Source of the DNA: an uncultured Dehalococcoidales bacterium
GTDB lineage: Bacteria; Chloroflexota; Dehalococcoidia; Dehalococcoidales; W111
Direction: 5' to 3'
NCBI GenBank assembly: GCA_964575695.1
Contig: CAZNSC010000003.1
Span: 1 to 56,818, forward strand
DNA: 56,818 nucleotides
Part shown: piece after piece, positions 1 to 56,818 of the stretch
Layout: each line of letters begins with the position of its first letter
Position numbering within the stretch: the stretch's first letter is position 1
Made by a program: the position numbers and the translations under genes
The notes under the pieces: generated by a model
Told to the model about the DNA's origin: nothing
Database searches by the model: none
What the model saw: only the letters and a program-made list of their open reading frames with translations

Positions 1-110
1 GATTTGTAACATTTTCGGTAGCGATTTTATAATTTTTCCACAATTCGCCTGCCATAATCTGGGAAGTCGGTTTGAGTTAATGGCAGGCGGAAAGTTCAGG
101 GTTCCCGTGT
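1..110 (+). repeat. Copy 1 of a ~100-nt intergenic promoter/leader element (copy 2 at 1557-1660)
   Basis: About 75% nt identity to 1557-1660. Carries TTGTAA (4-9)-N18-TATAAT (28-33) and a hairpin CGCCTGCCAT (46-55) / ATGGCAGGCG (80-89). May be cut by the window edge. Confidence 0.6.
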
Positions 111-224
111 AGTGTTGGACTGAAAATTGCGGTCATTTCGATAAATAAGAGTCCACAGAGTCAAAGAAACAACAAGAAGGTCACACTATCGTCTGATCCG
201 TCTCCAAGTCAAACTCAATATCGG

Positions 225-428
225 ATGGGGCAACCGCCTTACCGTAGCAACGCAAGGCCATGCTGCATCGAAATATTCGAACTCGATGGCATTCCTCCGT
301 TTAACCAGGATATGGATGGGAAGATGCGGTACCGCCACTACGGGGAGTCCATGAGCGACATCCCTCCAGATGAGAAGATTCCCTCGCTGCTGGATGAAAT
401 GAACGATGAAAGGGAAGACAAGAGATAA
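225..428 (+). CDS. Hypothetical small acidic protein (weak call)
   Basis: 67-aa ORF with plausible codon usage but no clear RBS. The competing antisense ORF 186-440 looks less protein-like. Confidence 0.25.
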   Translation: MGQPPYRSNARPCCIEIFELDGIPPFNQDMDGKMRYRHYGESMSDIPPDEKIPSLLDEMNDEREDKR

Positions 429-966
429 TAAGGTAAGCATAATGGATAATAGTCAACCGAGAAACGATGGCTTGCTCATACGCGATGCTCGTTCTGAAGA
501 GCTGAACGAAGTGTCGCATTTGCTCAGGGAGGCCTATCTGGAATATGAGAATTCTTTTCCGCCTGAACATTGGAAATCATATCTCGACAACATTATGGAC
601 ATACGCAGTCGCCTCGGCGTTTCCGAGTTGATCGTCGCGGAGCTAAACGAGAAAGTGGTGGGCACGGTTACGCTGTACCTAGACTCGTCGCGCTCGCTGC
701 AGGAGGGGTGGCCCAGGGGTTGGGCTAGCATTCGATTACTGGCGGTCCACCCGGCACACCGTGGTCGAGGTATTGGCCGTGCCCTGATGGAGGAGTGTAT
801 TCACCGCTGTCGCCAGCGGAATATTAAGACAATCGGTCTGCATACTGCCGCGATAATGGACATAGCACGCAAGATGTATGAAGGTATGGGGTTTGTCCGT
901 GCGCCGGAGTATGATTTTCACCCCAGACCCGGCACCGTCGTCATGGCTTATCGCCTTCAGTCCTGA
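406..966 (+). CDS. GNAT family N-acetyltransferase
   Basis: Acetyl-CoA-binding region HRGRGIGRALMEE and a typical GNAT length. The true start may be ATG 442. Confidence 0.85.
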   Translation: MKGKTRDNKVSIMDNSQPRNDGLLIRDARSEELNEVSHLLREAYLEYENSFPPEHWKSYLDNIMDIRSRLGVSELIVAELNEKVVGTVTLYLDSSRSLQEGWPRGWASIRLLAVHPAHRGRGIGRALMEECIHRCRQRNIKTIGLHTAAIMDIARKMYEGMGFVRAPEYDFHPRPGTVVMAYRLQS

Positions 967-1034
967 AAGACTCATGGGGTGAGCACAAGAATAATCAGCA
1001 AAATAGAAAAACAAATTCCAAGAGGAGGGGAACG

Positions 1035-1499
1035 ATGTACAAGAAGATATTGGTACCACTGGATGGCTCTGAGTTCTCAGAATGCAGTCTGGAGCATGTG
1101 AAGACAATAGCCTCCGGCTGCCGCGTTCCGGAAACAGTCTTACTCCGGGTGGTCGAGCCTTTATCCGCGGAAACTGTCTCGGCACTTGCCATAGCGGGGG
1201 ATGACCTGTTGCGCAAAGCAGAACTGGGTAGTCAAGCCGAGGCTAGGGACTATATGATTAAGATCAAAAACAAAATCGAAAATGGTTTGGCAGTGGAGGC
1301 AGTTGTTGTCGATGGCAGAGCGGCTGAAGAGATTTTGAACTATGCCCAAAACAATAAAGTGGATCTCATCGTGATGACCACTCATGGTAAAACTGGAATT
1401 TCCCGGTGGTTCTTTGGCAGCGTGGCCCAGAAAGTCCTGCAGCATTCTGTGGCTCCGGTACTTATGATATCGCCGCCCGGCTGCAGAACCAGTGCGTGA
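1035..1499 (+). CDS. Universal stress protein (UspA family)
   Basis: N-terminal KKILVPLDGSE and C-terminal HGKTGISRWFFGSVAQKV ATP-binding motif. GAGGAGGGG RBS upstream. Confidence 0.9.
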   Translation: MYKKILVPLDGSEFSECSLEHVKTIASGCRVPETVLLRVVEPLSAETVSALAIAGDDLLRKAELGSQAEARDYMIKIKNKIENGLAVEAVVVDGRAAEEILNYAQNNKVDLIVMTTHGKTGISRWFFGSVAQKVLQHSVAPVLMISPPGCRTSA

Positions 1500-1556
1500 G
1501 GGGCATATTATCAGCTTTCGCAGGTAATAAGAAGTTCAATCATCTCCCAAACGTCA

Positions 1557-1660
1557 TAATTTTGTAATTTTTTTGATAGCGGTTTTATGACTTTTTCACA
1601 CTTCATCTGCCATAATCCTGGAAGACTGGATAAATTCAATAAACAGATGAGTTGCCCGAT
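1557..1660 (+). repeat. Copy 2 of the promoter/leader element
   Basis: TTGTAA (1562-1567)-N18-TATGAC (1586-1591) and hairpin TCATCTG (1603-1609) / CAGATGA (1644-1650). Lies directly upstream of the ABC exporter genes. Confidence 0.6.
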
Positions 1661-1700
1661 TAAATCAGACACGTCTATTGAGCTGTAGGCATGCTCAGAC

Positions 1701-2720
1701 ATGGTTCACGGCGAAGTCATTGATATGGATACACAGACGGATAACATTAGCCCCGTCAGTAACCAGGCTGTATTCGACGAGGTCATTTGCTGCGAGCAAC
1801 TGTCCAAGCGCTACTCAGCCGGTAATATACTGGCTGTGGACCGGCTCGATTTACGGGTACATCGCGGAGAAATCTTCGGGTTACTCGGTCCTAACGGTGC
1901 GGGTAAGACGACGACTGTCGGGATGCTCACCACGCTGGTAGTCCCGACAAGCGGCAAGGCCATCGTGGCCGGTATCGACGTAATCGCTCATCCGGCGCTC
2001 GTCAAGCAGGTGATCGGTGTTGTGGCTCAGACGAATAACCTTGACCGCGCCTTAACTGTCTGGGAGAACCTCTACTATCATGGCCGTTTTTTCGGGATGA
2101 GCACCAGAGAGAGCCGTGAAGCGGCGGACAGGTTTCTGGTGGACTTCCGCCTTACCGAACGTGCCAAAGCGGATGTGGCTGCCATTTCCGGAGGCATGGC
2201 GAAACGTCTCCAGGTGGCGCGTGCACTGTTGCACCGCCCTTCAGTCCTCTTTCTCGATGAGCCTACGGCTGGCCTTGACCCACAGAGCCGCCTGGCCCTA
2301 TGGGAGATCCTCGGTAAGCTGCACGATGAAGGACAGACTATCCTGTTAACAACACATTATATGGAGGAGGCAGATTCGGTCTGCGACCGGATAGCTATTA
2401 TGGACCATGGCCGTATCCTCGCCATGGATACCCCAAAGAATTTAAAGGAATCGGTCGGCGCGGACAGCATCGTAACCGTGTCGACAACCGGTGACTTAGA
2501 TGCTCTCGCCCGGCTCCTTCGAGACCAGGTCGAAGGGGCGACCGAGAGCCGGCGACTCGATAACACCATCCAGCTCCACATCAAAGGCACAACAGGCGTA
2601 CTGCCCAGGGTAATTGCCGTCGCGGAACAGAGAGGCTTCAATATCACTGATTTATCTGTGGCCGAGCCTAGCCTCGAAACTGTCTTTATCAACCTTACCG
2701 GAAGAGAGCTGCGCGACTGA
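1701..2720 (+). CDS. ABC transporter ATP-binding protein (ABC-2/DrrA-type exporter)
   Basis: Walker A GPNGAGKTT, signature SGGMAKR, Walker B VLFLDEPTAGLD. Start is 1701 or 1725. Confidence 0.95.
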   Translation: MVHGEVIDMDTQTDNISPVSNQAVFDEVICCEQLSKRYSAGNILAVDRLDLRVHRGEIFGLLGPNGAGKTTTVGMLTTLVVPTSGKAIVAGIDVIAHPALVKQVIGVVAQTNNLDRALTVWENLYYHGRFFGMSTRESREAADRFLVDFRLTERAKADVAAISGGMAKRLQVARALLHRPSVLFLDEPTAGLDPQSRLALWEILGKLHDEGQTILLTTHYMEEADSVCDRIAIMDHGRILAMDTPKNLKESVGADSIVTVSTTGDLDALARLLRDQVEGATESRRLDNTIQLHIKGTTGVLPRVIAVAEQRGFNITDLSVAEPSLETVFINLTGRELRD

Positions 2721-3592
2721 TGAGCACCATGGCTGCTACACCAAGCGTTCAAACACCGAGGCCTGCTCGGTCAGCAACTGCTGCCAGCCGTGCCGCCTTC
2801 AATGCCCTGCTGCTGCGTGACCTCACCGTACTGAGAAAGAATCTGGGTGTCTTCATCGCCCGCACCCTTATCCAGCCCTTTCTCCTGGTCTTTGTTTTCC
2901 TCTACGTATTTCCTCAGATTGGTGAGGGTGTGGGCGCAAGCTCGGCAGGTGGACTATCGTCTTTTGCGACCGTATTGGTGGCCGGCGTTGTGGGCTTGTC
3001 CATTATGTTCCAGGGAATTCAGGCAGTGGCGTTGCCTCTTGCCAACGAGTTCGGCTACACGAAAGAGATTGAAGACCGGGTGCTCGCACCCCTGCCAGTA
3101 TCGCTCGTGGCCATCGGCAAGGTAGTTGCCGGGGCCGTCCAGGGCCTCATCGCCGCGGCGATTGTGTTCCCGATTGCCGCGGTTGTCCATGCCAAGGGTG
3201 TGCAGCCCAACCTTTCGGTGCACTGGGTGCTTTTGCTTACACTCATCCCGCTAACCTGTATCATGACCTCCGGTCTTGGTCTGTTCCTGGGGACTCGTAT
3301 TTCACCACGCGACATTGGCATCATGTTCGGGTTCATAGTTTTACCCATAACCTTCCTCGGCGGCACTTATTACCCGTGGACAACTCTGGCCGCTATCAAG
3401 GTCGGGGGATTCTCCTGGCTGCAGGCATTGGTCTGCATTAACCCGCTCATCTATGTGACTGAGGGCTTTCGCGCGGCACTGACCACAGCACCGCACATGC
3501 CGCTATATGTGGTTTACCCTGTTCTCTCAGTATTCTGTGTCATGTTCCTCTGGGCTGGTTGCCGTGGCTTCCATAGGAGGGTTATAAGCTAG
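2720..3592 (+). CDS. ABC-2 type transporter permease
   Basis: ATGA stop/start overlap with the ATPase gene. Multiple hydrophobic TM segments and typical ABC-2 length (290 aa). Confidence 0.85.
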   Translation: MSTMAATPSVQTPRPARSATAASRAAFNALLLRDLTVLRKNLGVFIARTLIQPFLLVFVFLYVFPQIGEGVGASSAGGLSSFATVLVAGVVGLSIMFQGIQAVALPLANEFGYTKEIEDRVLAPLPVSLVAIGKVVAGAVQGLIAAAIVFPIAAVVHAKGVQPNLSVHWVLLLTLIPLTCIMTSGLGLFLGTRISPRDIGIMFGFIVLPITFLGGTYYPWTTLAAIKVGGFSWLQALVCINPLIYVTEGFRAALTTAPHMPLYVVYPVLSVFCVMFLWAGCRGFHRRVIS

Positions 3593-3677
3593 TCCCTTCG
3601 GACGCTTACAACGAGCGTAGATAATTATGATGCACAATAATTCAACAGGAGAGAATATAAATTCAAGGGGGTCTAAA

Positions 3678-3899
3678 ATGTCAGGTTGGGTCAAGTATCT
3701 GGTATACATCATGTCATTCTTTATTCCGCCCGTAGGTGTCATCACATTCTGGGTTTTCTTGGGAAGAGGTGAAGAGCTTGAAGATGTCGCCAAACGGTCT
3801 TTCCTGGCCGCTTTCGTCGGTGCCGTGCTTTGCATTATCGTTGTCGCTGCCCTCGGGGCCACACATCGCATGTACTGGCCAGGGATGGGCAGGTGGTAA
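3678..3899 (+). CDS. Small membrane protein
   Basis: ATG 3678 follows AAGGGGG. Two hydrophobic segments. No recognisable family. Confidence 0.45.
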   Translation: MSGWVKYLVYIMSFFIPPVGVITFWVFLGRGEELEDVAKRSFLAAFVGAVLCIIVVAALGATHRMYWPGMGRW

Positions 3900-3944
3900 G
3901 CGAAGTCTACGTCTTGGCAAATCCCCGGAAGAAGGAGACTAACT

Positions 3945-4721
3945 ATGAAGAGGCATAAATACCTGCTTTCTTGTCTCGTTATTATCACGTGTATCATCTC
4001 ACTGGTTGGTTGCACTGCGCCCATCTCCAATCCTCAGACCCCTAGCCAGGCACCCCCACAAAGCAGTGTCCCGGCTCCACAGCCAGGTGAAGTACTGGTT
4101 GCCCTGCCCAGCTTTGCCGATTTGACCGACCTCGTCAAGCAATCAGTAGTGGCCGTTAACACCGAAACCGTCGTTCGTAGCAGGTTTGTTCGGGGTACGG
4201 TACAGGGTGCCGGCTCCGGCTGGGTTATTGACGGAAGCGGTATCATCGTGACCAATAATCACGTTGTTGAAGGGGCGCAAACCATTACGGTGCAGCTCGA
4301 AGATGGCACTACTTATAGTCCAGTAGATATAAAGACAGACCCTGCCACCGACATTGCGATACTCAGAATAGACGCCGGACAGTTGCCGGCACTTGAAGTC
4401 GGTGATGTCTCAAAGCTAAGGGTTGGCGACTGGGTGGTGGCCGTGGGGAATGCTCTCGGGCTCGGGATAAGTGTTAAAGACGGTATCGTCAGCCGCCTTG
4501 GTGTGAGCATACAAATGTCTTCGAGTGAAACATACTCCAACCTTATTGAAACCAATGCCGCCATCAATCCCGGTAACAGTGGCGGCCCGCTGGTCAACTT
4601 GGCAGGAGAGGTCGTTGGCATTACCAGCCTGAAACTTTCCACGGCGGGCGTAGAAGGGATGGGCTATGCCATAAACATTGGGGATGCAATCCCCGTGATT
4701 CAGAGGCTATCCCAACAATGA
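3945..4721 (+). CDS. Trypsin-like serine protease (S1C/HtrA-like, no PDZ), probable lipoprotein
   Basis: Catalytic triad contexts TNNHVV, DIAILRI and NPGNSGGPLVN. Signal peptide with LVGC lipobox. GGAGA RBS. Confidence 0.9.
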   Translation: MKRHKYLLSCLVIITCIISLVGCTAPISNPQTPSQAPPQSSVPAPQPGEVLVALPSFADLTDLVKQSVVAVNTETVVRSRFVRGTVQGAGSGWVIDGSGIIVTNNHVVEGAQTITVQLEDGTTYSPVDIKTDPATDIAILRIDAGQLPALEVGDVSKLRVGDWVVAVGNALGLGISVKDGIVSRLGVSIQMSSSETYSNLIETNAAINPGNSGGPLVNLAGEVVGITSLKLSTAGVEGMGYAINIGDAIPVIQRLSQQ

Positions 4722-4763
4722 AACTTTGGCAAGCTTCATATCCGAATGCTCAGGTAGATAACA

Positions 4764-5132
4764 ATGGAACATGCCGCGTTAGAAGTTAACAAAGCTGACC
4801 TCCGGTTGAAAACGCTGGCCAGAACCAGTGCCTGGGTCCTGTTAGTTGGTATTATAGTCCTTGTCGTCTCCGGCTGGGGCATTACTCAAACCGGAATAAT
4901 TTACAGTCTGACCGGCGGCCTTGTTGACCGCAGGCTGGCCGATGCTGTCCATCGAGCCACTAATGGGCCGTTGGCTTTCTTCTTCCTGTCGCATGTGCTC
5001 ATCAATATAAAACTAAGGGTATCGCAAAACAACCCATCCAGGGCATGGCTGACCAACACTATTTTGATTGTAATTGGGGCATGCCTAATGGCAATAATTA
5101 TGTACTTGGAATATTTTCGCCTGGGAGGGTAA
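4764..5132 (+). CDS. Membrane protein (3-4 TM) upstream of the Mo-oxidoreductase
   Basis: 122-aa ORF made of hydrophobic helices. Its position suggests a membrane partner of the next gene. Confidence 0.5.
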   Translation: MEHAALEVNKADLRLKTLARTSAWVLLVGIIVLVVSGWGITQTGIIYSLTGGLVDRRLADAVHRATNGPLAFFFLSHVLINIKLRVSQNNPSRAWLTNTILIVIGACLMAIIMYLEYFRLGG

Positions 5133-5803
5133 GCATAAAGATTAAATTTGTAGTAATAACGGCTATATTAGCCATCATCCCGGTTCTTATGTTGTCATGC
5201 AGTAAGCCGCCTTCGACACTACCCACCAGCGAAGTGGAAGCTACTGAATTTATGGGTAAAAAGTTGACCCCCATTAGGGAACAGCGCAATAACGCTTTGG
5301 CCGGCACACAGGTTATTGACCGGGGAACCTATAAGCTGGTTGTGGATGGATTGGTGGACCGGCCATTGAGCCTGAGCTATGATGACCTGCTGGCATATCC
5401 GCAAGTATCAAAGCTTATGGACTTAAACTGTGTGGAGGGGTGGAACTTCACGGCTAAATGGACAGGCCCGACTCTTGATTCCATCTTTAATGATGCCGGG
5501 GTAAAACCAGAGGCTAAGATTGCCATATTTCACACAGCTGAAGTACCCCAGGGCTATTCATCCCTGGATTTAAGTTACATCCACACCAATAATATAATCA
5601 TAGCTCTAAAGCTGAACGATATTACGCTGCCTCCAGAAAGGGGGTTCCCTTTCCAGGTAGTTGCCGAGAGCAAATTCGGCTACAAGTGGGCCAAGTGGGT
5701 TACGAGGATAGAGGTATCTGATGACACCAATTTTCGCGGTTACTGGGAGAGTTATGGCTACAATAACAATGCGGACATCAATGGTCCAGCCTTTGAAGAA
5801 TGA
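5045..5803 (+). CDS. Sulfite-oxidase-fold molybdopterin oxidoreductase (YedY/MsrP-like), secreted
   Basis: Oxidoreductase molybdopterin-binding domain features (LNCVEGWNFTAKWTGP, GFPFQVVAESKFGYKWAKWV). The signal peptide KIKFVVITAILAIIPVLMLSC begins near 5135, so the true start is uncertain. Confidence 0.8.
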   Translation: MADQHYFDCNWGMPNGNNYVLGIFSPGRVSIKIKFVVITAILAIIPVLMLSCSKPPSTLPTSEVEATEFMGKKLTPIREQRNNALAGTQVIDRGTYKLVVDGLVDRPLSLSYDDLLAYPQVSKLMDLNCVEGWNFTAKWTGPTLDSIFNDAGVKPEAKIAIFHTAEVPQGYSSLDLSYIHTNNIIIALKLNDITLPPERGFPFQVVAESKFGYKWAKWVTRIEVSDDTNFRGYWESYGYNNNADINGPAFEE

Positions 5804-5858
5804 ACCGGGAAGATGGCGGCCTAGATGCAAATCAGCAGGCCGTTGGTCAACTGACTGA

Positions 5859-5942
5859 AGGAGAGAAGCCCCTTGGGAGATGGCATTTGCCCCTGATGGG
5901 CGTATCTTCCTGACAGAGAGAGCCGGGAAAATGCGCATTTAG
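5859..5942 (+). pseudogene. Short remnant of a PQQ-dependent sugar dehydrogenase-like gene
   Basis: The translation PWEMAFAPDGRIFLTERAGKMRI matches the conserved N-terminal blade motif of soluble glucose/sorbosone dehydrogenases. Only about 27 codons remain open. Confidence 0.35.
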
Positions 5943-6030
5943 TATTAAGTGACCTTTAAAGAAGTGAGAGAAATAAAAAAGCCCTCCTCTGGTTGGGATG
6001 CTTGGGTGTAATCTTAGAAGGCTATTGAAT

Positions 6031-6252
6031 TTACGAACAGAAAACCAAATTGGATAGTTTCGAAATCAGGTTCAAGTAGGCAACCGCAATCTGCTGAGGA
6101 GCATTCACCGTTCGCAAGGCATGTATGATGCCAGATTCGACGGCACCAATAAGCAAGGCAACAGCCTCCGCGCCAGCAATCCATGTACTTAATGCCTGAC
6201 CTGCCGCAGCATGCTCATGGAGTTGTTGAAGTTCGCGAAATGTTAACGACAT
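6031..6252 (-). CDS. Hypothetical protein (73 aa)
   Basis: Strong GAAGGAGG RBS 7 nt upstream of the ATG. Faint resemblance to O-methyltransferase dimerisation domains. Confidence 0.5.
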   Translation of the reverse strand: MSLTFRELQQLHEHAAAGQALSTWIAGAEAVALLIGAVESGIIHALRTVNAPQQIAVAYLNLISKLSNLVFCS

Positions 6253-6330
6253 AATAACCTCCTTCGGCTGCGGTTGACATGCACCGCGTCACGGGAAATA
6301 TCGGTCAATTGAAAACACGGCCGGGCCATC

Positions 6331-6642
6331 TCAATGTTCTGGCATACGCCCAAGAATCAGAGCTAGCACCACAGACACAACAACACCACCCAGAATTAGC
6401 ATTAGTGTATCTAGGCTAAATCCAAACTGGAACTTACCAACACCAAAAACCAACGCGTACCCAATAAGGAAGTTGACCACTCCCCAGATAACGTTGAGCA
6501 CCGGTGATGATTCTCCCTTAACCATAGGCCTGGAAAAAGGGGTTGGGAACTTCTTCCCCGATATGCCGTGTATGAAGTGGGGTATTCCGTTGGTAAGGAA
6601 GCCACCGGCAAAGAAATAGGCCAGAGAGGCATACCAGGTCAT
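6331..6642 (-). CDS. Small membrane protein (3 TM)
   Basis: AGGAGG lies 5 nt upstream of ATG 6642. Hydrophobic throughout. Confidence 0.6.
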   Translation of the reverse strand: MTWYASLAYFFAGGFLTNGIPHFIHGISGKKFPTPFSRPMVKGESSPVLNVIWGVVNFLIGYALVFGVGKFQFGFSLDTLMLILGGVVVSVVLALILGRMPEH

Positions 6643-6659
6643 GTTCACCTCCTATGGCT

Positions 6660-7286
6660 TTACAGGTCTTGTTTTAAGGACACCACAGCCCACTTTTCTT
6701 GGAAACTCCCCCCTCGTTCGACTCTGAATCCTTCAAGTATCTTCTCCCACTCCGCTTGGTCTACATAACCCAGAGGAGGCCCAGCACCCAGGCTAAGGTA
6801 TGCCTGTCCACTTGACTTGAGGATACGCTTCATTTCTTTTACAGACAACTGTCTGTCGTCAGCCATAGATCACAATAGGCCATTGGCAAGAATGAAGTCA
6901 ACCGACCTGTCTTTTATAAAGCTCACGTCGGAGGCAGATGAAGCATGTGCTTCGATGTTGCGGTAACCACCTTTACCTGCTCTTTTCTCTAGCGTTCGGA
7001 TACTCGTTTTGCCCAGATCAACCGCATAGACCTTTCCTTCGGGACCAACGAGTTCAGCCAAAGGGAGCGTATAGTAACCTGAGCCGCAACCAAGGTCAGC
7101 AACCACCTGCCCTTTCTTGACGTAGGGTCCGATAAGTCTTTGAGGGGGTTCAAACAGCCTTCTGATTGGGTTCAGAATCGCTGGAATCGATGGTCGTCTC
7201 CTCATTAATAACCAGCGTGACGCCGTCGACTTTGTTTGGTCTTTGGGCTGTTTCTTTCCCCCAGGTTCATGTTTTTCTTTGCCCAT
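6660..7286 (-). CDS. Class I SAM-dependent methyltransferase interrupted by one in-frame TGA (selenocysteine candidate or pseudogene)
   Basis: ORFs 6870-7286 (motif I DLGCGSGY) and 6660-6866 are in the same frame, separated by TGA (6870-6872) plus one codon. Paralog of 15626-16177. Hairpin at 6841-6856. Confidence 0.7.
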
Positions 7287-7519
7287 ATCTATTTTCTAAA
7301 CCTCCTTTATCCTGATTTATGTGTGCCCTGGTAAATACTATAATCCTGATTATTTCTTTTTTGTTATTTAATGGTTGTTGCCTAGTTAGAGTTGGTATTC
7401 AATTATAGCTCTGAGATGATAAAAGCATAATAAAAAGCTCCTATATTTCGGTGGTATTTTTACCTCTATGTTTCTAATAGAAAAGACCTTACCAAATCTT
7501 CTGATTGCATCTTGCAACT

Positions 7520-7720
7520 CTATTTCTTGCTTTCCAAAGAGATTCTTATCATCAGCACCTCATGGCAGGTTACGATGAGTAAATCGATAAGAGCCAATAG
7601 AAACCACATAATAGGTGTGAAGCCGCCGAACGTTAAGTTCAAAGCTGCGGTAACAATGCCGACAATAGTCAAAACAGCCACCAGAATACGAGGAAAATCC
7701 CACCTTAATTGATACTTCAT
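7520..7720 (-). CDS. Small membrane protein (66 aa)
   Basis: AAGGGGGTG RBS and two TM helices. Confidence 0.55.
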   Translation of the reverse strand: MKYQLRWDFPRILVAVLTIVGIVTAALNLTFGGFTPIMWFLLALIDLLIVTCHEVLMIRISLESKK

Positions 7721-7857
7721 GGCTACACCCCCTTAATTTTTAATATAAGCTGCACCAGAACTTTGTCACTCTTTCGAACTCGTCCCCGGATTCAAGGATT
7801 GAGTACTTAGTGTCGATCAGCCTAGACTTGCATCCTCAAACCAAGGTAGGCTCATTC

Positions 7858-8100
7858 TCATTGCGCTTCCTTTCGATCAGGTTGGACAATATGGACAGAT
7901 AGCAGTGGCAGGCCCAAGTCGCGGATTTTTATTAATAGACCATGCGATGCCGCTTGGTCAATAACAGGGCCGCACAAAACAGTCTTCCCTCCGGGTAGAT
8001 TCCGAATTTCCATGCCGTTGAACCACTCGGACCAGTGCCCGTCAAGATGACCCCTCACCGCAATTTCATATCGCGTTATCTGGCTATTGTTTACGCTCAC
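7858..8100 (-). CDS. Conserved hypothetical small protein
   Basis: 80 aa with pattern YEIAVRGHLDGHWSEWF...DQAASHGLLIKIRDLGLPLLSV. This pattern recurs in uncharacterised small proteins of Actinobacteria and Chloroflexi. GTG start. Confidence 0.6.
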   Translation of the reverse strand: MSVNNSQITRYEIAVRGHLDGHWSEWFNGMEIRNLPGGKTVLCGPVIDQAASHGLLIKIRDLGLPLLSVHIVQPDRKEAQ

Positions 8101-8223
8101 TACTGTCCTTCCGATTTGGCAATCTTATCTTACCTGGGTCTATTTTACAAATCGGACGGATTGAGCGGCATCCATCTAAGGATCGATTTAGAGGATTATA
8201 TTTAAGACGGTCGAAGGCTTCAT

Positions 8224-8409
8224 TTAGAGGAGATTCAAGGACGTGGCCCGTTTGATTGCCTGAGCACGATTGCGGACACCCAGCTTAGCATAGATATTAT
8301 GAGCATGGGTCTTAATTGTACTCACTGTGAGTACAAGCTTTCTCGCAATTTCTTCGTTGGATAGGTCGTCAGCAAGCAAGCGCAACACTTCAAGTTCACG
8401 CTCAGTCAT
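8224..8409 (-). CDS. Stand-alone LuxR/GerE-type HTH protein (61 aa)
   Basis: TERELEVLRLLADDLSNEEIARKLVLTVSTIKTHAHNIYAKLGV is a canonical GerE HTH. I take ATG 8409 as the start because the upstream part overlaps the preceding ORF. Confidence 0.75.
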   Translation of the reverse strand: MTERELEVLRLLADDLSNEEIARKLVLTVSTIKTHAHNIYAKLGVRNRAQAIKRATSLNLL

Positions 8410-8417
8410 GGGTTCGA

Positions 8418-8684
8418 TTAAAGGCTGGTAGGCGAGTGTCCATAAATCACGAACTTGACCACCTTGCCCTTTACCAGCCATTTCTCAGACTCCGCCCTTA
8501 GCTTTCCAAAATCCGTGGTCTGTAGAAAAAGCCTCAAAATCTCAAGTCTCTCTTCGAGCTCTTTGCTTGTTTCTCTTGGAGCAAGGAGTTGCTTTAAGGT
8601 ATCTTCATATTTTCTTCCGGCTACCGTTTCAATATAGTGAGAGAGGTCCGGAACCAGTTCAATCTGCAGCATCTCACGCCTCAT
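8418..8684 (-). CDS. Hypothetical protein, paralog of 14950-15243
   Basis: About 40% identity over 41 aa (LEILRLFLQTTDFGKLRAESEKWLVKGKVV vs FEMLVSFLKSPESQKLRDESERYLAEGKQV). Starts 2 nt after the upstream stop. Confidence 0.55.
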   Translation of the reverse strand: MRREMLQIELVPDLSHYIETVAGRKYEDTLKQLLAPRETSKELEERLEILRLFLQTTDFGKLRAESEKWLVKGKVVKFVIYGHSPTSL

Positions 8685-8686
8685 GA

Positions 8687-9160
8687 TTAAGTAAATCTTC
8701 TCGCCAGCAGCCTTGTCGCCGGCAGAATCAGAATCGGAATAAGAGCTATAAGCGCCAGGATATCAATAGCCATATTGACTATCCCAGTGCTGCCAAAAGC
8801 CTGCCGTATCCCATCAACGGTATAGGTAAGCGGTAGCACATAGGCAATCTGCTGGAGTATCAGGGGAAGGGATGAGACTGGGGTGAAAACACCGCTTAAG
8901 AAAACCATCAGGAAGCGGGGTAGGTTGGCCAGTGTCTGCGCCTCAAACACCTCCCTGACCAGAACGCATATCAGGGCCCCCAGAGCAGAGAACAGCAGCA
9001 GCGATGGCACTAAAGTCAGGAGAAGATAGAGTACGTTAACCTGGTAAAGCCCCAAGGCGATGACAGACACCAGGGTCACCACCGCCGTTATCATCAGCCC
9101 GAAGACGGCACCTCCTAGCACCTTTCCCAGAAGTACACTCGATAGAGTCAACGGCGCCAA
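8687..9160 (-). pseudogene. N-terminally truncated ABC-2 permease
   Basis: Only the C-terminal ~4 TM segments are open. Sequence upstream (9161-9290) still reads permease-like but contains stops. No ATPase partner is present. Confidence 0.6.
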
Positions 9161-9305
9161 GGAATCGTTCTGGGCTGTACTGAGCTACCCTTACTCATCC
9201 GCTCTGGTGATGTGGAGGTCCCGCTGTTCGATACGACCCGAATACATGCTGAGGTTGCAGTCAAACTGGCGCTGGGTGAATAAAATAAGGTGACGATTGC
9301 AGGGC

Positions 9306-9334
9306 TTGACAAAGAGGGGCATAAGGTGTATTAT
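9306..9334 (+). promoter_or_regulatory. Sigma70-type promoter of the 9.4-17.4 kb operon
   Basis: TTGACA (9306-9311), a 17-nt spacer and TATTAT (9329-9334), 66 nt upstream of ATG 9400. Confidence 0.6.
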
Positions 9335-9348
9335 GGTTATGAGCATAT

Positions 9349-9372
9349 GTGCAATACACTAATGTTATGCAC
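9349..9372. promoter_or_regulatory. Imperfect 24-nt palindrome in the operon leader (candidate operator)
   Basis: GTGCAATACACTAATGTTATGCAC matches its own reverse complement at 18 of 24 positions. It lies between the -10 box and the RBS. Confidence 0.3.
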
Positions 9373-9399
9373 AAAACATCAATAATAGGAGAATCGTTT

Positions 9400-9873
9400 A
9401 TGGGAAGACCACAACTGTGGCGGCGCGTTAGCTTCGTACCACCAATAACCTATTTCAAGCCCGCCGGGATACCCTTGGCCAGTCTGCAAGAAGTACACCT
9501 TCTTGTTGAAGAAGCGGAGGCAATTCGGCTTAAGGACCTTGAGGGGCTGGAGCAGGAGGAATGCGCCCAGAAGATGAACATCTCCAGGAGCACTTTCTCC
9601 CGCATATTGGATTCAGCCCGGCAGAAAATTGCCGACGCTCTACTTAACGGTAAGGCAATACGGATTGAGGGCGGCAATTTTGAGATGGCGGTGCGCCGCT
9701 TCAGATGCATAAGTGGCCATGAGTGGGATGTGCCCTTTGAGAGTCTGGTTACTGCTCCACCTGAGCTTTGCCCTAAGTGTGACACGCCGAGCATTATGCC
9801 GCTTCTGCCACCTGGAATGGGATGGGGTCGGCGTGGTTGGGGAAGGCGCCACCGGGGAGGACGTAGCCGGTAG
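9400..9873 (+). CDS. DUF134 (UPF0251) HTH protein with C-terminal zinc ribbon and RG/GW-rich tail
   Basis: [39 protein letters not shown] and GKAIRIEGG. These are followed by CISGHEW..CPKCD and [19 protein letters not shown]. Confidence 0.85.
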
Positions 9874-9887
9874 AGGAGTCTTACAAC

Positions 9888-10625
9888 GTGAAAGTCCTTG
9901 ATGATTTGCTGGCAATATTGGATACGGAAGCTAGCGTAAAAGACATACGCCAGGGTCTTTTCCATACCGCGGTGCTGACCCGAAACTGCGGCCTGGCGGC
10001 AACGCTTCCACGAGACGCCCTTCGGCAGGAACAACCATCGATCAAGATAAAGGAGCCCGGGTTCCTGCTGGAGAAAAATGCCTTGCATCTGGCTCGAATG
10101 TGTTATTCGGAAAGTATTCTTGAAGCAGCTATTGGCGTGGCTACCATCAACTCGCTCCTCGAGATTGACGAAGGGAGCTGCCAGAGCCTCAATGCCCGGG
10201 ACCTTATTGCTGAGGAAGGAAGGAATAGGAGAGTCGCCATCGTGGGCCATTTCCCCTTTATACCCAAGCTTCGTGAGGTGGTGAAAGAACTCTGGGTAAT
10301 CGAGAAGAATCCAAGGGAAGGAGACTTCGCCGAAGCTGAGGCAGAGGATTTCATCCCGCAGGCTGATGTCGTGGGTATCACCGGTACCGCTTTTACCAAC
10401 CACACCATTGAGCGCTTACTGCAACTATGCAATCCCGATGCTTACGTGGTGATACTTGGAGATACTGCCCCCTTGTCTCCCATTCTCTTTGACTATGGTA
10501 TTGATGCCATATCAGGCACGAAGGTAATTGACCCGGACTTGGCCCTCCGTTGCGTGAGTGAGGGAGCCACCTACCGGCAGATTAAAGGAATTCGCCAACT
10601 TACTATGATGAGGAACAGGAGATAA
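9888..10625 (+). CDS. DUF4213/DUF364 family protein (putative metal-chelation, Rossmann-like)
   Basis: GTG start after GAGGAG. N-terminal ...FHTAVLTRNCGLA and C-terminal VAIVGHFPFI...ILGDT pattern typical of the family. Confidence 0.7.
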   Translation: MKVLDDLLAILDTEASVKDIRQGLFHTAVLTRNCGLAATLPRDALRQEQPSIKIKEPGFLLEKNALHLARMCYSESILEAAIGVATINSLLEIDEGSCQSLNARDLIAEEGRNRRVAIVGHFPFIPKLREVVKELWVIEKNPREGDFAEAEAEDFIPQADVVGITGTAFTNHTIERLLQLCNPDAYVVILGDTAPLSPILFDYGIDAISGTKVIDPDLALRCVSEGATYRQIKGIRQLTMMRNRR

Positions 10626-10628
10626 ACA

Positions 10629-11039
10629 TTGAACCGGCGCAGCACGGAGCAGCGTGAACTAATGCAGGAAATCCTGCAGTGTGCTGACGGCCACCTGGAC
10701 GCCGATGAGATCTACCAGCAGGCCCGCCAGAGGGCACCCAGCATCAGCCTATCCACTGTATACCGTAATTTGCAGCTGTTCAAGGAACTGGGCTTGGTCG
10801 AGGAGCACCAGTTTGGCAGTCGCCGATATTATGAACCGGCCCCTCAAGCCAAGCATCACCACCTGGTATGCCTGGGCTGCGGTCGGGTTTTTGAATTCAA
10901 ATGTCCGTCCAGTGACAGGCTTAGAGACGAAATTAGCAGAAAAGAAGGATTCAGGGTGACCGAAGCTGAGGTTCGTCTTGCTGGATATTGTCCGGATTGC
11001 CAGGAGCGCCTGTCTGTTAGTGCTAGCGAAAACAGATGA
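10629..11039 (+). CDS. Fur family transcriptional regulator
   Basis: TEQRELMQEIL...LSTVYRNLQLFKELGLV winged helix. HHHLVCLGCG and C-terminal CPDC metal sites. TTG start. Confidence 0.85.
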   Translation: MNRRSTEQRELMQEILQCADGHLDADEIYQQARQRAPSISLSTVYRNLQLFKELGLVEEHQFGSRRYYEPAPQAKHHHLVCLGCGRVFEFKCPSSDRLRDEISRKEGFRVTEAEVRLAGYCPDCQERLSVSASENR

Positions 11040-11064
11040 ATATCCGGTGAAGGAGGTGAGGTAA

Positions 11065-11274
11065 ATGCCATTCGGAGATGGGACTGGACCAAGGGGGATA
11101 GGACCGATGACGGGAAGGGGAGCTGGCTACTGTGCTGGCTTTGGCCGGCCCGGCTTTGCCAACCCGATACCGGGAAGAAGGTGGTCTGGCTTTGGCTGGA
11201 GAGGCTGGGGGCGCGGCAGAGGTAGAGGCTCCGGCTGGCGCTGGTGTAGACCGTACTGGTACTCTTGGTGGTAG
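11065..11274 (+). CDS. DUF5320-type low-complexity protein (N-terminal-half type)
   Basis: MPFGDGTGPRGIGPMTGRGAGYCAG followed by an RG/GW-rich tail ending WYSWW. GAAGGAGGTGAGG RBS. Confidence 0.75.
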   Translation: MPFGDGTGPRGIGPMTGRGAGYCAGFGRPGFANPIPGRRWSGFGWRGWGRGRGRGSGWRWCRPYWYSWW

Positions 11275-11309
11275 AAGCACAAATAGAAATCTTTGTGGAG
11301 GTGGGAGAT

Positions 11310-11519
11310 ATGTGGCCCTGTTATGGATACTGGCATCCATGGGGAGGGGGCGGGCACAGGCACTGGTGGGTTCCACCTTTTGCCTGGGCGTGGGCACCCG
11401 TACCCAAGGAAGAAGAGATAGCCATGCTGGAAGAGCAGGCACGAATACTTGGGTGTGAACTGGAAAGCATCACGAAGAGACTTGAAGAGTTGAAGAAACA
11501 GGAGGTGAAAAATGCCTAA
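11310..11519 (+). CDS. Trp/Gly-rich protein with DUF5320-type C-terminal coiled coil
   Basis: ATG 11310 after GGAGGTGGGAG. WPCYGYWHPWGGGGHRHWWVPPFAWAWAP followed by EEEIAMLEEQARILGCELESITKRLEELKK. Confidence 0.65.
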   Translation: MWPCYGYWHPWGGGGHRHWWVPPFAWAWAPVPKEEEIAMLEEQARILGCELESITKRLEELKKQEVKNA

Positions 11520-11856
11520 TGGATTTGGACGAGGAAGAGGCTTCGGCCGCGGCTTTGGTGGAGGTATGGGTTTCGGTTTCCGTGGTGCCTCGCCTCCCTG
11601 GCCCTACGTGGGGATAGGCAGAGGTGGACTGCCGCGATGCGGCTACTTTTTGAGTGGCGCTGGCGCGCCTGCGCCCTGGCAGTACCAGGCCCCCTTCTAT
11701 GGTCAACCAGCCGCCCCTGGCTATACACCCTTTACGCCTCAAATGACCAAAGAGGATGAGCTTGACTATTTGAGAGACCAGGCGGAGGCGGTAAAGGGGC
11801 AGCTAGAGGAGATTGAAGCCAGGATGCGTGACCTGGAGAGCAAGCAAAAGGAATAA
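11512..11856 (+). CDS. DUF5320 family protein (RG/FG-rich plus coiled coil)
   Basis: MPNGFGRGRGFGRGFGGGMGFGFRG... then EDELDYLRDQAEAVKGQLEEIEARMRDLE. AGGAGGTG RBS. 8-nt overlap with the previous gene. Confidence 0.75.
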   Translation: MPNGFGRGRGFGRGFGGGMGFGFRGASPPWPYVGIGRGGLPRCGYFLSGAGAPAPWQYQAPFYGQPAAPGYTPFTPQMTKEDELDYLRDQAEAVKGQLEEIEARMRDLESKQKE

Positions 11857-11870
11857 CTGAGGAGGAGGCC

Positions 11871-12482
11871 ATGAAAATCGCAATTTCGGCGGCGGGTTCT
11901 AGTCTCGATGCCGGGGTAGACCCTCGCTTCGGGCGGTGTCAGTATTTCATTGTTGCCGACGCGGAGACGAAGGAATTTGAGGCGGTGGACAACTCCAGTG
12001 CCATGGCAGCCGGTGGAGCCGGTATTTCGGCCGCTCAGGCGATTGCCGATAAGGGCGTGGAGGCAGTCCTGACCGGAAACTGCGGCCCTAACGCCTATCA
12101 AGTGCTGTCCTCTGCTGGCATCCGGGTGATAACCGGTGTTTCCGGCAAGATAAGGGACGCTATCGAAGGCTACCGGTCGGGTAGGTTCCAGTCAAGCGCC
12201 CAGCCCAATGTACCCGACCACTTTGGTGTGGGCGGAAGGCCTGGTATAGGAGGTGGCCCTGGCGCGGGCAGAGGTATGGGAATGGGGAGAGGGATGGGCA
12301 GAGGAATGGGTATGGGGTTTGGCATGACCCCGCCGGTGAGTGCAATACCCCAGCCGCAGAGTCCAGAGCAAGAGCTTGAGACGCTTAAAGCGCAGTCACA
12401 GGCAATGGCACAGCAGCTGGCTGACATTCAGCGCCGTATTGATGGGCTAGAAAAGAAAAGTGAAGGGAATGTTCAGTTCTGA
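11871..12482 (+). CDS. NifX/NifB-C-terminal-like cofactor-binding domain fused to a Gly/Met-rich segment and coiled coil
   Basis: MKIAISA...DPRFGRCQYFIV...LTGNCGPNAY is dinitrogenase FeMo-cofactor-binding-domain-like. GRGMGMGRGMGRGMGMGFGM lies at 12225-12326, followed by a coiled coil. Confidence 0.85.
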   Translation: MKIAISAAGSSLDAGVDPRFGRCQYFIVADAETKEFEAVDNSSAMAAGGAGISAAQAIADKGVEAVLTGNCGPNAYQVLSSAGIRVITGVSGKIRDAIEGYRSGRFQSSAQPNVPDHFGVGGRPGIGGGPGAGRGMGMGRGMGRGMGMGFGMTPPVSAIPQPQSPEQELETLKAQSQAMAQQLADIQRRIDGLEKKSEGNVQF

Positions 12483-12531
12483 GGTCGAGGGCTGAGCTAA
12501 ATGCACTGAAAGAATCTGAGGAGGTGGCGCA

Positions 12532-12729
12532 ATGCCCAAAGGAGATGGAACCGGGCCTCCGCGCACTTCGGCGCAGAGGAGCGGTCGAATGAAAGGGAAT
12601 CGAGCGGGGGCAGGACCCGGCGGCAACTGTGTGTGCCCTAGCTGTGGCGAGAAGGTGCCTCATCAGCAGGGAATACCTTGTTACGGTGTGAGCTGTCCCA
12701 AATGTGGGGTAAAGATGGTCAGAGGCTAA
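12532..12729 (+). CDS. Cys4 zinc-ribbon mini-protein with DUF5320-like N-terminus
   Basis: MPKGDGTGP... then CVCPSCG...CPKCG. GAGGAGGTGG RBS. Confidence 0.7.
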   Translation: MPKGDGTGPPRTSAQRSGRMKGNRAGAGPGGNCVCPSCGEKVPHQQGIPCYGVSCPKCGVKMVRG

Positions 12730-12731
12730 AA

Positions 12732-13604
12732 ATGTTAATATCAGTCGCCAGCGGTAAAGGCGGGACGGGTAAGACGCTGGTAGCCACTAGTCTTGCTCTC
12801 TCCTTGAAAGATAGCCACAAGGTCGTGCTTCTTGACTGTGATGTCGAGGAGCCCAACGACCATATTCTACTAAAGCCAGTAATTGTCGGCAGTGAACCAG
12901 TTCATATCCAAGTACCCAAGGTTACAGAGGATAAATGTACCTGTTGCGGCAGGTGCGCTCAGGTATGTGTCTATCACGCCATTGCCGTACTGGGCAATCA
13001 TGTGCTGACCTTTCCCCAGCTCTGCCACGGGTGTGGTGCCTGCAGCTACCTCTGCCCGGAGAAGGCTATCGCTGAAGAGACCAGGGAGACAGGCGTGGTT
13101 GAGTGGGGGCGCTCGGATGGCATCGGTCTTGTACACGGCATACTCACGGTGGGTGAGGCGATGGCGCCGCCGGTTATCAGGAAGGTGAAAGAATATGGCA
13201 AAGACAATGGCGATGGCGTAGTCATCAGAGATGTTCCGCCGGGCACATCCTGCCCGGTAGTCGAAGCAATTAAAGGAAGCGATTTCTGTCTGCTGGTAAC
13301 CGAGCCGACTCCGTTCGGGCTCAACGACCTCATGCTTGCCGCCGAAACGGTGAGGGAGCTCAACATACCCTGTGGCGTTGTCCTCAACCGTGCCGGTGTC
13401 GGCGACGCCGGAGTAGAAGAATACTGCCGAAAAGAGAATATCCCTGTTCTGCTCACCGTCCCCCTGGATACCGAGATTGCCCGCCTGTATTCGAGGGGGA
13501 TTCCCTTGATTGAGGGTATGCCAGAGTGGAAAGAGCGTTTCGTGGCGCTATTTGACGGAATTCGGGAGATAGCAAATGAGAGAGTTAGTCGTATTAAGCG
13601 GTAA
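12732..13604 (+). CDS. MinD/CooC-type P-loop ATPase with inserted 2x[4Fe-4S] ferredoxin domain
   Basis: Deviant Walker A SGKGGTGKT. CTCCGRCAQVCVYHAI and CHGCGACSYLCPEKAI motifs. Confidence 0.9.
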   Translation: MLISVASGKGGTGKTLVATSLALSLKDSHKVVLLDCDVEEPNDHILLKPVIVGSEPVHIQVPKVTEDKCTCCGRCAQVCVYHAIAVLGNHVLTFPQLCHGCGACSYLCPEKAIAEETRETGVVEWGRSDGIGLVHGILTVGEAMAPPVIRKVKEYGKDNGDGVVIRDVPPGTSCPVVEAIKGSDFCLLVTEPTPFGLNDLMLAAETVRELNIPCGVVLNRAGVGDAGVEEYCRKENIPVLLTVPLDTEIARLYSRGIPLIEGMPEWKERFVALFDGIREIANERVSRIKR

Positions 13605-14448
13605 AGGAGGCACCGGAAAGACCAGCATCGTTGGTTCCCTGGCTGCTCTGGCTCAAAGCAAGGTGCTGGCTGACTGCGATGTGGATGCGGCTGACCTGTA
13701 CCTGCTGCTCAGCCCCACCGTCAGGGAGAATAACGAGTTCTGGAGCGGACAGGTGGCCTATATAGACAAAGACGGATGCACTGAGTGTGGACTGTGCCAG
13801 GAGTTGTGCCGTTTTAATGCTATCAAGGATTTCAGAGTTGACCCGGTAGCCTGTGAGGGATGTGGTTTCTGTTCTCGCATCTGCCCGGTTGAAGCCATCA
13901 CTATGAAAGAAAATATGGCTGGGCGTTGGTTTATCTCCGATACCGGGTATGGCCCGCTGGTTCATGCCAAACTTGGCATTGCCCAGGAGAATTCAGGGAA
14001 GCTGGTGGCGCTGGTCCGGCAGCGGGCGAGACAGACTGCCGATAAAGAGGGAAAAGATTTCATCATCAGTGACGGCCCGCCCGGTATCGGCTGCCCGGTA
14101 ATCTCATCACTTTCCGGGGCCAGCCTGGCTCTTCTGGTTACTGAGCCGACGTTATCCGGGATACATGACCTGGAGAGAGTCCTGGGCGTGTGCCAGCATT
14201 TCGGCGTCCCGGCCAAGGTATGCATCAACAAGTGCGACCTGAACGAGGAAAACAGCCGGCAGATAGAAAATAACTGTCTTAGCCTGGGAGTAGAGATAGC
14301 CGGGAGGGTTCCTTTTGATAACCTTGTTACTGAATCAATCGTCCGGGGGGTACCGGTGGTGGAATATTCCAGGGGCAGAGTCACTCAAGCGATAGAAAGA
14401 ATGTGGCGCACTCTGTCGGCGATGCTGGGGAATGGTAGCCAGAGGTGA
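13576..14448 (+). CDS. Second MinD/CooC-type ATPase with 2x[4Fe-4S] ferredoxin domain
   Basis: SGKGGTGKTS, CTECGLCQELCRFNAI and CEGCGFCSRICPVEAI. Overlaps the previous gene by 29 nt. Confidence 0.9.
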   Translation: MRELVVLSGKGGTGKTSIVGSLAALAQSKVLADCDVDAADLYLLLSPTVRENNEFWSGQVAYIDKDGCTECGLCQELCRFNAIKDFRVDPVACEGCGFCSRICPVEAITMKENMAGRWFISDTGYGPLVHAKLGIAQENSGKLVALVRQRARQTADKEGKDFIISDGPPGIGCPVISSLSGASLALLVTEPTLSGIHDLERVLGVCQHFGVPAKVCINKCDLNEENSRQIENNCLSLGVEIAGRVPFDNLVTESIVRGVPVVEYSRGRVTQAIERMWRTLSAMLGNGSQR

Positions 14449-14454
14449 CAGACT

Positions 14455-14634
14455 ATGCCAATCTATGAGTACGGATGTCTTAAATGCAGTGAGCGCTTCG
14501 AGCTACGGCGGAGCATGAGCGATAGCGACCGGGAAGTAAAATGTCCCAGGTGTGGGACAGAGAATCCGCGCCGCGTCTTCTCCGCCTTTGCCACAGCTTC
14601 TGGCGGCTCCTGTGCTCCGAGCGGCCCCACCTGA
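14455..14634 (+). CDS. FmdB-family zinc-ribbon protein (59 aa, below the ORF-track cutoff)
   Basis: My translation is MPIYEYGCLKCSERFELRRSMSDSDREVKCPRCGTENPRRVFSAF..., the CxxC-CxxC FmdB signature. Confidence 0.75.
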   Translation: MPIYEYGCLKCSERFELRRSMSDSDREVKCPRCGTENPRRVFSAFATASGGSCAPSGPT

Positions 14635-14698
14635 AGTGTTAGCTCGTGAGGCAGGCTGTCTCATATGAAACAAGTTTTGAAAGGAGGGGAAATAGGCG

Positions 14699-14926
14699 GT
14701 GCCAATTTACGATTTTAAGTGTCGAGAGTGCGGCAAGGTGTCAGAGGTACTTATCCGGGGTGCCGAGGAGCCACCTCGCTGCCCCGATTGCGGCAGTGAT
14801 GACTTGGAGAGGCTCATGTCCTCACCCAATATGGTCAGGACGACTACTCGGGCTCCCGGCACTACTTGCTGTGGCCGGGATGAGCGTTGCGGTGCGCCGC
14901 CTTGTTCTACCGGGGATCCCTGCTGA
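14699..14926 (+). CDS. FmdB-family zinc-ribbon protein with Cys-rich tail
   Basis: GTG start after AAAGGAGGGG. PIYDFKCRECG...CPDCGS then TCCGRDERCGAPPC. Confidence 0.8.
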   Translation: MPIYDFKCRECGKVSEVLIRGAEEPPRCPDCGSDDLERLMSSPNMVRTTTRAPGTTCCGRDERCGAPPCSTGDPC

Positions 14927-14949
14927 CGGCACTAGGGAGGATAGACAAC

Positions 14950-15243
14950 GTGGAGCCGATTGACCTCAAGCCAGGGTATTCAAGCAGTAATGTGCCGGGG
15001 AAATGTATCAAGTGCCTGGCTGAGCAGGAGCTTGATAGGTGCCTTCTTGAGTTAATGAGAGCCGGGTCAGACGATAAGGCGTTGGCGCAGAGATTTGAGA
15101 TGCTGGTATCTTTCTTGAAATCGCCTGAGTCGCAGAAGCTGCGTGACGAATCAGAGAGGTATCTTGCTGAGGGGAAACAGGTGACTGTCAGGATATCTTT
15201 TGAAGACGGGAATCCCAAATACGAACTCAAAGTAAATCAGTAA
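14950..15243 (+). CDS. Hypothetical protein (paralog of 8418-8684)
   Basis: GTG 14950 after GGGAGG. Contains CIKC and shares the C-terminal motif KLRDESERYLAEGKQV. Confidence 0.6.
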   Translation: MEPIDLKPGYSSSNVPGKCIKCLAEQELDRCLLELMRAGSDDKALAQRFEMLVSFLKSPESQKLRDESERYLAEGKQVTVRISFEDGNPKYELKVNQ

Positions 15244-15255
15244 ACGGAGGTATCT

Positions 15256-15594
15256 ATGAAGTATGCCGTACCAATAAGCGGCGGTATGGTATCGCCACAC
15301 TTCGGTCATTGTGAGCATTTTGCCCTGATCGACGTTGACGAGGAAAGTAAGAAGATAATCAGGAAAGAGCTTATCCCGTCACCGGGTCACCAGCCCGGTC
15401 TTCTTCCCCAATGGCTGGCGGAGCGAGGTGTCGCCTTTGTGATTGCCGGCGGTATGGGCTCCCGGGCACAGAGCCTTTTCCAGCAAAATCGCATCGGGGT
15501 CATCATCGGTGCCATGGAAAGCGACCCGGAGAAGGCGGTTCTGAGTTATGTGAATGGTCTACTAGCTACCGGGGATAACATATGTGACCATTAA
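15256..15594 (+). CDS. NifX/NifB-like cofactor-binding domain protein
   Basis: MKYAVPISGGMVSPHFGHCEHFALIDV...VIAGGMGSRA is typical of the family. ACGGAGG RBS. Confidence 0.85.
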   Translation: MKYAVPISGGMVSPHFGHCEHFALIDVDEESKKIIRKELIPSPGHQPGLLPQWLAERGVAFVIAGGMGSRAQSLFQQNRIGVIIGAMESDPEKAVLSYVNGLLATGDNICDH

Positions 15595-15625
15595 ATTAAA
15601 TGGGAGTTACCCAGGAGGGAGCCAC

Positions 15626-16177
15626 ATGCCTAGACGAGAGGCAATCTGTCCTCAGTCCAATGTTGATTTCAGGCTCATGTCTTTGTCCTATAAATTTCGG
15701 GATTTCATCAAACCCCGCATTCGTGTCCTGGAAGAGGTAGGCATTAAAGAAGGATTCCACGTCTTGGATTATGGCTGTGGTCCCGGAAGTTACATTGTAC
15801 CCCTTGCTGAACTGGTAGGTAAGTCGGGGAAGATTTATGCTCTGGATGTCCATCCACTTGCTATCCAGTCGGTTCGAAGGATAGCAGCCAGGAAACGACT
15901 GGTGAATGTGCATACCATCCTCTCCGACAGCAAGACTGGATTACAGCCCGATAGCTTGGATGTGGTTCTTCTGTACGATATCCTTCACGACCTGGATAAC
16001 CCGAACGGAGTGCTGGAAGAGTTGCACCGGGTGTTAAAACGAAAAGGCATTTTATCGGTGAGCGACCACCACATGAGGCAAGATGAAATAGTATCCAGGG
16101 TAGCCAGTAATGGGCTATTTACGTTATCAGCAAAGGGTAGAAGAACGTATGGTCTCTCATGCCAGAAGAAAGTCTAA
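15626..16177 (+). CDS. Class I SAM-dependent methyltransferase
   Basis: Motif I VLDYGCGPGSY and post-I KIYALDV. ATG 15626 after AGGAGGGAG. Paralog of 6660-7286. Confidence 0.85.
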   Translation: MPRREAICPQSNVDFRLMSLSYKFRDFIKPRIRVLEEVGIKEGFHVLDYGCGPGSYIVPLAELVGKSGKIYALDVHPLAIQSVRRIAARKRLVNVHTILSDSKTGLQPDSLDVVLLYDILHDLDNPNGVLEELHRVLKRKGILSVSDHHMRQDEIVSRVASNGLFTLSAKGRRTYGLSCQKKV

Positions 16178-16209
16178 CAAATTAATGTATTCAGGAACGG
16201 AGGTAACCT

Positions 16210-17214
16210 ATGCCAACAAAGGAGCAGGTAATTGAAAGCCTTGAAGCCGTATTGGTGCCCGCTGCGAAACGCAGCATAGTGGGGCTGAACCTGGTGCGCG
16301 ATATAACCATCTCCAATGGTAAAGTAGATGTTGCCCTGGCGTCCACCGGCCTGATTCCAGGGGCGCAGGACTGGATCAAAGCCAAAGCCAGAGAAGCTAT
16401 TGAGAAGCTGCCTGAAGTCAATGAAGTCAAGGTGGAGTATAGTGACTTCAAGGCAAAGGAGTTGAACAAGATTGACCACATCCTCGCCGTGATGAGCGGC
16501 AAGGGAGGAGTGGGCAAGTCGCTGGTGTCAAGCCTGGTTGCCATCGCGCTGAAGCGCCAGGGCTATGAGGTGGGCATTCTGGATGCCGATATCACCGGCC
16601 CGAGCATACCCAAGATGTTCGGCCTCAACGTTCGGCCAGGCGGCAACGAAAGTGGGATACTGCCGGTGCTGTCGAGGTCAGGAGTTGAAATCATGTCCAT
16701 CAACCTCCTCCTGCCCAGCGAGGATGATGCTGTTATCTGGCGAGGACCCCTGATCGGAAAAGCGATTACCCAATTTGGGGAGGAGGTGCTCTGGGGAAAG
16801 CTGGACTATCTGATTATAGACCTGCCTCCAGGTACTGCGGATGCACCGCTTACGGTGATGCAGTCCTTCCCAATTTCAGGGGTGATTATTGTTTTTACCC
16901 CTCAGGATTTGACCACGATGGTAGTCAGAAAAGCGGTCAAGATGGCCCAGCAAATGAGTAAACCTGTGCTGGGCGTTGTTGAGAATATGAGCTACCTGTA
17001 TGTATCTGAGATAGACAAAAAGATAGAGCTCTTTGGCAAGAGCCGGGGCGAGGAAATGTCCCGTGCCGCCCAGGCCCCCCTGCTGGCGCAGTTGCCCATA
17101 GACCCGGAGCTGGCCAGGCTCTGTGATGAGGGGAATATCGAGCGCTACAACAGCGATATTGTAAGTAGTCTGGCCGACTCCCTGTCTAAAGTAATTCCAG
17201 CTAGAGCCAGGTAA
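16210..17214 (+). CDS. DUF59-Mrp/NBP35/ApbC-type P-loop ATPase lacking the CxxC cluster motif
   Basis: N-terminal DUF59-like domain, SGKGGVGKS, DLPPGTAD. VENMSYLYVSEIDKKIELFG sits where ApbC has ENMSxxxCxxCG. Confidence 0.9.
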   Translation: MPTKEQVIESLEAVLVPAAKRSIVGLNLVRDITISNGKVDVALASTGLIPGAQDWIKAKAREAIEKLPEVNEVKVEYSDFKAKELNKIDHILAVMSGKGGVGKSLVSSLVAIALKRQGYEVGILDADITGPSIPKMFGLNVRPGGNESGILPVLSRSGVEIMSINLLLPSEDDAVIWRGPLIGKAITQFGEEVLWGKLDYLIIDLPPGTADAPLTVMQSFPISGVIIVFTPQDLTTMVVRKAVKMAQQMSKPVLGVVENMSYLYVSEIDKKIELFGKSRGEEMSRAAQAPLLAQLPIDPELARLCDEGNIERYNSDIVSSLADSLSKVIPARAR

Positions 17215-17228
17215 GACAGGAGGTGAAC

Positions 17229-17405
17229 ATGACTTCATCATGGGAGAAGTTTGAGGAACTAATTAAGCAGGAGATGAGAAAGATATACTCTGAGGCCGTC
17301 ATCGAGCACAGCATGAATCCGAAGAATCTGGGCGACCTTGAGGACCCTGACGGTTTTGCTCGGGTTACCGGCCCCTGTGGTGATACTATGTCCGTATGGC
17401 TTTAA
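17229..17405 (+). pseudogene. Truncated IscU/NifU-like scaffold (first ~58 aa only)
   Basis: YSEAVIEHSMNPKNLGDLEDPDGFARVTGPCGDTMSVWL then a stop. The two downstream cluster-ligand cysteines are missing. Confidence 0.65.
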
Positions 17406-17547
17406 AAGCTATACCAAACGAGGGTTAATTTAATGACGTGCGAGTACTCCCTGGGTTACTACTCGCAGCCGCTGCTTGTGATGGTTTCACCATATGATTA
17501 GTCGTAGTATAATATAAAGGGGCGCTGTATCTTTGTGAGGGGCCAAT

Positions 17548-18220
17548 ATGCTACAGGTGTTGGTGGTAGATCACCACGAAATCTGGCGCGTCGGGGTATC
17601 AAAGATACTTGGTGAACAGCTAGGCATCCAGGTGGTAGAACCATGCAGTAATATAAATCAATGTCTGGAGAAAGTTGCCCGATATTGTTCTTCTAGATAC
17701 TGAACTACGAGAACCAAGCTACGTCGAGATTATTCAGCACATCCATGAATGTGGCTCCAAGGCAAAGGTACTCATGCTCACTCATTCAGAGAGGGAAGAG
17801 GATGTTTATTACGCTATCAAAGCAGGAGCCAAGGGGTATGTTAGCAAAGAGGTAGCAATAGAAGACCTGGTGAAGGCCATCTTCCTTGTGGCAAGCGGAG
17901 GGGTTGTACTATCCCCTATGGTAGCAACTCAAGTTCTCGAAGAATTTGCAGAATCTTTTCCAGAGAGGCAGCGTATACATCGGAGGGGTGGCTTTGAACT
18001 CACTGAGCGAGAAAAGGAAGTTCTGGTATTAGTAGCCAAGGGCGCAAACAACCGAGCGATAGCCTCGTCCTTATGTATTACAGAAAACACTGTCAAGGTG
18101 CACTTGCGCAACATAATGGGGAAACTGCAAGTACATAACCGCTTGCATGCAGCAGCAAGGATGCTGGAAGAAGAGGCACTGCATCGTAGAACAGGAGGAC
18201 CTGCTTCAAATAAATGGTGA
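17548..18220 (+). pseudogene. NarL/FixJ-type response regulator, frameshifted near 17675
   Basis: The receiver N-terminus MLQVLVVDHHEIWR... (frame of 17548) stops at 17698. PDIVLLD...LuxR HTH (EREKEVLVLVAKGANNRAIASSLCITENTVKVHL) continues in another frame. Confidence 0.65.
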
Positions 18221-18412
18221 TCTAAAATTTCCATCAGGACACAAAACCGGGGAATGTTCAATCCACTTCCACGTTTGGTATGCCCGGACGCGCAGGACTT
18301 CACAATGCCAACCCCAGTTACACATTTGCACCAGGGACTCAAGTAATAGAATGAGATTTGCAATTGGTAATCCAATATACCAAAATTGATGAGCGTAAAA
18401 GAAGTATGAGCT

Positions 18413-18520
18413 ATGAAATGTCCTAAGTGTGGAAGTGAGGACGTAAAGGTATTCACTATATCGAATACTCTATATTGCAGGTGTGCTAAGTGTGGTCATG
18501 CTTGGAAAACAGATTTATAA
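18413..18520 (+). CDS. Zinc-ribbon mini-protein (35 aa)
   Basis: My translation is MKCPKCGSEDVKVFTISNTLYCRCAKCGHAWKTDL. No strong RBS. Confidence 0.35.
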   Translation: MKCPKCGSEDVKVFTISNTLYCRCAKCGHAWKTDL

Positions 18521-18579
18521 GATGGTATTGGTGATAGTTAGAAATGGTCGCCAAAATTGTGGGAAAGTGATCATTCTTG

Positions 18580-19377
18580 ATGGAGACTGATTGGCTTAGA
18601 TTATGGCGCGAACTTGTATTGGCCGGTCCCCCTACCTCCAATAGCGAACTGGCAAAAAGGTATATGGCTGACACGCGCAAAAGGAATGAAAGACCTGATC
18701 CACTTCTTGACTTAATTTTACAGGGAATTGATGGCGAGACTACCGTTCTCGACATAGGTGCGGGTAGTGGACGCTGGACTGTCCCTCTGGCCAAGACAGC
18801 TAAAACCGTTACTGCCGTTGAACCATCTAGTGCTATGGTAGATAATCTTCACAGGAATATTGCCTCTGCAAAGCTAGACAATATACAGATAACCCAATCT
18901 TCCTGGGAAGACGCTATTGTGGAACCACATGACGTCACAGTCTGTGCTCACGCGATGTATGCTAGCCCTGACTTGGCTTCTTTCGTCCGCAAGATAGAGA
19001 GATATACAACCAGGACTTGTTACCTGGCTATACGGTTGCCACCCTCCGATGGCATTATTGGTGAACTATCCCTCGCTATCTATGGGCGCCGCCATGACAG
19101 CCCAAATGCCATCATAGCCTATAATGCTCTTTATTCTATTGGTATTTACGCCAACATGCTGGTGGAAAGTGATATTTACCGCTGGGCAGATAATACCCTT
19201 GAAGAAGCCTTTGCCAGAGCTAAACGTCATCTTCGTCTCCAATCATCTACCACTTATGACACACTCATTCGTGATGCATTGGCCAAGCGCCTCAGTCTAG
19301 CAAACAACTGCTATATGTGGCCCGATGGTATGCGTTCCGCTCTCCTTTGGTGGAGTTCTTCACCTGTTTCCAACTAG
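18580..19377 (+). CDS. Class I SAM-dependent methyltransferase
   Basis: Motif I VLDIGAGSGRWT and post-I VTAVEPS. 265 aa. Confidence 0.85.
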   Translation: METDWLRLWRELVLAGPPTSNSELAKRYMADTRKRNERPDPLLDLILQGIDGETTVLDIGAGSGRWTVPLAKTAKTVTAVEPSSAMVDNLHRNIASAKLDNIQITQSSWEDAIVEPHDVTVCAHAMYASPDLASFVRKIERYTTRTCYLAIRLPPSDGIIGELSLAIYGRRHDSPNAIIAYNALYSIGIYANMLVESDIYRWADNTLEEAFARAKRHLRLQSSTTYDTLIRDALAKRLSLANNCYMWPDGMRSALLWWSSSPVSN

Positions 19378-19655
19378 GCTTTCGTCTGGCTTTCAGCAGG
19401 GGCAGGAGCGTTCGGTTCTTTCAGGACAGTCTGCTTCTTCTTAAGGTAATCTCCCCTGGACATATCTCCCCATTTGTACATGTCCCTTATTCGCTCCAAC
19501 TGAGCTTTCCATTCTGCTCGTTCCCTATCCAAATTATCATAGGCTGCCTCCGAAAGAGCTGCACATAATGACGAAAAGCGCAGAGCGGCGTAGTTTGCGA
19601 TGGGATGGGGACGGTGGAGAGTTGGAATCTCCCCGAAACACGCCCCGACATAAAA
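19374..19655 (-). pseudogene. C-terminal remnant of a (large) serine recombinase-like gene
   Basis: The open frame has no start codon. It ends ...DRERAEWKAQLERIRDMYKWGDMSRGDYLKKKQ, resembling the coiled-coil tail of large serine recombinases. Confidence 0.35.
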
Positions 19656-19819
19656 CCGTCAGTCACGCAGGCCCCCTTTGCGTAGACCTTAAGTCGGTTA
19701 GGCCCATCGAGTCTGGTGATATGCTAAGTTAGGTGAGAGATCGAATGTAGGTAGGAAGGTTGACCCTTGATCTATTACTTGCTAATATTCAACCGAACTC
19801 TGGTGAAATGGAGAAGAGC

Positions 19820-20902
19820 ATGAACGATTTTGATGTCATCGTTATAGGTGCAGGTCCTGCCGGCTGCTATACGGCTTTGACTGCGGCAAAGAACGGGTGC
19901 AGGGTTGCCATCTTTGAGGAGCATGGCGCCATCGGACGACCCAGACACGACCCTGGGTGGCTCATGGAGTCAGATTTTGCCCAATCCGTCGTGGCCGCCT
20001 TAGGTGGGGTAGTACCATGGATCAAAGTCAAAGAATACAGGGTGTGCGATCCAGAATCCGGTGAGCTCATAGAAAAGAGTTCGCTAGGAGGCTATTTGGT
20101 CATGAGAGAGCTTCTGGAAAAAGAGATAGCAGCATTAGCGGTACGAGCTGGCGCCAAGCTGTATCTGAAAACTAAAGTCTTGAGCCTGACGAGGAAGCTA
20201 GAGCGGGTAGACGGAATTGAAACAAACTCCGATATTATCCCTACGGCTAAAGGAGAAATCTTTGTCTGTGCAGACGGGATCAGATCGGCGGACAATGGAT
20301 TTGCCGCAAAAGAGGGGCTGTGGGAAGCAGGCGAAACACGGGCCGGCGTAAGCTACCTGCTAGCGAATGCGGACGTGCCTAGCGGAGCGATTGAACATTT
20401 TCTGTCTTCCGATCCCACGTTGAACTACAAGTGCTTCTGGGCTCATGGCAATAGGCTATGTTTTTTTGGCAGTCCCTCCGCTGCGGCCTTTTCCGAACTG
20501 AAGAAGAGGGATGACAACATCGTTTCTCGCAAGATCAGGAATGCGTACCCATTAGAGATCAGCGGGTTTGCGAGAGCACTTTCGGGAAAGTATGGAAAGT
20601 ATTTCAGCAAAATGGTCAAGCAGAACATCATGTTCGTGGGGGATGCATCAGGTGGTGCGGGAAATATTCATGGGATGATACAGGGAAGCTTTGCAGGGAC
20701 AGTTGCTGCATCCGCAATTAAGGACAATGATGTAAGGGAAGGAAGGCTCTCCGAATACCAGAATTTGGTACGTAATACACTGGGAAACGCTCCGTTCTCC
20801 TTTTTCTCGGCGAGAGAAGACTTTGGCTCTTTCAACAACTGGTTCCACACGTTCCAGGAATCAACAAAAGGGATAAAGGCCACAGGACTTGACTTAGAGT
20901 GA
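19820..20902 (+). CDS. FAD-dependent oxidoreductase (geranylgeranyl reductase-like)
   Basis: DVIVIGAGPAGCYTALTAAKNGCRVAIFEE dinucleotide fold and a later GDASGG motif. ATG 19820 has a GGAGAAG RBS. The ORF opens at 19760. Confidence 0.85.
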   Translation: MNDFDVIVIGAGPAGCYTALTAAKNGCRVAIFEEHGAIGRPRHDPGWLMESDFAQSVVAALGGVVPWIKVKEYRVCDPESGELIEKSSLGGYLVMRELLEKEIAALAVRAGAKLYLKTKVLSLTRKLERVDGIETNSDIIPTAKGEIFVCADGIRSADNGFAAKEGLWEAGETRAGVSYLLANADVPSGAIEHFLSSDPTLNYKCFWAHGNRLCFFGSPSAAAFSELKKRDDNIVSRKIRNAYPLEISGFARALSGKYGKYFSKMVKQNIMFVGDASGGAGNIHGMIQGSFAGTVAASAIKDNDVREGRLSEYQNLVRNTLGNAPFSFFSAREDFGSFNNWFHTFQESTKGIKATGLDLE

Positions 20903-21096
20903 AATAATGCTTGAATGCTGGATCGGTCAATAAGGCTCGTTACGACCCCTGCCCGTCATGAAAGTACCAAAGTAGCGTTCTGTGTCCTCAATCAGCCTAA
21001 TGGTTTCAGCAATGTCGCCTCTATTTCAGTTGAAGCTCGAGCTAGCACTACAATGCTTGCCGTCTCATGGCATAATATGCTACAGTTTGACCAGAA

Positions 21097-21546
21097 ATGA
21101 GCATGCCAGATTCGGTGGATGAACAGCTAATCAGACTGCTGGGGCAAGATGCCCGGCAGAGCAGTGAGTCATTGGCCAAGCAGCTCAATCTAAGCTCGGC
21201 CACTGTCCGGCGTAGATTGAGGAAGCTCATCAGAAGCGATCTGCTGCATATTGTTGGCGTGGTCGATCCTGTCAGGTTCACTTTTCCACTGGCTGCTGTG
21301 ATTGCTCTTGATGTCGCCCACGACAAGTTGGAATCAGCCATGGAGTTGCTGGTCAATCAGCCGGAGATCAAATGGGTGTCAAGTACCACCGGGCGGTTTG
21401 ACATCGTAGCCATGGCACGATTTCATTCGACTGATAATCTTTCTGAATTCTTGACAAAGCAGCTGGCACAGATGGAATGGGTGAAGGATAGCGAAACATT
21501 CATCTGCCTGGATGTGAGGAAAGGACGCTACGTGCCACTCACTTGA
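21097..21546 (+). CDS. Lrp/AsnC family transcriptional regulator
   Basis: VDEQLIRLLGQDARQSSESLAKQLNLSSATVRRRLRKL HTH plus a C-terminal RAM-like domain. Confidence 0.9.
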   Translation: MSMPDSVDEQLIRLLGQDARQSSESLAKQLNLSSATVRRRLRKLIRSDLLHIVGVVDPVRFTFPLAAVIALDVAHDKLESAMELLVNQPEIKWVSSTTGRFDIVAMARFHSTDNLSEFLTKQLAQMEWVKDSETFICLDVRKGRYVPLT

Positions 21547-21847
21547 TCTGTCGGGTCGGGTGGTTGCCCAGGGAGCTTGAAGCAGACTGACCGCTATTGC
21601 TGCAATGTCCGTCTAGAATCCGGGCCTCCTCTTTACTAGCCATATACTTAAGGTACCTCTGGCGCAACACCTTTTCGATATTAGTCTCTTGACTCCTACC
21701 CGTCTTCTCCATACAGCCTGGCTTTAACCCCACCAAAGCAGTAATCAGGCTACGTCGTAAAGGTTCTTGGGCACCTTCTCCATGATTAGTTAATCTTCTT
21801 TTTGGTTAGAAACCGGTCTTTTGTTCACAAAGTCGACACCAATAGGA

Positions 21848-21877
21848 TTGAATATTATATTTTTGGTCACATATAAT
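21848..21877 (+). promoter_or_regulatory. Candidate promoter of the UbiD/kinase operon
   Basis: TTGAAT (21848-21853)-N18-TATAAT (21872-21877) in an AT-rich tract. This leaves a ~300-nt leader before ATG 22190. Confidence 0.4.
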
Positions 21878-22189
21878 ATGATTAGAGTTGGTCTGTTGAC
21901 AAGCAGTGTTATAATATTAGCACGTTAGAAATTCTGTGTGAGCGTCGCTTCCGGCACCTTCACGTTAGGAATGGACGGTGACACGAGGGTTTCTGAGCAA
22001 TTGCCAACTAATTCTTGCTGGATAACGCATACATTCTTCTTTTCAGGTAGGCCCAAAAGTAACCAGCTTTTGAAAGGCACCGCGATCAAAGAACAGCGAC
22101 CTTACGGAAGGGAGGGGGAACGAGTAATAGGTTTGGGCAGAACTTGGAAGACCGCGGCAAAAAGTAAAAGGAAAGGAAGGGCAAGTAAT

Positions 22190-23635
22190 ATGTTTTTTGA
22201 CGATCTCAGAAGTTACGCAGAGGAATTGGATAAGAGGGGATGGGTTACTAAAGTAGACGGAGCCGATTGGGATTTGGAAATTGGTACCCTCGCGGAACTG
22301 ATGGCTGAAGAAGCGATCGCCGGGCGGGCAAACGGTGCCCTGCTATTCAACAATATAAAGGGGTACTCGAAAGACCTCCGGATTCTTGCCAATTGCCTTG
22401 TTACTCCAAAATTGCAGAGGCTTGCCTTTGGCGATCCTGAGGGTATATCAAACATTGAAGTTATTAAGCTTTGGAGAGACAGGCTCATAAACTATAAGCC
22501 GGTTCCTGCTAGAGAGGTCAAATCTGGATTTATCACTGAAAATGTAATTACAGGTGACCAAATAGACTTGTCCATATTTCCTACTCCAAAGTGGCACGAG
22601 AAGGACGGTGGGCGTTATATCGGAACAGGTTGCGAGGTCATCACAAAAGACCCCAGAGACGGTTGGATAAACGTTGGGACTTATCGCTCAATGGTACACG
22701 AGAGGGATGTCCTCTCATTCTATATGTCACCCAAAAAGCATGGCGCAGCGCATCGTGAGGAATACTGGGCGAAGGGGGAAGATTGTCCTGTTGTAATGGT
22801 ATTCGGTGGGGAACCACTCCTATTTTGGGCTGGTGCGCAGGAGATACCCTGGCATGAAGAGGAACTCTCTTGGATAGGACATATAAAAGGCAGGCCAGTT
22901 GAAGTCATAAGAGGTGAATACACAGGGTTACCTATACCGGCTCAAGCTGAAATAGCCATAGAAGGCTTTGCACCGCCGCCATCGCGTGAAAAAAGGAACG
23001 AAGGCCCATTTGGAGAGTATACCGGATATTATGCCTCTGGGGTTAGAGAAGAGCCAGTAGTCCACGTGAAAGCCATATACCATAGAAATGACCCCATAAT
23101 GTTTGGGCAACCTCCTCTAAAGCCACCATATTGTGTCAATTGGCCAATACCTATACATTCGGCTACTATGCTATGGCATTACTTGGAGATGGCAGGCCAA
23201 AGAGGAATTATGGGTGCATGGGTACATGGGACTAATGGTATGGCTTTCCCTGTTGTATCTATCAAACAAGGGTACCCAGGACATTCTGGCGAAGTAGCTA
23301 CGTTGGCGGCAGCTATAAACTACAGGACGAAGATCGCCATCGTAGTAGATGAGGATATAGATCCTTCAAATTGGGAAGACGTGATGTGGGCAGTGGCCTC
23401 GAGGTGGGATCCTTCAGCAGGAGTACAGCTGGTTCCTGGAATCAGAGGCAGTGCTTTAAGTCCGTGGGTGCCACCGGAAAGGAGAGCTAAGAGAGATTTT
23501 GCAGAGACTGCACTGGTCATAAATGCATGCAAGCCGTACTATTGGAAAGACCAATTCCCACCCGTTAACCGGGCAAGCCAGGAACTGCGGAAGAAGGTCA
23601 GGGATAAGTATATTAACCTCTTCCAGCAGTCTTGA
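22190..23635 (+). CDS. UbiD-family (prFMN-dependent) decarboxylase/carboxylase
   Basis: 481 aa from MFFDDLRSYAEELDKRGW.., with UbiD-typical length and N-terminus. The 84-aa upstream ORF extension looks non-coding. Confidence 0.85.
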   Translation: MFFDDLRSYAEELDKRGWVTKVDGADWDLEIGTLAELMAEEAIAGRANGALLFNNIKGYSKDLRILANCLVTPKLQRLAFGDPEGISNIEVIKLWRDRLINYKPVPAREVKSGFITENVITGDQIDLSIFPTPKWHEKDGGRYIGTGCEVITKDPRDGWINVGTYRSMVHERDVLSFYMSPKKHGAAHREEYWAKGEDCPVVMVFGGEPLLFWAGAQEIPWHEEELSWIGHIKGRPVEVIRGEYTGLPIPAQAEIAIEGFAPPPSREKRNEGPFGEYTGYYASGVREEPVVHVKAIYHRNDPIMFGQPPLKPPYCVNWPIPIHSATMLWHYLEMAGQRGIMGAWVHGTNGMAFPVVSIKQGYPGHSGEVATLAAAINYRTKIAIVVDEDIDPSNWEDVMWAVASRWDPSAGVQLVPGIRGSALSPWVPPERRAKRDFAETALVINACKPYYWKDQFPPVNRASQELRKKVRDKYINLFQQS

Positions 23636-23788
23636 GCAGCTTTGCACGTTTAAGGCAGATGCCACCGGCTAAAAACCTAGGATGTCAATACCACGACAGG
23701 TTGATCGAAAAACCTCTAAAGAGATGACAAAATAGACTTATATTGGGTTGTGTTTTCATAAATACCGGGTGTTCATAGGAGGAAGAAA

Positions 23789-24538
23789 ATGGTGTTCAAA
23801 CCGCTGAGACTGAGGTGGTTGGGGGTTGACTTCGGTCAATGTCTTATGAGTCCTAGTGGCTTACGTAATGAGCTTAACTTTGGTTCCATCATGAAAGACC
23901 TGGGCAGGCCAGATGAAATTGCTGAAAAGATCCGACGTTACCGCCGCCTGAAAGAGAAGTATGGTTCAATGGGTGCTATAAAAGAAGGACACAGGAATGA
24001 AATCCTGGAATATGTCTTTGATGGCGATACAGAGGCTATGGCCGTTTTCGGCAAATATGAGACAGAATTGCTCTCGCTTGGGAGAGGTGCTGTCGATACA
24101 TTGCCATGGTTAAGAGATCAAGGGATTGAGCTAGACCTGGTGGCCGAAGGTAAGAAAACATTGGGCCCGATTACGTCTCACCAAGTCTTTACATTTCTGC
24201 GAGTCAAAGGACTGACGCAATACTTCCGCTTTGTCACTATGCCCATAGGTAAGACTGATCTGCTGGATTTTAGTACCGACCTATCTTGTGAAGGCAAAAC
24301 TAAGGAATCGGGTACACTGTGGGATTGTGTGATTGAAGACCTAACCAAGCGAGGCTTCAAAATAGACGAGTGTGCTGTCATTGGTGACAAGCTGGTCACT
24401 GACATTGAGCCGACCCGCAAGAGAGGCTTCCATACAATTCAATTCGCTGGATATGTTGATGGTGGGGATTCTGCAGATGCTGAATACAAGGTCTACAGCT
24501 GGTCGGAGCTGAAAGACTTTGTTGTAGGAGTAAAGTAG
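23789..24538 (+). CDS. HAD-superfamily-like hydrolase with degenerate motif I
   Basis: Motif I reads GVDFGQC (DxG instead of DxD). Motif IV is VIGDKLVTDI. AGGAGGAAG RBS. Confidence 0.6.
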   Translation: MVFKPLRLRWLGVDFGQCLMSPSGLRNELNFGSIMKDLGRPDEIAEKIRRYRRLKEKYGSMGAIKEGHRNEILEYVFDGDTEAMAVFGKYETELLSLGRGAVDTLPWLRDQGIELDLVAEGKKTLGPITSHQVFTFLRVKGLTQYFRFVTMPIGKTDLLDFSTDLSCEGKTKESGTLWDCVIEDLTKRGFKIDECAVIGDKLVTDIEPTRKRGFHTIQFAGYVDGGDSADAEYKVYSWSELKDFVVGVK

Positions 24539-24764
24539 ATGGGAAAAGGGGATGTGTTCAGGTTTGTATAACGGCGGTGCATTGCCAGGTAGATAACATG
24601 GAGGCGATAGCGAGGGTGACAGGAATAGGTTACGACACCTCGAAATCATAGAAGGGGGGGAACGAACTTATTCACGCTGAGCATCTGGCGAGAACTGGAG
24701 AAAATGATCAAGCTACCAGGTTAGTCTTCCGCTAACAAACTGACATAAGCAAAGGAGTAAAGGG

Positions 24765-25457
24765 ATGAATATACCGAAGCGCTTATTAATCGAGTATGAG
24801 GATGGCTCGACAAAGGCAATGCCTTTCAGCGATGTAGATAGGCAAATGCAGTTTGAACTGGCAAAGTTTGGAGTTTGTCCACCACCCGGTGGGGTCAGGT
24901 CATCAAAGCAGTATCTCGTGTTTAGATGGAACGATAAGTGGCAGGAGGTTGCCGGTCTAGACAGTGATGTCGCCGAGCTATTGCGATACTATGTTGTCGA
25001 GAGAATCGAAAACAGTGGAAGACTTGCACTTGAAGTCGGGAATGACTATCCGGAAGTGTTTATCATCGGGCGAAAGCCAAGGGAATTGACCAGCTTATTG
25101 ATTATCGATAGAAACAGCGGCGTGAAGTCATATGGGATGCAATCTGAAGTGCAAAGACGGGAAGGATTCCTTGACGACGGCGGTAAGAACGAGTACGTCA
25201 AGTTTGATAAAAAGGGCCCGCGTTATCCTCATGAATTTAGCGAAGAGCCTGATACCTTGGCTGAAGTAAGGGACTCCGTAAAAAGAGAACTGGACGCGAG
25301 AGGACTCAGTCCCGAGCAGTTGTTGGCAATGGACGAGCCCGAGCGTATTGATTCCTACAAAGAGGTCGCTAAAGGGATAGGCGTGAGAGCAAGAGAGAGA
25401 CAGGAAGACGTGTATGGTTTCATTGAATTGATGGTGGGATTTCTGGCTGCCCGATAA
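24765..25457 (+). CDS. Hypothetical protein (230 aa)
   Basis: AAAGGAG RBS. No family recognised by eye. Embedded in the UbiD/kinase operon. Confidence 0.6.
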   Translation: MNIPKRLLIEYEDGSTKAMPFSDVDRQMQFELAKFGVCPPPGGVRSSKQYLVFRWNDKWQEVAGLDSDVAELLRYYVVERIENSGRLALEVGNDYPEVFIIGRKPRELTSLLIIDRNSGVKSYGMQSEVQRREGFLDDGGKNEYVKFDKKGPRYPHEFSEEPDTLAEVRDSVKRELDARGLSPEQLLAMDEPERIDSYKEVAKGIGVRARERQEDVYGFIELMVGFLAAR

Positions 25458-25599
25458 AGGTAGAAATTTGGGTAATGGTGACACCACGGTTTTCCAAGAG
25501 AGGTAATAAGAAGGATAACGACAGGTATGGGAATTTGCCGCATCGTAGGTGAGCTATTCAGGAGGAAGGGGAGATATTGTTGTAAAAAAGGGGGGTGTC

Positions 25600-26688
25600 A
25601 TGTGTTCAAGCAAACTGATTTTCTGGTTTGAAGAGATTGGTGGCGAACACAGCGGCCTGGTGGGCAAGAAGTGTGCCAACTTAGGCGCTATGACTCACAT
25701 GGGAATGCCGGTGCCGTACGGGTTTGCCATATCACTCGATGCTTACAAGAAGTTTCTGGAGGCAACAGGAGTCGTGAAGGAGATAGCTAGCTATGTTAGC
25801 AGTCTGGGCGAGCTCAAGGATGCCGGGATTGCCGTTTTTGAAGAGATAAGCCAAAACATACGCGCTATGATAGAAAATCAACCAATTCCAAAAGACTTGA
25901 AGACAGAAGTGGCTTCGTATTACGAGCGGTTATCCGATAAAGTGGGAATTCCTGAAGTTCCAGTTTCGGTTAGGTCAGCCGGAACAGAAAGCCGGCCGGG
26001 TATGTTCGAGACGTACTTAAACGTCCAAGGACGGGAAGAGGTACTGGATAAGGTGAAAAGGGTATGGGCGAGTGCTTTCACTCCTCGAGCTATCGCCTTC
26101 CGCATCAATAAAGGGATGCCGATTGATGGTGATATGCTTGGTGTTGGTGTGGTTCAGATGGTGAACGCCAAGGCCGCTGGCATTGGTTTCACTGTGGACC
26201 CGGTCAGTGGTGACCTGTCAAAGATAATTGTGGAAGCTAACTGGGGTTTGGGAGAGGGGGTCGTTAGTGGGGCAGAAACCGTGGATAGATTCGTAGTGGA
26301 CAAGCAGAGCCTTGAAATCATAGAGAGGACAGTGGGTCAAAAGTCACGGCGGGTAGTGAGCAAAGGGAGGGGTGCTGAGTGGGAGGAGGTTCCTTCAGAC
26401 ATGTGTCAGGTCTCATGTGTAAACGACGAAGAAATAAAGGAGATCGCGAAACTGGCTAGGTTGCTTGAAGACCGGCTGGGTCAACCCCAGGATGTAGAAT
26501 GGGCTATTCACCCCAGTCTTCCCTTCCAACACAACATCTTTCTACTACAAACTCGTCCAGCAAAGGTGGCAATGGTGAAGCCACAGTCAGTCAGTGAGCA
26601 GCTTGCCGACAGGATAGTAAGTTGTTTCAGGGAGATTGATCTATCACCGGCTAAAGACCGGATAAAAAGGATACAAATTAAGTTCTAA
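25600..26688 (+). CDS. PEP synthase/PPDK N-terminal ATP-grasp domain protein (phenylphosphate synthase beta-like)
   Basis: GGEHSGLVGKKCANLGAMTHMGMPVPYGFAI and VSVRSAGTES motifs of the PPDK_N nucleotide-binding domain. About 40 kDa with no His-swivel domain. Confidence 0.85.
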   Translation: MCSSKLIFWFEEIGGEHSGLVGKKCANLGAMTHMGMPVPYGFAISLDAYKKFLEATGVVKEIASYVSSLGELKDAGIAVFEEISQNIRAMIENQPIPKDLKTEVASYYERLSDKVGIPEVPVSVRSAGTESRPGMFETYLNVQGREEVLDKVKRVWASAFTPRAIAFRINKGMPIDGDMLGVGVVQMVNAKAAGIGFTVDPVSGDLSKIIVEANWGLGEGVVSGAETVDRFVVDKQSLEIIERTVGQKSRRVVSKGRGAEWEEVPSDMCQVSCVNDEEIKEIAKLARLLEDRLGQPQDVEWAIHPSLPFQHNIFLLQTRPAKVAMVKPQSVSEQLADRIVSCFREIDLSPAKDRIKRIQIKF

Positions 26689-26757
26689 GGGGATGCGGAA
26701 ATGAGCAAGTAAGTTGATCAAGGCATTCAGACGAAAAAACCAAATAAGGAGCAGAAA

Positions 26758-28530
26758 GTGGAAAATGAAGCAAGATGGGCGAAATGGGAAGCTGTAAAGC
26801 CAGTGTCGGCGAATTGCATATGGGATGTAGGTCCGGGGACTGATTTCGTGCCTGAGGTTGATATACCTACGTATCATTCGTTGTTTCTGGACGAAACACA
26901 TTCCTCACCACCGGTTACACCACTATTTAGCCAACACGGGGCCAGGTATTGGAGCCTTGGCATTACCGAGGTTAACGAAGACCTGGGCATACCCACCTGC
27001 CGTGGCTTCATCTGGAAGCACAAGGAAGGTGGGCTTTACATTGCCTTCCTTGTGGTTAGAGATCCAGAGGAGATAAAAAGGCGGGAGGCAAGATTCAGAG
27101 AGGCAATACGTCCTTATCTTGAGGACTTTGGTGGCTTCTGGCAGAAGAAGAAGAAAGAGTTGAAGGATCTGTACGAACGTCTTAAGCAATTTAACCCTGA
27201 AGGGGCAAGGAATGTTGATCTTCTGCATCACCTTTGGGACATTGAGACAGCTTCTCAAAAGGTGTGGGAAGCACATTTCACCGGGATGCAGCCTTCTTAC
27301 ATGGCTTGGGTTCTCCTTGAAGAGGAGTGTAAGAAGCGCTTCGGCATAAATGACCAGTCCCCTGAGTTTCAGGACATGATGAGAGGGTTTGATAACGATA
27401 TATACCGAGTTGACAAGCAGATATGGGAGCTGAGCAAGCAGGCACTTGACATGGGACTTGGCGATGTATTCAGGGAGAATGAGCCCGAGGCTATAATGCC
27501 TAAACTCGAAGTGACGGCTAAGGGGAAGGAATGGCTCAAGAAGTACAATGATTTCCTCCAAGTTCATGGGTGGAGGGTAGTCCGCATGATGGATCTCGTC
27601 AACCCCTACTGGCTGGAGAAGCCGAGCATCCCATTAGAGACGATGAAGAGTTACATAGTTAGCGGCATAGCAACGAAAAAAGAATATATTATGGATGAGA
27701 GAAGAAGGGAGGTTTCAGCAAAGAGGGAGAGCGCAATCAAAGCGATGCTTAATAGGGTGCCGCCGCAGGATAGCGAGTGGTTCAGGTCACTAATAACTTT
27801 AGCACAGTGGGCCAGCACCTACAGTGAAGAGCACGATCTTTATTGTGAGTTCACCTCACATGCATTCTTCCGTCGCGGCTATCTGGGGATAGGCAAGAGG
27901 TTTGCCGAGGAAGGAGCTATAGACCGGCCTGAAGATGTTTTTATGTTGGGTCCTTGGGAAATGGAAGCTCACATGCTTTTGCCACACCAAGTAGACTTTC
28001 GGTGGCTGACAAGGAGACGCCGAGCTCAGTGGGAGGAATGGGTAAGGAGGTTCAATGCGGAAGGCGAGTGGAGACAGCGTCTTTACACCGATCGTCCCGG
28101 CGGGTTTGAAGAAGCAGTAGCCGAGGATTTGTTGCCATCGAGGGATCCTATTGTCACCAAAATCGTTATCGGTGAGATGCCAGCGGTGACGGCGGAAGAA
28201 CTTCGTGCTGATATAGTGGGTCTCTGCGGCTCCCCTGGGCAGGCTGAAGGAGTTGCTCGCGTCTGTAAACAATATGCTGAGCTTGACAGACTCCAGCCAG
28301 GTGAAATTCTGGTGTGCACCGCCACCGATGCCACTTGGACGCCAGGCTTTAACAAAGCAGCAGCTGTTATTACCGACAAGGGAGGGACTCTTTCCCATGC
28401 AGCTATTGTCGGTAGGGAATATGGATTGCCAGTGGTAGTGAATACCTTCGTCGGGACACAGAAGATTAGATCGGGGCAGCGGGTCAGAGTAGATGCCGCC
28501 CAGGGAGCCATTTACATTCTGAATAAGTGA
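26758..28530 (+). CDS. PEP-utilising enzyme with C-terminal mobile His domain (phenylphosphate synthase alpha-like)
   Basis: The C-terminus DKGGTLSHAAIVGREYGLPVVV is the phosphohistidine swivel signature. The large N-terminal domain is of unknown specificity. GTG start after AAGGAG. Confidence 0.8.
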   Translation: MENEARWAKWEAVKPVSANCIWDVGPGTDFVPEVDIPTYHSLFLDETHSSPPVTPLFSQHGARYWSLGITEVNEDLGIPTCRGFIWKHKEGGLYIAFLVVRDPEEIKRREARFREAIRPYLEDFGGFWQKKKKELKDLYERLKQFNPEGARNVDLLHHLWDIETASQKVWEAHFTGMQPSYMAWVLLEEECKKRFGINDQSPEFQDMMRGFDNDIYRVDKQIWELSKQALDMGLGDVFRENEPEAIMPKLEVTAKGKEWLKKYNDFLQVHGWRVVRMMDLVNPYWLEKPSIPLETMKSYIVSGIATKKEYIMDERRREVSAKRESAIKAMLNRVPPQDSEWFRSLITLAQWASTYSEEHDLYCEFTSHAFFRRGYLGIGKRFAEEGAIDRPEDVFMLGPWEMEAHMLLPHQVDFRWLTRRRRAQWEEWVRRFNAEGEWRQRLYTDRPGGFEEAVAEDLLPSRDPIVTKIVIGEMPAVTAEELRADIVGLCGSPGQAEGVARVCKQYAELDRLQPGEILVCTATDATWTPGFNKAAAVITDKGGTLSHAAIVGREYGLPVVVNTFVGTQKIRSGQRVRVDAAQGAIYILNK

Positions 28531-28543
28531 GTCGGCATTCAGG

Positions 28544-28708
28544 TCAATGTGAGCCATGGAGTGGCATTCCCCTTCGGCGCCATGGCGGCGTCGGAGCTGG
28601 ATTAGTCGTCGCAGGGGCTGCAGGTGGCGGTTGAGCGCAACCTGCAGCCCCGATCGTGAGAAGTAGCATTAGGGTTGGTGCTAACGAAAACCATTTCATC
28701 TTATTCAT
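28544..28708 (-). CDS. Possible small lipoprotein (54 aa)
   Basis: My translation is MNKMKWFSLAPTLMLLLTIGAAGCAQPPP.., a signal peptide plus lipobox. It contains the inverted repeat at 28614-28651. Confidence 0.35.
   Translation of the reverse strand: MNKMKWFSLAPTLMLLLTIGAAGCAQPPPAAPATTNPAPTPPWRRRGMPLHGSH
28614..28651. repeat. Perfect 12-bp inverted repeat with 14-nt spacer
   Basis: GGGGCTGCAGGT (28614-28625) / ACCTGCAGCCCC (28640-28651). No flanking T-run on either strand. Confidence 0.7.
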
Positions 28709-28800
28709 CGAAAGTGTATTTCCTCCTCTCGTTTTCTTTTCTCAAATTCTCTGGTGCTTCATTTTTGCCATCTACATCCTTGGCCTCCTCCCGTGGGAAC

Positions 28801-28908
28801 TTCACCAAGGCTCAGGTCACAGCCCAGTACCGTAAATTCTCCCCCTGGGTAGGTTATTCAACGGCAAATGAAAATCTGACTTCACTAGATCGGAAACCAT
28901 CTCAATAG
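28801..28908 (+). pseudogene. Decayed 3' end of a tyrosine recombinase gene (paralog of 49245-50258)
   Basis: NFTKAQVTAQYRKFSPW aligns with HFTSAQITEQHHKYSPM at the integrase C-terminus. It lies at the same distance (~115 nt) from the shared att-like repeat. Confidence 0.45.
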
Positions 28909-28940
28909 TGGCTAACACCTTGAACCTAAGTCAGCGTCTC
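28908..28940 (+). repeat. att-like direct repeat, left copy
   Basis: GTGGCTAACACCTTGAACCTAAGTCAGCGTCTC vs 50259-50293 GTGACTAATACACCATGAACCTAAGTCAGGGTGTC. The 14-nt core TGAACCTAAGTCAG is identical. Confidence 0.45.
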
Positions 28941-28967
28941 AAGTATTTACACAACGGCAACCGTTTA

Positions 28968-29162
28968 CTATGACCCAGCAAATCCGCGGAGGGCTGTTAT
29001 CGAACCCAAGAATATGTCTCCTGGAGGGCGCGTAGCCATAGGATTATTGCTGGCAATGTTGTTAATGATAGGATTGACTACCGGCGTAGTCATACTGGCA
29101 CTCATAAAGGTTTGGACGTTGGCGGAGGGCCAGCCCTGGTGAGTTTGTGCAATCTTTGACAT
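28968..29162 (-). CDS. Hypothetical 64-aa protein, possibly leaderless
   Basis: The ATG lies a few nt downstream of a promoter duplicated from the FHA-wHTH gene promoter. No family match. Confidence 0.35.
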   Translation of the reverse strand: MSKIAQTHQGWPSANVQTFMSASMTTPVVNPIINNIASNNPMATRPPGDIFLGSITALRGFAGS

Positions 29163-29171
29163 GTAAGATTG

Positions 29172-29200
29172 TTGTTAGTGTGAAGTCAGGTAATTGTCAA
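29172..29200 (-). promoter_or_regulatory. Promoter (TTGACA-N17-TAACAA), duplicate of 31736-31764
   Basis: On the minus strand, GCTTGACAATTACCTGACTTCACACTAACAACAATCTTACATG is ~85% identical to the FHA-wHTH promoter region. Confidence 0.5.
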
Positions 29201-29277
29201 GCACAATCTTCAAAGTTAGTAGTTAAATGATATTACGACCTAGGATTATAAGAATTTATATCCAAAGGAGTATAAAA

Positions 29278-30809
29278 ATGAACAGACTTACATCAAGAAG
29301 ACTCAGTGCTATACTTTCCTGCCTCACGATTCTCGCAATATTTGGGACCATTAGCTTCCCAGCAGTAGCGTCGGCTACAGCTAGTGATGCTGAACTGCTT
29401 GCTCTAACACAAAACACCACCGTGGTGGCATTTAAACCGTCAGGCACATCCAGCAGCCCTAATAGCATTGCAGTTGTTACCGATTCAACTGAGACCCGCC
29501 TGCTGGTCGTCTTGTCCAAGTATAACAGTATTGACGAGCTTAACAATCCCGCGAGAATAGGCCTTGGATCCGATAATGAAATACCATGGCTGCAGGCGGC
29601 ACTAAATTCCTACGGTATAGAGTGTTTTCCCATTATTGTACCCGAATCGGATACCTACAATGCCTTAATCAGAGGTGTGGTGGATGCTGTCCTTGTGACA
29701 GCACACCCCTCCCCTTCTCTGCAGACGGGCATTGAATCAGGCGAATTTCGACTTGTTCCGTGGAGTGAGGAAGCTGTTGCGGCTGTTGTTGAAGTCTATC
29801 CGAATTCCGTGATTCCTGCCCAACTACCAGCAAATACCTACGCCGGGCAAAGTGATGCTATTTTGGGTTACGCGTACCTCCCGCCAATCACTCTGACCGA
29901 AGACTTCACGCTTACTTCCGACATGACCTTCAGTGATACCGGCTTTATTATCGGTGCCGACGACATAACCCTGAACCTGAACGGTCATACCATAATTGGA
30001 ATCTCTCCTCTTCCAATACCGCCCGGCACTGACCCTGTCACCACTGAGGTCGGTGTCCGACTGGGGGAACATACTGGCGTGACCGTCAAGAATGGTACGA
30101 TCAAAGGATTCCAGGTCGGCATTAATCTCATCGGTGCGGATAACAACATCATCAAGGGGATTGTCGCCACTCGTAACAGCTGGGGTTTGTCTCTTTATGG
30201 CTCTAACAATAATCTCATCAAGAGCAACGCCATCAGCAACAACACTCCGGCAGGCATAATGCTCAATGATTCTGACAGCAATACGATAACTGGCAATACC
30301 ATAGAGGGAAATGGAGCCGCTGGCATCGTTATTGCTACAGAAGCGGATAATAATGAAATCCGGGACAACCGCATCAGCAACAACGGTCTAAATGGAATAA
30401 GGCTCGGTGCCTCTCCGGTCGACCCGCCCGGAGCACCCCCGGCGAATAATCCGATAGACGGCAACACCATAGAGGAAAACGGACGAAACGGCATTATTAT
30501 CACCAATGGGGCCCATGATAATGAAATCGGGAACAATACAATAAAAGGCAACGGATTAATCGGGATATTCGTCGGTGCCGCTCCACCACCGGGGCCACTA
30601 CCACCGCCACCACCGGGGCCACTACCACCGCCGCCACCAGAGCCACCGGTGGACCCCCGGTGAACAATCAGATTAACGGCAACAAGCTGTCCCACAACGC
30701 GACCTACGATATACAGGACGTCACCAGTGGAGAAGCTGACTTTGGCACAGCCAATTTCTACCAAGATAATACAGGCAAAACAAGCGACCCGGCAGGTCTG
30801 GTCCGGTGA
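29278..30809 (+). pseudogene. Secreted binding-protein-like domain plus parallel beta-helix (PbH1/NosD-like) repeat protein, frameshifted at a C5 run
   Basis: Signal peptide, then a domain paralogous to the C-terminus of 35885-36817, then beta-helix repeats (NNNLIKSNAISNN, NTITGNTIEGNG..). The frame breaks at 30654-30658. One extra C restores ...PPVDPPVNNQINGNKL... through the stop at 30809. Confidence 0.7.
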
Positions 30810-30962
30810 GGCAACAGCTGGCTGTGTTTTAAGTAAAACCAATAGAACTTTTGATTTAAGGTGTCAAAACAGGAAGGGAGCCCCCGGGAGGAATGCGATG
30901 ATGAGAGGGTGGTGCTTGGTTTCTAATTCAGAAGAGGAGCACTGCCTTCTCTGGCTTGCTTT

Positions 30963-31637
30963 TCACACAAGCATGTAGCCAAAGCCTTTTCGGATAATAA
31001 GGCGTTGTGGTTGTGAAGGGTTCGGTTCTATTTTCGCCCTGAGTCGGTGAACAAGCTGGTCAATGGCAGCATCTGATACACCACCTTGATCAATCGCCTC
31101 AGGCCAGACCTCCGAAATTAACTCATCCCTCTGGCAGACTCTGCCCACTCGATTATACAGGCATAATATGAGATCATATTCTTTTCTCGACAGAATGAGC
31201 TTTGTTTCATCTACCCAGATTTCACCTCTGCTCTCGTCTATCCTGAGCCAACTAATAGAACTGCTTTCGCTTATTTTAGCTGGCTCGATACGGGTAGTAG
31301 AGACTGTATGGTATTCTTTGAATCGCAGTATCACACGAGCCCCTACATCGGTAATTCCCAAGCCGATCACGGAATCATGCTTTAATGGATAGAATTTCTC
31401 CGGTGTGATTCGCACTTCATCTATTGTAGTCCCGTTGGTGCTTCTAAGGTCACGCAGCTGGAAACAATTATTCTTGAAATCTATTTCTGCATGTCGCCTT
31501 GAAATATATTCATCATGTAAGGTTATATCGGGATTTCTCTCGGTATTTCTCCGCCCTATAAGCACGGGATTTTCCCCCAGAGAGAACCTCTTACCAATAT
31601 CCAGGTTATTTCCTATCTCTACTATTATGAAAGCCAT
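30963..31637 (-). CDS. FHA domain fused to an OmpR/PhoB-type winged-helix DNA-binding domain
   Basis: N-terminal FHA (LIGRRN..DEYISRRHAEI..LRDLRSTNGT). C-terminal LSRKEYDLILCLY...VHRLRAKIEP...IRKGFGYML. Confidence 0.85.
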   Translation of the reverse strand: MAFIIVEIGNNLDIGKRFSLGENPVLIGRRNTERNPDITLHDEYISRRHAEIDFKNNCFQLRDLRSTNGTTIDEVRITPEKFYPLKHDSVIGLGITDVGARVILRFKEYHTVSTTRIEPAKISESSSISWLRIDESRGEIWVDETKLILSRKEYDLILCLYNRVGRVCQRDELISEVWPEAIDQGGVSDAAIDQLVHRLRAKIEPNPSQPQRLIIRKGFGYMLV

Positions 31638-31735
31638 ATTTCCCTGATATACATTGCGTTCTTAATCGGTATCTTATGCTGAACAGCCTATAATTCAGGT
31701 ATAAGCCATCTTGCTATGTCAGATTGATGTTAGAT

Positions 31736-31764
31736 GGTAGTCAGGGAATTGTCAAGCGCCTTAT
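31736..31764 (-). promoter_or_regulatory. Promoter of the FHA-wHTH gene (TTGACA-N17-TAACAT)
   Basis: -35 at 31759-31764 and -10 at 31736-31741 on the minus strand. About 90 nt upstream of ATG 31637. Confidence 0.5.
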
Positions 31765-31897
31765 AAAGGCACCGGCTATTATCACATTAGTAAATCCAGG
31801 AGATAAACTTACTGAGTATAATGTCAGCCGGCTACTTACAACTGCTCTCTCAGACCAGCAGCTGAAAACTCAAAGACGGCCCAATAGAGCAGAATAA

Positions 31898-32527
31898 ATG
31901 GGAATAATTGAGATCGTATTAACTATTTGGGCATGGAACCGAGGATGGAGAGGGTGGTCCCTGTTACCCACTTGTATCGGATTGGCTATCGTACTTATCG
32001 TCGGGTTTGTTTTATACGATGCGGGAGTGCTTAAAATAGTTGTACCCAACTTAGGGGGATTAGTTATTATTGATCTGGTCGTTATTTGCGCGTTGATTTT
32101 TATGGTGGCTAGACCACGGGAAAAGCCGCCTGCTCCCACAGTAAATCTGGCTTCCCCACTATCTCAGGTGGCAAGTGACCCATATGGCAAACCGATGAAT
32201 ATGGTGCCTGCGGTTATTTGCCATATGGTCAAGGCTAAGCTGATACTACCGGATAGGAGCGAAATCCCACTTGGTGGAATGGTCAGGCAAATAGGAAGGA
32301 ACGACTTTGAAAGACTCGTGTCACCAGAAGCTCTCCGTTATATTTCCAGACAACATCTCTGGATAAAGTACGATAATGGCAGGTACTTCGCGGAAGATTC
32401 CTATAGCGCCAATGGTACCAAGGTAAATATGATTGAGATAAAGGGCAAAGGGTTACAGGAACTAAAGGATGGCGACCTTATTGATATCGGTGGAATGATA
32501 CAACTTATTTTTAAGATACTATCCTAG
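31898..32527 (+). CDS. Membrane-anchored FHA domain protein
   Basis: Three N-terminal TM helices. C-terminal FHA (IGRNDF...ISRQHLWI...SANGTKVN). Confidence 0.8.
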   Translation: MGIIEIVLTIWAWNRGWRGWSLLPTCIGLAIVLIVGFVLYDAGVLKIVVPNLGGLVIIDLVVICALIFMVARPREKPPAPTVNLASPLSQVASDPYGKPMNMVPAVICHMVKAKLILPDRSEIPLGGMVRQIGRNDFERLVSPEALRYISRQHLWIKYDNGRYFAEDSYSANGTKVNMIEIKGKGLQELKDGDLIDIGGMIQLIFKILS

Positions 32528-32573
32528 GAGCGAGTGATTTTCACAAGTTGCTTGCGGAAAGTAATTCCGGCAG

Positions 32574-33440
32574 GTGCTATGCATGATGTTGGCAGGGGAA
32601 ATAGGCTTATCTTTCGAAACAGCAGCCTTAACCGACGTGGGCATGGTGAGAAAAAACAACGAGGACTGTTTCTTCGCACTCGATGGAAGTGAGCCTAATG
32701 CATTCGGGGCGGAATCTTACGGGATATATATAATTGCCGATGGTATGGGTGGCCACAGAGCCGGCGAAGTCGCCAGTCAGATGGCAACGCGAATATTATC
32801 TACGACTCTGATTGATAGCCTGAGACGGGAAGGCAAATCACGGCCTCCTTCTTACCTGGTGAAGCATACTATTGAAAAGGCGAATAGACAAATATTCAAT
32901 ATGGCTGTGAGTAGACCTGAGCTATATTCGATGGGGACTACAATTACCGTGGGTTTCAGATTGAATAACGCATTATACCTCGGACATGTAGGGGATAGCC
33001 GGGCTTACCTGATAAGAAAAGGAACGATACGGCAGTTAACGGAGGATCATTCCCTGGTTGCCCGGTTACTGAAGGAAGGAAAAATAACGCCAGAGGAAGC
33101 AAAGAAGCATCCCGACAGGGGAAAGATACTGCGATGTCTTGGCGCTTCGGACAATGTCACCGTCGATACACTTATTCAAAATGGCAAGGCGAGGAGACTG
33201 AAGTTATACAACAGCGACACCCTGTTGTTTTGCTCCGATGGGTTGACCTCTCATGTTCCTGACAGTGAAATCTTTTATTACATTGAGAAGAGTGATAATG
33301 CCGGGAACGCATGCAGGAGACTAATTGATCTGGCGAATCACAAAGGCGGAGGGGATAATATTAGTATTATAATTGTAAAAGTAAGTAGGAGTGAAAAGGA
33401 TTTCCAGACTATTATCAGGAGTCTGCGAGTGTTGAAATAA
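32574..33440 (+). CDS. PP2C-family Ser/Thr phosphatase
   Basis: RKNNEDCF, ADGMGGHRAGEVAS, GDSRAYL, CSDGL and GGGDNISIIIV motifs. The start codon is uncertain (32574-32586). Confidence 0.9.
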   Translation: MLCMMLAGEIGLSFETAALTDVGMVRKNNEDCFFALDGSEPNAFGAESYGIYIIADGMGGHRAGEVASQMATRILSTTLIDSLRREGKSRPPSYLVKHTIEKANRQIFNMAVSRPELYSMGTTITVGFRLNNALYLGHVGDSRAYLIRKGTIRQLTEDHSLVARLLKEGKITPEEAKKHPDRGKILRCLGASDNVTVDTLIQNGKARRLKLYNSDTLLFCSDGLTSHVPDSEIFYYIEKSDNAGNACRRLIDLANHKGGGDNISIIIVKVSRSEKDFQTIIRSLRVLK

Positions 33441-33656
33441 AGGGGCTTAGGAGAAGCCAAGGACATGACATAAAGACCATTAAAGCGGTAAGCCGGTTCA
33501 CAATCGGGCTCCATAAAGCGAAAATTTCTGAATGGGATAAAAATAATGTTAAGGAATCTGAGTGAATAGTTTTGAAAGGTTTCCCAGAGTGGTTATGATG
33601 GGACTGAATATTTGACAATTGAAATTAGAGAGAACCCTGGTTATTAGAGCGCAATA

Positions 33657-35882
33657 ATGGCTGAAAAGACATGCCCAAACTGCAGTAAACCGTATCAAAC
33701 AGGGGACGAAATCTGCCAATACTGCGGCTTTGTCTTCCCTTTCTCAACCGTAATTCTACCGTCTGGGGCAGTCCTTAAAGGTAGATATGAAGTCCAACAA
33801 CTGATCCATTCCGGCGGAATGGGTTATGTCTACCTGGCTAAGGATAAGAATCTATTCGACCGGGCATGTATCGTGAAGCAGGTCAGAGAGCGTATCCACT
33901 CTGATGAGCACCGGAAGAAGCTGGAGGAAGAAGCCCTGAGGATGGCAAGATTAAATCACCCCAACGTGGCCATGATACTTGACCACTTCGTGGAACTGGG
34001 TTACTACTTCCTTGTGGTGGAACGAATTCATGGAAAAACATTAAGCGAAGTCTTCAAGGAGTGCCAGGGACAGCTTAGGGAAGGCGAGGTGGTTAGGTGG
34101 GCAATAGCCATCTGCGATGTAATTGCCTATATCCACAAGGAGGGGGTCATTCACCGGGACATCAGTCCAGATAACATCATGCTGACGGAAGAGGGTGCGA
34201 TCAAGTTCATTGATTTTGGCACGTTACGAGAGCTCCGGTATGTCGTTCCGGAAGGGACAGCCGGGATGGGGAAATATGGTTACACACCACCGGAACAATG
34301 GGAGGGAAGGCCTGAGCCTAGGTCGGATATCTTTGCGCTGGGAGCTACGCTATATTATCTACTCACCGGCTTTTTGCCGTTGTCAAAAACATATCGGACG
34401 GGACAGGCACCACAAAAAGAGGACTTCTACCCCAAGTTCCCTCCTATCAGGAACAAAAATCCCAATGTCTCTCCCAGCCTGGAAGCTATTTTACAAAAAG
34501 CTCTGCAATTAGATATCAATAGCCGGTATGTTTCTGCTATGGAAATGCGGCAGGCTTTCGTTAAGCTCGAGCAGGAGATAGCCAAATTTGAACCTAAAAC
34601 TAAAACAATAACCAGGAAGAAGAGACTAGGTAAATCCCGGAGGTATACAAAAGCAGCCATAATGACAATACCGGTTCTGGTTTTCATCGGGGTAGGGCTA
34701 TTCGTGCTCGTACACGGAAACCAGGATGTCCCACCACTGGAACCGCAAATTACCCCCTTAGCGGTTGGGGGACTGCCCATCACCGTCACTGAAGACTATA
34801 CCTTAACCCGGGACATCACTTTCAGGGGAGATGGATTCATCGTAGGTGCCGATAATATCACACTTGACCTGAATGGGCATACCATAACTGGCGAACCTCT
34901 CTCGGCTGATCGTGGCATCTTGGTCTCGGGTCGCAACGGCATAACCATCAAGAATGGCACCATCACTGGTTTTTCACAGGGAGTCCAGCTGGGTCATGCT
35001 GACAACAACGTAATCCAAGATATAATCTCACAGAATAATACAGCGAACGGTATTCATATTATTTCGGATTCAGACCATAATCTGATAGACGGTTGTACTT
35101 TCACAGGTAATGGTGATTGTGGAATTTCTATTGATGGTTCCGAGGGTGTCTTGCCATCAAAAAATAACACAGTTCAGAACTGCACCATATCTAATAATCC
35201 CGATGGTATAAATGCTTACTACTCTGTAGGTAATTCACTGGTTGGCAATACTATAAACAAATTCTCCGGCTCCGGCATATTTTTAAAATATTCTGAAAGT
35301 AATCACGTTTTGTTTAACCGAGTTTCGAATGACGGAGTCTCTATTGGCCAGGGAATTCATCTAGATGACACCTGCAGTTTTAACGTTATACAAGGCAATA
35401 ATATATCATCCTGCAATGTGGCGGGGATAATGAGTGATGGTATCGATTCAGAAGACAATCTGGTACAAGGCAATAATATATCAAACTGCGGTGGGGTTGG
35501 AATAGAGATTAATGGCACACAGAATGAAGTCCGGGATAACAATATCGAGAATACAAGCGGACCGGGTATTAGGATAAGGAGCAGCAATAATGAAGTTATA
35601 GGTAATACGGTCAGTTATTCGGCCAGAAATGGCATTGTACTATGGCCACCAGCCGCAGGCAATATGGTAAAAGAAAATCAAGTCTCATATAGTGGCTCTG
35701 ACGGTATCGCTGCTGCGGCAGGTTCCAATGGGGCGGCAACTGATAATACCATCATGAAGAATGAGGTAAATAAGAGTGTTGGCTATGATCTCATTGATTG
35801 GCACGCTCCAACACCCGCAAATACCTGGATAGATAATGTTTACACGACCTCAAACTTTGTAGACACAATTGCCAAGAGGTAA
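33657..35882 (+). CDS. Hanks-type Ser/Thr kinase: zinc ribbon, kinase domain, TM helix and extracellular beta-helix repeats
   Basis: CPNC..CQYCG, glycine loop SGGMGYVY, VKQ Lys, HRDISPDN, DFG, one TM helix, then PbH1-type repeats paralogous to 29278-30809. Confidence 0.9.
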   Translation: MAEKTCPNCSKPYQTGDEICQYCGFVFPFSTVILPSGAVLKGRYEVQQLIHSGGMGYVYLAKDKNLFDRACIVKQVRERIHSDEHRKKLEEEALRMARLNHPNVAMILDHFVELGYYFLVVERIHGKTLSEVFKECQGQLREGEVVRWAIAICDVIAYIHKEGVIHRDISPDNIMLTEEGAIKFIDFGTLRELRYVVPEGTAGMGKYGYTPPEQWEGRPEPRSDIFALGATLYYLLTGFLPLSKTYRTGQAPQKEDFYPKFPPIRNKNPNVSPSLEAILQKALQLDINSRYVSAMEMRQAFVKLEQEIAKFEPKTKTITRKKRLGKSRRYTKAAIMTIPVLVFIGVGLFVLVHGNQDVPPLEPQITPLAVGGLPITVTEDYTLTRDITFRGDGFIVGADNITLDLNGHTITGEPLSADRGILVSGRNGITIKNGTITGFSQGVQLGHADNNVIQDIISQNNTANGIHIISDSDHNLIDGCTFTGNGDCGISIDGSEGVLPSKNNTVQNCTISNNPDGINAYYSVGNSLVGNTINKFSGSGIFLKYSESNHVLFNRVSNDGVSIGQGIHLDDTCSFNVIQGNNISSCNVAGIMSDGIDSEDNLVQGNNISNCGGVGIEINGTQNEVRDNNIENTSGPGIRIRSSNNEVIGNTVSYSARNGIVLWPPAAGNMVKENQVSYSGSDGIAAAAGSNGAATDNTIMKNEVNKSVGYDLIDWHAPTPANTWIDNVYTTSNFVDTIAKR

Positions 35883-35884
35883 TT

Positions 35885-36817
35885 ATGAACCGAATACTGA
35901 CCGCTGCACTGGTACTTATACTAACCACATTATTGTTCATGGCGGCTTGTGCAGCACCGCCACCACGGTCAGCTAGTCCGAAACGGGCACAAGGCCAAGC
36001 TTTCATTATGGTCATTGAAAGAGTTCAAGGCCTGGCCCAGACGTATGAGGCAAAAGAATATGTAGCACTACTCTTTCCTCCCCTTTCCGGAGAGAGTGAA
36101 TATGATGAGGAACTAAGGGCATGGGTAATAACAATAACAGCTTTTCCACCTGAGGCACGTGAAGGGTTTGTAAGGGCACTGTGGTACAACGGTGATGTCG
36201 ATGAGCATTTCTCGTCACTCAAAGAACCTGAGTGGGTAGTATACGATTATGGCAGGATTGTACCTATGGGTGGGGCATTCATGATAGAAGCTGACATAGA
36301 ACAGCTAAATATAGCTAAAATACTACCTGCCTCACCACCAACACCACAGCCAGCGCCAACACCGACGCCTATCCCAGCTCCGACACCAGTACCAGCACCA
36401 GCTCCACCGAGGCCTACAATTACTGTTCATCTTCTTGCTGTCCTGCACTCCAGATACGATAGTATCGCTGACCTACCAGATAAGGCTAAAATAGGTACTA
36501 TATACGGCCAACAAGAACCACGGTTGAAAACAGCGTTAGCAACTTATGGGACTTCTTTCGAGCTTTTTATAATCCCCAGCCCTGAGTGGTATGAGGCATT
36601 GAAAAGGCCAGTAGATGCCGTGCTTGTTCCATCTCATCCTTCGCTTTATCTGCAGGAGTTTATTGCATCAGGTGAGGTACTACTTCTACCTTGGAGTAGC
36701 AAGGCAGTTACAGCGGTGATTGATGCATATCCAGAGACGACTATATTGGCTCGTCTACCCGCCAATACTTACGAAGGGCAAACAAAGAGTATCTTAGGTT
36801 ATGCGCCATCCAATTAG
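35885..36817 (+). CDS. Lipoprotein with Pro/Thr linker and C-terminal solute-binding-protein-like domain
   Basis: Lipobox LFMAAC and a PTPQPAPTPTPIPAPTP linker. The C-terminal domain (..LPANTYEGQTKSILGYA) is paralogous to the N-domain of 29278-30809. Confidence 0.8.
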   Translation: MNRILTAALVLILTTLLFMAACAAPPPRSASPKRAQGQAFIMVIERVQGLAQTYEAKEYVALLFPPLSGESEYDEELRAWVITITAFPPEAREGFVRALWYNGDVDEHFSSLKEPEWVVYDYGRIVPMGGAFMIEADIEQLNIAKILPASPPTPQPAPTPTPIPAPTPVPAPAPPRPTITVHLLAVLHSRYDSIADLPDKAKIGTIYGQQEPRLKTALATYGTSFELFIIPSPEWYEALKRPVDAVLVPSHPSLYLQEFIASGEVLLLPWSSKAVTAVIDAYPETTILARLPANTYEGQTKSILGYAPSN

Positions 36818-37360
36818 CCACTGACGCCACTCACCGCCAAGTTCGGCATAGGATAGGGGGTCTTTATCTTCTGGACAAGCTGAAATCACAGTCAACGCTT
36901 CCCCCTTTCAAGAGGGCAAGCGTTCAAGTCAGAGCTTCGCCATATTCAGTTTTTAAGGTGCTTTTTATGTTTTCAGCTTTATCATCCAACAATTAGTCAT
37001 AAGGTGAAATTTCAAGAACTAGCTTGTTTTAGAATAGGAGGAGAGGATTATGCAGGTAATAATATTGTGACATTTTAAGAACTACGGCGAGGTGAAGAAC
37101 TAGGTGGGGAGTCTCGCTATGCTACCGATAGATTTCTTGTTTCACCTCTGGGTAAGATGGAGCCAACAGGTTTCGGTGAGGTGCAGAAATAGCTGGGAAG
37201 CTTGAGACTGTCCCGCAAAATAGATTGCCTGCCGGCCCTCGATAGTCCCGATTTAGGAAATTGGGGTGTTATTGAGACAGCCCCGGAATAGGAGACAAGC
37301 GAGGGAGTGGGGATGCCGGCTCGTTACCGCGGAGCCTGAAAACGTACGAGGAGAGTGTAA

Positions 37361-38782
37361 ATGATCAAAAGTGTGGGCATCGACCTGGGAGGCATAGGAG
37401 AGCACAGGGTGAGATGTCTGGATGAAGAGGCGCAGATGTGTGACAGCTTTGGTTTCGATACTACGAGGGTAGGATTAGCGAAATTGGAGGAGCGTATTTT
37501 CAAAGACGGATCAAACCCTGTCATCGTCTTCGAGCCTACTGGTTTGGCCTGGCTTCTGGTGGCGGTTTATCTCAAGTCAAAGCATCCCGATTCTCGGCTG
37601 GTGAGAGTCCAGGCGCAGAAGGTGGTTGCCCTGCGAAGGTACCTGAACAGATCATCCAAGAGCGATAAGATTGATTCTCTCACCCTGGCCAAGATGCCCT
37701 TTATCGATCCGGAGAAGCTAGAGGAGATATACCTGCCACCGGGCAAAATCTACGCCATACAACGTTTTACCCGCCAGCGGAAGCGGCTGGAGAGTGAAAT
37801 TGCCGGGCATAAGAAAAGGATTGGGTCTATTGTGGACGGACATTACCCCGGGATAAGGAGCGCCTTCTCGGATCCCTGGTCAGCCCACGCCAGGGCTTTT
37901 CTTCGCTCCCGCTTGAATCCGTTAACCGTGGTCCGTGCCGGTGAAAACACTCTCTGCAGGTTTTTAATCAAGGCAAGGAAACACGGAAAGATCGAAGCAT
38001 CGGTGGAAAGCCATGGGGTCTATCTTGTATGTCGAGAGCTGGCATCTCTCTATAAGGCATCCAGCTTGGTTGAAACAATAGACGATGACTTCTTCTCATC
38101 TCTACAGGAAGAGATTTCCCGTGAAATGAAGCTCCTTGAGATAAAAGAGGCTGAGTCTGCGGCTATAGCCAAACGTCTCGAGAAATTATATCTTGAAATT
38201 CATCCCTCTGATAATCTGCGGACCATACCTGGCGTCGGTGACCATACCGCTCCCGTTTTTCTGGGAACGATAGGAGATCCGGCACGATTCAGGAGTCAAT
38301 CATCTTTTGCCAATTACTGTGGAATCGTGCCGGGTGCGAATCAATCGTCGGACTCGGAAGCCAAGGGTTTGAGAATGACTAAAGCTGGCCCGCCTATCAT
38401 GAGGTGGGCTTTGTTTCAGGCGGGCGGGATAAGTCGTGCTCATGATCCTCAGCTCGCCTGTGTCTATTATCGAGAGATGGTACATAACGGGAAGAATCAT
38501 ATGCAGGCCATGGGTGCCGTCATGAGTCACCTGTCGGCCAGAGTATTAGCAGTATTAAGAGAAGATAAGCCATACGAGATTCGAGATATTGATGGTAGGC
38601 CTGTTGGCCGCAAAGAAGCTAGGAAGATAATCCTGGAGAAATATATGGTGCCTGAAAATATACGCAGAGAGAGACGGCGGCGTAAGACTCCCGGTAGCCC
38701 GAGTCTGCACAAAAAGCTGAGGGAGATGTTAGTACCCAGGATACACGAGGCAGCCGAAACTCCTCAACCTGTGGTTACCTAA
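37361..38782 (+). mobile_element. IS110-family element (DEDD transposase ORF; element ends not determined)
   Basis: N-terminal VGIDLG.. DEDD domain. C-terminal IPGVGDHTAPVFLGTIGDPARFRSQSSFANYCGIVP is typical of IS110/IS116/IS902 transposases. Confidence 0.9.
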
Positions 38783-38981
38783 TCATCGCCCGAAAACAGT
38801 TTAGTTCAGAGCTTTGGAGGCGTCAATATTGAGTACTTGACTCATTAGGATATCTATTATGTCGTCCCTCCCTCCAGTGATAGAAGGGAAATAACAAATT
38901 GTGATAAAATACGCTCTGTGAACTCCCCAAAATTTTCCTTGGCATCCCTAAGTAAACGAAGGCGCGGCACGGTAAAGAAGA

Positions 38982-41900
38982 ATGCCCATGGGCAAATTGG
39001 ATACTAATGCAAACGCCAGCCAAAAACCAGGCAAACAGGCTATGAAGTCCGAGACACATGGTTTTCCTGTCGTCGGTATTGGCGCTTCGGCTGGCGGGTT
39101 AGAGGCATTAGAACAGTTATTCGGCAACATGCCGTCAGATAGTGGCATAGCCTTTGTCATCGTGCAACACCTCGACCCGAATACGCGCAGTTCAATGCCT
39201 GAAATCCTGTCCCGCTTTACGAAGATGCCGACACACGTAGCTTCAGATGGGTTGAAAGTGGAGCCAAATTCTATCTTCCTGATTCCGCCAAGCAAGAGCA
39301 TGAGTATACAGGATGGTATACTCTATCTTCATGAACCGGAGCAGTCTCCGGGACTCAGACTTCCCGTGGATTTCTTCTTCCGTTCTCTGGCTAAAGAAAA
39401 GGGGGCAGATTCGATCTGCATTATATTGTCAGGGACAGGGACTGACGGCACTCTTGGCGTTAAAGCAATTAAGGGAGAACAGGGAACGGCCTTCGTTCAG
39501 GATCCGGAATCGGCAAAGTACGACGGCATGCCGCGCAGCGCCATTGACACCGGGCTAGTCGACTTCGTACTCAAGCCAGGCGAGATACCAGAGAAGCTCG
39601 TGAAGTTTCTCAAGCACTCGGCTCTTAACGGAGCGAGGGTCGGCACGGCAAAAGAAGGTACGGAACCATTGCAGCGGATTTTCGCCATCCTGCGGACGAG
39701 GACCGGTCATGATTTTTCCCGCTACAAAGGGTCCACCGTACGCCGCCGCCTGGAGAGGCGGATGAGCGTCAATCAGATTAATGATATCTCCAAGTATGCC
39801 GATTTCCTGAAAGGCAACGAAGATGAGGTGAAAGCACTGATGAAGGATATGCTCATCAGTGTCACCAACTTCTTCCGCGACCCCGAGGCCTTCGAAGCCC
39901 TGAAGGTTCAATTGAAGGCGATATTGAAACAAAAGGCTCAGAATAGTGACCTGCGAGTTTGGGTAGCTGGCTGTGCCACAGGTGAGGAAGCCTACTCGGT
40001 GGCAATAGTCATCTCGGAATGCCAGGAAGAATTGAGAAAGCGTTTACAGGTCCAAGTATATGGCACGGATATCGATGTTGATGCGCTGCGCATAGCCCGG
40101 GCGGGTAATTACCCGGGTAACATTGTCGCTGATGTTACGCCTAAGCGCCTGAAAGACTTCTTTGTCAAACAAGACGGCACATACACCATGAAGAAGGAAA
40201 TACGAGAAAGAATGGTCTTTGCACCCCAGGATTTTATTAAAGACCCGCCATTCTCAAGGTTGGACTTGATCTGCTGCCGCAACCTTCTCATCTACCTGGA
40301 AAGCGATGTGCAGAAGCGGCTCTTGCCTCTCCTTCACTATGCTCTCAAGCCAAGCGGTGTCCTGTTCCTGGGAACTTCCGAAACTATAGGTGAGTCCGGA
40401 GACCTGTTCACCGTGCTGGACAAGAAGTGGAAGATATACCAGCGTCGTGAGGCGCTAGTAGCTGCCGACAGGCTGAAATTCCCTTCCGCTTTTACTCCAT
40501 CTTCCCGAGAGGCTGCGGGGGAGCCGGTTCGGGCTGTCACGGAAACCAGGATACCTGAGCTTACGGAAAAGATTTTCCTCGATAATTACGCGCCTACCTT
40601 TGCCGTTATCGATGATAAGTCCCGGCTGGTCTATGTCCGTGGTCGGACTGGAAAGTACCTGGAGATTGCCTCCGGACAGCCGAGCTTGAGCATCCTGGAA
40701 ATGGCGCGAGAAGGACTCAAAACAGAGCTTGGTTCAGCAATATACCGGGCAACCTCCGAGAAGAAAAAGATTGTCCACCAAGGAGTGCGTGTCAAACATA
40801 ACGGTGGTTTTCAGACGGTAAACCTCACTGTAGCGCCGCTCACCGAGCCCGGGATACCGCCTGGGTTAATGATCGTTGTATTCCAGGAACTGGAGCTTAT
40901 GGCCGGCGAAGCCAAGGCTAGGCCATCCGTGAGAGGTCGCAAACGCGTTACCGAACTGGAAGAGGAACTTCGTCTAACCAGAGAGAGCCTGCAGGCTACG
41001 GTCGAGGAACTGGAGGCGACCAATGAGGAGATGAAGTCAACTAATGGGGAGCTGCAATCCAACAACGAGGAGCTGCAGAGCACCAACGAGGAACTTGATA
41101 CGTCTCGAGAGGAGCTCCAATCGCTTAACGAAGAACTGAATACACTGAACGCCGAGCTTCAAGATAAGAATGAATTGCTGAGTAAAGCCAATGATGACCT
41201 GAACAACTTCGTCAATAGGACTGATATCGCCATCATCTTGCTCGATGACGAACTTAGAATCAGGAGCTACACGCCGGCAACCATTGACGTATTCAACATC
41301 AGGAATGTAGACATTGGTCGCCCTATCGATGAAATCACCTCTCGGCTGGCTTATGACAATATAGTGGACGATGCGCATGAGGTGCTCCGCACTCTCCAGC
41401 CCAAGGAAGTAGAAGTGCAGCGTAAGGACGGATACTGGTATAACGTGCGTATCTCGTCCTATCGCACAGCCCAAAACGTCGTCAGCGGCTTGGTGATGAG
41501 TCTTCTTGACATCAACGAGCAGAAGAAAGCCAGTGAGTCGCTGCGTGAAACCAGGGACTATCTGGATAACCTTATAAACTACGCCAATGCGCCAATAATC
41601 GTCTGGAATCTGGAATTGAAGATTACCCGCTTTAATCATGCATTTGGGCAGCTCACCGGTCGCAGCGCCGATGAAATGCTGGGCAAGAAAGTTGACATTC
41701 TTATCCCACCGGAAAAACGACGTGAGGCACTACAGAAAATAAATCGTACAACAACAAAAGGTCAGCGGTGGGACTCCGTCGAGATTCCAATTCAGCATGT
41801 CGACGGTTCCGTCCGAATCGTTCTCTGGAACTCGGCAACATTGTTCGATGCAGACGGCAGGACGCCCTTGGCTACTATTGCTCAAGGGCAAGATATCACT

Positions 41901-42584
41901 GAGCATAAGCATGAGATGAATATAAAAGACGAGTTCATCGGCATGGTCTCCCACGAGCTGCGAACGCCTCTGACAGTTGTTATGGGCGCCCTGAGTACTG
42001 CAAGGGACGAGCGGGCCTCTAAAGAAGAAAGAAAAGAGCTTATGGAAGCGGCAAGCTCAAGCGCCGAATCGCTGGCCAGTATATTGGACAACATGCTGGA
42101 GTTGTCAAGACACCAGGCCGGTCGCTTGGAGCTGGAGAAGAAATCTTGTAAAATTGCCGATATCGCCGAAAAGTCAATACAGAGAGTCGTCAGGAAATAT
42201 GACGGTCGCCAAATCACGCATTCTATCCCCGATGAAATTCCAGAAGTAGCTTGCGATTCTGTCAGGATTGAACAGGTCATTTATAACCTTCTTGAGAACG
42301 CTTTAAAATACTCTGCTGATGGTAGTGAGATTCGCATTTTCAGTCGACAGGACAAGGGAGCCATCGTTATAGGTATCAGCGACCGTGGAGCAGGTATTTC
42401 TCCCGAGGACCAACAAAAGCTTTTCGAACCCTTTTCGAGACTAAGTGAAGGCCGGACTAGCGGAGTCGGACTAGGTCTGGTGGTTTGCAAACGTCTGGTC
42501 GAAGCCCACGGTGGCCGCATCTGGGTTGAATCAAAGTTAGGTGAGGGCTCTACCTTCTTTTTTACCATCCCCCGAGATAAATGA
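38982..42584 (+). CDS. CheB-methylesterase / CheR-methyltransferase / coiled-coil / PAS-PAS / histidine kinase fusion
   Basis: GIGASAGGLEAL (CheB), FFRDPEAF and VAGCATGEEAYS (CheR), NEELQSTNEEL coiled coil, H-box SHELRTPL, G-box GVGLGLVVCK. Confidence 0.9.
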   Translation: MPMGKLDTNANASQKPGKQAMKSETHGFPVVGIGASAGGLEALEQLFGNMPSDSGIAFVIVQHLDPNTRSSMPEILSRFTKMPTHVASDGLKVEPNSIFLIPPSKSMSIQDGILYLHEPEQSPGLRLPVDFFFRSLAKEKGADSICIILSGTGTDGTLGVKAIKGEQGTAFVQDPESAKYDGMPRSAIDTGLVDFVLKPGEIPEKLVKFLKHSALNGARVGTAKEGTEPLQRIFAILRTRTGHDFSRYKGSTVRRRLERRMSVNQINDISKYADFLKGNEDEVKALMKDMLISVTNFFRDPEAFEALKVQLKAILKQKAQNSDLRVWVAGCATGEEAYSVAIVISECQEELRKRLQVQVYGTDIDVDALRIARAGNYPGNIVADVTPKRLKDFFVKQDGTYTMKKEIRERMVFAPQDFIKDPPFSRLDLICCRNLLIYLESDVQKRLLPLLHYALKPSGVLFLGTSETIGESGDLFTVLDKKWKIYQRREALVAADRLKFPSAFTPSSREAAGEPVRAVTETRIPELTEKIFLDNYAPTFAVIDDKSRLVYVRGRTGKYLEIASGQPSLSILEMAREGLKTELGSAIYRATSEKKKIVHQGVRVKHNGGFQTVNLTVAPLTEPGIPPGLMIVVFQELELMAGEAKARPSVRGRKRVTELEEELRLTRESLQATVEELEATNEEMKSTNGELQSNNEELQSTNEELDTSREELQSLNEELNTLNAELQDKNELLSKANDDLNNFVNRTDIAIILLDDELRIRSYTPATIDVFNIRNVDIGRPIDEITSRLAYDNIVDDAHEVLRTLQPKEVEVQRKDGYWYNVRISSYRTAQNVVSGLVMSLLDINEQKKASESLRETRDYLDNLINYANAPIIVWNLELKITRFNHAFGQLTGRSADEMLGKKVDILIPPEKRREALQKINRTTTKGQRWDSVEIPIQHVDGSVRIVLWNSATLFDADGRTPLATIAQGQDITEHKHEMNIKDEFIGMVSHELRTPLTVVMGALSTARDERASKEERKELMEAASSSAESLASILDNMLELSRHQAGRLELEKKSCKIADIAEKSIQRVVRKYDGRQITHSIPDEIPEVACDSVRIEQVIYNLLENALKYSADGSEIRIFSRQDKGAIVIGISDRGAGISPEDQQKLFEPFSRLSEGRTSGVGLGLVVCKRLVEAHGGRIWVESKLGEGSTFFFTIPRDK

Positions 42585-42685
42585 AAGGGGGACGAAAAGA
42601 CCGGAGGCTGGGAGACCCGGCGATTGCCGCCCGCAGCCAACACCGCAGTAAGTGGCGTCCAGTTCCGGAATGTGACTTTCATACG

Positions 42686-43201
42686 TTATGATACCCCTTT
42701 CCTAAGAAAGGGGCCGAGCTTGTTCACCAACCTTATTATCAATGTCATTACTAGTAGAAGCAAGACAAACGAAACAACAAAGGAAAGTAAAGCGAAGATA
42801 ACTGTAGGAAGGGGGGAAAACCAAAGAGGAGTGGTCTCCGCCCCGGCTACGGGTAAGTTCCAGGATGGGTGGGCTGCGTCAAAGGCAATCTCTATCTGGG
42901 ACCCGATATACAACTTGTCCCATGCCGCTTTGTTTATGAGCCAACCAGCGGTCAATTGTTCCCCATTAGGGGGAGAGAAAGTGTACCTAACCATATAGGA
43001 ATCACCCTCTTGGGGAGAGTGCAAAGTTGTCTTCTCGATGACGGTTCCGATTGCGCGAGAACCTTTACTCAGTAGTTCTGTCTCTGACAGAGACACTTGG
43101 CGCGTTTGAACTGCGAATGTCACACCAACAACTACAGAGATTATCGCCGGAACTAAGATTAGGATGGCTAGTGGCCACCACTGCCGGAATTCGACTTTCA
43201 T
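42686..43201 (-). CDS. DUF3592-like membrane protein
   Basis: N-terminal TM, a central beta-rich domain (GDSYMVRYTFSPPNGEQ) and C-terminal TM helices. Confidence 0.65.
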   Translation of the reverse strand: MKVEFRQWWPLAILILVPAIISVVVGVTFAVQTRQVSLSETELLSKGSRAIGTVIEKTTLHSPQEGDSYMVRYTFSPPNGEQLTAGWLINKAAWDKLYIGSQIEIAFDAAHPSWNLPVAGAETTPLWFSPLPTVIFALLSFVVSFVLLLLVMTLIIRLVNKLGPFLRKGVS

Positions 43202-43317
43202 ACGCTATGAGGCCCTTTTTTCTTCACGGCTGCTCACATTATATACGGCACGTGTCGCTGGTCACAAGTGTTCTCGGCGTATTATTAGCTGAATATTGTT
43301 GCTCAACAAAGAAGTAG

Positions 43318-43760
43318 TTTTCTGAGTCGGTTAAGAGGTACCAATTAGGTGGCTCTTTTAGGAAGTTCGTCTTAAACTTCGGTATAGCTAGGAGATTAGC
43401 TGAGGATTACAACAATCCCATAGTTGCTTCTACTGTTTACCGGTGGGTAATAGATTACACTGCGAAAGCTGTAAGTATGCTGGAGCGACTTGAGATTAAG
43501 GTATCTGATACTTGGGTAGTAGACGAAACGATGGTTAAGGTTACTGGGAATATGTGGTTCTGGGATATCATAGACGAAGGGACTCGCTTTCTGCTAGCTT
43601 CACACTTATCTAGAACTAGAGGCATGGCTGATGTTATGACCGTAATGAATCGAGCCAGGAAAAGAGCAGGTAAATCTCTAGGTTCATAATCTCCGATGCT
43701 TTAGGTGTCTATCCCGATGGTATAGAACGAATATTCGGTGCTGATGCTCAACCGTATCCG
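43318..43760 (+). pseudogene. IS6-like DDE transposase fragment (truncated and frameshifted)
   Basis: ..VYRWVIDYT..WVVDETMVKVTGNMWFWDIIDEGTRFLLASHLSRTR.. then a frameshift to ..IISDALGVYPDGIERIFG. There is no N-terminus and no third catalytic region. Confidence 0.6.
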
Positions 43761-43776
43761 TGTACGTCTTGCATTA

Positions 43777-43992
43777 TTAGACCCGGCGCCCAAGCCTTAC
43801 GGGGCAAGGTAATGAACTGAGGGATGGGTACCCTCCTCCGGCTTGATGACATATGCTCGGACACACATGAGTGCATGTATTACACCCTGTGCACTTGGTG
43901 GCATCAACCACCGCCTGCATTCTCACCTCTTTCATATAATAATGCTCCTCAAAGACTAAGTCGCGTTTCGCATGACCTGCGTATATGTACAC
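43777..43992 (-). pseudogene. Truncated 4Fe-4S ferredoxin-domain gene fragment
   Basis: AVVDATKCTGCNTCTHVCP is a single cluster motif. The sequence then degenerates next to the IS fragment. Confidence 0.3.
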
Positions 43993-44327
43993 ATACTGAA
44001 CACACCTACTTTACCTGAGAATTGGCATTCGCTTGCGTCGATTACACGATCTCTCTTGGAAGTTTGTATGTGTTCGCGTTCCAGGTCGTGTTCAAAAGTT
44101 GGTTATTTTTCCACTAACGCCAAAATAATATTCCCCTCCACGTCCCTTGTCAAGTGGGGGGGCTCGCTCGAATCTTGCCTTTGCGATTAGTCTTTTATCG
44201 CCTCCGCTATTCCATCCGGCTCCTCATTCACGCCGTCCCAACCAGTGGTTATTGATCTCATGGCAAACTAGTCAGAGTCAGCACATTTGTTCTTGAAGTA
44301 GGGAGATTTACTTTAGCACGCTGTATG

Positions 44328-45023
44328 CTAATAAAGTAAGGCATGGATGAACTCGTCAAGGGCTTTGTTGAATTCATCCGGTTTCTCCATGAAAAGGTGA
44401 TGTGTAGCCCCTCGTATTATCACTTTCTTAGCACCCGGAATCTTTTCCGCCAGATAATTGGTAAATTTCATCGGAGTTATGGCATCATTATCTCCGCAGA
44501 TCACTAGAGTAGGTACTCTTATCTTGTGGACCCTGTCCATAATATCAAAGCGATCACAGCAAAGGAGGTCATTTAGCTGAGCCAGCGGTCCTATTTCGAG
44601 GTGTTTTTCCACAATAGCTTCCCGCTCCTCGAGTGACAGGCGACTATAGTCCTCTCTCATCCACTCCATCCATCCATCAAGTTCTCCCCTTACCGCCTGC
44701 TCAAGCCTAACTAGGTATTGGCGGTGCACTCTAAGCCTTGCCCCTGTTCCTGCTAGGACTATCGCACTCAAGCCCTCGGGGTATTTCAGTGCATAGAGCA
44801 TGACTATTGCCCCCCCAAGAGAGTGCCCAGCAAGTATCACTGGCTTGTAACCCCTGTCTTTAATAAACTTATTTGTCCAGTCAGCATATTCCTCGGCACT
44901 CTTGCAAAGATGTCCTTCAGGATGCCCCGGGAGAGTAATAGCCTCAGCATCATCAAAATGGCTAAGCTGTTTATTCCACACCCCACCCCAATCCCCGGAG
45001 CCGTGGATAAAGATCAATTTCAT
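44328..45023 (-). CDS. Alpha/beta hydrolase
   Basis: MKLIFIHGSG, nucleophile elbow GHSLGG and a C-terminal GATHH-type His. ATG 45023 (the ORF opens at 45092). Confidence 0.85.
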   Translation of the reverse strand: MKLIFIHGSGDWGGVWNKQLSHFDDAEAITLPGHPEGHLCKSAEEYADWTNKFIKDRGYKPVILAGHSLGGAIVMLYALKYPEGLSAIVLAGTGARLRVHRQYLVRLEQAVRGELDGWMEWMREDYSRLSLEEREAIVEKHLEIGPLAQLNDLLCCDRFDIMDRVHKIRVPTLVICGDNDAITPMKFTNYLAEKIPGAKKVIIRGATHHLFMEKPDEFNKALDEFIHALLY

Positions 45024-45396
45024 TTTTTCTACCTTCTGGTTCTTATTGTACCACAAGGGATGTTTAGCAACCCTCCAAGGAGTCACGGCCATATTGACCT
45101 GCCCTAGGGATCCACGCTGGGCCAGGCATATTATTTGTAGCTCTTAGAGGAAAGGTTTAAGTCAGGTTTTAATAGCTGCTGCAAGTGTTAAAATATTCTG
45201 CTAGAAATCTCCAACCTATTACACAGATCGTCAGAATGTGTGAATGGAGATGTCATCTATCTGTTAACCGTTGTAAAAAATATAAGATATTTTTTGCATA
45301 TGATGGTTGGTAGACACACCCTGACTCCCAATTATGTGATCTTTGATTCTTAAGATATTATCTATCTGGAGTTCAGTGACTGTTGGCTCTAGTGAA

Positions 45397-48174
45397 TCAT
45401 GCGGTAACTCTCCTTCTTGAGCGTTTGAAAGCCTTAATGATTTCATGAGCGAACAGGAATAAAGCTGCCGCAGCGAAAACACTTACCCAATCGTTAAGGG
45501 TTAAGGGAGCAAATCCCAAAAACCTATTGATGAAAGGTGTGTATATTGCTGTCAGCGTGAATCCAATTGAGATCACAATCGACCACAGTATCTTCTTGTT
45601 ACCCCAAAAATTATTATTGAAAAATGAATCGTAGGTATACCTTCTAGATAAGATATTGGCAAACTGACAGAAAACAATAGTAGCATAACTTAAGGTAGTA
45701 GCCCTTGGATATAAATCATGGGTCATTGTAAGTTCAACTCCTGTGCGCCCCATGAACACCACGAAATTTACAAAACCAAGAGCTCCCATAAGAAATCCCA
45801 AGAACAGGATCTCAGACATTGTGTATCTGTTTAAGATGTGTTCTTGCTGTCTTCGGGGCGGAGAGGTCATAAGATCCCTTGAACTCGGATCAAAGGTAAG
45901 AGCGGTAAGCGGCAAAATCTCTGCCAGCAAATCAATTGCCAGTATTTGAATAACCAGAATTGGGATTGGCCAGCCAAACAAGGCTACCCCAGCCAACCCC
46001 AAAAGAACGATAGCCAGTTCCCCACCGTTGCTAGTTAGAGATGCGATTATTGTCTTCTTCAGGTTGTTATAAATTGTTCTGCCTTCTCGTATTGCATATA
46101 CAAGTGTTGAGAAGCTGTCATCAAGCAGTACAAGTTCAGAAGCTTCCTTGGCAACATCAGTGCCAATACCCCCCATTGCTACGCCGATGTGGGCACTTTT
46201 TAGAGCCGGGGCATCATTGACTCCATCTCCTGTGACTGCAACCACCTCTCCTTTGGCTTTTAACACTTTGACAATTCGCAGTTTATCCTCTGGGGAAACT
46301 CGGGAGAAAATAAGAGACTGATGATCTTTCATAATCTGTGTGAGCTTTTCGTCCTTTGTTTCAGAGAGCTCTTCTCCGGTAATTACAACCGCCTCTTTGT
46401 TTACGGAAGAAAGGTGAATTTGCTTTCCTACTGCCTGTGCTGTGATGGCATGGTCGCCGGTCATTATAAAGGTTTTGATATGTGCTTCATGGGCACTTTC
46501 TACTGCTTCTTTAACGCCTTCCTTTGCAGGGTCATTCATTGCCATCAACCCTAACAAAATTATTTTTTTCTCAACATCATCCATTTCGTAATCATGCTTC
46601 TCATCTTTCAGTTCCCTGTATCCGAATGCTAAGACGCGCATTGCCTTCTTAGAGTATTCGGCATTAAGCATATCCAGCATTTCAGTATCCTTCTTTGTGA
46701 GCTTAGCTGCTTTGCCTCGTTTGTATATGTATTTGCTCACCAAAAGAACAGAATCTATTGCTCCTTTCATACAGAGGACTTTCTTGTTATCAAACTGTCG
46801 AATAGAACTCATCCTTTTCCGTTCAGAATCAAAGGGAAACTCCTTAAGTTCTGGATTTTCTTCATCCTCCTTGGGAGAGCGTGTCCCCAATTTCGTTGAT
46901 ACAGTGATAAGGGCGGCTTCGGTTGGATCACCAATGGGATACCAGCCTGGGTGATCCTTATCAGGTTCATGAATTTCTGCATTAGATGCCATAGTGGCAG
47001 TATCGAGCATGATTTCTATCTTCTCGATCTCGCGCTCCGTCAGTTTCTTACCTTCGGAATCCAGTATATCTCCCTTCGGCTCGTAGCCAACCCCCGAGAC
47101 TTCATATTGATGGCCATCAAACCAAATGTATTTTACAGTCATTTCATTTTTGGTAAGTGTACCAGTTTTATCTGTACAAATGACATTCGTTGATCCCAAG
47201 GTCTCTACAGATGATAGCTTCTTAATAACGGCATTCTTCTTGGCCAAACGAGCTACACCATTCGATAGTGCTACGGTAATTTGCATCGGGAGGGCCTGGG
47301 GAACAACGGCAACTGCAATGCCCAGAGCATAGATGAGTGCAATATTGATACCAAGCCCCTGCCATATGGTGACGCCGAACAGCATAATTGCGATTATTAC
47401 GGCAAATACAGTGATTCTGTTGGCAGTAGACTGCATTTCCAGTTGCAGGGGAGATTTCGCTTTCTTTTCTTCTTGTGTCAGACCTGCAATTCTCCCCAGT
47501 TCTGTATCCATGCCCGTAGCAACGATAATCCCTTTTGCATTACCTGTAGCCACGGTCGTACCCAGAAATGCCATATTGTCACGGTCTGCCAGAGATGATT
47601 TCTTCTTTATAGTGTTACTTTGTTTTTCCTGAGGCATTGACTCACCCGTCAAGGAGAAGTCATTGGTTCTCAGATTAAATGATTCGATTATGCGAATGTC
47701 GGCGGGAACTTTGTCGCCTTCCTCAAGGTATAAAATATCTCCAGGTACCAGTTCTAACTGCGGCAGCTCAATTAATTCACCGTTCCTATAAACTTTGGCA
47801 GGAGATTGCACTAGCTTCTTAAGGGAATACATAATACGTTCTGCCTTGTGTTCCTGGAAATAACCGATAAACGCGTTTATCAGCACAATTATGAACATAA
47901 TTGAGCCACCGCGAAAATCGCCAATAGAAAAAGAAATCACTCCTGCGATGATAAGAATAATTACAAGCACATCTTTAAATTGCAGCAAGAACTGTAACCA
48001 CTTTGGAGTCTTTGCCAAAGTGACGAGCTGATTTTCACCGTATTGAGCGAGTCGTTTTTGGGCTTCCGTGTTCGAAAGACCCTTTTCACTCGTTTTTAGA
48101 GCTGCTAAGCAGTCTTTGACCGTTCTTAAATAGTAATCATTATGTTCTGGCATCGCAGCTTTTCCCTCTGCCAT
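45397..48174 (-). CDS. Cation-transporting P-type ATPase (type II-like; ion specificity unknown)
   Basis: TGES, ICTDKTGTLT, MTGDH, VTGDGVNDAPALK and ~10 TM helices. ATG 48174. Confidence 0.9.
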   Translation of the reverse strand: MAEGKAAMPEHNDYYLRTVKDCLAALKTSEKGLSNTEAQKRLAQYGENQLVTLAKTPKWLQFLLQFKDVLVIILIIAGVISFSIGDFRGGSIMFIIVLINAFIGYFQEHKAERIMYSLKKLVQSPAKVYRNGELIELPQLELVPGDILYLEEGDKVPADIRIIESFNLRTNDFSLTGESMPQEKQSNTIKKKSSLADRDNMAFLGTTVATGNAKGIIVATGMDTELGRIAGLTQEEKKAKSPLQLEMQSTANRITVFAVIIAIMLFGVTIWQGLGINIALIYALGIAVAVVPQALPMQITVALSNGVARLAKKNAVIKKLSSVETLGSTNVICTDKTGTLTKNEMTVKYIWFDGHQYEVSGVGYEPKGDILDSEGKKLTEREIEKIEIMLDTATMASNAEIHEPDKDHPGWYPIGDPTEAALITVSTKLGTRSPKEDEENPELKEFPFDSERKRMSSIRQFDNKKVLCMKGAIDSVLLVSKYIYKRGKAAKLTKKDTEMLDMLNAEYSKKAMRVLAFGYRELKDEKHDYEMDDVEKKIILLGLMAMNDPAKEGVKEAVESAHEAHIKTFIMTGDHAITAQAVGKQIHLSSVNKEAVVITGEELSETKDEKLTQIMKDHQSLIFSRVSPEDKLRIVKVLKAKGEVVAVTGDGVNDAPALKSAHIGVAMGGIGTDVAKEASELVLLDDSFSTLVYAIREGRTIYNNLKKTIIASLTSNGGELAIVLLGLAGVALFGWPIPILVIQILAIDLLAEILPLTALTFDPSSRDLMTSPPRRQQEHILNRYTMSEILFLGFLMGALGFVNFVVFMGRTGVELTMTHDLYPRATTLSYATIVFCQFANILSRRYTYDSFFNNNFWGNKKILWSIVISIGFTLTAIYTPFINRFLGFAPLTLNDWVSVFAAAALFLFAHEIIKAFKRSRRRVTA

Positions 48175-48439
48175 TATATATCGTACAGACAATAATTCTT
48201 TAGTGCTACTTCTTATATATAGATCCTCAGTACAAATGGGATATTTAGGGGACAAAGTCTACTGGACAATTTAGGATTTACTCTTGCTCCTTGAAAAAGT
48301 ACACATGATCCACAGTCAGGTAGTCAATCGCACTAGAGCGGTTTGCTCACCTGACGTCGAGCATGACAAGAACTACCCACCTATTTATGTGGCTATTTTG
48401 CCATCGGGTTTTTCCTATCATAGTGAGTCGAACCGGCAT

Positions 48440-48772
48440 TCAAGTGACAGTAGTTCTGTCCGAATTCTTCACAGAGTCGGTATCATCAACCTTTTGCAGA
48501 CTAAAACGAGCTTGTTCGTCCAGAGACTTTCTCTGATCCTTCCAGGCAGCATGCGGTATCCCTTCAGCTCTGAGTTTACTATCAACTTGTGCCATATCTT
48601 GTCTTATTGATTTTACTCGTTTGCGTAGACCTTCCTTCTTACGTTCAATTTCCTGCTGTCTTTTGAATTCTTCCCATTCCCTTCCAATTGCGGTTTCTTC
48701 TAGCTGACTGATTGTTACCGCTTCCGGTTCTTTTTTCGATTTAGTCTGCAAATCGGCAACTACCTTTTCCAC
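48440..48772 (-). CDS. Hypothetical coiled-coil protein (in frame with 48833-48979 across a TGA)
   Basis: GTG start with no RBS. Charged coiled-coil sequence (EWEEFKRQQEIERKKEGLRKR). Confidence 0.45.
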   Translation of the reverse strand: MEKVVADLQTKSKKEPEAVTISQLEETAIGREWEEFKRQQEIERKKEGLRKRVKSIRQDMAQVDSKLRAEGIPHAAWKDQRKSLDEQARFSLQKVDDTDSVKNSDRTTVT

Positions 48773-48818
48773 GAATGTCAGAGGGTAACCTAAACGTTCG
48801 GCGGTTTTGTCTAGTGCA

Positions 48819-48846
48819 AGGTGATCGCTGACTCAGGCGATCACCT
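48819..48846. repeat. 10-bp perfect inverted repeat with 8-nt loop
   Basis: AGGTGATCGC (48819-48828) / GCGATCACCT (48837-48846). The loop TGACTCAG contains the minus-strand TGA stop of the HTH ORF. Confidence 0.7.
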
Positions 48847-48979
48847 GTCCCGTTGCCTCATTTATTACCATGCGCACAGTAGTTTCACTGTGCCCTGTCC
48901 TGTCTGCAATTTTTCTATGAGAATATAGCCGACCACGGAGCTCAAGTATCTCTTTCTTGTCATCTTTGGACAGTGCCAT
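48833..48979 (-). CDS. Small HTH protein (48 aa)
   Basis: My translation is MALSKDDKKEILELRGRLYSHRKIADRTGHSETTVRMVINEATGQVIA, a resolvase/sigma-r4-type HTH. Confidence 0.5.
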   Translation of the reverse strand: MALSKDDKKEILELRGRLYSHRKIADRTGHSETTVRMVINEATGQVIA

Positions 48980-49244
48980 TTCTTAGACCCCTCGCAACTG
49001 CACCAAATCTGGTGCCTTTTTGCGCCACTATTTAAGGCAAAACTATCGTTTTTTTGGATGATATTTGGTGCATTGCTGATGCACCTCAATTTTTTAACTG
49101 TGCTACTGACGTATTTAGGTACTATCAATTGGCGCGCTAGCTCCTTTAAATTAGAAGTACGGCCGCAACTTGGCCGTGCATGGTCTAGTAAGATTTTAGC
49201 ATTAGAGCAGCTCATTTGGAAGTGAGTAAAAGGGTGGTAGGGAA

Positions 49245-50258
49245 ATGACGATAATCACATTGACTCCAAAGAACAGCAAAGCTTTCTTTTACTCTTGACG
49301 AATTACTCAAGCGCTACGAATTCAGTAATCGAGCCGATGCCAAGAGTGAAAAGACCATCAAATGGTACAATGAAATCTTACAGTCATTTGTTAAGTATTT
49401 GAGAGCAAGTAAGCATTGTCATGATGCATCTATGTTTAATATGGATAGCCTTAGAGGATACATAATTTACTTACGCCAAAGACGCCGTTTCCAGGGGCAC
49501 CCGTACACCCCAGAGCAAGATAAACCACTCTCAGTTGAAACATTACGTTGCCATTGTAGGGCGCTTAAAGCCTTCGCATCGTGGTTGCATATAGAAGACT
49601 ACACCATCGAAAATAGGCTAAAGAATCTCAAGCTACCGAAAGCCCCGGCTAAGATGATGGAGCCCCTGACACCGGAAGAGATAGAACAGATAACTTCGTG
49701 CATAAACATGAATTCACCGACTGGCACACGCAATCACACCATTATCGTAACAGCCCTTGATACAGGCTTGAGAGCGTCCGAAATAGCAGGAATAAGGCTA
49801 GGCAGGCTGAACCTGCAAAGTGGTTATATCAAAGTTATGGGCAAAGGTACCAAAGAGCGTATTGTCCCCATCGGCAAATACGTTCAAATGACCTTGTTGC
49901 ACTACATTGATAAGTGAGGCCCAGGCCCTTGAGTAGTGATTGTGACAACCTGTTCCTCTCGCGAGAAGGAAGACCGATCACCGTAAACACTATTAAACTC
50001 CTGTTTCCCAGACTAGCCAAAGCTTCGGGTATTGCTAGATTGCATGCACACTTATGCCGGCATACTTTCGCTATAAACTACCTGATGAACGGTGGGGACA
50101 TGTTTTCCCTGAGGGAAATACTTGGCCATACTACGCTGGAGATGGTAAATCACTACCTTCACTTCACCAGCGCTCAAATTACAGAGCAACACCACAAGTA
50201 TTCACCTATGGACAGACTACGGGACCAGGCCAAGGTCAAGGTAAGAGCCACTATCTAG
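49245..50258 (+). pseudogene. Tyrosine recombinase/integrase with two frameshifts
   Basis: MTIITLTPKNSKAF (frame a), then FTLDELLKRYEF...TGLRASEI... (frame b, stop at 49917), then ..HLCRHTFA..GHTTLEMVNHYLH (frame c). The shifts are at the T-run 49287-49290 and near 49911. Confidence 0.8.
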
Positions 50259-50293
50259 GTGACTAATACACCATGAACCTAAGTCAGGGTGTC
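50259..50293 (+). repeat. att-like direct repeat, right copy
   Basis: Starts right after the integrase stop codon. See 28908-28940. Confidence 0.45.
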
Positions 50294-50354
50294 GTTAATT
50301 GGATTATTAGTCGGGATAATATCTGAAAAAATGTTCCATTTTCGCGATAGAGTA

Positions 50355-50383
50355 TTGACAACATCGTAAACGAGGACTACACT
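50355..50383 (+). promoter_or_regulatory. Promoter of the candidate sRNA
   Basis: TTGACA (50355-50360), an exact 17-nt spacer and TACACT (50378-50383). Confidence 0.5.
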
Positions 50384-50389
50384 GAACCT

Positions 50390-50506
50390 ACAACATGTTG
50401 TAGATACCTAAAACTGAGTAGCTAGTAGGTGGGTTAGGGGAAAGCAGCGGGGCAAATCAAGGGCACCGGAACCGCTAACAGAATTATGGTGGCTGGTGCC
50501 CTTTTT
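50390..50506 (+). ncRNA. Candidate ~117-nt small RNA
   Basis: Bounded by the promoter above and an intrinsic terminator. The 5' end forms the perfect palindrome CTACAACATGTTGTAG (50388-50403). No ORF with an RBS inside. Confidence 0.45.
50461..50506 (+). terminator. Rho-independent terminator
   Basis: The stem GGGCACCGG..CCGC / G(T)GG..CTGGTGCCC has 9 bp, an AA bulge and 6 more bp, with a 9-nt loop, followed by TTTTT (50502-50506). Confidence 0.65.
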
Positions 50507-50830
50507 ACTGGACAATGTGAGCTATACAACATACTGGTAGCATACCGCACCATGTCAATGGGGCGTGTGGAGGCGGTAGCGAAACCAATCTAGAAAGGTA
50601 GGTGATAGCCTATGTGAAAGCAATAGTTAATACATAAGCACCCCACTATGCCCCATGCCTAGGGGTTGTAACACAACATGAGAAAGGAGACAAATAGAAA
50701 TGAAAGGATTGGGACTGACCAGCACAAAGTTGGTATGATGATACAATAATCAGATATTCTCCCAAGAATATAAGAGCTAAAATGACGAACTAATCCATCA
50801 AATGGCAAAGACACACAGGAGGGGGCTGAA

Positions 50831-51082
50831 ATGGCAACAGAAAACCGAGCGCTGGATGCCCAGAACAAGGCTCAAAGGGAAGCCAAGAGAATATCTGATG
50901 AGACTTGGGATCGGGCAGACGAGGCCTATAAAGAGGCTAAGAAGCAAGCGGATATGGTCTACAAAGAGGCTAAGAAAACAGCTGTTGATAAGCAGGCTAA
51001 GAAAGAAGTCGACGAAGCTCATAAGGAGGCACTAAAGCAAGCCAAGCAAGTCTGGGACGAGGCTACACGCAAATTACGGTAG
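50831..51082 (+). CDS. Lys/Ala/Glu-rich helical repeat protein (83 aa)
   Basis: AGGAGGGGG RBS. Repeated (E/D)AxKEAKKxA units. Confidence 0.6.
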   Translation: MATENRALDAQNKAQREAKRISDETWDRADEAYKEAKKQADMVYKEAKKTAVDKQAKKEVDEAHKEALKQAKQVWDEATRKLR

Positions 51083-51167
51083 GGAAGAAATCCTTAAAGA
51101 GGGCCGTCCGAAAAATCTGGGGGCAGGTCACATCAGGCTAAACCTGGATATTTAAGGAGGTGAAACT

Positions 51168-51590
51168 GTGACTACTAATACTGAACAGTTCGTTAAGAAC
51201 TTATGGGCAGCATGGAATTCTCATGATTGGGAGAAAACGTCTCCCTTTTATGCAGATGACTGCATTATGGAAGATTTACCCTCAAAAACTTGTCATGGTA
51301 AGCGGGAACTTGAAGCTTATTATCAGTATCTACTTGAAGGGTATCCCGATATAAACTTCGAAGCAAAGAGGACTTTTGGTAACGATAACCAAATCGCCAC
51401 CGAGTGGATAATGAGTGGGACACATACAGGTAATACTGCAAGATTCAAAGCTACTGGCAAGAGATTTTCGATACAAGGTGCTTCTCTTCTGGAAATTCAA
51501 AGTGGTAAAGTCATCCGTGAAACAGACTATTGGGACATGCATTCACTACTGCAGCAACTTGGATTAATGCCGCCAATAGGACAGAAGTAA
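51168..51590 (+). CDS. SnoaL-like (NTF2-fold) ester cyclase family protein
   Basis: LWAAWNSHDWEK...GKRELEAYYQYLLEGYPD...EWIMSGTHTG pattern. GTG start after AAGGAGGTG. Confidence 0.75.
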   Translation: MTTNTEQFVKNLWAAWNSHDWEKTSPFYADDCIMEDLPSKTCHGKRELEAYYQYLLEGYPDINFEAKRTFGNDNQIATEWIMSGTHTGNTARFKATGKRFSIQGASLLEIQSGKVIRETDYWDMHSLLQQLGLMPPIGQK

Positions 51591-51623
51591 ACAAAAAGTA
51601 GCGGCGACTGGGGTTGAACATCC

Positions 51624-51937
51624 TTATTCCCTCTTCATTTTCTTGATCTCTTCCTCTATGGCTGCCCTTTCTCCACGGATACTTGTCTTAAATACAAAAA
51701 CCTCTAAAAAGTTAACCACGACAAAAACTCCCCATATTGTGAGAGGCCAAAGAAACCACTTACCTCCTGTCCAATCACCACTGCCGATTGTGGGACCACC
51801 TGATAGAGCCCAAATAATTATTAGGACGACATTTACTGACAGGTAAGCTCCAAGGGGTGACGGTAAAATCGCTGCTTGGCTTTTACTCTCTTCTTAGCTT
51901 CTTCATATATCTCTTGTTCAGACATTTCTGTTGGCAT
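51624..51937 (-). pseudogene. 2TM-domain protein, frameshifted at a C4 run
   Basis: MPTEMSEQEIYEEAKKRVKAKQRFYRH then a stop. Adding one C at 51855-51858 (plus-strand GGGG) gives ...LGAYLSVNVVLIIIWALSGG...WFLWPL.. through the stop at 51624. Confidence 0.6.
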
Positions 51938-52020
51938 TTCTCAGTCCTCCTAAATGAACGTTTGGATAATTCTATCACAAGCTAGTTGATTTTCAATACA
52001 CTATAATAGAGAATAAAAAG

Positions 52021-52065
52021 TGGCAGCAGCTGGATTTAACCAGCGACCAAGGGCTTATGAGAGCC
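52021..52065 (-). other. tRNA-Met-like 3' fragment (anticodon loop to acceptor), not an intact tRNA
   Basis: The minus strand reads GGCTCTCATAAGCCCTTGGTCGCTGGTTAAATCCAGCTGCTGCCA. It has a CTCATAA loop, GGTC and a T-arm GCTGG/CCAGC with a 6-nt TTAAAT loop. There is no matching 5' half. Confidence 0.35.
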
Positions 52066-52236
52066 AGGTTCGCTACCCTCTCTCAAATCTGGAAAGGGCA
52101 CTAGCTACTATTTATATGCAGCTGTATCCAGCAGTTCCAGTACCCTCGTTTCATCACCCTCAAATTCAATAACTCAATTGTATATATATTCCTTCGGCTA
52201 TTTTCCTTCGGCCTGTTCCATTATGGTTGCTTGAGT

Positions 52237-52665
52237 TTAGCTCTCTAGCCTGTCCTTTAAATTAGCCATGGCTAGGTCAGCTTCCCGTTCGTTCTGCCGC
52301 AACACCAGCCGTTCACCTACGTTACCAATAACCGGAACCGGTATAGTATAATCAACTACCAATGTTAATTGAGTTCCATCACCCCTAGGTCTAGTTGTCC
52401 AAATCCAAGTGCTAATTATACCGCCAGTGCTATTAGTGATATATCTCTCATTAGATTCGTACTCTATTACTTCGCTTTTACCTTTGAGAGAAATGCCCAT
52501 CATCTTGTAGGTCCAGCTATAGCGCTGTCCTACTCCTTGCCCTCTAATATCCCGGATGTCGGTGATACTCGGGACAATCTCTAACTCATTTTTAGGGTCA
52601 GTAATATAGGTGAATACTTTTTCTACAGGGGCGTTTATGGTGATACTTCTTTCGACCCTTGCCAT
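52237..52665 (-). CDS. SRPBCC (START/polyketide cyclase-like) protein
   Basis: MARVERSITINAPVEKVFTYITDP.. is typical of the family. ATG 52665 after AAGGAG. Confidence 0.8.
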   Translation of the reverse strand: MARVERSITINAPVEKVFTYITDPKNELEIVPSITDIRDIRGQGVGQRYSWTYKMMGISLKGKSEVIEYESNERYITNSTGGIISTWIWTTRPRGDGTQLTLVVDYTIPVPVIGNVGERLVLRQNEREADLAMANLKDRLES

Positions 52666-52850
52666 TTTCAGAACTCCTTTTTCAGTGTTTTCTAAGGGGA
52701 CGTGAGTTGACTCTTGCATCAAGGTTTTATCAATCTCACGCCTATCGCACCTTTTCGAATCCAAATCATACTACTACTGAGATTAAGAGGCACAGATTTT
52801 GGAGTATACGCCTCTACTATTGTCGCAGCGATCGAATACATATCCGAAAA

Positions 52851-53201
52851 TCACTCATATTCCTTGGGCACTGCACAAATCATAATGAATGGCTGGCTTT
52901 TTGACTTGTTCTTATATTGGTGCTTTTCTCCAGGCAGTACTAGAGCAAAATCTCCCTTCTTAAACTCAGCCTCTTCACCATTCTGATGCACTATTGCACC
53001 ATTGCCCTCAATAACGTAGTTGACGTGCTCTGAATTGTGTTCATGAAATGGAGTATGACCATCCGGCTCAATTGTAAATACTCTAAACGAGAAGGTTGGT
53101 GAGCCATCGGCTTTCGATATAGGAACCTGTTTGAATGCCTTCTCAGCCCCTTCCATATCAACAGGTAATTTTTCAGTTGTTTGCAGATTGCATATTTTCA
53201 A
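52851..53201 (-). CDS. Cupin domain protein
   Basis: Cupin motif 1 GHTPFHEHNSEHVNYVIEGNG and motif 2 GDFALVLPGEKHQYKN. Confidence 0.85.
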   Translation of the reverse strand: MKICNLQTTEKLPVDMEGAEKAFKQVPISKADGSPTFSFRVFTIEPDGHTPFHEHNSEHVNYVIEGNGAIVHQNGEEAEFKKGDFALVLPGEKHQYKNKSKSQPFIMICAVPKEYE

Positions 53202-53223
53202 TATTGTCCTCCTGAGTTCGTTT

Positions 53224-53892
53224 CTAAATACCTTCTAACCTGTTTAAATAATTGCACCATTGGCAATCTGGTGAGTGTTCAGGAACCTCCGGAAGTTCTA
53301 GTAGGTCTAAGACTTCACTTACAAAGTGTAAAAAATTGTCTTCATCCTTCTCAATCTCAATCCAAGTAATATCTGCCCTATAAAGAAGTTGCTCAATATT
53401 GTCTTGGTCAATACTTGAAGGATAGAAATACAACAGTCCCATTTTGGTGATAGGCGCTAAAGCTAGCCTATCGGGAGCAGCATGTTCAAGTGCATAAGCG
53501 TATGCCTGTAATTGACGTTTGTACATGTTCGCAGATTCTTTACCGGGATTACCGGTTTTGAAATCTACTACACCGTACGTTTCATCGTCAAAGCCAATTA
53601 CAATATCAAACCTACCGCTGATATAGCAAGTAGAATCGTGATTTTGTAACTGAATTACCTGCGAACGAACGTACTTCTCTCCATGACTAACTATTCCCGG
53701 GGGAAGAGCAGCATGTAATTCACTTGTGCGTTTACCATCGTAATGGTTCTTTAGAAGACTAGCGATTTGGCTAAATACAGAAGGCAACGGAATCGATGGC
53801 TGCACAATATTGTGAACCATTTTGAGATAAAAGCATCGCTTGCATCCTGAATATGAGAATGTAAGGTCTGAAGGACTCAATTTAAAATTCAT
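53224..53892 (-). CDS. PD-(D/E)XK nuclease, Cas4/RecB-like, with four Cys
   Basis: GRFD...VVDFKTG...YKRQLQAYAYAL core. CKRC near the N-terminus and CQWC near the C-terminus could ligate an Fe-S cluster. Confidence 0.7.
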   Translation of the reverse strand: MNFKLSPSDLTFSYSGCKRCFYLKMVHNIVQPSIPLPSVFSQIASLLKNHYDGKRTSELHAALPPGIVSHGEKYVRSQVIQLQNHDSTCYISGRFDIVIGFDDETYGVVDFKTGNPGKESANMYKRQLQAYAYALEHAAPDRLALAPITKMGLLYFYPSSIDQDNIEQLLYRADITWIEIEKDEDNFLHFVSEVLDLLELPEVPEHSPDCQWCNYLNRLEGI

Positions 53893-53939
53893 TCGTTATA
53901 AATCCAACTTTAGAAGCTTATGAGGGCCCCATTCGCTAT

Positions 53940-54185
53940 TCAGAAGAATCCACCACCAGGATGAAGCCTAAAAGCTCCTAATACGGTAGCGATACAGCAC
54001 AGTACTATCGCAGCTACACCTAATCTGTTTGATTTCCTTGCTTTAGCAACACCTATTACGCCAATCACTAAACCGGCTATTGCGAATGGAATGACACCCC
54101 AGTTCATCCACCCCAGAAGAGGAAGGAAAGCTACGAACATTCCCATTATGCTGAAAACGCCGAAAAGTAATCCTATAAACTGCAT
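53940..54185 (-). CDS. Small membrane protein (3 TM)
   Basis: 81 aa, hydrophobic. Abuts the upstream ORF with no gap. Confidence 0.6.
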   Translation of the reverse strand: MQFIGLLFGVFSIMGMFVAFLPLLGWMNWGVIPFAIAGLVIGVIGVAKARKSNRLGVAAIVLCCIATVLGAFRLHPGGGFF

Positions 54186-54548
54186 TTAGTCCTCTTCTTC
54201 TAGCTCTTCAAGCATTTCTCGTTCTAGGCTATTACGAATAATTTCTGTATAATCTTGGATAATCTCAATTACTGCTTCTTCATCAATGCTATATTTATCT
54301 GCGATATCTCTAGCTACTTTCTTGGTTATCTCCATTGCCACGTATGGCTGAGTATCCATCTCCTCGTTTGGATAGCTCTCATTTAGATATCGTCCAAAAT
54401 CATCAATCATCTCGGTATAATCTTGGATGATATTATCAACAAGTTCTTCATCGATCCGCCATCTCGTTGCTGTATCTGAAATTGCCCGAGTTTCTATTTC
54501 AGCCATTTTGTCTTCGTCTAAAGCATTGTTGTCGTTCAAATCACTCAA
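54186..54548 (-). CDS. Highly acidic protein with an internal ~37-aa duplication
   Basis: IDEELVDNIIQDYTEMI and IDEEAVIEIIQDYTEII. The DNA repeat GTATAATCTTGGAT occurs twice. TTG start. Confidence 0.55.
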   Translation of the reverse strand: MSDLNDNNALDEDKMAEIETRAISDTATRWRIDEELVDNIIQDYTEMIDDFGRYLNESYPNEEMDTQPYVAMEITKKVARDIADKYSIDEEAVIEIIQDYTEIIRNSLEREMLEELEEED

Positions 54549-54813
54549 CTACTTGTTCCCACGTCTACCCGACATTCTTGTAATAATTTAATCGCCTATA
54601 GTAACCTTATTATAGACCATCTTGTGAGTTTATCGATACTCCATCGTCCCCTTCGAATCCAACCCGATAGTGGGCTATGGTGAGTGAAAAGTGGAAACTC
54701 CAGGATGTAGGTTTGTTTCATGATCGAGCTGACTATTGTGGCTTTGCTGGCCGAATACCATTGACGCAAGACAAAACCAAAAGTTAAATGTATACGCTAG
54801 TTGGCAACCCGCA

Positions 54814-54842
54814 TTGAAAAGACAAGGGTGACATGTTATAGT
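54814..54842 (+). promoter_or_regulatory. Promoter of the NfeD-like gene
   Basis: TTGAAA (54814-54819)-N17-TATAGT (54837-54842), 32 nt upstream of ATG 54875. Confidence 0.5.
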
Positions 54843-54874
54843 GCAAAAGATTAAGGCCACACCATAAGGATAAT

Positions 54875-55255
54875 ATGCTAGAAAAAATAGTCGAGTTCAT
54901 CGAATCTTTGTTTGACGCCACTAATTTGAGCTCTCCATTATTTCAAATAGATTCAAGTTGGTTTAAAATTAACCCATTGCTATTTATTATTCTCATTGTA
55001 ATAGCTATTGCTGCTTTCCTTGCCATCGCAATTATTTGGGGAACTAGAGCAGCACAGCGTAAGATACTTGCTGGCAAGGAGGACCTAATAGGTAAGATAG
55101 CTGAAGTGAAGACGCTCCTAAAGCCCAAGGGGACAGTCCTAATTCAAGGGGAACTCTGGAAAGCAATATCAGAGGAAGGCTTAGCGAAACCTGGAGATGA
55201 AGTGGTCATAACTAAGGTTGACCGCTTAGAATTATGGGTCACCAAAGCTAAATAA
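54875..55255 (+). CDS. NfeD-like membrane protein (OB-fold C-terminus)
   Basis: TM helices followed by GKIAEVKTLLKPKGTVLIQGELWKAISEEGLAKPGDEVVITKVDRLELWV. Confidence 0.75.
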   Translation: MLEKIVEFIESLFDATNLSSPLFQIDSSWFKINPLLFIILIVIAIAAFLAIAIIWGTRAAQRKILAGKEDLIGKIAEVKTLLKPKGTVLIQGELWKAISEEGLAKPGDEVVITKVDRLELWVTKAK

Positions 55256-55283
55256 CTATTTCCATAGCAATATTGTACGTGGA

Positions 55284-55577
55284 TTAATAATTGGGCCAAT
55301 CTTCAATAGGGAAAAGAGTCCCTTGCTTTGTATCTGAAGAGGTAATTGTATATTTCTTAGCTGGCTTTGATAGCTTAATCCAACCCTTGGGGCAACGATA
55401 TTCTCGACCACCACGATGCATGCGATAAGGTTTATTTCCTATTGCCTCAAAGTAGCGTTGCCAGCTTTTTCTGTAAGTGAAGATAGTGGCAAAATCCTCT
55501 GCCTCGTTAAAAACTATACAGGTCTCTCGTTGGTACCTTGATAGTTTCAATCTGGCTTCCCCTTCCTCAGTAACCAT
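55284..55577 (-). CDS. Hypothetical protein (97 aa)
   Basis: Co-directional with 55621-55884 and 43 nt downstream of it. No family recognised. Confidence 0.45.
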   Translation of the reverse strand: MVTEEGEARLKLSRYQRETCIVFNEAEDFATIFTYRKSWQRYFEAIGNKPYRMHRGGREYRCPKGWIKLSKPAKKYTITSSDTKQGTLFPIEDWPNY

Positions 55578-55620
55578 GGATGTGTTGCCTGCTCTCTTGT
55601 TCTAACAATAAAATTTAGCG

Positions 55621-55884
55621 TTAAATGTGCCTGCTGTCAAACCAACTACTGCCATCATCATCTTTATCTACCAATGGACGCTCATTGCCAAGTTTATGCT
55701 GGCGTCTTATCCAAGCACCTATTAATTGCTTTGAATTGTCGAAACCATGCGTATTCATAGTTAAAGTTCTTAACCAAAATTCGCCGCAGTTGGGGCATTT
55801 ATATAGAAAAGGATCATCTTTCTGCGAAGGATATCGTTGCTCTTTTAAGGTACTGGAACAAATTGGACACAAATCTTCCGACAT
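55621..55884 (-). CDS. Zinc-ribbon hypothetical protein (87 aa)
   Basis: CPIC...CPNCG. AGGAGG RBS. An extended -10 (TGGTATAAT, plus coordinates 55949-55957) lies upstream. Confidence 0.55.
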   Translation of the reverse strand: MSEDLCPICSSTLKEQRYPSQKDDPFLYKCPNCGEFWLRTLTMNTHGFDNSKQLIGAWIRRQHKLGNERPLVDKDDDGSSWFDSRHI

Positions 55885-56066
55885 TGTGCCATACCTCCTA
55901 TATAATCGTAACGGAAGAATTCAATAATACATATCAAGTTCCTTAAGCATTATACCATGTTTATTTGCTTGTAGAATAAATGTAGGAGATTCATTACGGT
56001 TGACAACGTATTATTGAGAACGAGGTGTTTATCTGATACACTTGGATTACGATTACATAGGTGTGT

Positions 56067-56818
56067 TGACCTGCCCCCCGAAAACGATACCAGTTATAAT
56101 CTCGTAAAAGGGGGTAGAAATGGCCAAGAAAGGTTTTACACCGGAACAGATCATCAACAAGCTTCGTGAAGCGGAAATACTACTCAACCAGGGCGCAACC
56201 ATCGCCGTTGCACCAAGAAGATCGGGATCAGTGATTATACCTACTATCGCTGGCGGAAAGAATACGGCGGTATGAGAGTGGACCAGGCTCGCCGGCTCAA
56301 AGAGTTAGAGCAAGAAAACTCCCGCTTGAAGAAGCTGGTAGCCGATCTGTCCCTGGACAATGCCATTCTCAAAGAAGCCTCACGGGGAAACTTTTAAGCC
56401 CGTCTCGTAGACGTAAGATAGTGATGCAGGTATCTCAGAAGTTAGGTGTCTCGGAAAGGCGGGCATGTAAGGTACTAGAGCAAGCCAGGGCCTACTCAGC
56501 GACGCAATCTATCGCCACCATTGGATGAGAAAAGGCTTACTGAGGACATTGTGGCCCTGGCGACCAGGTATGGAGGGTATGGCTACCGCAGGATCACGGC
56601 CTTATTGAATAATAATGAGCACGGGTGGAGGGTGAACCACAAAAGGGTAGAAAGGATCTGGAGAAAGGAAGGGCTCAAGGTGCCCAAGAAGCAACCCAAA
56701 CGAGGTAGATTATGGCTTAATGATGGCTCCTGTATCCGGCTCAGGCCGGAGTATAAGGACCACGTCTGGAGCTATGATTTTATGATAGACCGCACGGCTG
56801 ATGGCAGGGCCTTCAAAA
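56067..56818 (+). mobile_element. IS3-family element (IS407-like left end), partial at the window edge and degenerate
   Basis: The terminus is TGACCTGCCCCC at 56067. orfA (ATG 56120) reads ..EQIINKLREAE.., with a leucine-zipper region RRLKELEQENSRLKKLVADLSLDN. orfB lies in the -1 frame (..YGYRRITALL..). Extra frameshifts are present in both. Confidence 0.8.

Follow-up and report, generated by a model that had tools for sequence, protein, structure and literature searches.

The ORP complex gene cluster of D. vulgaris comprises a DUF134 protein, a NifX-like orange protein, two ferredoxin-MinD ATPases and an Mrp/NifX protein (PMC6345978, PMC8359166). Orp3, Orp4 and Orp8 are purified together and receive Fe-S clusters from MrpORP (PMC6345978). 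The orange protein carries a non-covalent [S2MoS2CuS2MoS2] cluster (literature cited in PMC6345978). High expression and a link to orp have been described for the A. fulgidus genes AF2378 (NifX) to AF2380 (CbiA) (PMC3949148). The archaeal protein IssA stores Fe and S as thioferrate, bound by its cationic tail as proposed in PMC5524996, and rebuilds [4Fe-4S] ferredoxin (PMC5524996); two NifX-like IssA homologues of M. voltae, with locus tags four apart, are both induced on pyrite (PMC8516115).

In this work, we analysed a 17-gene locus (g1-g17) within a 56,818-nucleotide stretch (the window) from an uncultured Dehalococcoidales bacterium. It is very probably the Dehalococcoidia version of the anaerobe ORP complex cluster, forming one operon with a sigma-70-type promoter, since g7 matches the orange protein structure 2WFB, g9 and g10 are Orp3/Orp4-like, g14 and g16 correspond to the two halves of MrpORP, and g13 belongs to the AF_2379 family. 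A previous sequence-only reading had regarded the ensemble as lacking an assigned function; its core, however, already bears the name of ORP complex gene cluster in the literature.

Gene content and conservation

The 17 plus-strand ORFs at 9400-17405 were recovered where the sequence-only reading had placed them (Table 1), with intergenic gaps from g1 to g17 of 14, 3, 25, 35, -8, 14, 49, 2, -29, 6, 64, 23, 12, 31, 32 and 14 nt after gene starts had been refined by Shine-Dalgarno position and orthologue length (g5 to ATG 11310 with the Shine-Dalgarno sequence GGAGGTGGGAG, g13 to GTG 14950). The proposed single-promoter run with gaps of -29 to +64 nt is thus borne out by ORFs and promoter site, and nearly all family assignments were confirmed by HMM (Pfam, NCBIfam).

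Table 1. Coordinates of the genes and regulatory elements in the window
Feature	Position	Strand	Evidence and occurrence
sigma-70-like promoter: -35 TTGACA, 17-nt spacer, -10 TATTAT	9306..9334	+	11/12 matches
Operator, 20-bp palindrome TTATGAGCATATGTGCAATA	9337..9356	.	directly after -10 box
Possible second, degenerate operator copy TTATGCACAAAACATCAATAA	9365..9385	.	read from sequence
g1 DUF134 DNA-binding protein	9400..9873	+	Pfam DUF134 1.7e-24; 28/32 loci
g2 DUF4213 + DUF364 ("putative heavy-metal chelation")	9888..10625	+	Pfam; PDB 3L5O 1.7e-19; 11/32 loci
g3 Fur-family regulator, Fur/Mur-like	10629..11039	+	Pfam FUR 4.5e-33; in-cluster 4/32 loci
g4 DUF5320, "tail-only" type	11065..11274	+	Pfam 57.7 bits
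g5 DUF5320, aromatic-rich N-part, C-terminal coiled-coil helix	11310..11519	+	Pfam 28.2 bits
g6 full-length DUF5320	11512..11856	+	Pfam; 28/32 loci
g7 ORP/MTH1175-type NifX-like + DUF5320 fusion	11871..12482	+	Pfam Nitro_FeMo-Co + DUF5320
g8 mini-protein, MPKGDGTGP N-motif + CPxCG...CPxCG zinc ribbon	12532..12729	+	weak Zn_Ribbon_1; 25/32 loci
g9 MinD/CbiA-type ATPase (GKGGTGKT), inserted 2x[4Fe-4S] ferredoxin, Orp3/Orp4-like	12732..13604	+	Pfam; 28/32 loci
g10 second ferredoxin-MinD ATPase, g9 paralogue	13576..14448	+	Pfam CbiA/ParA + Fer4
g11 FmdB-type zinc ribbon (Zn_ribbon_8)	14455..14634	+	Pfam 2.6e-15; 22/32 loci
g12 FmdB-type zinc ribbon (Zn_ribbon_8), Cys-rich tail	14699..14926	+	Pfam 1.5e-15; 12/32 loci
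g13 AF_2379-family small protein, 97 aa	14950..15243	+	orthologues annotated PF27306 (AF_2379)
g14 NifX-like, Di-Nase half of MrpORP	15256..15594	+	Pfam Nitro_FeMo-Co 1.3e-21
g15 class I SAM methyltransferase, local insertion between MrpORP halves	15626..16177	+	Pfam; in-cluster 2/32 loci
g16 DUF59 + Mrp/NBP35-type P-loop ATPase (GKGGVGKS), P-loop half of MrpORP	16210..17214	+	ParA 2.8e-87
g17 IscU/NifU-type scaffold remnant, 58 residues	17229..17405	+	only first Cys ligand left
g13 paralogue, AF_2379-like, 5' of operon	8418..8684	-	33% identity, E 2e-9

Most of 80 related loci share these genes, with order and strand preserved; the arrangement is far beyond chance, and the one-operon architecture of the sequence-only reading stands. 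Gene presence was counted over 32 well-covered related loci: DUF134, g6, g9, g10 and Mrp are each found in 27-28 of them, and g8, the first FmdB ribbon (g11), NifX2 and IscU each in 22-25. Judged by the same counts, Fur (in-cluster in 4), the methyltransferase (2) and DUF364 (11) are variable, lineage-specific add-ons. A radical SAM gene follows IscU in 24 related loci, and a thioredoxin gene is present in 10; in one locus (L001) a thioredoxin-reductase-like gene adjoins the latter. The methyltransferase g15 has a 30% identical paralogue at 6807-7265 on the minus strand.

At the 3' end, g17 shares 86% identity with the first 58 residues of its L084 orthologue (149 aa) and matches NifU_clost (NCBIfam, 4.6e-9) and, weakly and below gathering, NifU_N (Pfam, 2.9e-4); the rest of the IscU gene and the following radical SAM gene are absent from the window. 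The truncated scaffold recognised earlier is thus a true remnant, of 58 of 149 residues, but cannot work as its family name implies. The g13 protein gave no match in the local Pfam copy; the gene number of its family's namesake falls between AF2378 (NifX-domain) and AF2380 (CbiA-domain) of Archaeoglobus. Its paralogue, rightly noted before, lies 5' of the operon, and in at least 12 related loci a g13 homologue is found 5' of DUF134 on the opposite strand.

Promoter, operator and regulators

The TTGACA element keeps its position 5' of DUF134 in most of 59 related upstream regions, and no sigma-54-type site was found at this promoter. The operator palindrome (family consensus aTTATGrnCATATGyyCATAAt) has its sole match in the whole window here, and 56 of 57 related loci have it at the promoter. 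Related loci totalling 1.04 Mb contain 63 matches, of which 60 fall within 200 nt 5' of a DUF134 start, and three loci possess the operator without an adjacent DUF134. A second copy downstream of the first is seen in several related loci, and 9365..9385 is possibly such a copy. The description of the operon as Fur-linked holds for the presence of a Fur gene, but this link is local, in 4 of 32 relatives, and the promoter has no Fur-type box: the palindrome is unlike Fur, PerR and Zur boxes, and the conserved operator is a non-Fur element travelling with DUF134. The most likely repressor of the operon is the DUF134 HTH protein encoded by its first gene; this protein would bind the palindrome TTATGrnCATATGyyCATAA overlapping the transcription start, co-occurrence being what suggests this pairing.

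The g1 protein consists of a sigma-region-4-like HTH, a C..H..CPxC mini-domain and a cationic tail. Its AF2 model has a small beta module in addition to a confidently predicted HTH core, and the tail is disordered; the predicted fold matches sigma-70 region 4 and DeoR HTH domains, and nearly all orthologues examined have the Cys/His module and RG tail. The g3 regulator scores about equally with the NCBIfam PerR and Fur models, its best PDB match being Magnetospirillum Fur 4RAY.

Cationic-tail proteins and ATPases

The g7 protein is composed of a NifX-like domain (residues 1-113), a disordered (GMGRG)n block of pI 12 (114-160) and a C-terminal helix (165-199), and the AF2 model agrees, with the domain folded, the block disordered and the helix long. 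The best PDB matches of the N-domain are the D. gigas orange protein (2WFB, 8e-22) and MTH1175 (1EO1, 5e-19), and it is 32% identical to the N-domain of IssA. More than 7000 homologues were found; the 120 listed are all of the same two-domain build, apart from one that is annotated with PF02579 alone. Against the formal IssA criteria of pI >= 9 and >= 20% Gly in the last 40 residues, g7 has pI 6.6 and 5% Gly.

The three DUF5320 proteins score 57.7, 28.1 and 28.2 bits (Pfam; gathering score 27). In g4 an MPFGDGTGP N-motif precedes a GWRGWGRGRGRG...WYSWW region of pI 11.8 without coiled coil; a frameshift origin of g4 was ruled out by orthologues that are separate 69-101-aa genes. The g5 match covers profile positions 51-99 and the L084 orthologue is 69 aa long. 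In full-length g6 the N-part is RG-rich and is accompanied by a coiled coil and the conserved motif GFGFRGASPPWPYVGxGRGGLPRC; L053, L054, L057 and L072 encode a fusion of a g6-type DUF5320 with a 2x[4Fe-4S] ferredoxin domain. The Cys4 mini-protein g8 has its four cysteines as reported before, and is now seen to open with the DUF5320 N-terminal motif MPKGDGTGP.

The IssA-tail repeat G[WFM]GRG recurs in g4, g6, g7 and the DUF134 regulator. The P. furiosus IssA tail (retrieved as P0241) reads FGWGRGWGKGRGWGRGWG...RWYYGWW, and its comparison with g4, g6 and the g7 and g1 tails scored above composition-matched shuffles (z 3.3 to 7.0, 0/300; for g4, score 86, z 3.3, 0/300), with z near 0 for control proteins, the likeness being a short repeat pattern within low-complexity sequence. 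The Pfam DUF5320 model gave no match to the IssA tail even at E <= 10.

The g9 and g10 ATPases are 34% identical, their genes overlap by 29 nt, and they fit the published description of Orp3/Orp4 (PMC6345978). Both have two ferredoxin motifs, as had been claimed, but of the CxxCxxCxxxCP pattern given for each, the CP ends the second motif only. The PDB holds no solved structure of a g9-type ferredoxin-MinD fusion. The NCBIfam MrpORP equivalog model NF041136 is matched by g14 at positions 265-363 (120 bits) and by g16 at positions 1-245 (307 bits). The former has the HFGHCE and C-terminal CDH motifs described for MrpORP (PMC6345978); the latter consists of Pfam FeS_assembly_P and ParA domains and carries ENMSYLYVSEIDKK in place of ENMS..C..C. 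Since CXXC is missing in 49/49 orthologues, the published MrpORP carrier mechanism cannot apply as such to g16: the Mrp/ApbC family was correctly named, but without this cluster-binding motif the protein cannot work as the name implies.

Possible function and comparison with known systems

Two general statements of the sequence-only reading hold up, the handling of metal-sulfur cofactors as a theme and the lack of a client enzyme. Our preferred reading, with a probability of roughly 0.35-0.4, is a system for holding and handing over anionic inorganic metal-sulfide species, most likely iron-sulfur and thioferrate-like. They would be nucleated or bound by the orange-protein-type domain of g7, non-covalently as the ligands of both orange protein and IssA are, and the cationic G[WFM]GRG/aromatic low-complexity regions of g4, g6 and g7 would wrap them electrostatically, while the C-terminal helices common to g5, g6 and g7 may tie these proteins into one assembly. 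An ATP-gated g9/g10 dimer could use electrons from its [4Fe-4S] domains to load or reductively release the material, and g14, the CXXC-less g16 and, in relatives, IscU and the radical SAM protein would pass the product to apo-proteins. The DUF134 regulator, having the same kind of cationic tail, could sense store filling.

Assembly or insertion of a heterometal (Mo/W-Cu-S or other complex) cofactor, in essence the idea of the sequence-only reading, appears rather unlikely, though sequence alone would not decide between it and storage with hand-over. The NifU-like scaffold, the relatives' radical SAM protein and the NifX-like carriers parallel nitrogenase cofactor assembly, with the Fe-S-containing SIMIBI ATPases acting like NifH; the best structural homologue of g7 carries [S2MoS2CuS2MoS2] (literature cited in PMC6345978), and participation in Mo-enzyme biogenesis has been suggested by the authors of the A. 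fulgidus study (PMC3949148). The radical SAM gene 3' of IscU (24 loci) has tungsten-cofactor maturase and MoaA among its weak best matches. In M. maripaludis, DUF364 has a reported connection with molybdate transport (10.1101/2024.03.05.583561), and in the variant locus L085 a second DUF364 gene adjoins a ModA-like binding protein, but such a gene is found in 0 of the other 83 loci and DUF364 itself in only 11/32 clusters. Moreover, the window lacks mod, tup, moa and moe genes as well as a Moco riboswitch, a client enzyme is not regularly found next to the cluster, and the constant partners (IscU, Mrp-like protein, ferredoxin domains, occasional Fur) point to iron-sulfur. Similarly doubtful is a dedicated Fe-S carrier and maturation route without storage, where maturation of the ferredoxin-ATPases, and of other anaerobic Fe-S proteins, would simply be the task of IscU and the Mrp/NifX pair, with RG-rich proteins as accessory chaperones or adaptors. 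It agrees with in vitro cluster transfer by MrpORP to Orp3/Orp4 and aconitase (PMC6345978), with IscU in 24/32 relatives and with the thioredoxin gene and its reductase-like neighbour, but the Mrp-like protein is devoid of CXXC throughout, and no role is left for up to five IssA-like cationic-repeat proteins or their common coiled coils.

A MinD-like spatial or cell-division system, as proposed for the Desulfovibrio ORP complex, is improbable here: g9, g10 and g16 are MinD/ParA-class ATPases, D. vulgaris orpR mutants have morphological defects and MrpORP is polar (PMC8359166, PMC6345978), but that phenotype may be indirect, all other components are of metal- or cluster-binding types, and neither cluster nor window contains division genes. 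We give hardly any credence to a RiPP cluster with MPxGDGTGP leader-like small proteins as precursors for a radical SAM enzyme and methyltransferase. Although g4 and g8 share the conserved N-terminal motif ahead of variable C-terminal regions, and relatives have a radical SAM gene nearby, protease, transporter and immunity genes are absent, many clusters are without the radical SAM gene and methyltransferase, and the supposed cores, 50-100 residues long, are coiled coils or cationic repeats whose character is conserved and which are also fused to NifX-like and ferredoxin domains.

Compared with known systems, storage of iron-sulfur has against it that the known way of carrying clusters requires a CXXC, which g16 lacks, that the ORP literature favours a cell-division link, and that the cluster in the isolated orange protein, the nearest characterised homologue of the g7 domain, was Mo-Cu-S rather than iron. 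The pI and Gly content of g7, the missing DUF5320 match to the IssA tail and the low-complexity nature of the tail likeness count against it too. The characterised precedent for a NifX-plus-cationic-tail architecture is IssA (PMC5524996). To the ORP core cluster, which was known already, the present analysis adds the IssA-like tail repeats, a non-Fur operator and a CXXC-less Mrp-like ATPase.

Gene content, conservation and flanks of the operon

Profile searches with Pfam and NCBIfam confirmed nearly all of the families which the sequence-only reading had named for the 17 plus-strand ORFs (g1 to g17) of the window ORF map. They comprise a DUF134 protein (g1), a DUF4213 plus DUF364 protein (g2; 54.0 and 131.4 bits, respectively, both above gathering, with a PDB 3L5O match at 1.7e-19), a FUR protein (g3), three DUF5320 proteins (g4 to g6), a fusion of a Nitro_FeMo-Co (NifX-like) domain with DUF5320 (g7), a Cys4 mini-protein (g8), two CbiA/ParA ATPases with inserted Fer4 (g9 and g10) and two Zn_ribbon_8 (FmdB-type) proteins (g11 and g12). 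Further downstream follow a small protein (g13) whose orthologues carry the annotation PF27306 'AF_2379', a second Nitro_FeMo-Co protein (g14), a class I methyltransferase (g15), a FeS_assembly_P (DUF59) plus ParA/NUBPL (Mrp) protein (g16) and the N-terminal 58-60 residues of IscU/NifU (g17). The paralogue of g13 proposed upstream of the operon was found as well.

The start given by the sequence-only reading coincides with TTGACA-17-TATTAT, the sole strong plus-strand promoter-like site before 17486. Internal promoters and terminators were considered and rejected, as consensus matches, including the terminator-like ones, occurred at chance level only, with no plus-strand one in an intergenic gap. 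Five gene starts were refined by Shine-Dalgarno position and orthologue length, giving intergenic gaps of 14, 3, 25, 35, -8, 14, 49, 2, -29, 6, 64, 23, 12, 31, 32 and 14 nt; nearly every gene is preceded by a GGAGG-like ribosome-binding site. Neither Rfam RNA (riboswitch including leader) nor tRNA was detected anywhere in the window. The raised G+C of the operon may reflect Gly/Arg-rich coding or a different origin.

When the 17 proteins were compared with related genomes by tblastn, orthologues turned out to be syntenic, in the same order and on the same strand, as the sequence-only reading required. A scan with one genome per species gave 80 loci, nearly all from Dehalococcoidia MAGs, and gene presence was counted in the 32 loci that extend 3 kb or more upstream and 7 kb or more downstream of the anchor. 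DUF134, the g6-type DUF5320 protein and each ferredoxin-MinD ATPase (g9, g10) were present in 28/32 loci, the Mrp-like protein in 27/32, g8 in 25/32, IscU in 24/32, the first FmdB ribbon (g11) and the second NifX-like protein in 22/32 each, DUF364 in 11/32 and Fur in 4/32. The methyltransferase g15 is probably a local acquisition, since it has a paralogue nearby and lies in the cluster in only 2/32 relatives. The best full counterpart, L005/L084 (GCA_011191985.1), has identical gene order, Fur included, and goes on to a NifU_N gene of the full 149 aa, which is followed by genes for radical SAM and another Fur.

In the window the rest of the IscU gene and the radical SAM gene following it are missing. 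Instead of the full IscU/NifU domain of ~120-150 residues with three Cys ligands, g17 covers no more than the first 58 residues of the 149-aa orthologue, has one Cys and scores below gathering in Pfam. As IscU and an upstream ABC-2 permease are truncated and a downstream response regulator is frameshifted (either a frameshift/pseudogene or a sequencing error), the operon lies between rearrangement scars, which suggests that it is flanked by rearrangement breakpoints.

Relatives often carry downstream of the cluster a second Fur-family protein, a thioredoxin and thioredoxin-reductase-like protein, a PF04060 'FeS' protein, a ZIP transporter, or CooC/CooT, and a metallo-beta-lactamase-fold gene is common just upstream of DUF134; none of these genes adjoins the operon in the window. 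An AF_2379 homologue is found upstream of DUF134 on the opposite strand in at least 12 related loci. Farther away in the window, a UbiD/PPDK_N/PEP-utilizer gene set recalls aromatic activation of the phenylphosphate synthase/carboxylase type.

Coordinates of features in the window and, where a locus number is given, in related loci
Feature	Position	Strand	Remark
Methyltransferase ORF	6807-7286	-	30% identical to g15
Stand-alone LuxR/GerE HTH ORF	8224-8481	-	85 aa; overlaps 3' end of the g13 paralogue by 64 nt
AF_2379-like paralogue of g13	8418-8684	-	33% identity, E 2e-9
ABC-2 permease fragment	8687-9160	-	profile positions 87-209 of 211 only; N-terminal part missing
Promoter TTGACA-17-TATTAT	9306-9334	+	11/12 matches
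PerR-type match	9328		weak, 4 mismatches
Palindrome	9337-9356		single match in window
Operon ORFs g1-g17	9349-17405	+
Raised G+C	10001-16000		0.53-0.56, flanks 0.46-0.50; GC skew strongly positive
g5 refined start	11310	+
g9 refined start	12732	+
g13 refined start	14950	+
g15 refined start	15626	+
g17 refined start	17229	+
Promoter-like site ahead of split response regulator	17486-17513
LuxR/GerE-type response regulator in two frames	17548-18220	+	ORF 17548-17703, receiver start; ORF 17675-18220, rest and GerE
UbiD-family decarboxylase, then PPDK_N protein and PEP-utilizer mobile-domain protein	21938-28530	+
Ser/Thr protein kinase fused to beta-helix/NosD region	33657-35882	+
Protein joining CheB, CheR, PAS and histidine-kinase domains	38982-42584	+	1200 aa
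Ferredoxin-DUF5320 fusion, L053	3359-3931
Ferredoxin-DUF5320 fusion, L057	4933-5448
Ferredoxin-DUF5320 fusion, L072	7970-8482
Ferredoxin-DUF5320 fusion, L054	9512-9979
Reduced cluster, L085	10001-15873
Genes downstream of cluster, L084	16405-16836
Genes downstream of cluster, L001	16667-18369

The operator and its candidate regulator

Directly after the -10 box lies a 20-bp palindrome with the consensus aTTATGrnCATATGyyCATAAt, ten positions of which are conserved in at least 54/58 sites. With up to 2 mismatches tolerated, 60 of the 63 matches in 1.04 Mb of related loci were located no more than 200 nt upstream of a DUF134 start (56/57 loci), and the remaining three upstream of DUF5320 genes in loci devoid of DUF134. 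The palindrome occurs with or without Fur in the cluster. The structural model of g1 has a confidently predicted sigma-region-4/DeoR-like HTH, plus a small beta module bearing a conserved C..H..CPxC set, and a disordered tail; a GWGRGGWRRRHRGGRGW-type tail is present in nearly all DUF134 orthologues examined. Because the gene next to the operator is DUF134 with its HTH model, autoregulation by DUF134 through the palindrome would be the most economical reading, drawn only from co-occurrence.

The operon had been described as Fur-linked, which did not hold: g3 is a good Fur-family member by Pfam and PDB match, yet there is no Fur-type operator at the promoter, and Fur is rare among the clusters of relatives. 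The promoter gave no match to the Fur 19-mer (up to 6 mismatches) or to Fur and Zur 7-1-7 boxes (up to 4 mismatches), the sole Fur-family match being a weak PerR-type one at a threshold that yields 60 matches in the window. Other identities of the site were also rejected. No canonical Fur-family box exists there, which disposes of a Fur/PerR/Zur box. Against a LexA (Cheo) box, TTATG/CATATG/CATAA are invariant in the palindrome, whereas the GAAC/GTTC positions vary. A sigma-54 promoter as in Desulfovibrio was dismissed, with no TGGCAC-N5-TTGC site near 9150-9400, and Pfam analysis of the operon ORFs revealed no enhancer-binding protein gene in the cluster.

Core proteins, cationic tails and a possible metal-sulfide store

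We consider the operon core to be an ORP-type (orange protein) gene cluster with a probability of about 0.85, because of the likeness of g7 to orange protein, the two halves of MrpORP, the HFGHCE and CDH motifs, the g9/g10 pair and the AF_2379 protein. The founding ORP study is reportedly that of Fievet 2011. Contrary to the earlier remark that the ensemble lacked an assigned function, the literature names it as the ORP complex (PMC6345978, PMC8359166, PMC3897727). The sequence-only reading stood as an observation, while its interpretation survived in part, without the Fur link and without the claimed absence of an assigned function. The D. vulgaris Hildenborough cluster, DVU2103-DVU2109, encodes Orp3, 4, 5, 8 and 9, where Orp3 and Orp4 are MinD-like with two [4Fe-4S] motifs apiece, Orp8 is the NifX-like orange protein and Orp9/MrpORP joins a Mrp P-loop domain to a NifX-like 'Di-Nase' domain; Orp3, Orp4 and Orp8 co-purify, MrpORP hands Fe-S clusters to them, expression depends on sigma-54/OrpR/IHF and is off at raised redox potential, and the physiological role is possibly in cell division (PMC6345978, PMC8359166, PMC3897727).

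Residues 2-113 of g7 matched D. gigas ORP 2WFB (E 8.2e-22, 81 bits) as the best PDB entry, followed by MTH1175. The NCBIfam MrpORP equivalog NF041136 covers g16 with positions 1-245 (307 bits) and g14 with positions 265-363 (120 bits); neither reaches the 450-bit cut-off, and no fused single MrpORP is present. In g14 we read SPHFGHCEHF ... GDNICDH. The ATPases g9 and g10, CbiA/ParA plus Fer4 with two CxxCxxCxxxC motifs apiece, are 34% identical and 51% similar. A full-length ParA/NUBPL domain (Pfam 2.8e-87) with the deviant Walker A SGKGGVGKS was found in g16, which scores 214 bits with the ApbC model. Its CXXC region reads ENMSYLYVSEIDKK, with a single Cys in the entire protein, and CXXC is found in 0/49 orthologues. 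The CXXC motif binds the bridging [4Fe-4S] cluster and defines Mrp-family carrier function (PMC6345978), so that, judged by its sequence, the published MrpORP carrier mechanism cannot apply unchanged to g16.

In P. furiosus IssA (PF2025) the NifX-like domain is extended by a cationic Gly/Arg/aromatic tail. The protein keeps Fe and S in thioferrate nanoparticles and, with DTT present, can rebuild the [4Fe-4S] cluster of ferredoxin; the same study mentions relatives from mesophiles that are uncharacterised and have Gly-rich tails (PMC5524996). The IssA sequence (P0241, 179 aa) was recovered by a search with peptides translated from the cloning primers in the PMC5524996 supplement. Its tail reads ...PPFGWGRGWGKGRGWGRGWGSILGYCPWTGMPSRRALRWYYGWW and the C-terminus of g4 ...GFGWRGWGRGRGRGSGWRWCRPYWYSWW. 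Smith-Waterman scores of window proteins against the IssA tail were evaluated with 300 composition-preserving shuffles, none of which reached the score for g4 (z 3.3), g6 (z 4.8), the g7 tail (z 7.0) or the DUF134 (g1) tail (z 6.2), while the controls g8, g11 and g13 were not significant (z about 0). The feature common to the IssA tail, g4, g6, g7 and g1 is the G[WFM]GRG repeat.

The PF02579/IPR003731 domain of g7 (Pfam 2.1e-25) is 32% identical to IssA residues 1-118 (E 3e-7), scoring 35 bits with IssA against 81 bits with orange protein. For the IssA clade, Vaccaro et al. gave pI of at least 9, fewer than 5 Cys and at least 20% Gly in the last 40 residues (PMC5524996). IssA itself has pI 9.5, 1 Cys and 27.5% Gly, and g7 falls outside the clade with pI 6.6, 2 Cys and 5% Gly, because its cationic block (residues 114-160; pI 12, 38% Gly) is internal and an acidic helix follows; g4 lies within all three limits, yet has no NifX domain. 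Pfam DUF5320 (PF17253; gathering 27 bits) matched g4 (57.7), g5 (28.1), g6 (28.2) and the g7 tail (38.0), and gave no match to IssA at E up to 10. By sequence, then, the tail proteins are not IssA family members; by analogy, they plausibly work like the IssA tail.

In the AF2 model of g7, residues 1-111 fold as a domain, 112-162 are disordered and 165-199 form a long helix, and a C-terminal helix pattern, xEEELxxLkxQaxxlxxqLxxIxxRixeLEkk, is common to g5, g6 and g7; g4 and g8 have the N-terminal motif MPxGDGTGP in common. Since the Pfam DUF5320 model covers g4 with positions 1-59 and g5 with 48-99, one frameshifted gene was suspected and then rejected, as g4-type proteins are separate genes of 69-101 aa in at least 25 loci; they end in an aromatic W/Y motif in at least 25 loci. 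In four loci a g6-type DUF5320 protein carries a 2x[4Fe-4S] ferredoxin domain at its N-terminus, and tblastn found no separate g14-type NifX gene there. There are more than 7000 homologues of g7; among the 120 matches listed all are two-domain save one annotated PF02579 alone, and those named are from Dehalococcoidia. Exact-sequence look-up returned no record of g7 itself. Literature searches on DUF5320 and DUF134 yielded nothing functional.

As a tentative reading, made by analogy, we propose storage and hand-over of metal-sulfide. The orange-protein domain and the cationic repeats would hold anionic inorganic metal-sulfide species non-covalently, as both characterised relatives do, orange protein with its Mo-Cu-S cluster and IssA with thioferrate. 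Coiled coils would assemble g5, g6 and g7, the ferredoxin-MinD pair would be an ATP-gated dimer passing electrons for loading or reductive release, and g14/g16, IscU and the radical SAM protein would relay the product. DUF134 would repress the operon and may sense the store via its own tail. In M. voltae two NifX-like IssA homologues with locus tags four apart are both pyrite-induced, with a thioferrate-like EPR signal (PMC8516115).

Iron-sulfur is favoured over Mo/W as cargo, because IscU, Mrp-like and ferredoxin modules accompany the cluster constantly, and Fur occasionally, and because the Mo link is variable. That link consists of DUF364 and of the reduced cluster of one relative, L085 (DUF134, DUF364, two DUF5320 genes, AF_2379, NifX and Mrp), which has no orange protein or ferredoxin-ATPases; next after this cluster come a ModA-like binding protein (SBP_bac_11) and another DUF364 gene. 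No other locus has the ModA-like gene, so a general link to molybdate transport was rejected. The assembly of a heterometal cofactor, as the sequence-only reading had it, would agree with the Mo-Cu-S bound by the nearest g7 homologue and with parts that parallel NifU/NifB/NifX/NifH, but there are no linked Mo/W genes, riboswitch or client enzyme, and we regard it as unlikely. Equally doubtful is a route in which the same proteins would carry Fe-S clusters with no storage at all. A MinD-like role in division, as suggested for the ORP complex, seems very improbable, and a RiPP cluster can practically be set aside.

The metal-sulfide store can be carried further, to a single pathway uniting the ORP complex of sulfate reducers with the IssA thioferrate store of Thermococcales. 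A family of prokaryotic RG/aromatic low-complexity proteins, comprising DUF5320 and the orange-protein tails, would scaffold a cytoplasmic metal-sulfide condensate or nanoparticle, joined by coiled coils. The ferredoxin-MinD ATPase pair would load or unload it, driven by ATP and electrons, and DUF134 would gauge the store by its similar tail. We think such unity improbable as it stands; if true, DUF5320, DUF134, AF_2379 and the ORP complex would all acquire functions together. If a metal-sulfide phase is indeed what the tails hold, there would be a role for four domains of unknown function and an inorganic client for bacterial RG-rich disordered proteins. Iron and sulfur storage and traffic in strict anaerobes are poorly understood, and the ORP cluster occurs widely among anaerobes, with high expression in at least one archaeon. 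Here one transcription unit unites orange-protein, IssA-like, ferredoxin-ATPase, Mrp-like and IscU parts with a putative regulator of its own and a sharply delimited operator, making the function of ORP, DUF5320 and DUF134 directly testable by few experiments.

Comparison with known systems

Both the D. vulgaris and the present cluster come from anaerobes. Like Orp3/Orp4, compared by published description only, g9/g10 are a paralogous MinD-type pair with two [4Fe-4S] motifs apiece, and g7 is an orange-protein-type NifX-like protein like Orp8, but with an additional tail made of a cationic repeat block and a coiled coil. MrpORP is split into g16 and g14, halves which adjoin in relatives and have the methyltransferase between them in the window; the P-loop half carries DUF59 in addition and is devoid of CXXC, whereas g14 shares the Di-Nase motifs CxHFGHCE and C-terminal CDH with MrpORP (PMC6345978). 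The present cluster is a single sigma-70 operon with a DUF134 operator, in contrast to the two divergent sigma-54/OrpR/IHF operons of D. vulgaris, and also encodes three to four DUF5320 proteins, zinc ribbons, AF_2379 and IscU, and variably DUF364, Fur and the methyltransferase. In A. fulgidus AF2378 (NifX) to AF2380 (CbiA), constitutively highly expressed and linked to orp (PMC3949148), we recognize the same trio of NifX-like protein, AF_2379 small protein (g13) and CbiA-type ATPase; this system is archaeal, and the paper describes only these three genes (PMC3949148).

IssA shares with g7 the N-terminal IPR003731/PF02579 domain followed by a disordered cationic Gly/Arg/aromatic region, and its end, WYYGWW, resembles WYSWW of g4. 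They differ in that the cationic block of g7 is internal, with an acidic coiled coil after it and a pI of 6.6 overall, and that g4, the tail most like that of IssA, stands alone as a polypeptide and has an N-terminal motif of its own; IssA is not known in an ORP-type cluster. With Mrp/NBP35/ApbC carriers g16 shares the deviant Walker A GKGGhGK[ST] and the ParA/NUBPL domain, but the CXXC is theirs, and g16 and all 49 orthologues are without it. Nitrogenase cofactor assembly (NifU, NifB, NifX/NafY, NifH) employs the same types of protein, namely a NifU_N scaffold, NifX-like carriers, radical SAM (in relatives) and Fe-S SIMIBI ATPases; however, there are no nifDK/EN-like genes here, the relatives' radical SAM protein is not NifB, and the ATPases, rather than being NifH, are of the MinD/CbiA type and have ferredoxin domains inserted.

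DUF134 may correspond to Orp7, and some comparative points, such as a possible DUF134 identity of DVU2107, may already be published. Relative to the literature compared, the ORP-IssA tail link, the DUF134 operator, the regulator tail, the ferredoxin-DUF5320 fusions and the systematic CXXC loss appear to be new. The cluster is of ORP type, but differs in its regulatory design, has MrpORP split and devoid of CXXC, and encodes IssA-like tail proteins.

Follow-up and report, generated by a model that had tools for sequence, protein, structure and literature searches.

The region from position 11065 to 12482 of the analysed window (the whole stretch of DNA, 56,818 nucleotides) was shown by profile comparison to encode an array of DUF5320-family paralogs in tandem and, behind it, a NifX/orange-protein-like protein bearing the same tail. 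The genes around this array were likewise shown, as judged from their domains and order, to constitute a conserved anaerobe operon that would serve in the handling of iron-sulfur (metal-sulfide) clusters and is of the ORP/IssA type. By analogy with characterised systems, the DUF5320 proteins may be polycationic disordered matrix proteins that bind anionic metal-sulfide species and co-assemble via a shared coiled coil; this is the reading that we favour, and we hold it to be a serious possibility rather than a probability.

Members and modules of the DUF5320 array

Proteins were counted as members of the DUF5320 family (Pfam PF17253) if their whole-protein score reached the gathering cut-off, 27 bits. 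The DUF5320 identity, which an earlier note on this DNA had suggested for the first two ORFs, was borne out for four products, ORF4, ORF5, ORF6 and the tail of ORF7, all of which scored above this threshold. ORF4 (11065..11274, plus strand, as are all the genes described below) encodes a coil-less member of 69 aa (57.7 bits, profile positions 1-59) in which a complete N-terminal motif, MPxGDGTGPxGxGPMTGRGxGxC, is followed by a GW/RG-rich segment that ends in WW; the protein has a pI of 11.8 and was predicted by AlphaFold2 to be disordered over its full length. ORF5 (11310..11519, 69 aa; 28.1 bits, positions 48-99) lacks the N-motif and consists of a Trp-rich start and the DUF5320 C-terminal heptad helix; the start is Trp-rich as had been claimed, but its first 30 residues contain seven Trp and not eight. 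ORF6 (11512..11856) is a full-length paralog of 114 aa (28.2 bits, positions 1-99) with a degenerate N-motif (MPNGFGRGRG), a conserved GGLPRCGYF element that holds the single Cys, a segment rich in Pro and aromatic residues, and a heptad helix. ORF7 (11871..12482) combines a Pfam Nitro_FeMo-Co domain (2.1e-25, residues 13-102) with a DUF5320 tail (4e-9; 38.0 bits, profile positions 28-97), and is without the N-motif. ORF8 (12532..12729, 65 aa) begins with MPKGDGTGP, the first nine residues of the DUF5320 N-motif, continues with a stretch that is basic and rich in Gly and with a zinc ribbon of four Cys, and has syntenic homologs in many loci. Neither ORF8 nor the DUF134 protein encoded upstream of the array matched DUF5320 at E<=0.01 in Pfam; the tail of the DUF134 protein shares composition only.

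The peptides quoted in the earlier note all translated as given and at the coordinates given, and the MPxG(D/F)G(T/R)G start that it ascribed to three proteins was found in MPFGDGTG (11065), MPNGFGRG (11512) and MPKGDGTG (12532). All of the small ORFs are preceded by a GGAGG-type ribosome-binding site, 6-9 nt 5' of the ATG. Opposite-strand and alternative-frame ORFs in this G-rich DNA, such as 11023-11442 of the minus strand, were rejected; selection acts on the plus-strand frames.

Comparison of these products showed that the DUF5320 family is modular. The first module, at the N-terminus, is an invariant motif of 23 residues that includes one Cys; the second is an acid-free, Lys-free disordered segment composed of Gly, Arg, aromatic residues and Pro in the stand-alone proteins, or of Gly, Met and Arg on NifX; and the third is a helix of approximately 33 residues with a heptad pattern. 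ORF4 consists of motif and segment, ORF5 of segment and helix, ORF6 of all three, and ORF7 of the NifX domain, segment and helix. Canonical Pfam members, of 110-130 aa, contain the N-motif, a low-complexity segment and the helix, and ORF4 and ORF5 each cover part of this profile. A structure search found no solved structure related to DUF5320, and a literature search for the family returned two incidental mentions only.

The C-terminal segments of ORF5, ORF6 and ORF7 are in the same heptad register, in which LIVM occupy 64-70% of the a/d positions compared to 7-11% elsewhere. This common register, together with the helix predicted by AlphaFold2 in ORF7, agreed with the earlier proposal that a coiled coil follows the low-complexity segment in these three proteins.

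Conservation of the low-complexity segments and of the ORF4/ORF5 pair

The composition of the low-complexity segments was compared with a background of 8,344 aa from 21 large ORFs in the window. Residues 28-69 of ORF4 contain 27 G, R or W in 42 positions, where the background maximum was 17 per 42-residue stretch, and 20 of the 22 residues of the ORF7 repeat are G, R or M (background maximum of 10). Loss of this composition among homologs had been named in the earlier note as an outcome that would refute its reading; homolog comparison showed that the composition is kept. Moreover, the low-complexity parts are under purifying selection in homologs, with an overall dN/dS range of 0.06-0.30 against orthologs (0.06-0.16 for ORF6 and 0.24-0.30 for ORF4, the N-motif of the latter having a value of 0.015). 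The ORF5-type gene had a median pN/pS of 0.30 (45 pairs).

The earlier note had suggested that ORF4 and ORF5 are one gene split in two, possibly by an indel around 11270-11310. The two ORFs lie in different frames, 35 nt apart, and jointly span the DUF5320 profile, of which they match the N- and C-parts; in a close relative, L085/P0027, they are joined in frame as a single ORF. To this extent the idea holds, but neither an indel nor an assembly error accounts for the split. No indel variants were present between 11041 and 11673 in the Logan contigs of four runs, and the same split arrangement, complete with its own ribosome-binding site and ATG, recurs in independent JGI, Logan, ENA and NCBI assemblies. 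Purifying selection acts on both halves, and some relatives keep ORF4 yet are without ORF5. Because of these conservation data, the reading in which a sequencing or assembly indel has broken one gene, or in which the low-complexity ORFs are not genes, is already refuted, and we assign it a negligible probability.

ORF4 and ORF5 are each conserved as a stand-alone gene. The orthologs of ORF4 are 69 aa long and 60-86% identical to it, the homologs of ORF5 fall into 27 clusters, mostly of 43-69 aa, and orthologs of ORF6 occur in L001, L003, L005 and other loci. Coil-less N-motif proteins that end in Trp are a widespread subtype: Trp is found within the last two residues in 41/67 complete coil-less N-motif proteins, compared to 0/64 coil-bearing ones. 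Programmed frameshifting or read-through from ORF4 to ORF5 was also considered, and was dropped in view of two in-frame stops, the strong ribosome-binding site in the 35-nt spacer and the relatives without ORF5.

The operon and its relation to the ORP complex and IssA

The genes are arranged in the order DUF134 regulator, DUF364, Fur, three DUF5320 genes, ORF7, ORF8, two MinD-ferredoxin ATPases, a second NifX-like gene and Mrp/NBP35. Upstream, a sigma-70-like promoter (TTGACA-17-TATTAT, 9306-9334, plus strand) and, 3' of it, an inverted repeat (TGTGCAATACA-N4-TGTTATGCACA, 9348-9373, plus strand), each recognised by consensus match only, make 9306..9373 the probable operon control region. No sigma-54 site (TGGCAC-N5-TTGCW, up to two mismatches) was found in a scan from 4358 to 11988. 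The DUF134 protein (9400..9873; Pfam 1.7e-24) has an HTH, a Cys/His zinc-ribbon-like part and an Arg/Gly tail (9814-9870); it likely starts at ATG 9400 rather than GTG 9349, and its homologs begin with MGRP or MPRP. It is followed by a DUF4213/DUF364 protein (9888..10625; Pfam, 'putative heavy-metal chelation') that is syntenic in L003, L025 and other loci, and by a Fur-family metalloregulator (10629..11039; Pfam FUR 4.5e-33).

Downstream of ORF8 are two MinD/ParA-type P-loop ATPases that resemble Orp3/Orp4 (12732-13604 and 13576-14448; Pfam CbiA/ParA and Fer4), each with an inserted 2x[4Fe-4S] ferredoxin domain, and two Zn_ribbon_8 (FmdB-type) small Cys proteins (14455-14634 and 14699-14926; Pfam). 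The second NifX-like protein (15256..15594; Pfam 1.3e-21) is of the Di-Nase type, its sequence SPHFGHCEHF...ICDH containing the HFGHCE and CDH motifs described in PMC6345978, and a Mrp/NBP35-type Fe-S carrier ATPase (FeS_assembly_P and ParA/NUBPL) is encoded at 16210..17214 (Pfam ParA 2.8e-87). One sediment metatranscriptome contained contigs 85-95% similar over ORF4-ORF6 and the ATPases, which hints weakly that orthologs of these genes are transcribed, DNA carry-over being possible.

DUF5320 is a large family (4,874 representative clusters at E<=1e-3), and its gene neighbourhood was surveyed in 80 metagenome loci, with proportions for NifX-domain and MinD-Fer4 genes taken over the loci long enough for each distance. 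DUF5320 genes occurred in arrays of one to four. A NifX-domain gene was present within 1.5 kb downstream in 23/31 loci and a MinD-Fer4 gene within 4 kb in 15/17, and DUF134 lay upstream in 17/42. The NifX domain was the commonest fusion partner of the DUF5320 tail, and both domains are present in nearly all of the best 120 homologs of ORF7. One locus, L054, encodes a NifX domain, tail, coil and 2x[4Fe-4S] ferredoxin in a single protein; another, L071, fuses DUF134, the DUF5320 N-module and a Zn ribbon, and the ORF8-type module there scores as DUF5320 positions 1-53. The sharing of module types between the NifX-like protein and the DUF134 regulator, which the earlier note had pointed out, was seen both here and, as the L054 and L071 fusions, elsewhere.

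Homolog comparison revealed RG-rich tails on nearly all DUF134 homologs. Eukaryotic RGG/RG-motif domains, of the FUS and LAF-1 type, are disordered and combine Arg/Gly spacers with aromatic residues. The DUF5320 segments share these features, in composition only, and could act as RGG boxes that bind RNA or DNA, possibly G-quadruplexes, together with DUF134. In favour of such a role, the DNA-binding DUF134 protein has a similar tail at its end in almost every syntenic locus, the L071 locus fuses DUF134 to the DUF5320 N-module, and one DUF134 and one DUF5320 protein were among the four best matches in a scan of Methanosarcina mazei for quadruplex-binding RG motifs (PMC7565180). However, the NifX domain, which is cluster-binding, and ferredoxin domains are also found fused to the tail, the genes nearby encode Fe-S proteins rather than RNA-handling ones, and neither the invariant Cys motif nor the Met-rich flavour has a role in an RGG box. 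The setting also differs from that of the eukaryotic domains, being a bacterial metal-cluster operon with an invariant Cys motif and no RNA-binding domains. Nucleic-acid binding is for these reasons considered very improbable.

The matrix reading is modelled on IssA, which shares its domain type with ORF7. In ORF7, residues 1-112 form a NifX/orange-protein-like domain, 113-165 a disordered (GMGR)n segment and 165-199 the DUF5320 heptad helix; in the AlphaFold2 model the pLDDT was >90 for the domain and <50 for residues 118-162, and 165-199 formed a single helix. The best PDB match was the orange protein 2WFB ORP (E 8.2e-22, residues 2-113), followed by MTH1175 (5e-19), which was placed in the IssA clade by Vaccaro 2017 (PMC5524996). 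IssA of Pyrococcus furiosus (PF2025) has a NifX-like (IPR003731) domain and a 70-residue tail (pI 10.7, one Cys) in which Gly makes up 21%, cationic residues 10%, aromatic residues 20% and Pro 16%; the tail was proposed to wrap anionic thioferrate electrostatically, with Trp, Gly and Arg as key residues (Vaccaro 2017, PMC5524996). For the low-complexity part of ORF6 the corresponding values were 27% Gly, 8% cationic, 19% aromatic and 15% Pro, with a pI of 10.5 and one Cys. By these published composition figures, rather than by alignment, the stand-alone segments of ORF6 and ORF4 resemble the IssA tail nearly number for number. ORF7 in turn resembles IssA in that its NifX-like (Nitro_FeMo-Co) domain precedes a disordered, acid-poor, Gly-rich segment. 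On this analogy Pyrococcus IssA is the closest characterised analogue of the array. To our knowledge, IssA is the sole Fe-S storage protein described. The earlier note had overlooked this analogue, with its thioferrate-binding cationic tail on a NifX-like domain of this kind, and the ORP-type character of the present operon.

There are also clear differences from IssA. The tail of ORF7 is made up of Gly, Met and Arg, with 4% aromatic residues and no Cys, and so is rich in Met instead of aromatic residues; the Gly-rich part lies internally, with an acidic heptad helix after it. The IssA clade was defined by a pI of at least 9, <5 Cys and at least 20% Gly in the last 40 residues, and IssX by a pI of at least 8, <10 Cys and at least 10% Gly (Vaccaro 2017, PMC5524996); ORF7 has 2 Cys, and its pI of 6.6 and a Gly content of 5% over the last 40 residues place it outside both groups. 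The IssA-like composition is found here on separate small proteins with an invariant N-terminal Cys motif, which is not reported for IssA, and the host is a mesophilic, Dehalococcoidia-like bacterium as opposed to a hyperthermophilic archaeon.

The Met-rich flavour was a consistent feature of the NifX-linked segments (n=22), which contained 33% Gly, 18.5% Met, 8% Arg and 1% aromatic residues, compared to 25% Gly, 3% Met, 12% Arg, 20% aromatic residues and 13% Pro in the stand-alone segments (n=108). Since the difference in Met content extends across distant lineages, Met is selected specifically beside the NifX domain. It might be argued that (GMGR)n uses its Met thioethers to bind Cu(I) or some other thiophilic metal and feeds an orange-protein-type Mo/Cu-sulfide cluster, and the closest solved relative of the ORF7 domain is indeed the orange protein, which holds an S2MoS2CuS2MoS2 cluster (PMC6345978). 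Against this, the operon is without copper- or molybdenum-handling genes, its regulator is Fur and its carriers are of Fe-S types. Met-rich copper sites are often accompanied by His, Cys and Asp, and the repeats are without all three. Soft-metal binding was judged to be quite improbable.

The same domain ties the locus to the ORP complex of Desulfovibrio, which consists of Orp3, Orp4, Orp5, Orp8 and MrpORP (PMC6345978). Both systems have a pair of MinD-like ATPases, each bearing two [4Fe-4S] motifs, a single-domain protein resembling NifX (the ORP being the best PDB match of the ORF7 domain) and a Mrp/NBP35 carrier plus a Di-Nase domain with HFGHCE and CDH motifs. In Desulfovibrio the last two are fused as MrpORP (Mrp/NBP35 and Di-Nase, CxHFGHCE and CDH), whereas here they are encoded by two genes (16210-17214 and 15256-15594), and the NCBIfam MrpORP model gave a partial match only, far below its cut-off. 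DUF5320, DUF134, DUF364 and Fur are not reported for the Desulfovibrio cluster. In addition, the Desulfovibrio operons are sigma-54 dependent, with a cognate activator, in contrast to the sigma-70-like site (9306-9334) and the DUF134 and Fur regulators found here.

The proximity of the ATPases raised another explanation, in which DUF5320 proteins are disordered, condensate-prone McdB-like adaptors that link either the ORP/NifX complex or an Fe-S particle, as cargo, to the two MinD/ParA ATPases for positioning or partitioning, with the C-terminal Trp as the cargo contact. McdB is the adaptor of the ParA-type McdA in carboxysome positioning, and requires its invariant C-terminal Trp both to bind cargo and to form condensates (PMC11321042). 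The likeness considered here is one of features: McdB is small, disordered and condensate-prone, its gene lies next to that of a ParA/MinD-family ATPase, a coiled coil is often present, and it has a C-terminal Trp, a feature of ORF4 and of most coil-less DUF5320 proteins too. The frequent adjacency of MinD-Fer4 genes (15/17 loci), the predicted disorder of the whole of ORF4, its WW end and the restriction of terminal Trp to coil-less members all fit this proposal, and in Desulfovibrio MrpORP is polar and the ORP complex is linked to cell division (PMC6345978). On the other hand, the ATPases here carry ferredoxin inserts and their Desulfovibrio counterparts co-purify with the NifX-like Orp8 (PMC6345978), which is more in keeping with cluster maturation than with positioning, and the DUF5320 tail is most often fused to the NifX domain and not to the ATPase. 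The present system also departs from McdB in the ferredoxin inserts of its ATPases, the lack of microcompartment genes nearby and the absence of a coil from the Trp-ended forms. An adaptor role of this kind is regarded as unlikely.

A proposed metal-sulfide matrix

In the matrix model that we favour, an anionic metal sulfide would be nucleated or held at the NifX-like domain; this could be an Fe-S polymer resembling thioferrate or a thiometallate cluster like that of ORP. The disordered segments, being polycationic, would wrap this species electrostatically, with further contacts from aromatic or Met side chains, and the homologous helices would bundle ORF5, ORF6 and ORF7 into one multivalent assembly. 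The outcome would be a protein-inorganic store or scaffold that the MinD-ferredoxin and Mrp ATPases load and unload, and whose expression may be governed by Fur and by the DUF134 regulator, the latter with the same kind of tail. Two observations sit poorly with this model. The coil-less forms cannot enter a helix bundle, and the extreme conservation of the N-motif (including its one invariant Cys) is not explained by simple electrostatics, which suggests a specific partner or ligand outside the matrix model.

A more far-reaching version, to which we give little credence, is a bacterial iron-sulfur 'mineral body' in which an anionic Fe-S polymer nucleated by a NifX-like domain is embedded in a DUF5320 condensate matrix. 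This protein-inorganic condensate would be held together by Arg, aromatic and Met contacts and by the shared coiled coil; the Trp-ended coil-less members, as McdB-like adaptors, would pass it on to the two MinD-type ATPases to be positioned or inherited, and the DUF134 regulator would sense its state through its similar tail.

The storage and traffic of iron and sulfide in strict anaerobes are little understood. The locus joins the IssA and ORP themes, in that an ORP-type operon encodes a NifX-like protein with an IssA-style disordered tail, and the accompanying array of small proteins with IssA-tail composition comes from the large DUF5320 family. It also provides a clean bacterial case of compositionally conserved disorder, in which the aromatic and the Met-rich flavours are each kept by selection. 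If the mineral-body reading were true, it would provide a joint function for DUF5320 (approximately 4,900 representative clusters) and the ORP-type clusters; and if the inference of a matrix role holds, the DUF5320 proteins would be the missing matrix or adaptor components of Fe-S stores.

Gene content and neighbourhood of the DUF5320 genes

The low-complexity proteins are encoded in one tightly packed row of plus-strand genes that extends from 9.3 to 17.2 kb of the window and was annotated using Pfam. The row starts with genes for a DUF134 regulator (9400-9873), a DUF4213/DUF364 protein (9888-10625) and Fur (10629-11039). These are followed by ORF4 (11065-11274), which matches positions 1-59 of the DUF5320 profile, ORF5 (11310-11519; positions 48-99), ORF6 (11512-11856; positions 1-99), ORF7 (11871-12482), in which a Nitro_FeMo-Co domain is joined to DUF5320 positions 28-97, and ORF8 (12532-12729), which has an MPKGDGTGP start and a zinc ribbon. 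Downstream lie genes for two MinD/ParA ATPases, each carrying an inserted 2x[4Fe-4S] domain (12732-13604 and 13576-14448), two Zn_ribbon_8 proteins (14455-14634 and 14699-14926), an AF_2379-like protein (14887-15243), a second Nitro_FeMo-Co protein (15256-15594), a methyltransferase (15584-16177) and an Mrp/NBP35 carrier (16210-17214). The window originates from a metagenome of sediment, and its nearest named relatives were Dehalococcoidia MAGs. Both DUF134 and DUF5320 proteins are also known from Methanosarcina.

A near-consensus sigma-70-like promoter (TTGACA-17-TATTAT) was found within 9306-9400, upstream of the ATG at 9400, a start that agrees with that of DUF134 homologs. Between the promoter and this ATG lies an 11-nt inverted repeat, TGTGCAATACA-N4-TGTTATGCACA (9348-9373); Fur or DUF134 may use the region as an operator. 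The promoter signals in the window were sigma-70-like, not sigma-54-like. Directly after the operon, 17675-18220 encodes a response regulator of the LuxR/GerE type whose receiver domain is partial.

In the metagenome loci, DUF5320 genes occurred in arrays of one to four. A NifX-domain gene was located no more than 1.5 kb downstream in 23 of the 31 loci that were long enough, MinD-Fer4 genes were within 4 kb downstream in 15/17 loci, and DUF134 was upstream of the array in 17/42. Nearly all of the DUF134 proteins of these loci ended in an RG-rich tail, and the NifX proteins nearly always carried (GMGR)n plus a helix, which bears out the observation in the earlier note that the same kind of tail is present on the regulator and on the NifX-like domain. 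Rosetta-stone fusions were also found: a single protein at 5329-5886 of locus L071 comprises DUF134, the DUF5320 N-part and a Zn ribbon, while proteins at 11020-11811 of L054 and at 3557 of L046 combine NifX, the GM tail, a coil and a 2x[4Fe-4S] ferredoxin.

Two genes of the row have paralogs on the opposite strand. The SAM-dependent methyltransferase (15584-16177, +), flanked by the second NifX-like gene and Mrp, has an upstream paralog at 6870-7286 (-); in L068 and L084 close homologs (E about 1e-46) adjoin NifX or MinD genes, and L003 has a weaker one. The methyltransferase could conceivably be linked to Arg/Gly-rich substrates. The two small AF_2379-like proteins (14887-15243, +, and 8418-8684, -) share the pattern L..FL.....KLR.ESE..L..GK.V, and divergently oriented homologs lie directly upstream of DUF134 in at least ten other loci; this protein is likely to be one more conserved component of the cluster.

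Modular structure and selection

A profile search (E<=1e-3) yielded 4,874 representative DUF5320 (PF17253) clusters. The typical member has 110-130 residues and consists of an N-motif (MPxGDGTGPxGxGPMTGxGxGxC), a low-complexity segment and a helix. Every combination of these modules was represented in the 149 distinct DUF5320-type ORFs taken from 80 metagenome loci. Within the N-motif, M1, P2, T7, G8, P9, G13, P14, M15, T16, G17, G21 and C23 were invariant. ORF4 belongs to a coil-less N-motif subtype with (RG)n and Trp at the end; Trp was among the last two residues in 41 of 67 complete coil-less N-motif proteins, compared to none of 64 coil-bearing ones. Tandem double N-motifs were seen in some ORFs of eight loci (L034, L041, L054, L057, L058, L062, L063 and L073; for instance at 2793-3290 of L063), and Pfam confirmed two stretches. 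The second motif again starts with Met-Pro (for example ...KEVIDMPFGDGTGP), which could reflect an internal start or a need for Met-Pro itself.

The low-complexity run is real, and its compositional bias is far above the window background. In ORF4, 27 of 42 residues were Gly, Arg or Trp (background maximum 17), and in ORF7 20 of 22 were Gly, Arg or Met (background maximum 10). The peptides and coordinates quoted previously were correct, except that ORF5 has seven rather than eight Trp in its first 30 residues. The bias was also retained in homologs, as two conserved flavours: segments linked to NifX (33% Gly, 18.5% Met, 8% Arg, 1% aromatic) and stand-alone segments (25% Gly, 12% Arg, 20% aromatic, 13% Pro, 3% Met). 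The difference in Met content is in keeping with Met-based soft-metal binding, a possible though unlikely role; nucleic-acid binding by the DUF5320 proteins is similarly unlikely but possible.

Every small ORF is preceded by a GGAGG-type ribosome-binding site. When compared to orthologs in L001, L003 and L008, dN/dS was 0.015 for the N-motif of ORF4 and 0.24-0.30 for its low-complexity part, 0.06-0.16 for the low-complexity part of ORF6 and 0.15-0.17 for that of ORF7; the median pN/pS of ten distinct ORF5-type genes was 0.30. These values indicate that the small ORFs are real genes in the frames given. The dS between ORF5 and its counterpart at 6244-6450 of L003 was unusually low (0.20, compared to 0.8-1.0 for flanking genes), which could be due to recent exchange of the gene between lineages or to an extra RNA or DNA constraint. 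The length of the GM repeat (12267-12326) differed between related strains from other metagenomes without loss of the reading frame (+12 nt, ATGGGCCGTGGT, at 12281; -6 nt at 12282), and the number of GMGR units differed among orthologs.

In keeping with the coiled coils described in the earlier note, the three C-terminal segments share one heptad register with the pattern E-E-L..L..Q...L..I..R...LE. AlphaFold2 predicted a confident NifX-like domain, disorder at residues 118-162 and a single helix at 165-199 for ORF7, and complete disorder for ORF4.

Origin of the ORF4/ORF5 split

The suggestion that ORF4 and ORF5 are the halves of one DUF5320 protein was correct in that they correspond to the N-terminal and C-terminal portions of the family profile and are joined in P0027, an unsplit relative encoded on locus L085 and nearly identical to ORF5 at its C-terminus. 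The L085 DNA is colinear with the window but lacks about 117 nt, comprising the last codons of ORF4, its stop codon, the spacer that contains the ribosome-binding site and the first codons of ORF5, and a further 27 nt; the absence of both stretches joins the two frames. The split is conserved, however, and is not an error. ORF4 has 69-residue orthologs at 60-86% identity, ORF5 has 27 homolog clusters, mostly of 43-69 residues and starting MWPWYGYWHPW, and the gene pair is also present in L003, L004 and L005; ORF4 occurs without ORF5 in L001 and in some contigs of run X3. The indel suspected near the junction was absent from the contigs of four runs. Since the split orthologs are conserved and there is no junction indel, the split is an evolutionary fission or fusion in repeat-rich DNA. 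Selection on the coding frames, together with these two results, excluded an artefact.

In L005 the ORF4-type and ORF5-type genes are separated by an extra short ORF (1000-1170), which starts with a truncated N-motif (MPFGMGPAGW...), shares the RG...YYYPWW end of ORF4 and is further evidence of module shuffling within the array.

Comparison with IssA and the ORP complex

The DUF5320 family assignment and the NifX plus DUF5320 architecture were already known. The ORF7 domain had its best solved relative in the orange protein of Desulfovibrio (2WFB, 8e-22), with MTH1175 next. In the ORP complex, two MinD-ferredoxin ATPases are combined with MrpORP, a NifX-like protein and a small Fe-S protein (PMC6345978), and the window has counterparts of its components. 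[quoted passage not shown]

In IssA of P. furiosus (UniProt Q8TZG9), a NifX-like domain is followed by a disordered tail of 70 residues (21% Gly, 10% cationic, 20% aromatic, 16% Pro, pI 10.7, one Cys) that is proposed to wrap anionic thioferrate; non-thermophile homologs with Gly-rich tails, termed IssX, are uncharacterised (PMC5524996). Compared by these published composition figures rather than by sequence, the low-complexity part of ORF6 (27% Gly, 8% cationic, 19% aromatic, 15% Pro, pI 10.5, one Cys) and ORF4 resemble the IssA tail, whereas ORF7 falls below the published criteria for pI and terminal Gly (PMC5524996).

We infer a model in which cationic, acid-free segments would bind anionic metal-sulfide species nucleated by the NifX-like domain, ORF5, ORF6 and ORF7 would co-assemble via their common helix, the P-loop ATPases would load or unload clusters, and Fur and DUF134 would control expression. 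Neither the invariant, single-Cys N-motif nor the terminal Trp is accounted for by electrostatics; they suggest a specific partner and keep alive a model in which the DUF5320 proteins are adaptors like McdB, the partner of the ParA-type McdA. The points of resemblance to McdB (PMC11321042) are the Trp at the C-terminus, disorder and adjoining ParA/MinD ATPases, but we consider this explanation unlikely. The evidence from these loci ties DUF5320 to iron-sulfur handling of the IssA/ORP type more tightly than did the literature searched.

Follow-up and report, generated by a model that had tools for sequence, protein, structure and literature searches.

To our knowledge, bacterial Hanks-type kinases rarely have an identified dedicated transcription factor together with its DNA site, and we know of almost no signalling data for Dehalococcoidia-like sediment bacteria. 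In Mycobacterium tuberculosis, EmbR, an FHA-containing regulator of the OmpR/SARP type, is phosphorylated by the receptor kinase PknH. Other described systems share parts of this logic, namely the vWA/Ser-Thr kinase/FHA/PP2C operon DRA0331-DRA0334 of Deinococcus radiodurans (bioRxiv 10.64898/2026.01.23.701218) and the actinobacterial triad of a Zn-ribbon kinase, a PP2C phosphatase and a standalone vWA protein (Kaur et al. 2020, PMC7159879). Sulfolobus co-encodes an FHA and a vWA protein, the Zn-ribbon-FHA protein ArnA and ArnB, which undergo phosphorylation by the Hanks-type kinases ArnC/D and control the transcription of surface-structure genes (PMC6509490). According to a review (PMC8050422), the only characterised Ser/Thr kinase stimulated by a binding protein is that of the mycobacterial GlnH/GlnX/PknG pathway, which leads to GarA.

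Here, we analysed six adjacent genes (g1-g6) of an uncultured Dehalococcoidales bacterium in a 56.8-kb window, meaning the whole stretch of DNA studied. All six open reading frames and their domains were as described in the original prediction, and Pfam/NCBIfam profiles matched the expected domains in g1-g5 (Table 1). The module is a known kind of signalling cassette whose outward-facing parts have been reshuffled here, and we consider it probable, jointly with the mechanism proposed below, that a recurrent receptor Ser/Thr kinase cassette is present here in a version that is specific to the lineage and has partly eroded.

Table 1. Positions of the module, its parts and the adjoining elements in the window.
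Feature	Positions	Strand	Basis or remark
Operator-like element, copy 1	29156..29202	+	75 bp upstream of g1 ATG
g1, secreted protein: signal peptide + A + beta-helix B	29278..30663	+	ORF, Pfam
g1 signal peptide	29278-29376		
g1 domain A (TAXI domain-2-like)	29446-29889		
g1 beta-helix B	29884-30576		
g1 Pro-rich tail, out of frame	30577-30660	+	
g1 continuation in frame +2, beta-helix C-terminal cap homologue (..GGPPVNNQINGNKLSHNATYDIQD..ANFYQDN..)	30582..30809	+	
g2, FHA-wHTH regulator	30963..31637	-	FHA 8.6e-19, Trans_reg_C 3.4e-17
g2 OmpR/PhoB-type wHTH (residues 146-223)	30969-31202	-	
g2 FHA (residues 25-94)	31356-31565	-	
Operator-like element, copy 2	31711..31757	+	divergent g2/g3 intergenic region, orientation as copy 1
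g3, membrane-anchored FHA protein	31898..32527	+	FHA 5.8e-11
g3 hydrophobic N-terminal ~75 aa		+	
g3 FHA domain	32291-32491	+	
g4, PP2C Ser/Thr phosphatase, Stp1/IreP type	32574..33440	+	NF033484
vWA gene remnant, last ~35 codons	33457..33562	+	tblastn, nucleotide alignments
g5, receptor Ser/Thr kinase	33657..35882	+	Pkinase 1.1e-36, Beta_helix/NosD 4.5e-33 and 2e-27
g5 Zn-ribbon (CxxC...CxxC)	33663-33731	+	
g5 kinase domain	33786-34544	+	
g5 TM segment, single	~34653-34712	+	
g5 beta-helix ectodomain B'	34776-35879	+	
g6, lipoprotein: signal + X + Pro/Thr linker + A'	35885..36817	+	ORF, paralogy, structure model
g6 signal with Cys22	35885-35947	+	
g6 domain X	35987-36328	+	
g6 domain A' (TAXI domain-2-like)	~36413-36814	+	
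IS110-family insertion sequence	36988..38782	+	transposase 37361-38782

Copies of the cassette with varying gene order were found in clusters L003, L004 and L005, in L008 and L009, in L011 and on two contigs of JGI sample 3300075153; the cassette is known here from metagenomic contigs only, and those relatives that bear names are Dehalococcoidia. Its recurrent cytoplasmic core comprises an FHA-wHTH regulator, one or more FHA proteins, a PP2C phosphatase, a vWA protein and a Zn-ribbon kinase, arranged in L008 and L009 as regulator, kinase, FHA, PP2C and vWA. Regulators are 63-85% identical between clusters (84-85% for g2 with L004/L005, 63% with L008), and g2-g6 are full-length frames 78-85% identical to their orthologues, found in L004 and L005 for g3, in L005 for g4 and in L003 for g5 (P0010, 85%). 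What is conserved of the neighbourhood is limited to g2-g5 together with a paralogue of B and a lipoprotein carrying X; the full six-gene set was not found elsewhere. The presence of the FHA-wHTH/FHA/PP2C/kinase cassette on several independent contigs gives good support to the proposed phospho-Thr/FHA pathway leading to a DNA-binding protein.

The gene content resembles that of the Deinococcus operon, the vWA gene being present in the relatives and not in the window, and the relatives share an N-terminal Zn-ribbon kinase, PP2C and standalone vWA with the actinobacterial triad; a further shared trait is FHA as the phospho-docking partner of a kinase/phosphatase pair. Unlike both, the window lacks vWA, encodes a dedicated FHA-wHTH factor with its own predicted operator and has a kinase with a swappable ectodomain. 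FHA is fused to PP2C in Deinococcus (KI-FHA), whereas the two are separate here, and the scan of window ORFs from 150 aa upwards turned up no gene for a GAP1-N2 GTPase. As with PknH-EmbR, a receptor Ser/Thr kinase is paired with a protein combining FHA and an OmpR-type wHTH, for a direct transcriptional output. EmbR, however, is ordered wHTH-BTAD-FHA, whereas g2 is ordered FHA-linker-wHTH with no BTAD match among Pfam/NCBIfam profiles, lies divergent from its kinase operon and is accompanied by a conserved four-repeat predicted operator. The Arn system differs in being archaeal, without a wHTH fusion and with another phosphatase, and its vWA component is missing from the window.

The kinase g5 retains its catalytic motifs (K in IVKQV, HRD, DFG and TPPE, read off the translation), and the adjacent phosphatase g4 is of the Stp1 type (245.7 bits against NCBIfam NF033484, Stp1/IreP, above the cut-off of 230), as expected of a kinase with its cognate PP2C. 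Beta_helix and NosD scores exceed the Pfam thresholds in both g5 (114.6 and 96.5 bits) and g1 (77.5 and 87.1 bits; E-values for NosD/Beta_helix of 1.5e-24 and 1.1e-21), with four TIGR03804 repeats in each. Assignment of g5 to the Stk1/PknB equivalog, for which PASTA extracellular repeats are defining, was rejected: the ectodomain is Beta_helix/NosD, PASTA repeats were not found in g5, and NF033483, whose cut-off is 450 bits, matched the kinase part only and reached 203 bits. NosD proper, the nitrous-oxide reductase maturation subfamily, was also discarded (TIGR04247, 32.3 bits where 300 are required), as was an anti-phage defence system, PADLOC returning generic kinase domain matches (PD-T4-6, mad6) and none for the other five proteins. 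B and B' are true paralogues (93/264 identical, 35%, E 4e-32, likewise far above chance), and the shared lead-in quoted in the original prediction lies inside the alignment. The ectodomain is highly variable among cassette copies, and across hundreds of kinases the cytoplasmic half is 57-74% identical with different ectodomains. The domain shuffling that had been anticipated is hence real, with large-scale exchange of ectodomains in this kinase family and differing cargo on the X lipoproteins of relatives; such exchange on a conserved kinase resembles the diversification of eukaryotic receptor kinases.

The vWA gene, present in every related cluster inspected, has been deleted from the window between g4 and g5. 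The remnant matches by tblastn at 71% over 31 aa (33470-33562), and in nucleotide alignments nt 436 of L003 falls on window position 33457 and nt 539 of L005 on 33455. L005 carries the N-terminal part of vWA, in which the MIDAS motif reads DVSRSM. A contig of run X1 spans the deletion junction with 0 differences. In g1, the reading frame shifts within a tandem repeat of 24 nt (30583-30648), which cuts the beta-helix cap off from the ORF and leaves it ending in a Pro-rich tail; evidence for the shift comes from a 39-nt repeat whose spacing, 218 nt, is 2 mod 3, and the frameshift region likewise shows 0 differences from an independent contig of run X1. Given these two lesions, the window copy may be functionally impaired. 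That it is a decaying remnant which has lost signalling altogether could be argued from the deletion of an otherwise universal gene, the frameshift, the recurrence of both in the independent assembly and the IS110 copy about 170 bp downstream of g6, but we hold this to be highly improbable: g2-g6 are full-length and well conserved, with intact catalytic and pThr-binding motifs, both operator-like copies are intact, and g1 still codes for its signal peptide, for A and for the greater part of B.

The FHA domains of g2 and g3 both retain the canonical pThr-binding residues GR, SxxH and NG. The g2 linker carries the motif T111..T114-x-x-I117 (T114 codon at 31296-31298), in which T111, T114 and I117 are invariant across the regulators of the clusters compared. 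Close to this gene and to g1 we found an element of 41-47 nt made of four GTNAG half-sites at 11-bp intervals, which occurs only twice in the window against 0 expected by chance. Copy 1 (GTAAG, GTTAG, GTCAG and GTCAA at exact 11-bp spacing, flanked by TTGACA...TGTCAA) is 94% identical to the element preceding the P0011 gene in L004, which itself holds two copies; copy 2 is kept at the equivalent position and orientation in L004, L005, L008 and L009, the element being conserved even in relatives with a regulator just 63% identical. OmpR/PhoB wHTH domains typically bind direct repeats; this habit and co-localisation are the two grounds on which we assign the element to g2, and the four-GTNAG element is likely the operator of the FHA-wHTH protein. 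Common to the promoter regions of g1 and g3-g6, it further backs the predicted route from kinase to DNA. The cassette thus supplies a kinase, an FHA-wHTH regulator, a candidate phospho-site (T114-x-x-I117) and a phylogenetically footprinted four-repeat candidate operator. These parts bring a pThr/FHA-based logic of the response-regulator kind within direct reach of in vitro tests.

Domains A and A' had been proposed to be paralogues resembling half of a TAXI fold, and both points held: they share 64 of 128 residues (50%, E 1e-31, far above chance) and match a TAXI-TRAP binding protein over its domain 2 alone, as shown by profile, Pfam and Foldseek and by the structure model of A' (pLDDT 95-98). 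Every one of the top Foldseek matches of A' is a TAXI protein (E 1.3e-7 to 8.2e-6), and A/A' superpose on domain 2 of VcGluP (8S4J/9IBO), TtGluBP (1US4/8U79) and VCA0144 (9IBP), all of Pfam NMT1_3, with the common TAXI motifs DAxLVxxHP and PAxTYxGQ. The A profile aligns with residues 100-233 of VcGluP 8S4J (E 2.8e-8) and spans only residues ~115-280 of full-length TAXI proteins. A full TAXI-TRAP solute-binding protein was rejected: g1 A reaches 17.7 bits against an NMT1_3 cut-off of 27, over profile positions 129-219 of 289 only, A' has no NMT1_3 match, and domain 1 is entirely absent. The scan, which covered window ORFs of 150 aa and longer, showed neither a TRAP membrane component (DctQ/DctM-type) nor a GltS membrane partner. 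The key ligand residues of VcGluP, Y45 and Q93, belong to domain 1 (PMC11574862). Because this domain is absent, two-lobe (Venus flytrap) closure within one A/A' chain is impossible, and by analogy with VcGluP the A/A' domains are less likely to bind solutes autonomously than to serve in protein docking or to supply part of a binding site. The family is rare, lacks a dedicated Pfam model and poses the question of what a lone binding-protein lobe is capable of.

A and A' are the sole A domains in the window and are not each other's closest relatives, being 45-50% identical to each other while A' is 52-53% identical to unrelated A proteins. The modules of the nearest relatives have neither, and in related metagenomes the read depth is very low over g1 and A' and high from g2 through X. 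As judged from these comparisons, A and A' are lineage-specific additions, joined to both accessory proteins. The counterpart of g1 in close relatives is the secreted protein P0011 of L004, which consists of B without A and adjoins the FHA-wHTH gene downstream of the same operator-like element; the AAAGGAG site preceding the g1 start at 29278 is also conserved with L004. P0011 shares 281 of 415 residues (68%) with the sample-mate kinase P0010, i.e. the kinase's own ectodomain has been copied. In the window, g1 is likewise secreted and paralogous to the kinase ectodomain, shares the predicted operator, and may serve as a feedback decoy or as a co-receptor.

The lipoprotein gene g6 starts 2 nt past the g5 stop codon and, from this spacing, is predicted to be translationally coupled to it. 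An X lipoprotein directly follows the kinase in three independent contigs (window, L003 and L012), X being a portable N-terminal lipoprotein module whose cargo domains in L003/L012 are DctP and thioredoxin, a full DctP binding protein in the case of L012. Such proteins form a modular family (X, linker and variable cargo domain) encoded downstream of this kinase, and g6 is one of them. The TAXI lipoprotein BP0403 (PMC12344293) is built in a similar way, an extra domain at the N-terminus being joined by a linker to a TAXI-type domain at the C-terminus. As in GlnH/GlnX/PknG, there is genetic linkage between a binding-protein-type lipoprotein and a Ser/Thr kinase, with an FHA protein as the substrate, here a predicted one, but there is no GlnX-like transducer here, the kinase itself being the transmembrane receptor, and the binding-protein-like part is one TAXI lobe in the window and full DctP only in L012.

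The association with the kinase has exceptions: the closest homologue of g6, P0002 (70% identical), has no kinase alongside, and X-A' occurs without one in L001. The A family is present in about 40 cluster representatives in N-terminal, C-terminal or internal position, fused to very diverse partners (dockerins, PKD, LRR, C25 peptidase and others), and a TM-anchored A protein (P0197) lies in a housekeeping neighbourhood, so A-domain proteins are not specific to this pathway. These observations and the portability of X would fit g1 and g6 being regulon cargo, either surface or secreted proteins expressed under control of the pathway or proteins placed there by recombination among modular paralogues, with A serving this lineage as an all-purpose module for docking or anchoring outside the cytoplasm, devoid of a sensing role. 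We find this rather unlikely, as the 68% identity between P0011 and the kinase ectodomain is hard to square with unrelated cargo and the X lipoprotein is kept immediately behind the kinase in three independent contigs.

An extracellular complex of A/A' with B/B', as originally suggested, is a conjecture. In its full form, A/A', B/B' and X would make up a single ligand-sensing complex in which A:A' pairing, possibly as a split two-lobed clamshell, tethers the secreted A-B protein to the lipoprotein X-A', brings B beside B' and relays solute binding to the kinase. We rate this as distinctly unlikely. It would account for the only two A domains of the window both being additions specific to this lineage, for the element shared by g1 and the operon, for the coupling of g6 to the kinase and for the full DctP in the equivalent slot of L012, with GlnH/GlnX/PknG as a precedent for signalling from a binding protein to a Ser/Thr kinase (PMC8050422). 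Against it stand the modest A/A' identity, no higher than that of A' to unrelated A proteins, the fusion of A to many domains, also in non-signalling neighbourhoods, the lack of the main TAXI ligand determinants in domain 2 alone and the frameshifted 3' end of g1. A bolder version, which taken as a whole we regard as improbable, has the secreted A and lipid-anchored A' lobes closing on a ligand as a split binding protein and recruiting the soluble ectodomain copy B to the kinase's B', the A family at large acting as a hetero-docking system, either constitutive or gated by ligand, through which the surface proteome of these bacteria is organised, and FHA-wHTH with its 4 x GTNAG operator being the Ser/Thr-kinase analogue of a two-component response regulator.

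The mechanism that we favour, part of the joint reading termed probable above, starts on the beta-helix, where a ligand, which is probably either a polymer or a surface glycan, would activate the kinase. The membrane FHA protein would dock as an adaptor on the phosphorylated kinase, which would in turn phosphorylate the regulator linker at the invariant T114-x-x-I117. FHA:pThr contacts among regulator molecules would then stand in for receiver-domain dimerisation, allowing the wHTH domains to load head-to-tail onto the four direct repeats and to control the g3-g6 operon as well as g1 and the gene of the regulator itself. PP2C would reset the system. In this lineage, A and A' were added to both accessories, the vWA partner was lost and g1 gained its 3' frameshift. 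Current understanding is not overturned by such a scheme, and its value is moderate.

The module had also been described as island-borne, which did not hold. There is no tRNA in the 56.8-kb window, GC in the module and on either side of it stays within 0.44-0.50, without a step at the module's edges, the flanks are ordinary metabolic genes, the core is conserved in relatives, and one related cassette is located among housekeeping genes. The sole nearby mobile element, IS110, adjoins the cassette without being a member of it; it is multi-copy in the metagenomes, and loose read ends place its left edge at ~36985-36988. A truncated integrase (49399-49917) lies 12.6 kb from the module.

The six ORFs of the module lie exactly at the coordinates of the original prediction, and the Pfam and NCBIfam domains agree with its description of them. 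The A domain of g1 and the A' domain of g6 are identical at 64 of 128 positions (E 1e-31), and the beta-helices B of g1 and B' of the g5 kinase at 93 of 264 (E 4e-32) in an alignment that takes in the lead-in quoted at the time. A six-gene module with A/A' and B/B' paralogy far above chance is thus confirmed. In sequence, the catalytic motifs of the g4 PP2C and g5 kinase are intact, and the FHA domains of g2 and g3 both display GR/SxxH/NG. No PDB entry is related in sequence to the g5 ectodomain. A reading of the module as a defence system was rejected, the PADLOC matches being to the generic kinase domain only.

Features of the module and its immediate surroundings in the window
Feature	Position	Strand	Description
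Operator-like element, copy 1	29156-29202	+	75 bp upstream of g1
g1	29278-30663	+	signal peptide, ~145-aa domain A without family assignment, NosD/Beta_helix repeats (Pfam, NCBIfam)
g1 3' frameshift	30577-30809	+	at 24-nt tandem repeat (30583-30648)
g2	30963-31637	-	FHA and Trans_reg_C (Pfam, NCBIfam)
Operator-like element, copy 2	31711-31757	+	g2/g3 divergent region
g3	31898-32527	+	hydrophobic N-terminus and FHA (Pfam, NCBIfam)
g4	32574-33440	+	PP2C, above Stp1/IreP equivalog cut-off (NCBIfam)
vWA remnant	33457-33562	+	last ~35 codons, 71% amino-acid identity
g5	33657-35882	+	CxxC..CxxC Zn-ribbon, Pkinase, one TM segment, Beta_helix/NosD
g6	35885-36817	+	lipoprotein signal to Cys22, domain X, Pro/Thr linker, A'
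IS110-family element	36828-38782	+	transposase 37361-38782; loose read ends place the left edge at ~36985-36988

The cytoplasmic core is a conserved, recurrent cassette. The nearest relatives, the metagenomic loci L004, L005 and L003 (84-88% nucleotide identity to the window), encode in order a secreted B protein, FHA-wHTH (on the opposite strand), TM-FHA, PP2C, vWA, kinase-B' and an X lipoprotein. FHA-Trans_reg_C is likewise divergent from kinase, FHA, PP2C and vWA genes in L008 and L009, in the surroundings of DNA ligase, peptidyl-tRNA hydrolase and enolase genes; L011 displays the order FHA, PP2C, vWA, kinase, kinase; and two contigs of JGI sample 3300075153 carry FHA proteins, PP2C, vWA and one or two kinases, with a divergent FHA-wHTH on one of them. 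This gene set matches both the Deinococcus vWA/STPK/FHA/PP2C operon and the triad of Zn-ribbon kinase, PP2C and vWA described by Kaur et al. The window locus is a variant of this known kind of cassette, and the domain assignments and cytoplasmic pathway of the original prediction are right. A scan of metagenomes with g2 returned one close locus only, and a scan of representative-genome contigs with the kinase yielded nothing closer than a distant Oligoflexia kinase; no representative genome therefore carries the module.

What is new is the large scale of ectodomain swapping in the g5 kinase family. A search with the kinase matched 519 proteins at E ≤ 1e-20; setting aside the protein of the window itself and a single full-length orthologue, the matches listed are 48-74% identical to the Zn-ribbon and kinase half, and relatives with a named source come from Dehalococcoidia or Dehalococcoidales. 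Among the matches listed, only three have a beta-helix ectodomain, the others featuring FN3/Pur_ac_phosph_N, DUF1080-type, CarboxypepD_reg, PD40 or PQQ propellers, SBP_bac_5, Laminin_G_3, BACON, TPR and further domains. A local example of this expansion is locus L010 (1914-13099), where four tandem kinase paralogues behind one FHA gene have a common Zn-ribbon and kinase half and differ in their ectodomains (PD40, PQQ propellers, BACON/Ig-like).

Comparison with the related loci also led us to recognize the window copy as vWA-less with a frameshifted g1. In all related clusters a vWA gene lies between those of the PP2C and the kinase; L005 aligns with the window up to 15 nt beyond the PP2C stop codon, the alignment of L003 resumes 106 nt ahead of the vWA stop codon, and ~1.2 kb has been cleanly deleted in the window lineage. 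The g1 ORF ends in a Pro-rich tail arising at a 24-nt tandem repeat, and frame +2 at 30582-30809 encodes a homologue of the C-terminal cap found in the beta-helices of the kinase and of P0011, the secreted B protein of L004. A 39-nt repeat coding 'PPANNPIDGN' recurs 218 nt downstream in the g1 region (218 = 2 mod 3). Both the vWA loss and the g1 frameshift occur with zero differences in independently built contigs of X1, the metagenome run holding 98% of the locus. The sequencing runs in which the locus is present all appear to be DNA metagenomes. Low-depth contigs of three other metagenomes (X2-X4) run straight from 32557 to 33551; in this variant the upstream region of the kinase comes after TM-FHA, and PP2C and vWA are missing. 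A second joint in X2-X4 goes back 217, from 35489 to 35273, which suggests that the number of beta-helix repeats is variable.

Two 47-nt elements, 81% identical and in the same orientation, precede g1 and lie between g2 and g3. The element contains the half-sites GTAAG/GTTAG/GTCAG/GTCAA at an exact 11-bp spacing and follows the pattern TGTNAG-N7-TTAG-N6-GTCAG-N5-TGTCAAGC; relaxed patterns recover only these two sites in 56.8 kb, where the chance expectation is none. L004 also has the element, ahead of P0011 and again in its g2/g3 region, and so does L005. In L008 and L009 it lies between the FHA-wHTH and kinase genes, with a regulator only 63% identical and an FN3-like kinase ectodomain. It is thus a phylogenetic footprint that goes with the regulator and not with the ectodomain. 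Winged helices of the OmpR/PhoB type bind direct repeats spaced by about one helical turn and, combining this habit with the footprint, we infer that the element is a putative operator of g2. In the g2 linker, T111, T114 and I117 are invariant. FHA domains commonly prefer a hydrophobic residue at pT+3, a preference that T114-x-x-I fits, making T114 a candidate phospho-site. A conserved putative operator and a candidate phospho-site are new elements for a kinase-to-DNA circuit; together with the recurrence of the cassette, the former suggests that the pathway was rightly interpreted as ending at a DNA-binding protein. Terminator counts equaled the shuffled expectation, a simple sigma-70 scan was likewise uninformative, and an Rfam scan of 28000-39200 found no RNA family. 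Directly upstream of operator copy 1, a small ORF (29015-29143) encoding a hydrophobic peptide of ~43 aa (MSPGGRVAIGLLLAMLLMIGLTTGVVILALIKVW...) was noticed by eye.

The tentative assignment of A and A' to half of a TAXI fold proved right, Pfam, profile and Foldseek results all identifying A as TAXI domain 2. Against Pfam, domain A of g1 gave a sub-threshold match to NMT1_3 (the TAXI family) restricted to profile positions 129-219 of 289. When domain A was the sole query, a word-index homology search found nothing, and an exhaustive search of 1.84 billion cluster representatives with a three-sequence profile matched 68 proteins, ~40 of them with a stand-alone A module. The weaker matches were proteins of 320-350 aa aligned only in the central ~115-280 residues, and all ten that were checked are full-length NMT1_3 proteins (E 1e-33 to 4e-85). 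A single-sequence AlphaFold2 model of g1 was unusable for domain A (pLDDT below 50); with a 35-row alignment A' was modelled at pLDDT 95-98, and its best Foldseek matches in the PDB were all TAXI-TRAP binding proteins (9IBP, 8U79, 1US4, 9IBO, 8S4J and 4DDD; E 1.3e-7 to 8.2e-6), over ~140 columns of targets of ~300 residues. In VcGluP (8S4J), the A profile aligned residues 100-233, which we equate with its domain 2. The ligand contacts of VcGluP come mostly from domain 1, which also harbors Y45 and Q93, the only two residues whose mutation strongly lowers binding (PMC11574862). One A domain on its own thus cannot make up a conventional two-lobed (Venus-flytrap) binding protein. It does keep, as DAVLVTxHP, the stretch equivalent to the Y200-M201-G203 loop of VcGluP.

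These proteins define a stand-alone TAXI domain-2 family, which is new, rare and itself without a Pfam model. All its members are metagenomic sequences. The module can stand at either end of a protein or inside it, fused to partners such as dockerin, InlB-type repeats, PKD, PD40, LRR, C25 peptidase, DctP, beta-helix or multi-TM anchors. One representative, P0158, displays by eye an N-terminal zf-HC2 anti-sigma-like motif (C..H..C..C), a TM segment and a C-terminal A, and with this motif, seen by eye only, is a second, independent link of the A domain to transmembrane signalling.

Domain X of g6 has no Pfam match even at E 10, and its AlphaFold2 model is poor (pLDDT ~40). Eight X homologues begin with the same lipoprotein signal, X domain and Pro/Thr linker and then differ in cargo: A' in P0002, a full DctP TRAP binding protein in P0003, a thioredoxin/redoxin domain in P0005, and a domain without assignment in P0004 and P0007. 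X is thus a portable module. In L012 the genes behind the end of an orthologous kinase-B' gene encode first X-DctP and then X-thioredoxin, and in L003 the contig breaks off within an X lipoprotein gene that comes after the 85%-identical kinase, so the slot behind the kinase is reserved for an X lipoprotein of variable cargo.

The secreted protein of the nearest relatives, P0011, is without an A domain and resembles the kinase ectodomains closely (281 of 415 residues identical to that of the same sample, 284 of 412 to that of the window); domain B of g1 is only ~35% identical to B', and the g1 promoter element is 94% identical over 50 nt to that of P0011. Three other metagenomes (sediment, mangrove, seawater) yielded contigs ≥90% like g2 through X at good depth and almost nothing over g1 (29194-30928) or A' (36481-36827). 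What is conserved among the accessory features is therefore an X lipoprotein together with a secreted copy of the ectodomain of the receptor; both A and A' were added in the window lineage. This joint addition in one lineage is the best argument, if a thin one (n = 1), for a relationship between the two, and putative docking of A on A', bringing a secreted partner to a lipid-anchored one, is plausible; the extracellular complex of the original prediction is conjecture. However, A' is no closer to A (45-50% identity) than to unrelated A proteins (52-53%), and X-A' exists without a kinase in P0002, the closest g6 homologue (70% identical), which adjoins an acyl-CoA dehydrogenase with no kinase nearby. 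Moreover, in two samples (L013, 10001-10717; L014, 8512-9228) a TM-anchored A protein, P0197 (238 aa; multi-TM N-terminus, C-terminal A), is flanked by a radical-SAM (UPF0004) enzyme on one side and a methyltransferase on the other. P0197 may be a housekeeping membrane-anchored A protein and a possible dock for secreted A proteins.

We propose that a ligand on the g5 beta-helix would activate the kinase, on which, once phosphorylated, the TM-FHA protein g3 would dock. Regulator g2 would be phosphorylated at T114, and FHA:pThr contacts could then drive its oligomerisation on the four direct repeats, from where it would control the g3-g6 operon, itself and g1, the g4 PP2C resetting the system. 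A secreted ectodomain paralogue under the same putative operator could provide feedback, as decoy or co-receptor. The output would be similar to that of PknH-EmbR, although g2 reverses the domain order and lacks a BTAD; the lipoprotein-kinase-FHA logic is reminiscent of GlnH/GlnX/PknG-GarA; and g6 is built like the TAXI lipoprotein BP0403 but with half the binding fold.

The description of the module as island-borne did not hold: the window contains no tRNA gene, and GC is 0.44-0.50 in both the module and the flanking DNA, without a jump at the module edges. Its neighbours are a UbiD-family decarboxylase, a split PEP-utilising enzyme, a CheB-CheR-PAS histidine kinase, a hydrolase and a P-type ATPase. 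The only nearby mobile element is a multi-copy IS110 with its left edge ~170 bp after g6, whose 5' non-coding part reaches 5- to 15-fold above flank depth in four metagenomes. This region has no Rfam match; it could encode a guide (bridge) RNA, because the NCBIfam family is named 'IS110 family RNA-guided transposase'. Further away, 44000-56818 has a lower GC (0.40-0.44) and includes a truncated phage-integrase ORF (49399-49917, 12.6 kb from the module) and a PD-(D/E)XK nuclease (53224-53892). This stretch may be a decayed mobile region that is distinct from the kinase module. On the other side, 21938-28530 encodes the UbiD-family decarboxylase, then a PPDK_N protein and a PEP-utilizers mobile-domain protein (the split PEP-utilising enzyme), and resembles phenylphosphate synthase/carboxylase-type sets of anaerobic aromatic metabolism. 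The histidine kinase (38982-42584) is a 1200-aa fusion of CheB methylesterase, CheR methyltransferase, PAS domains, HisKA and HATPase.
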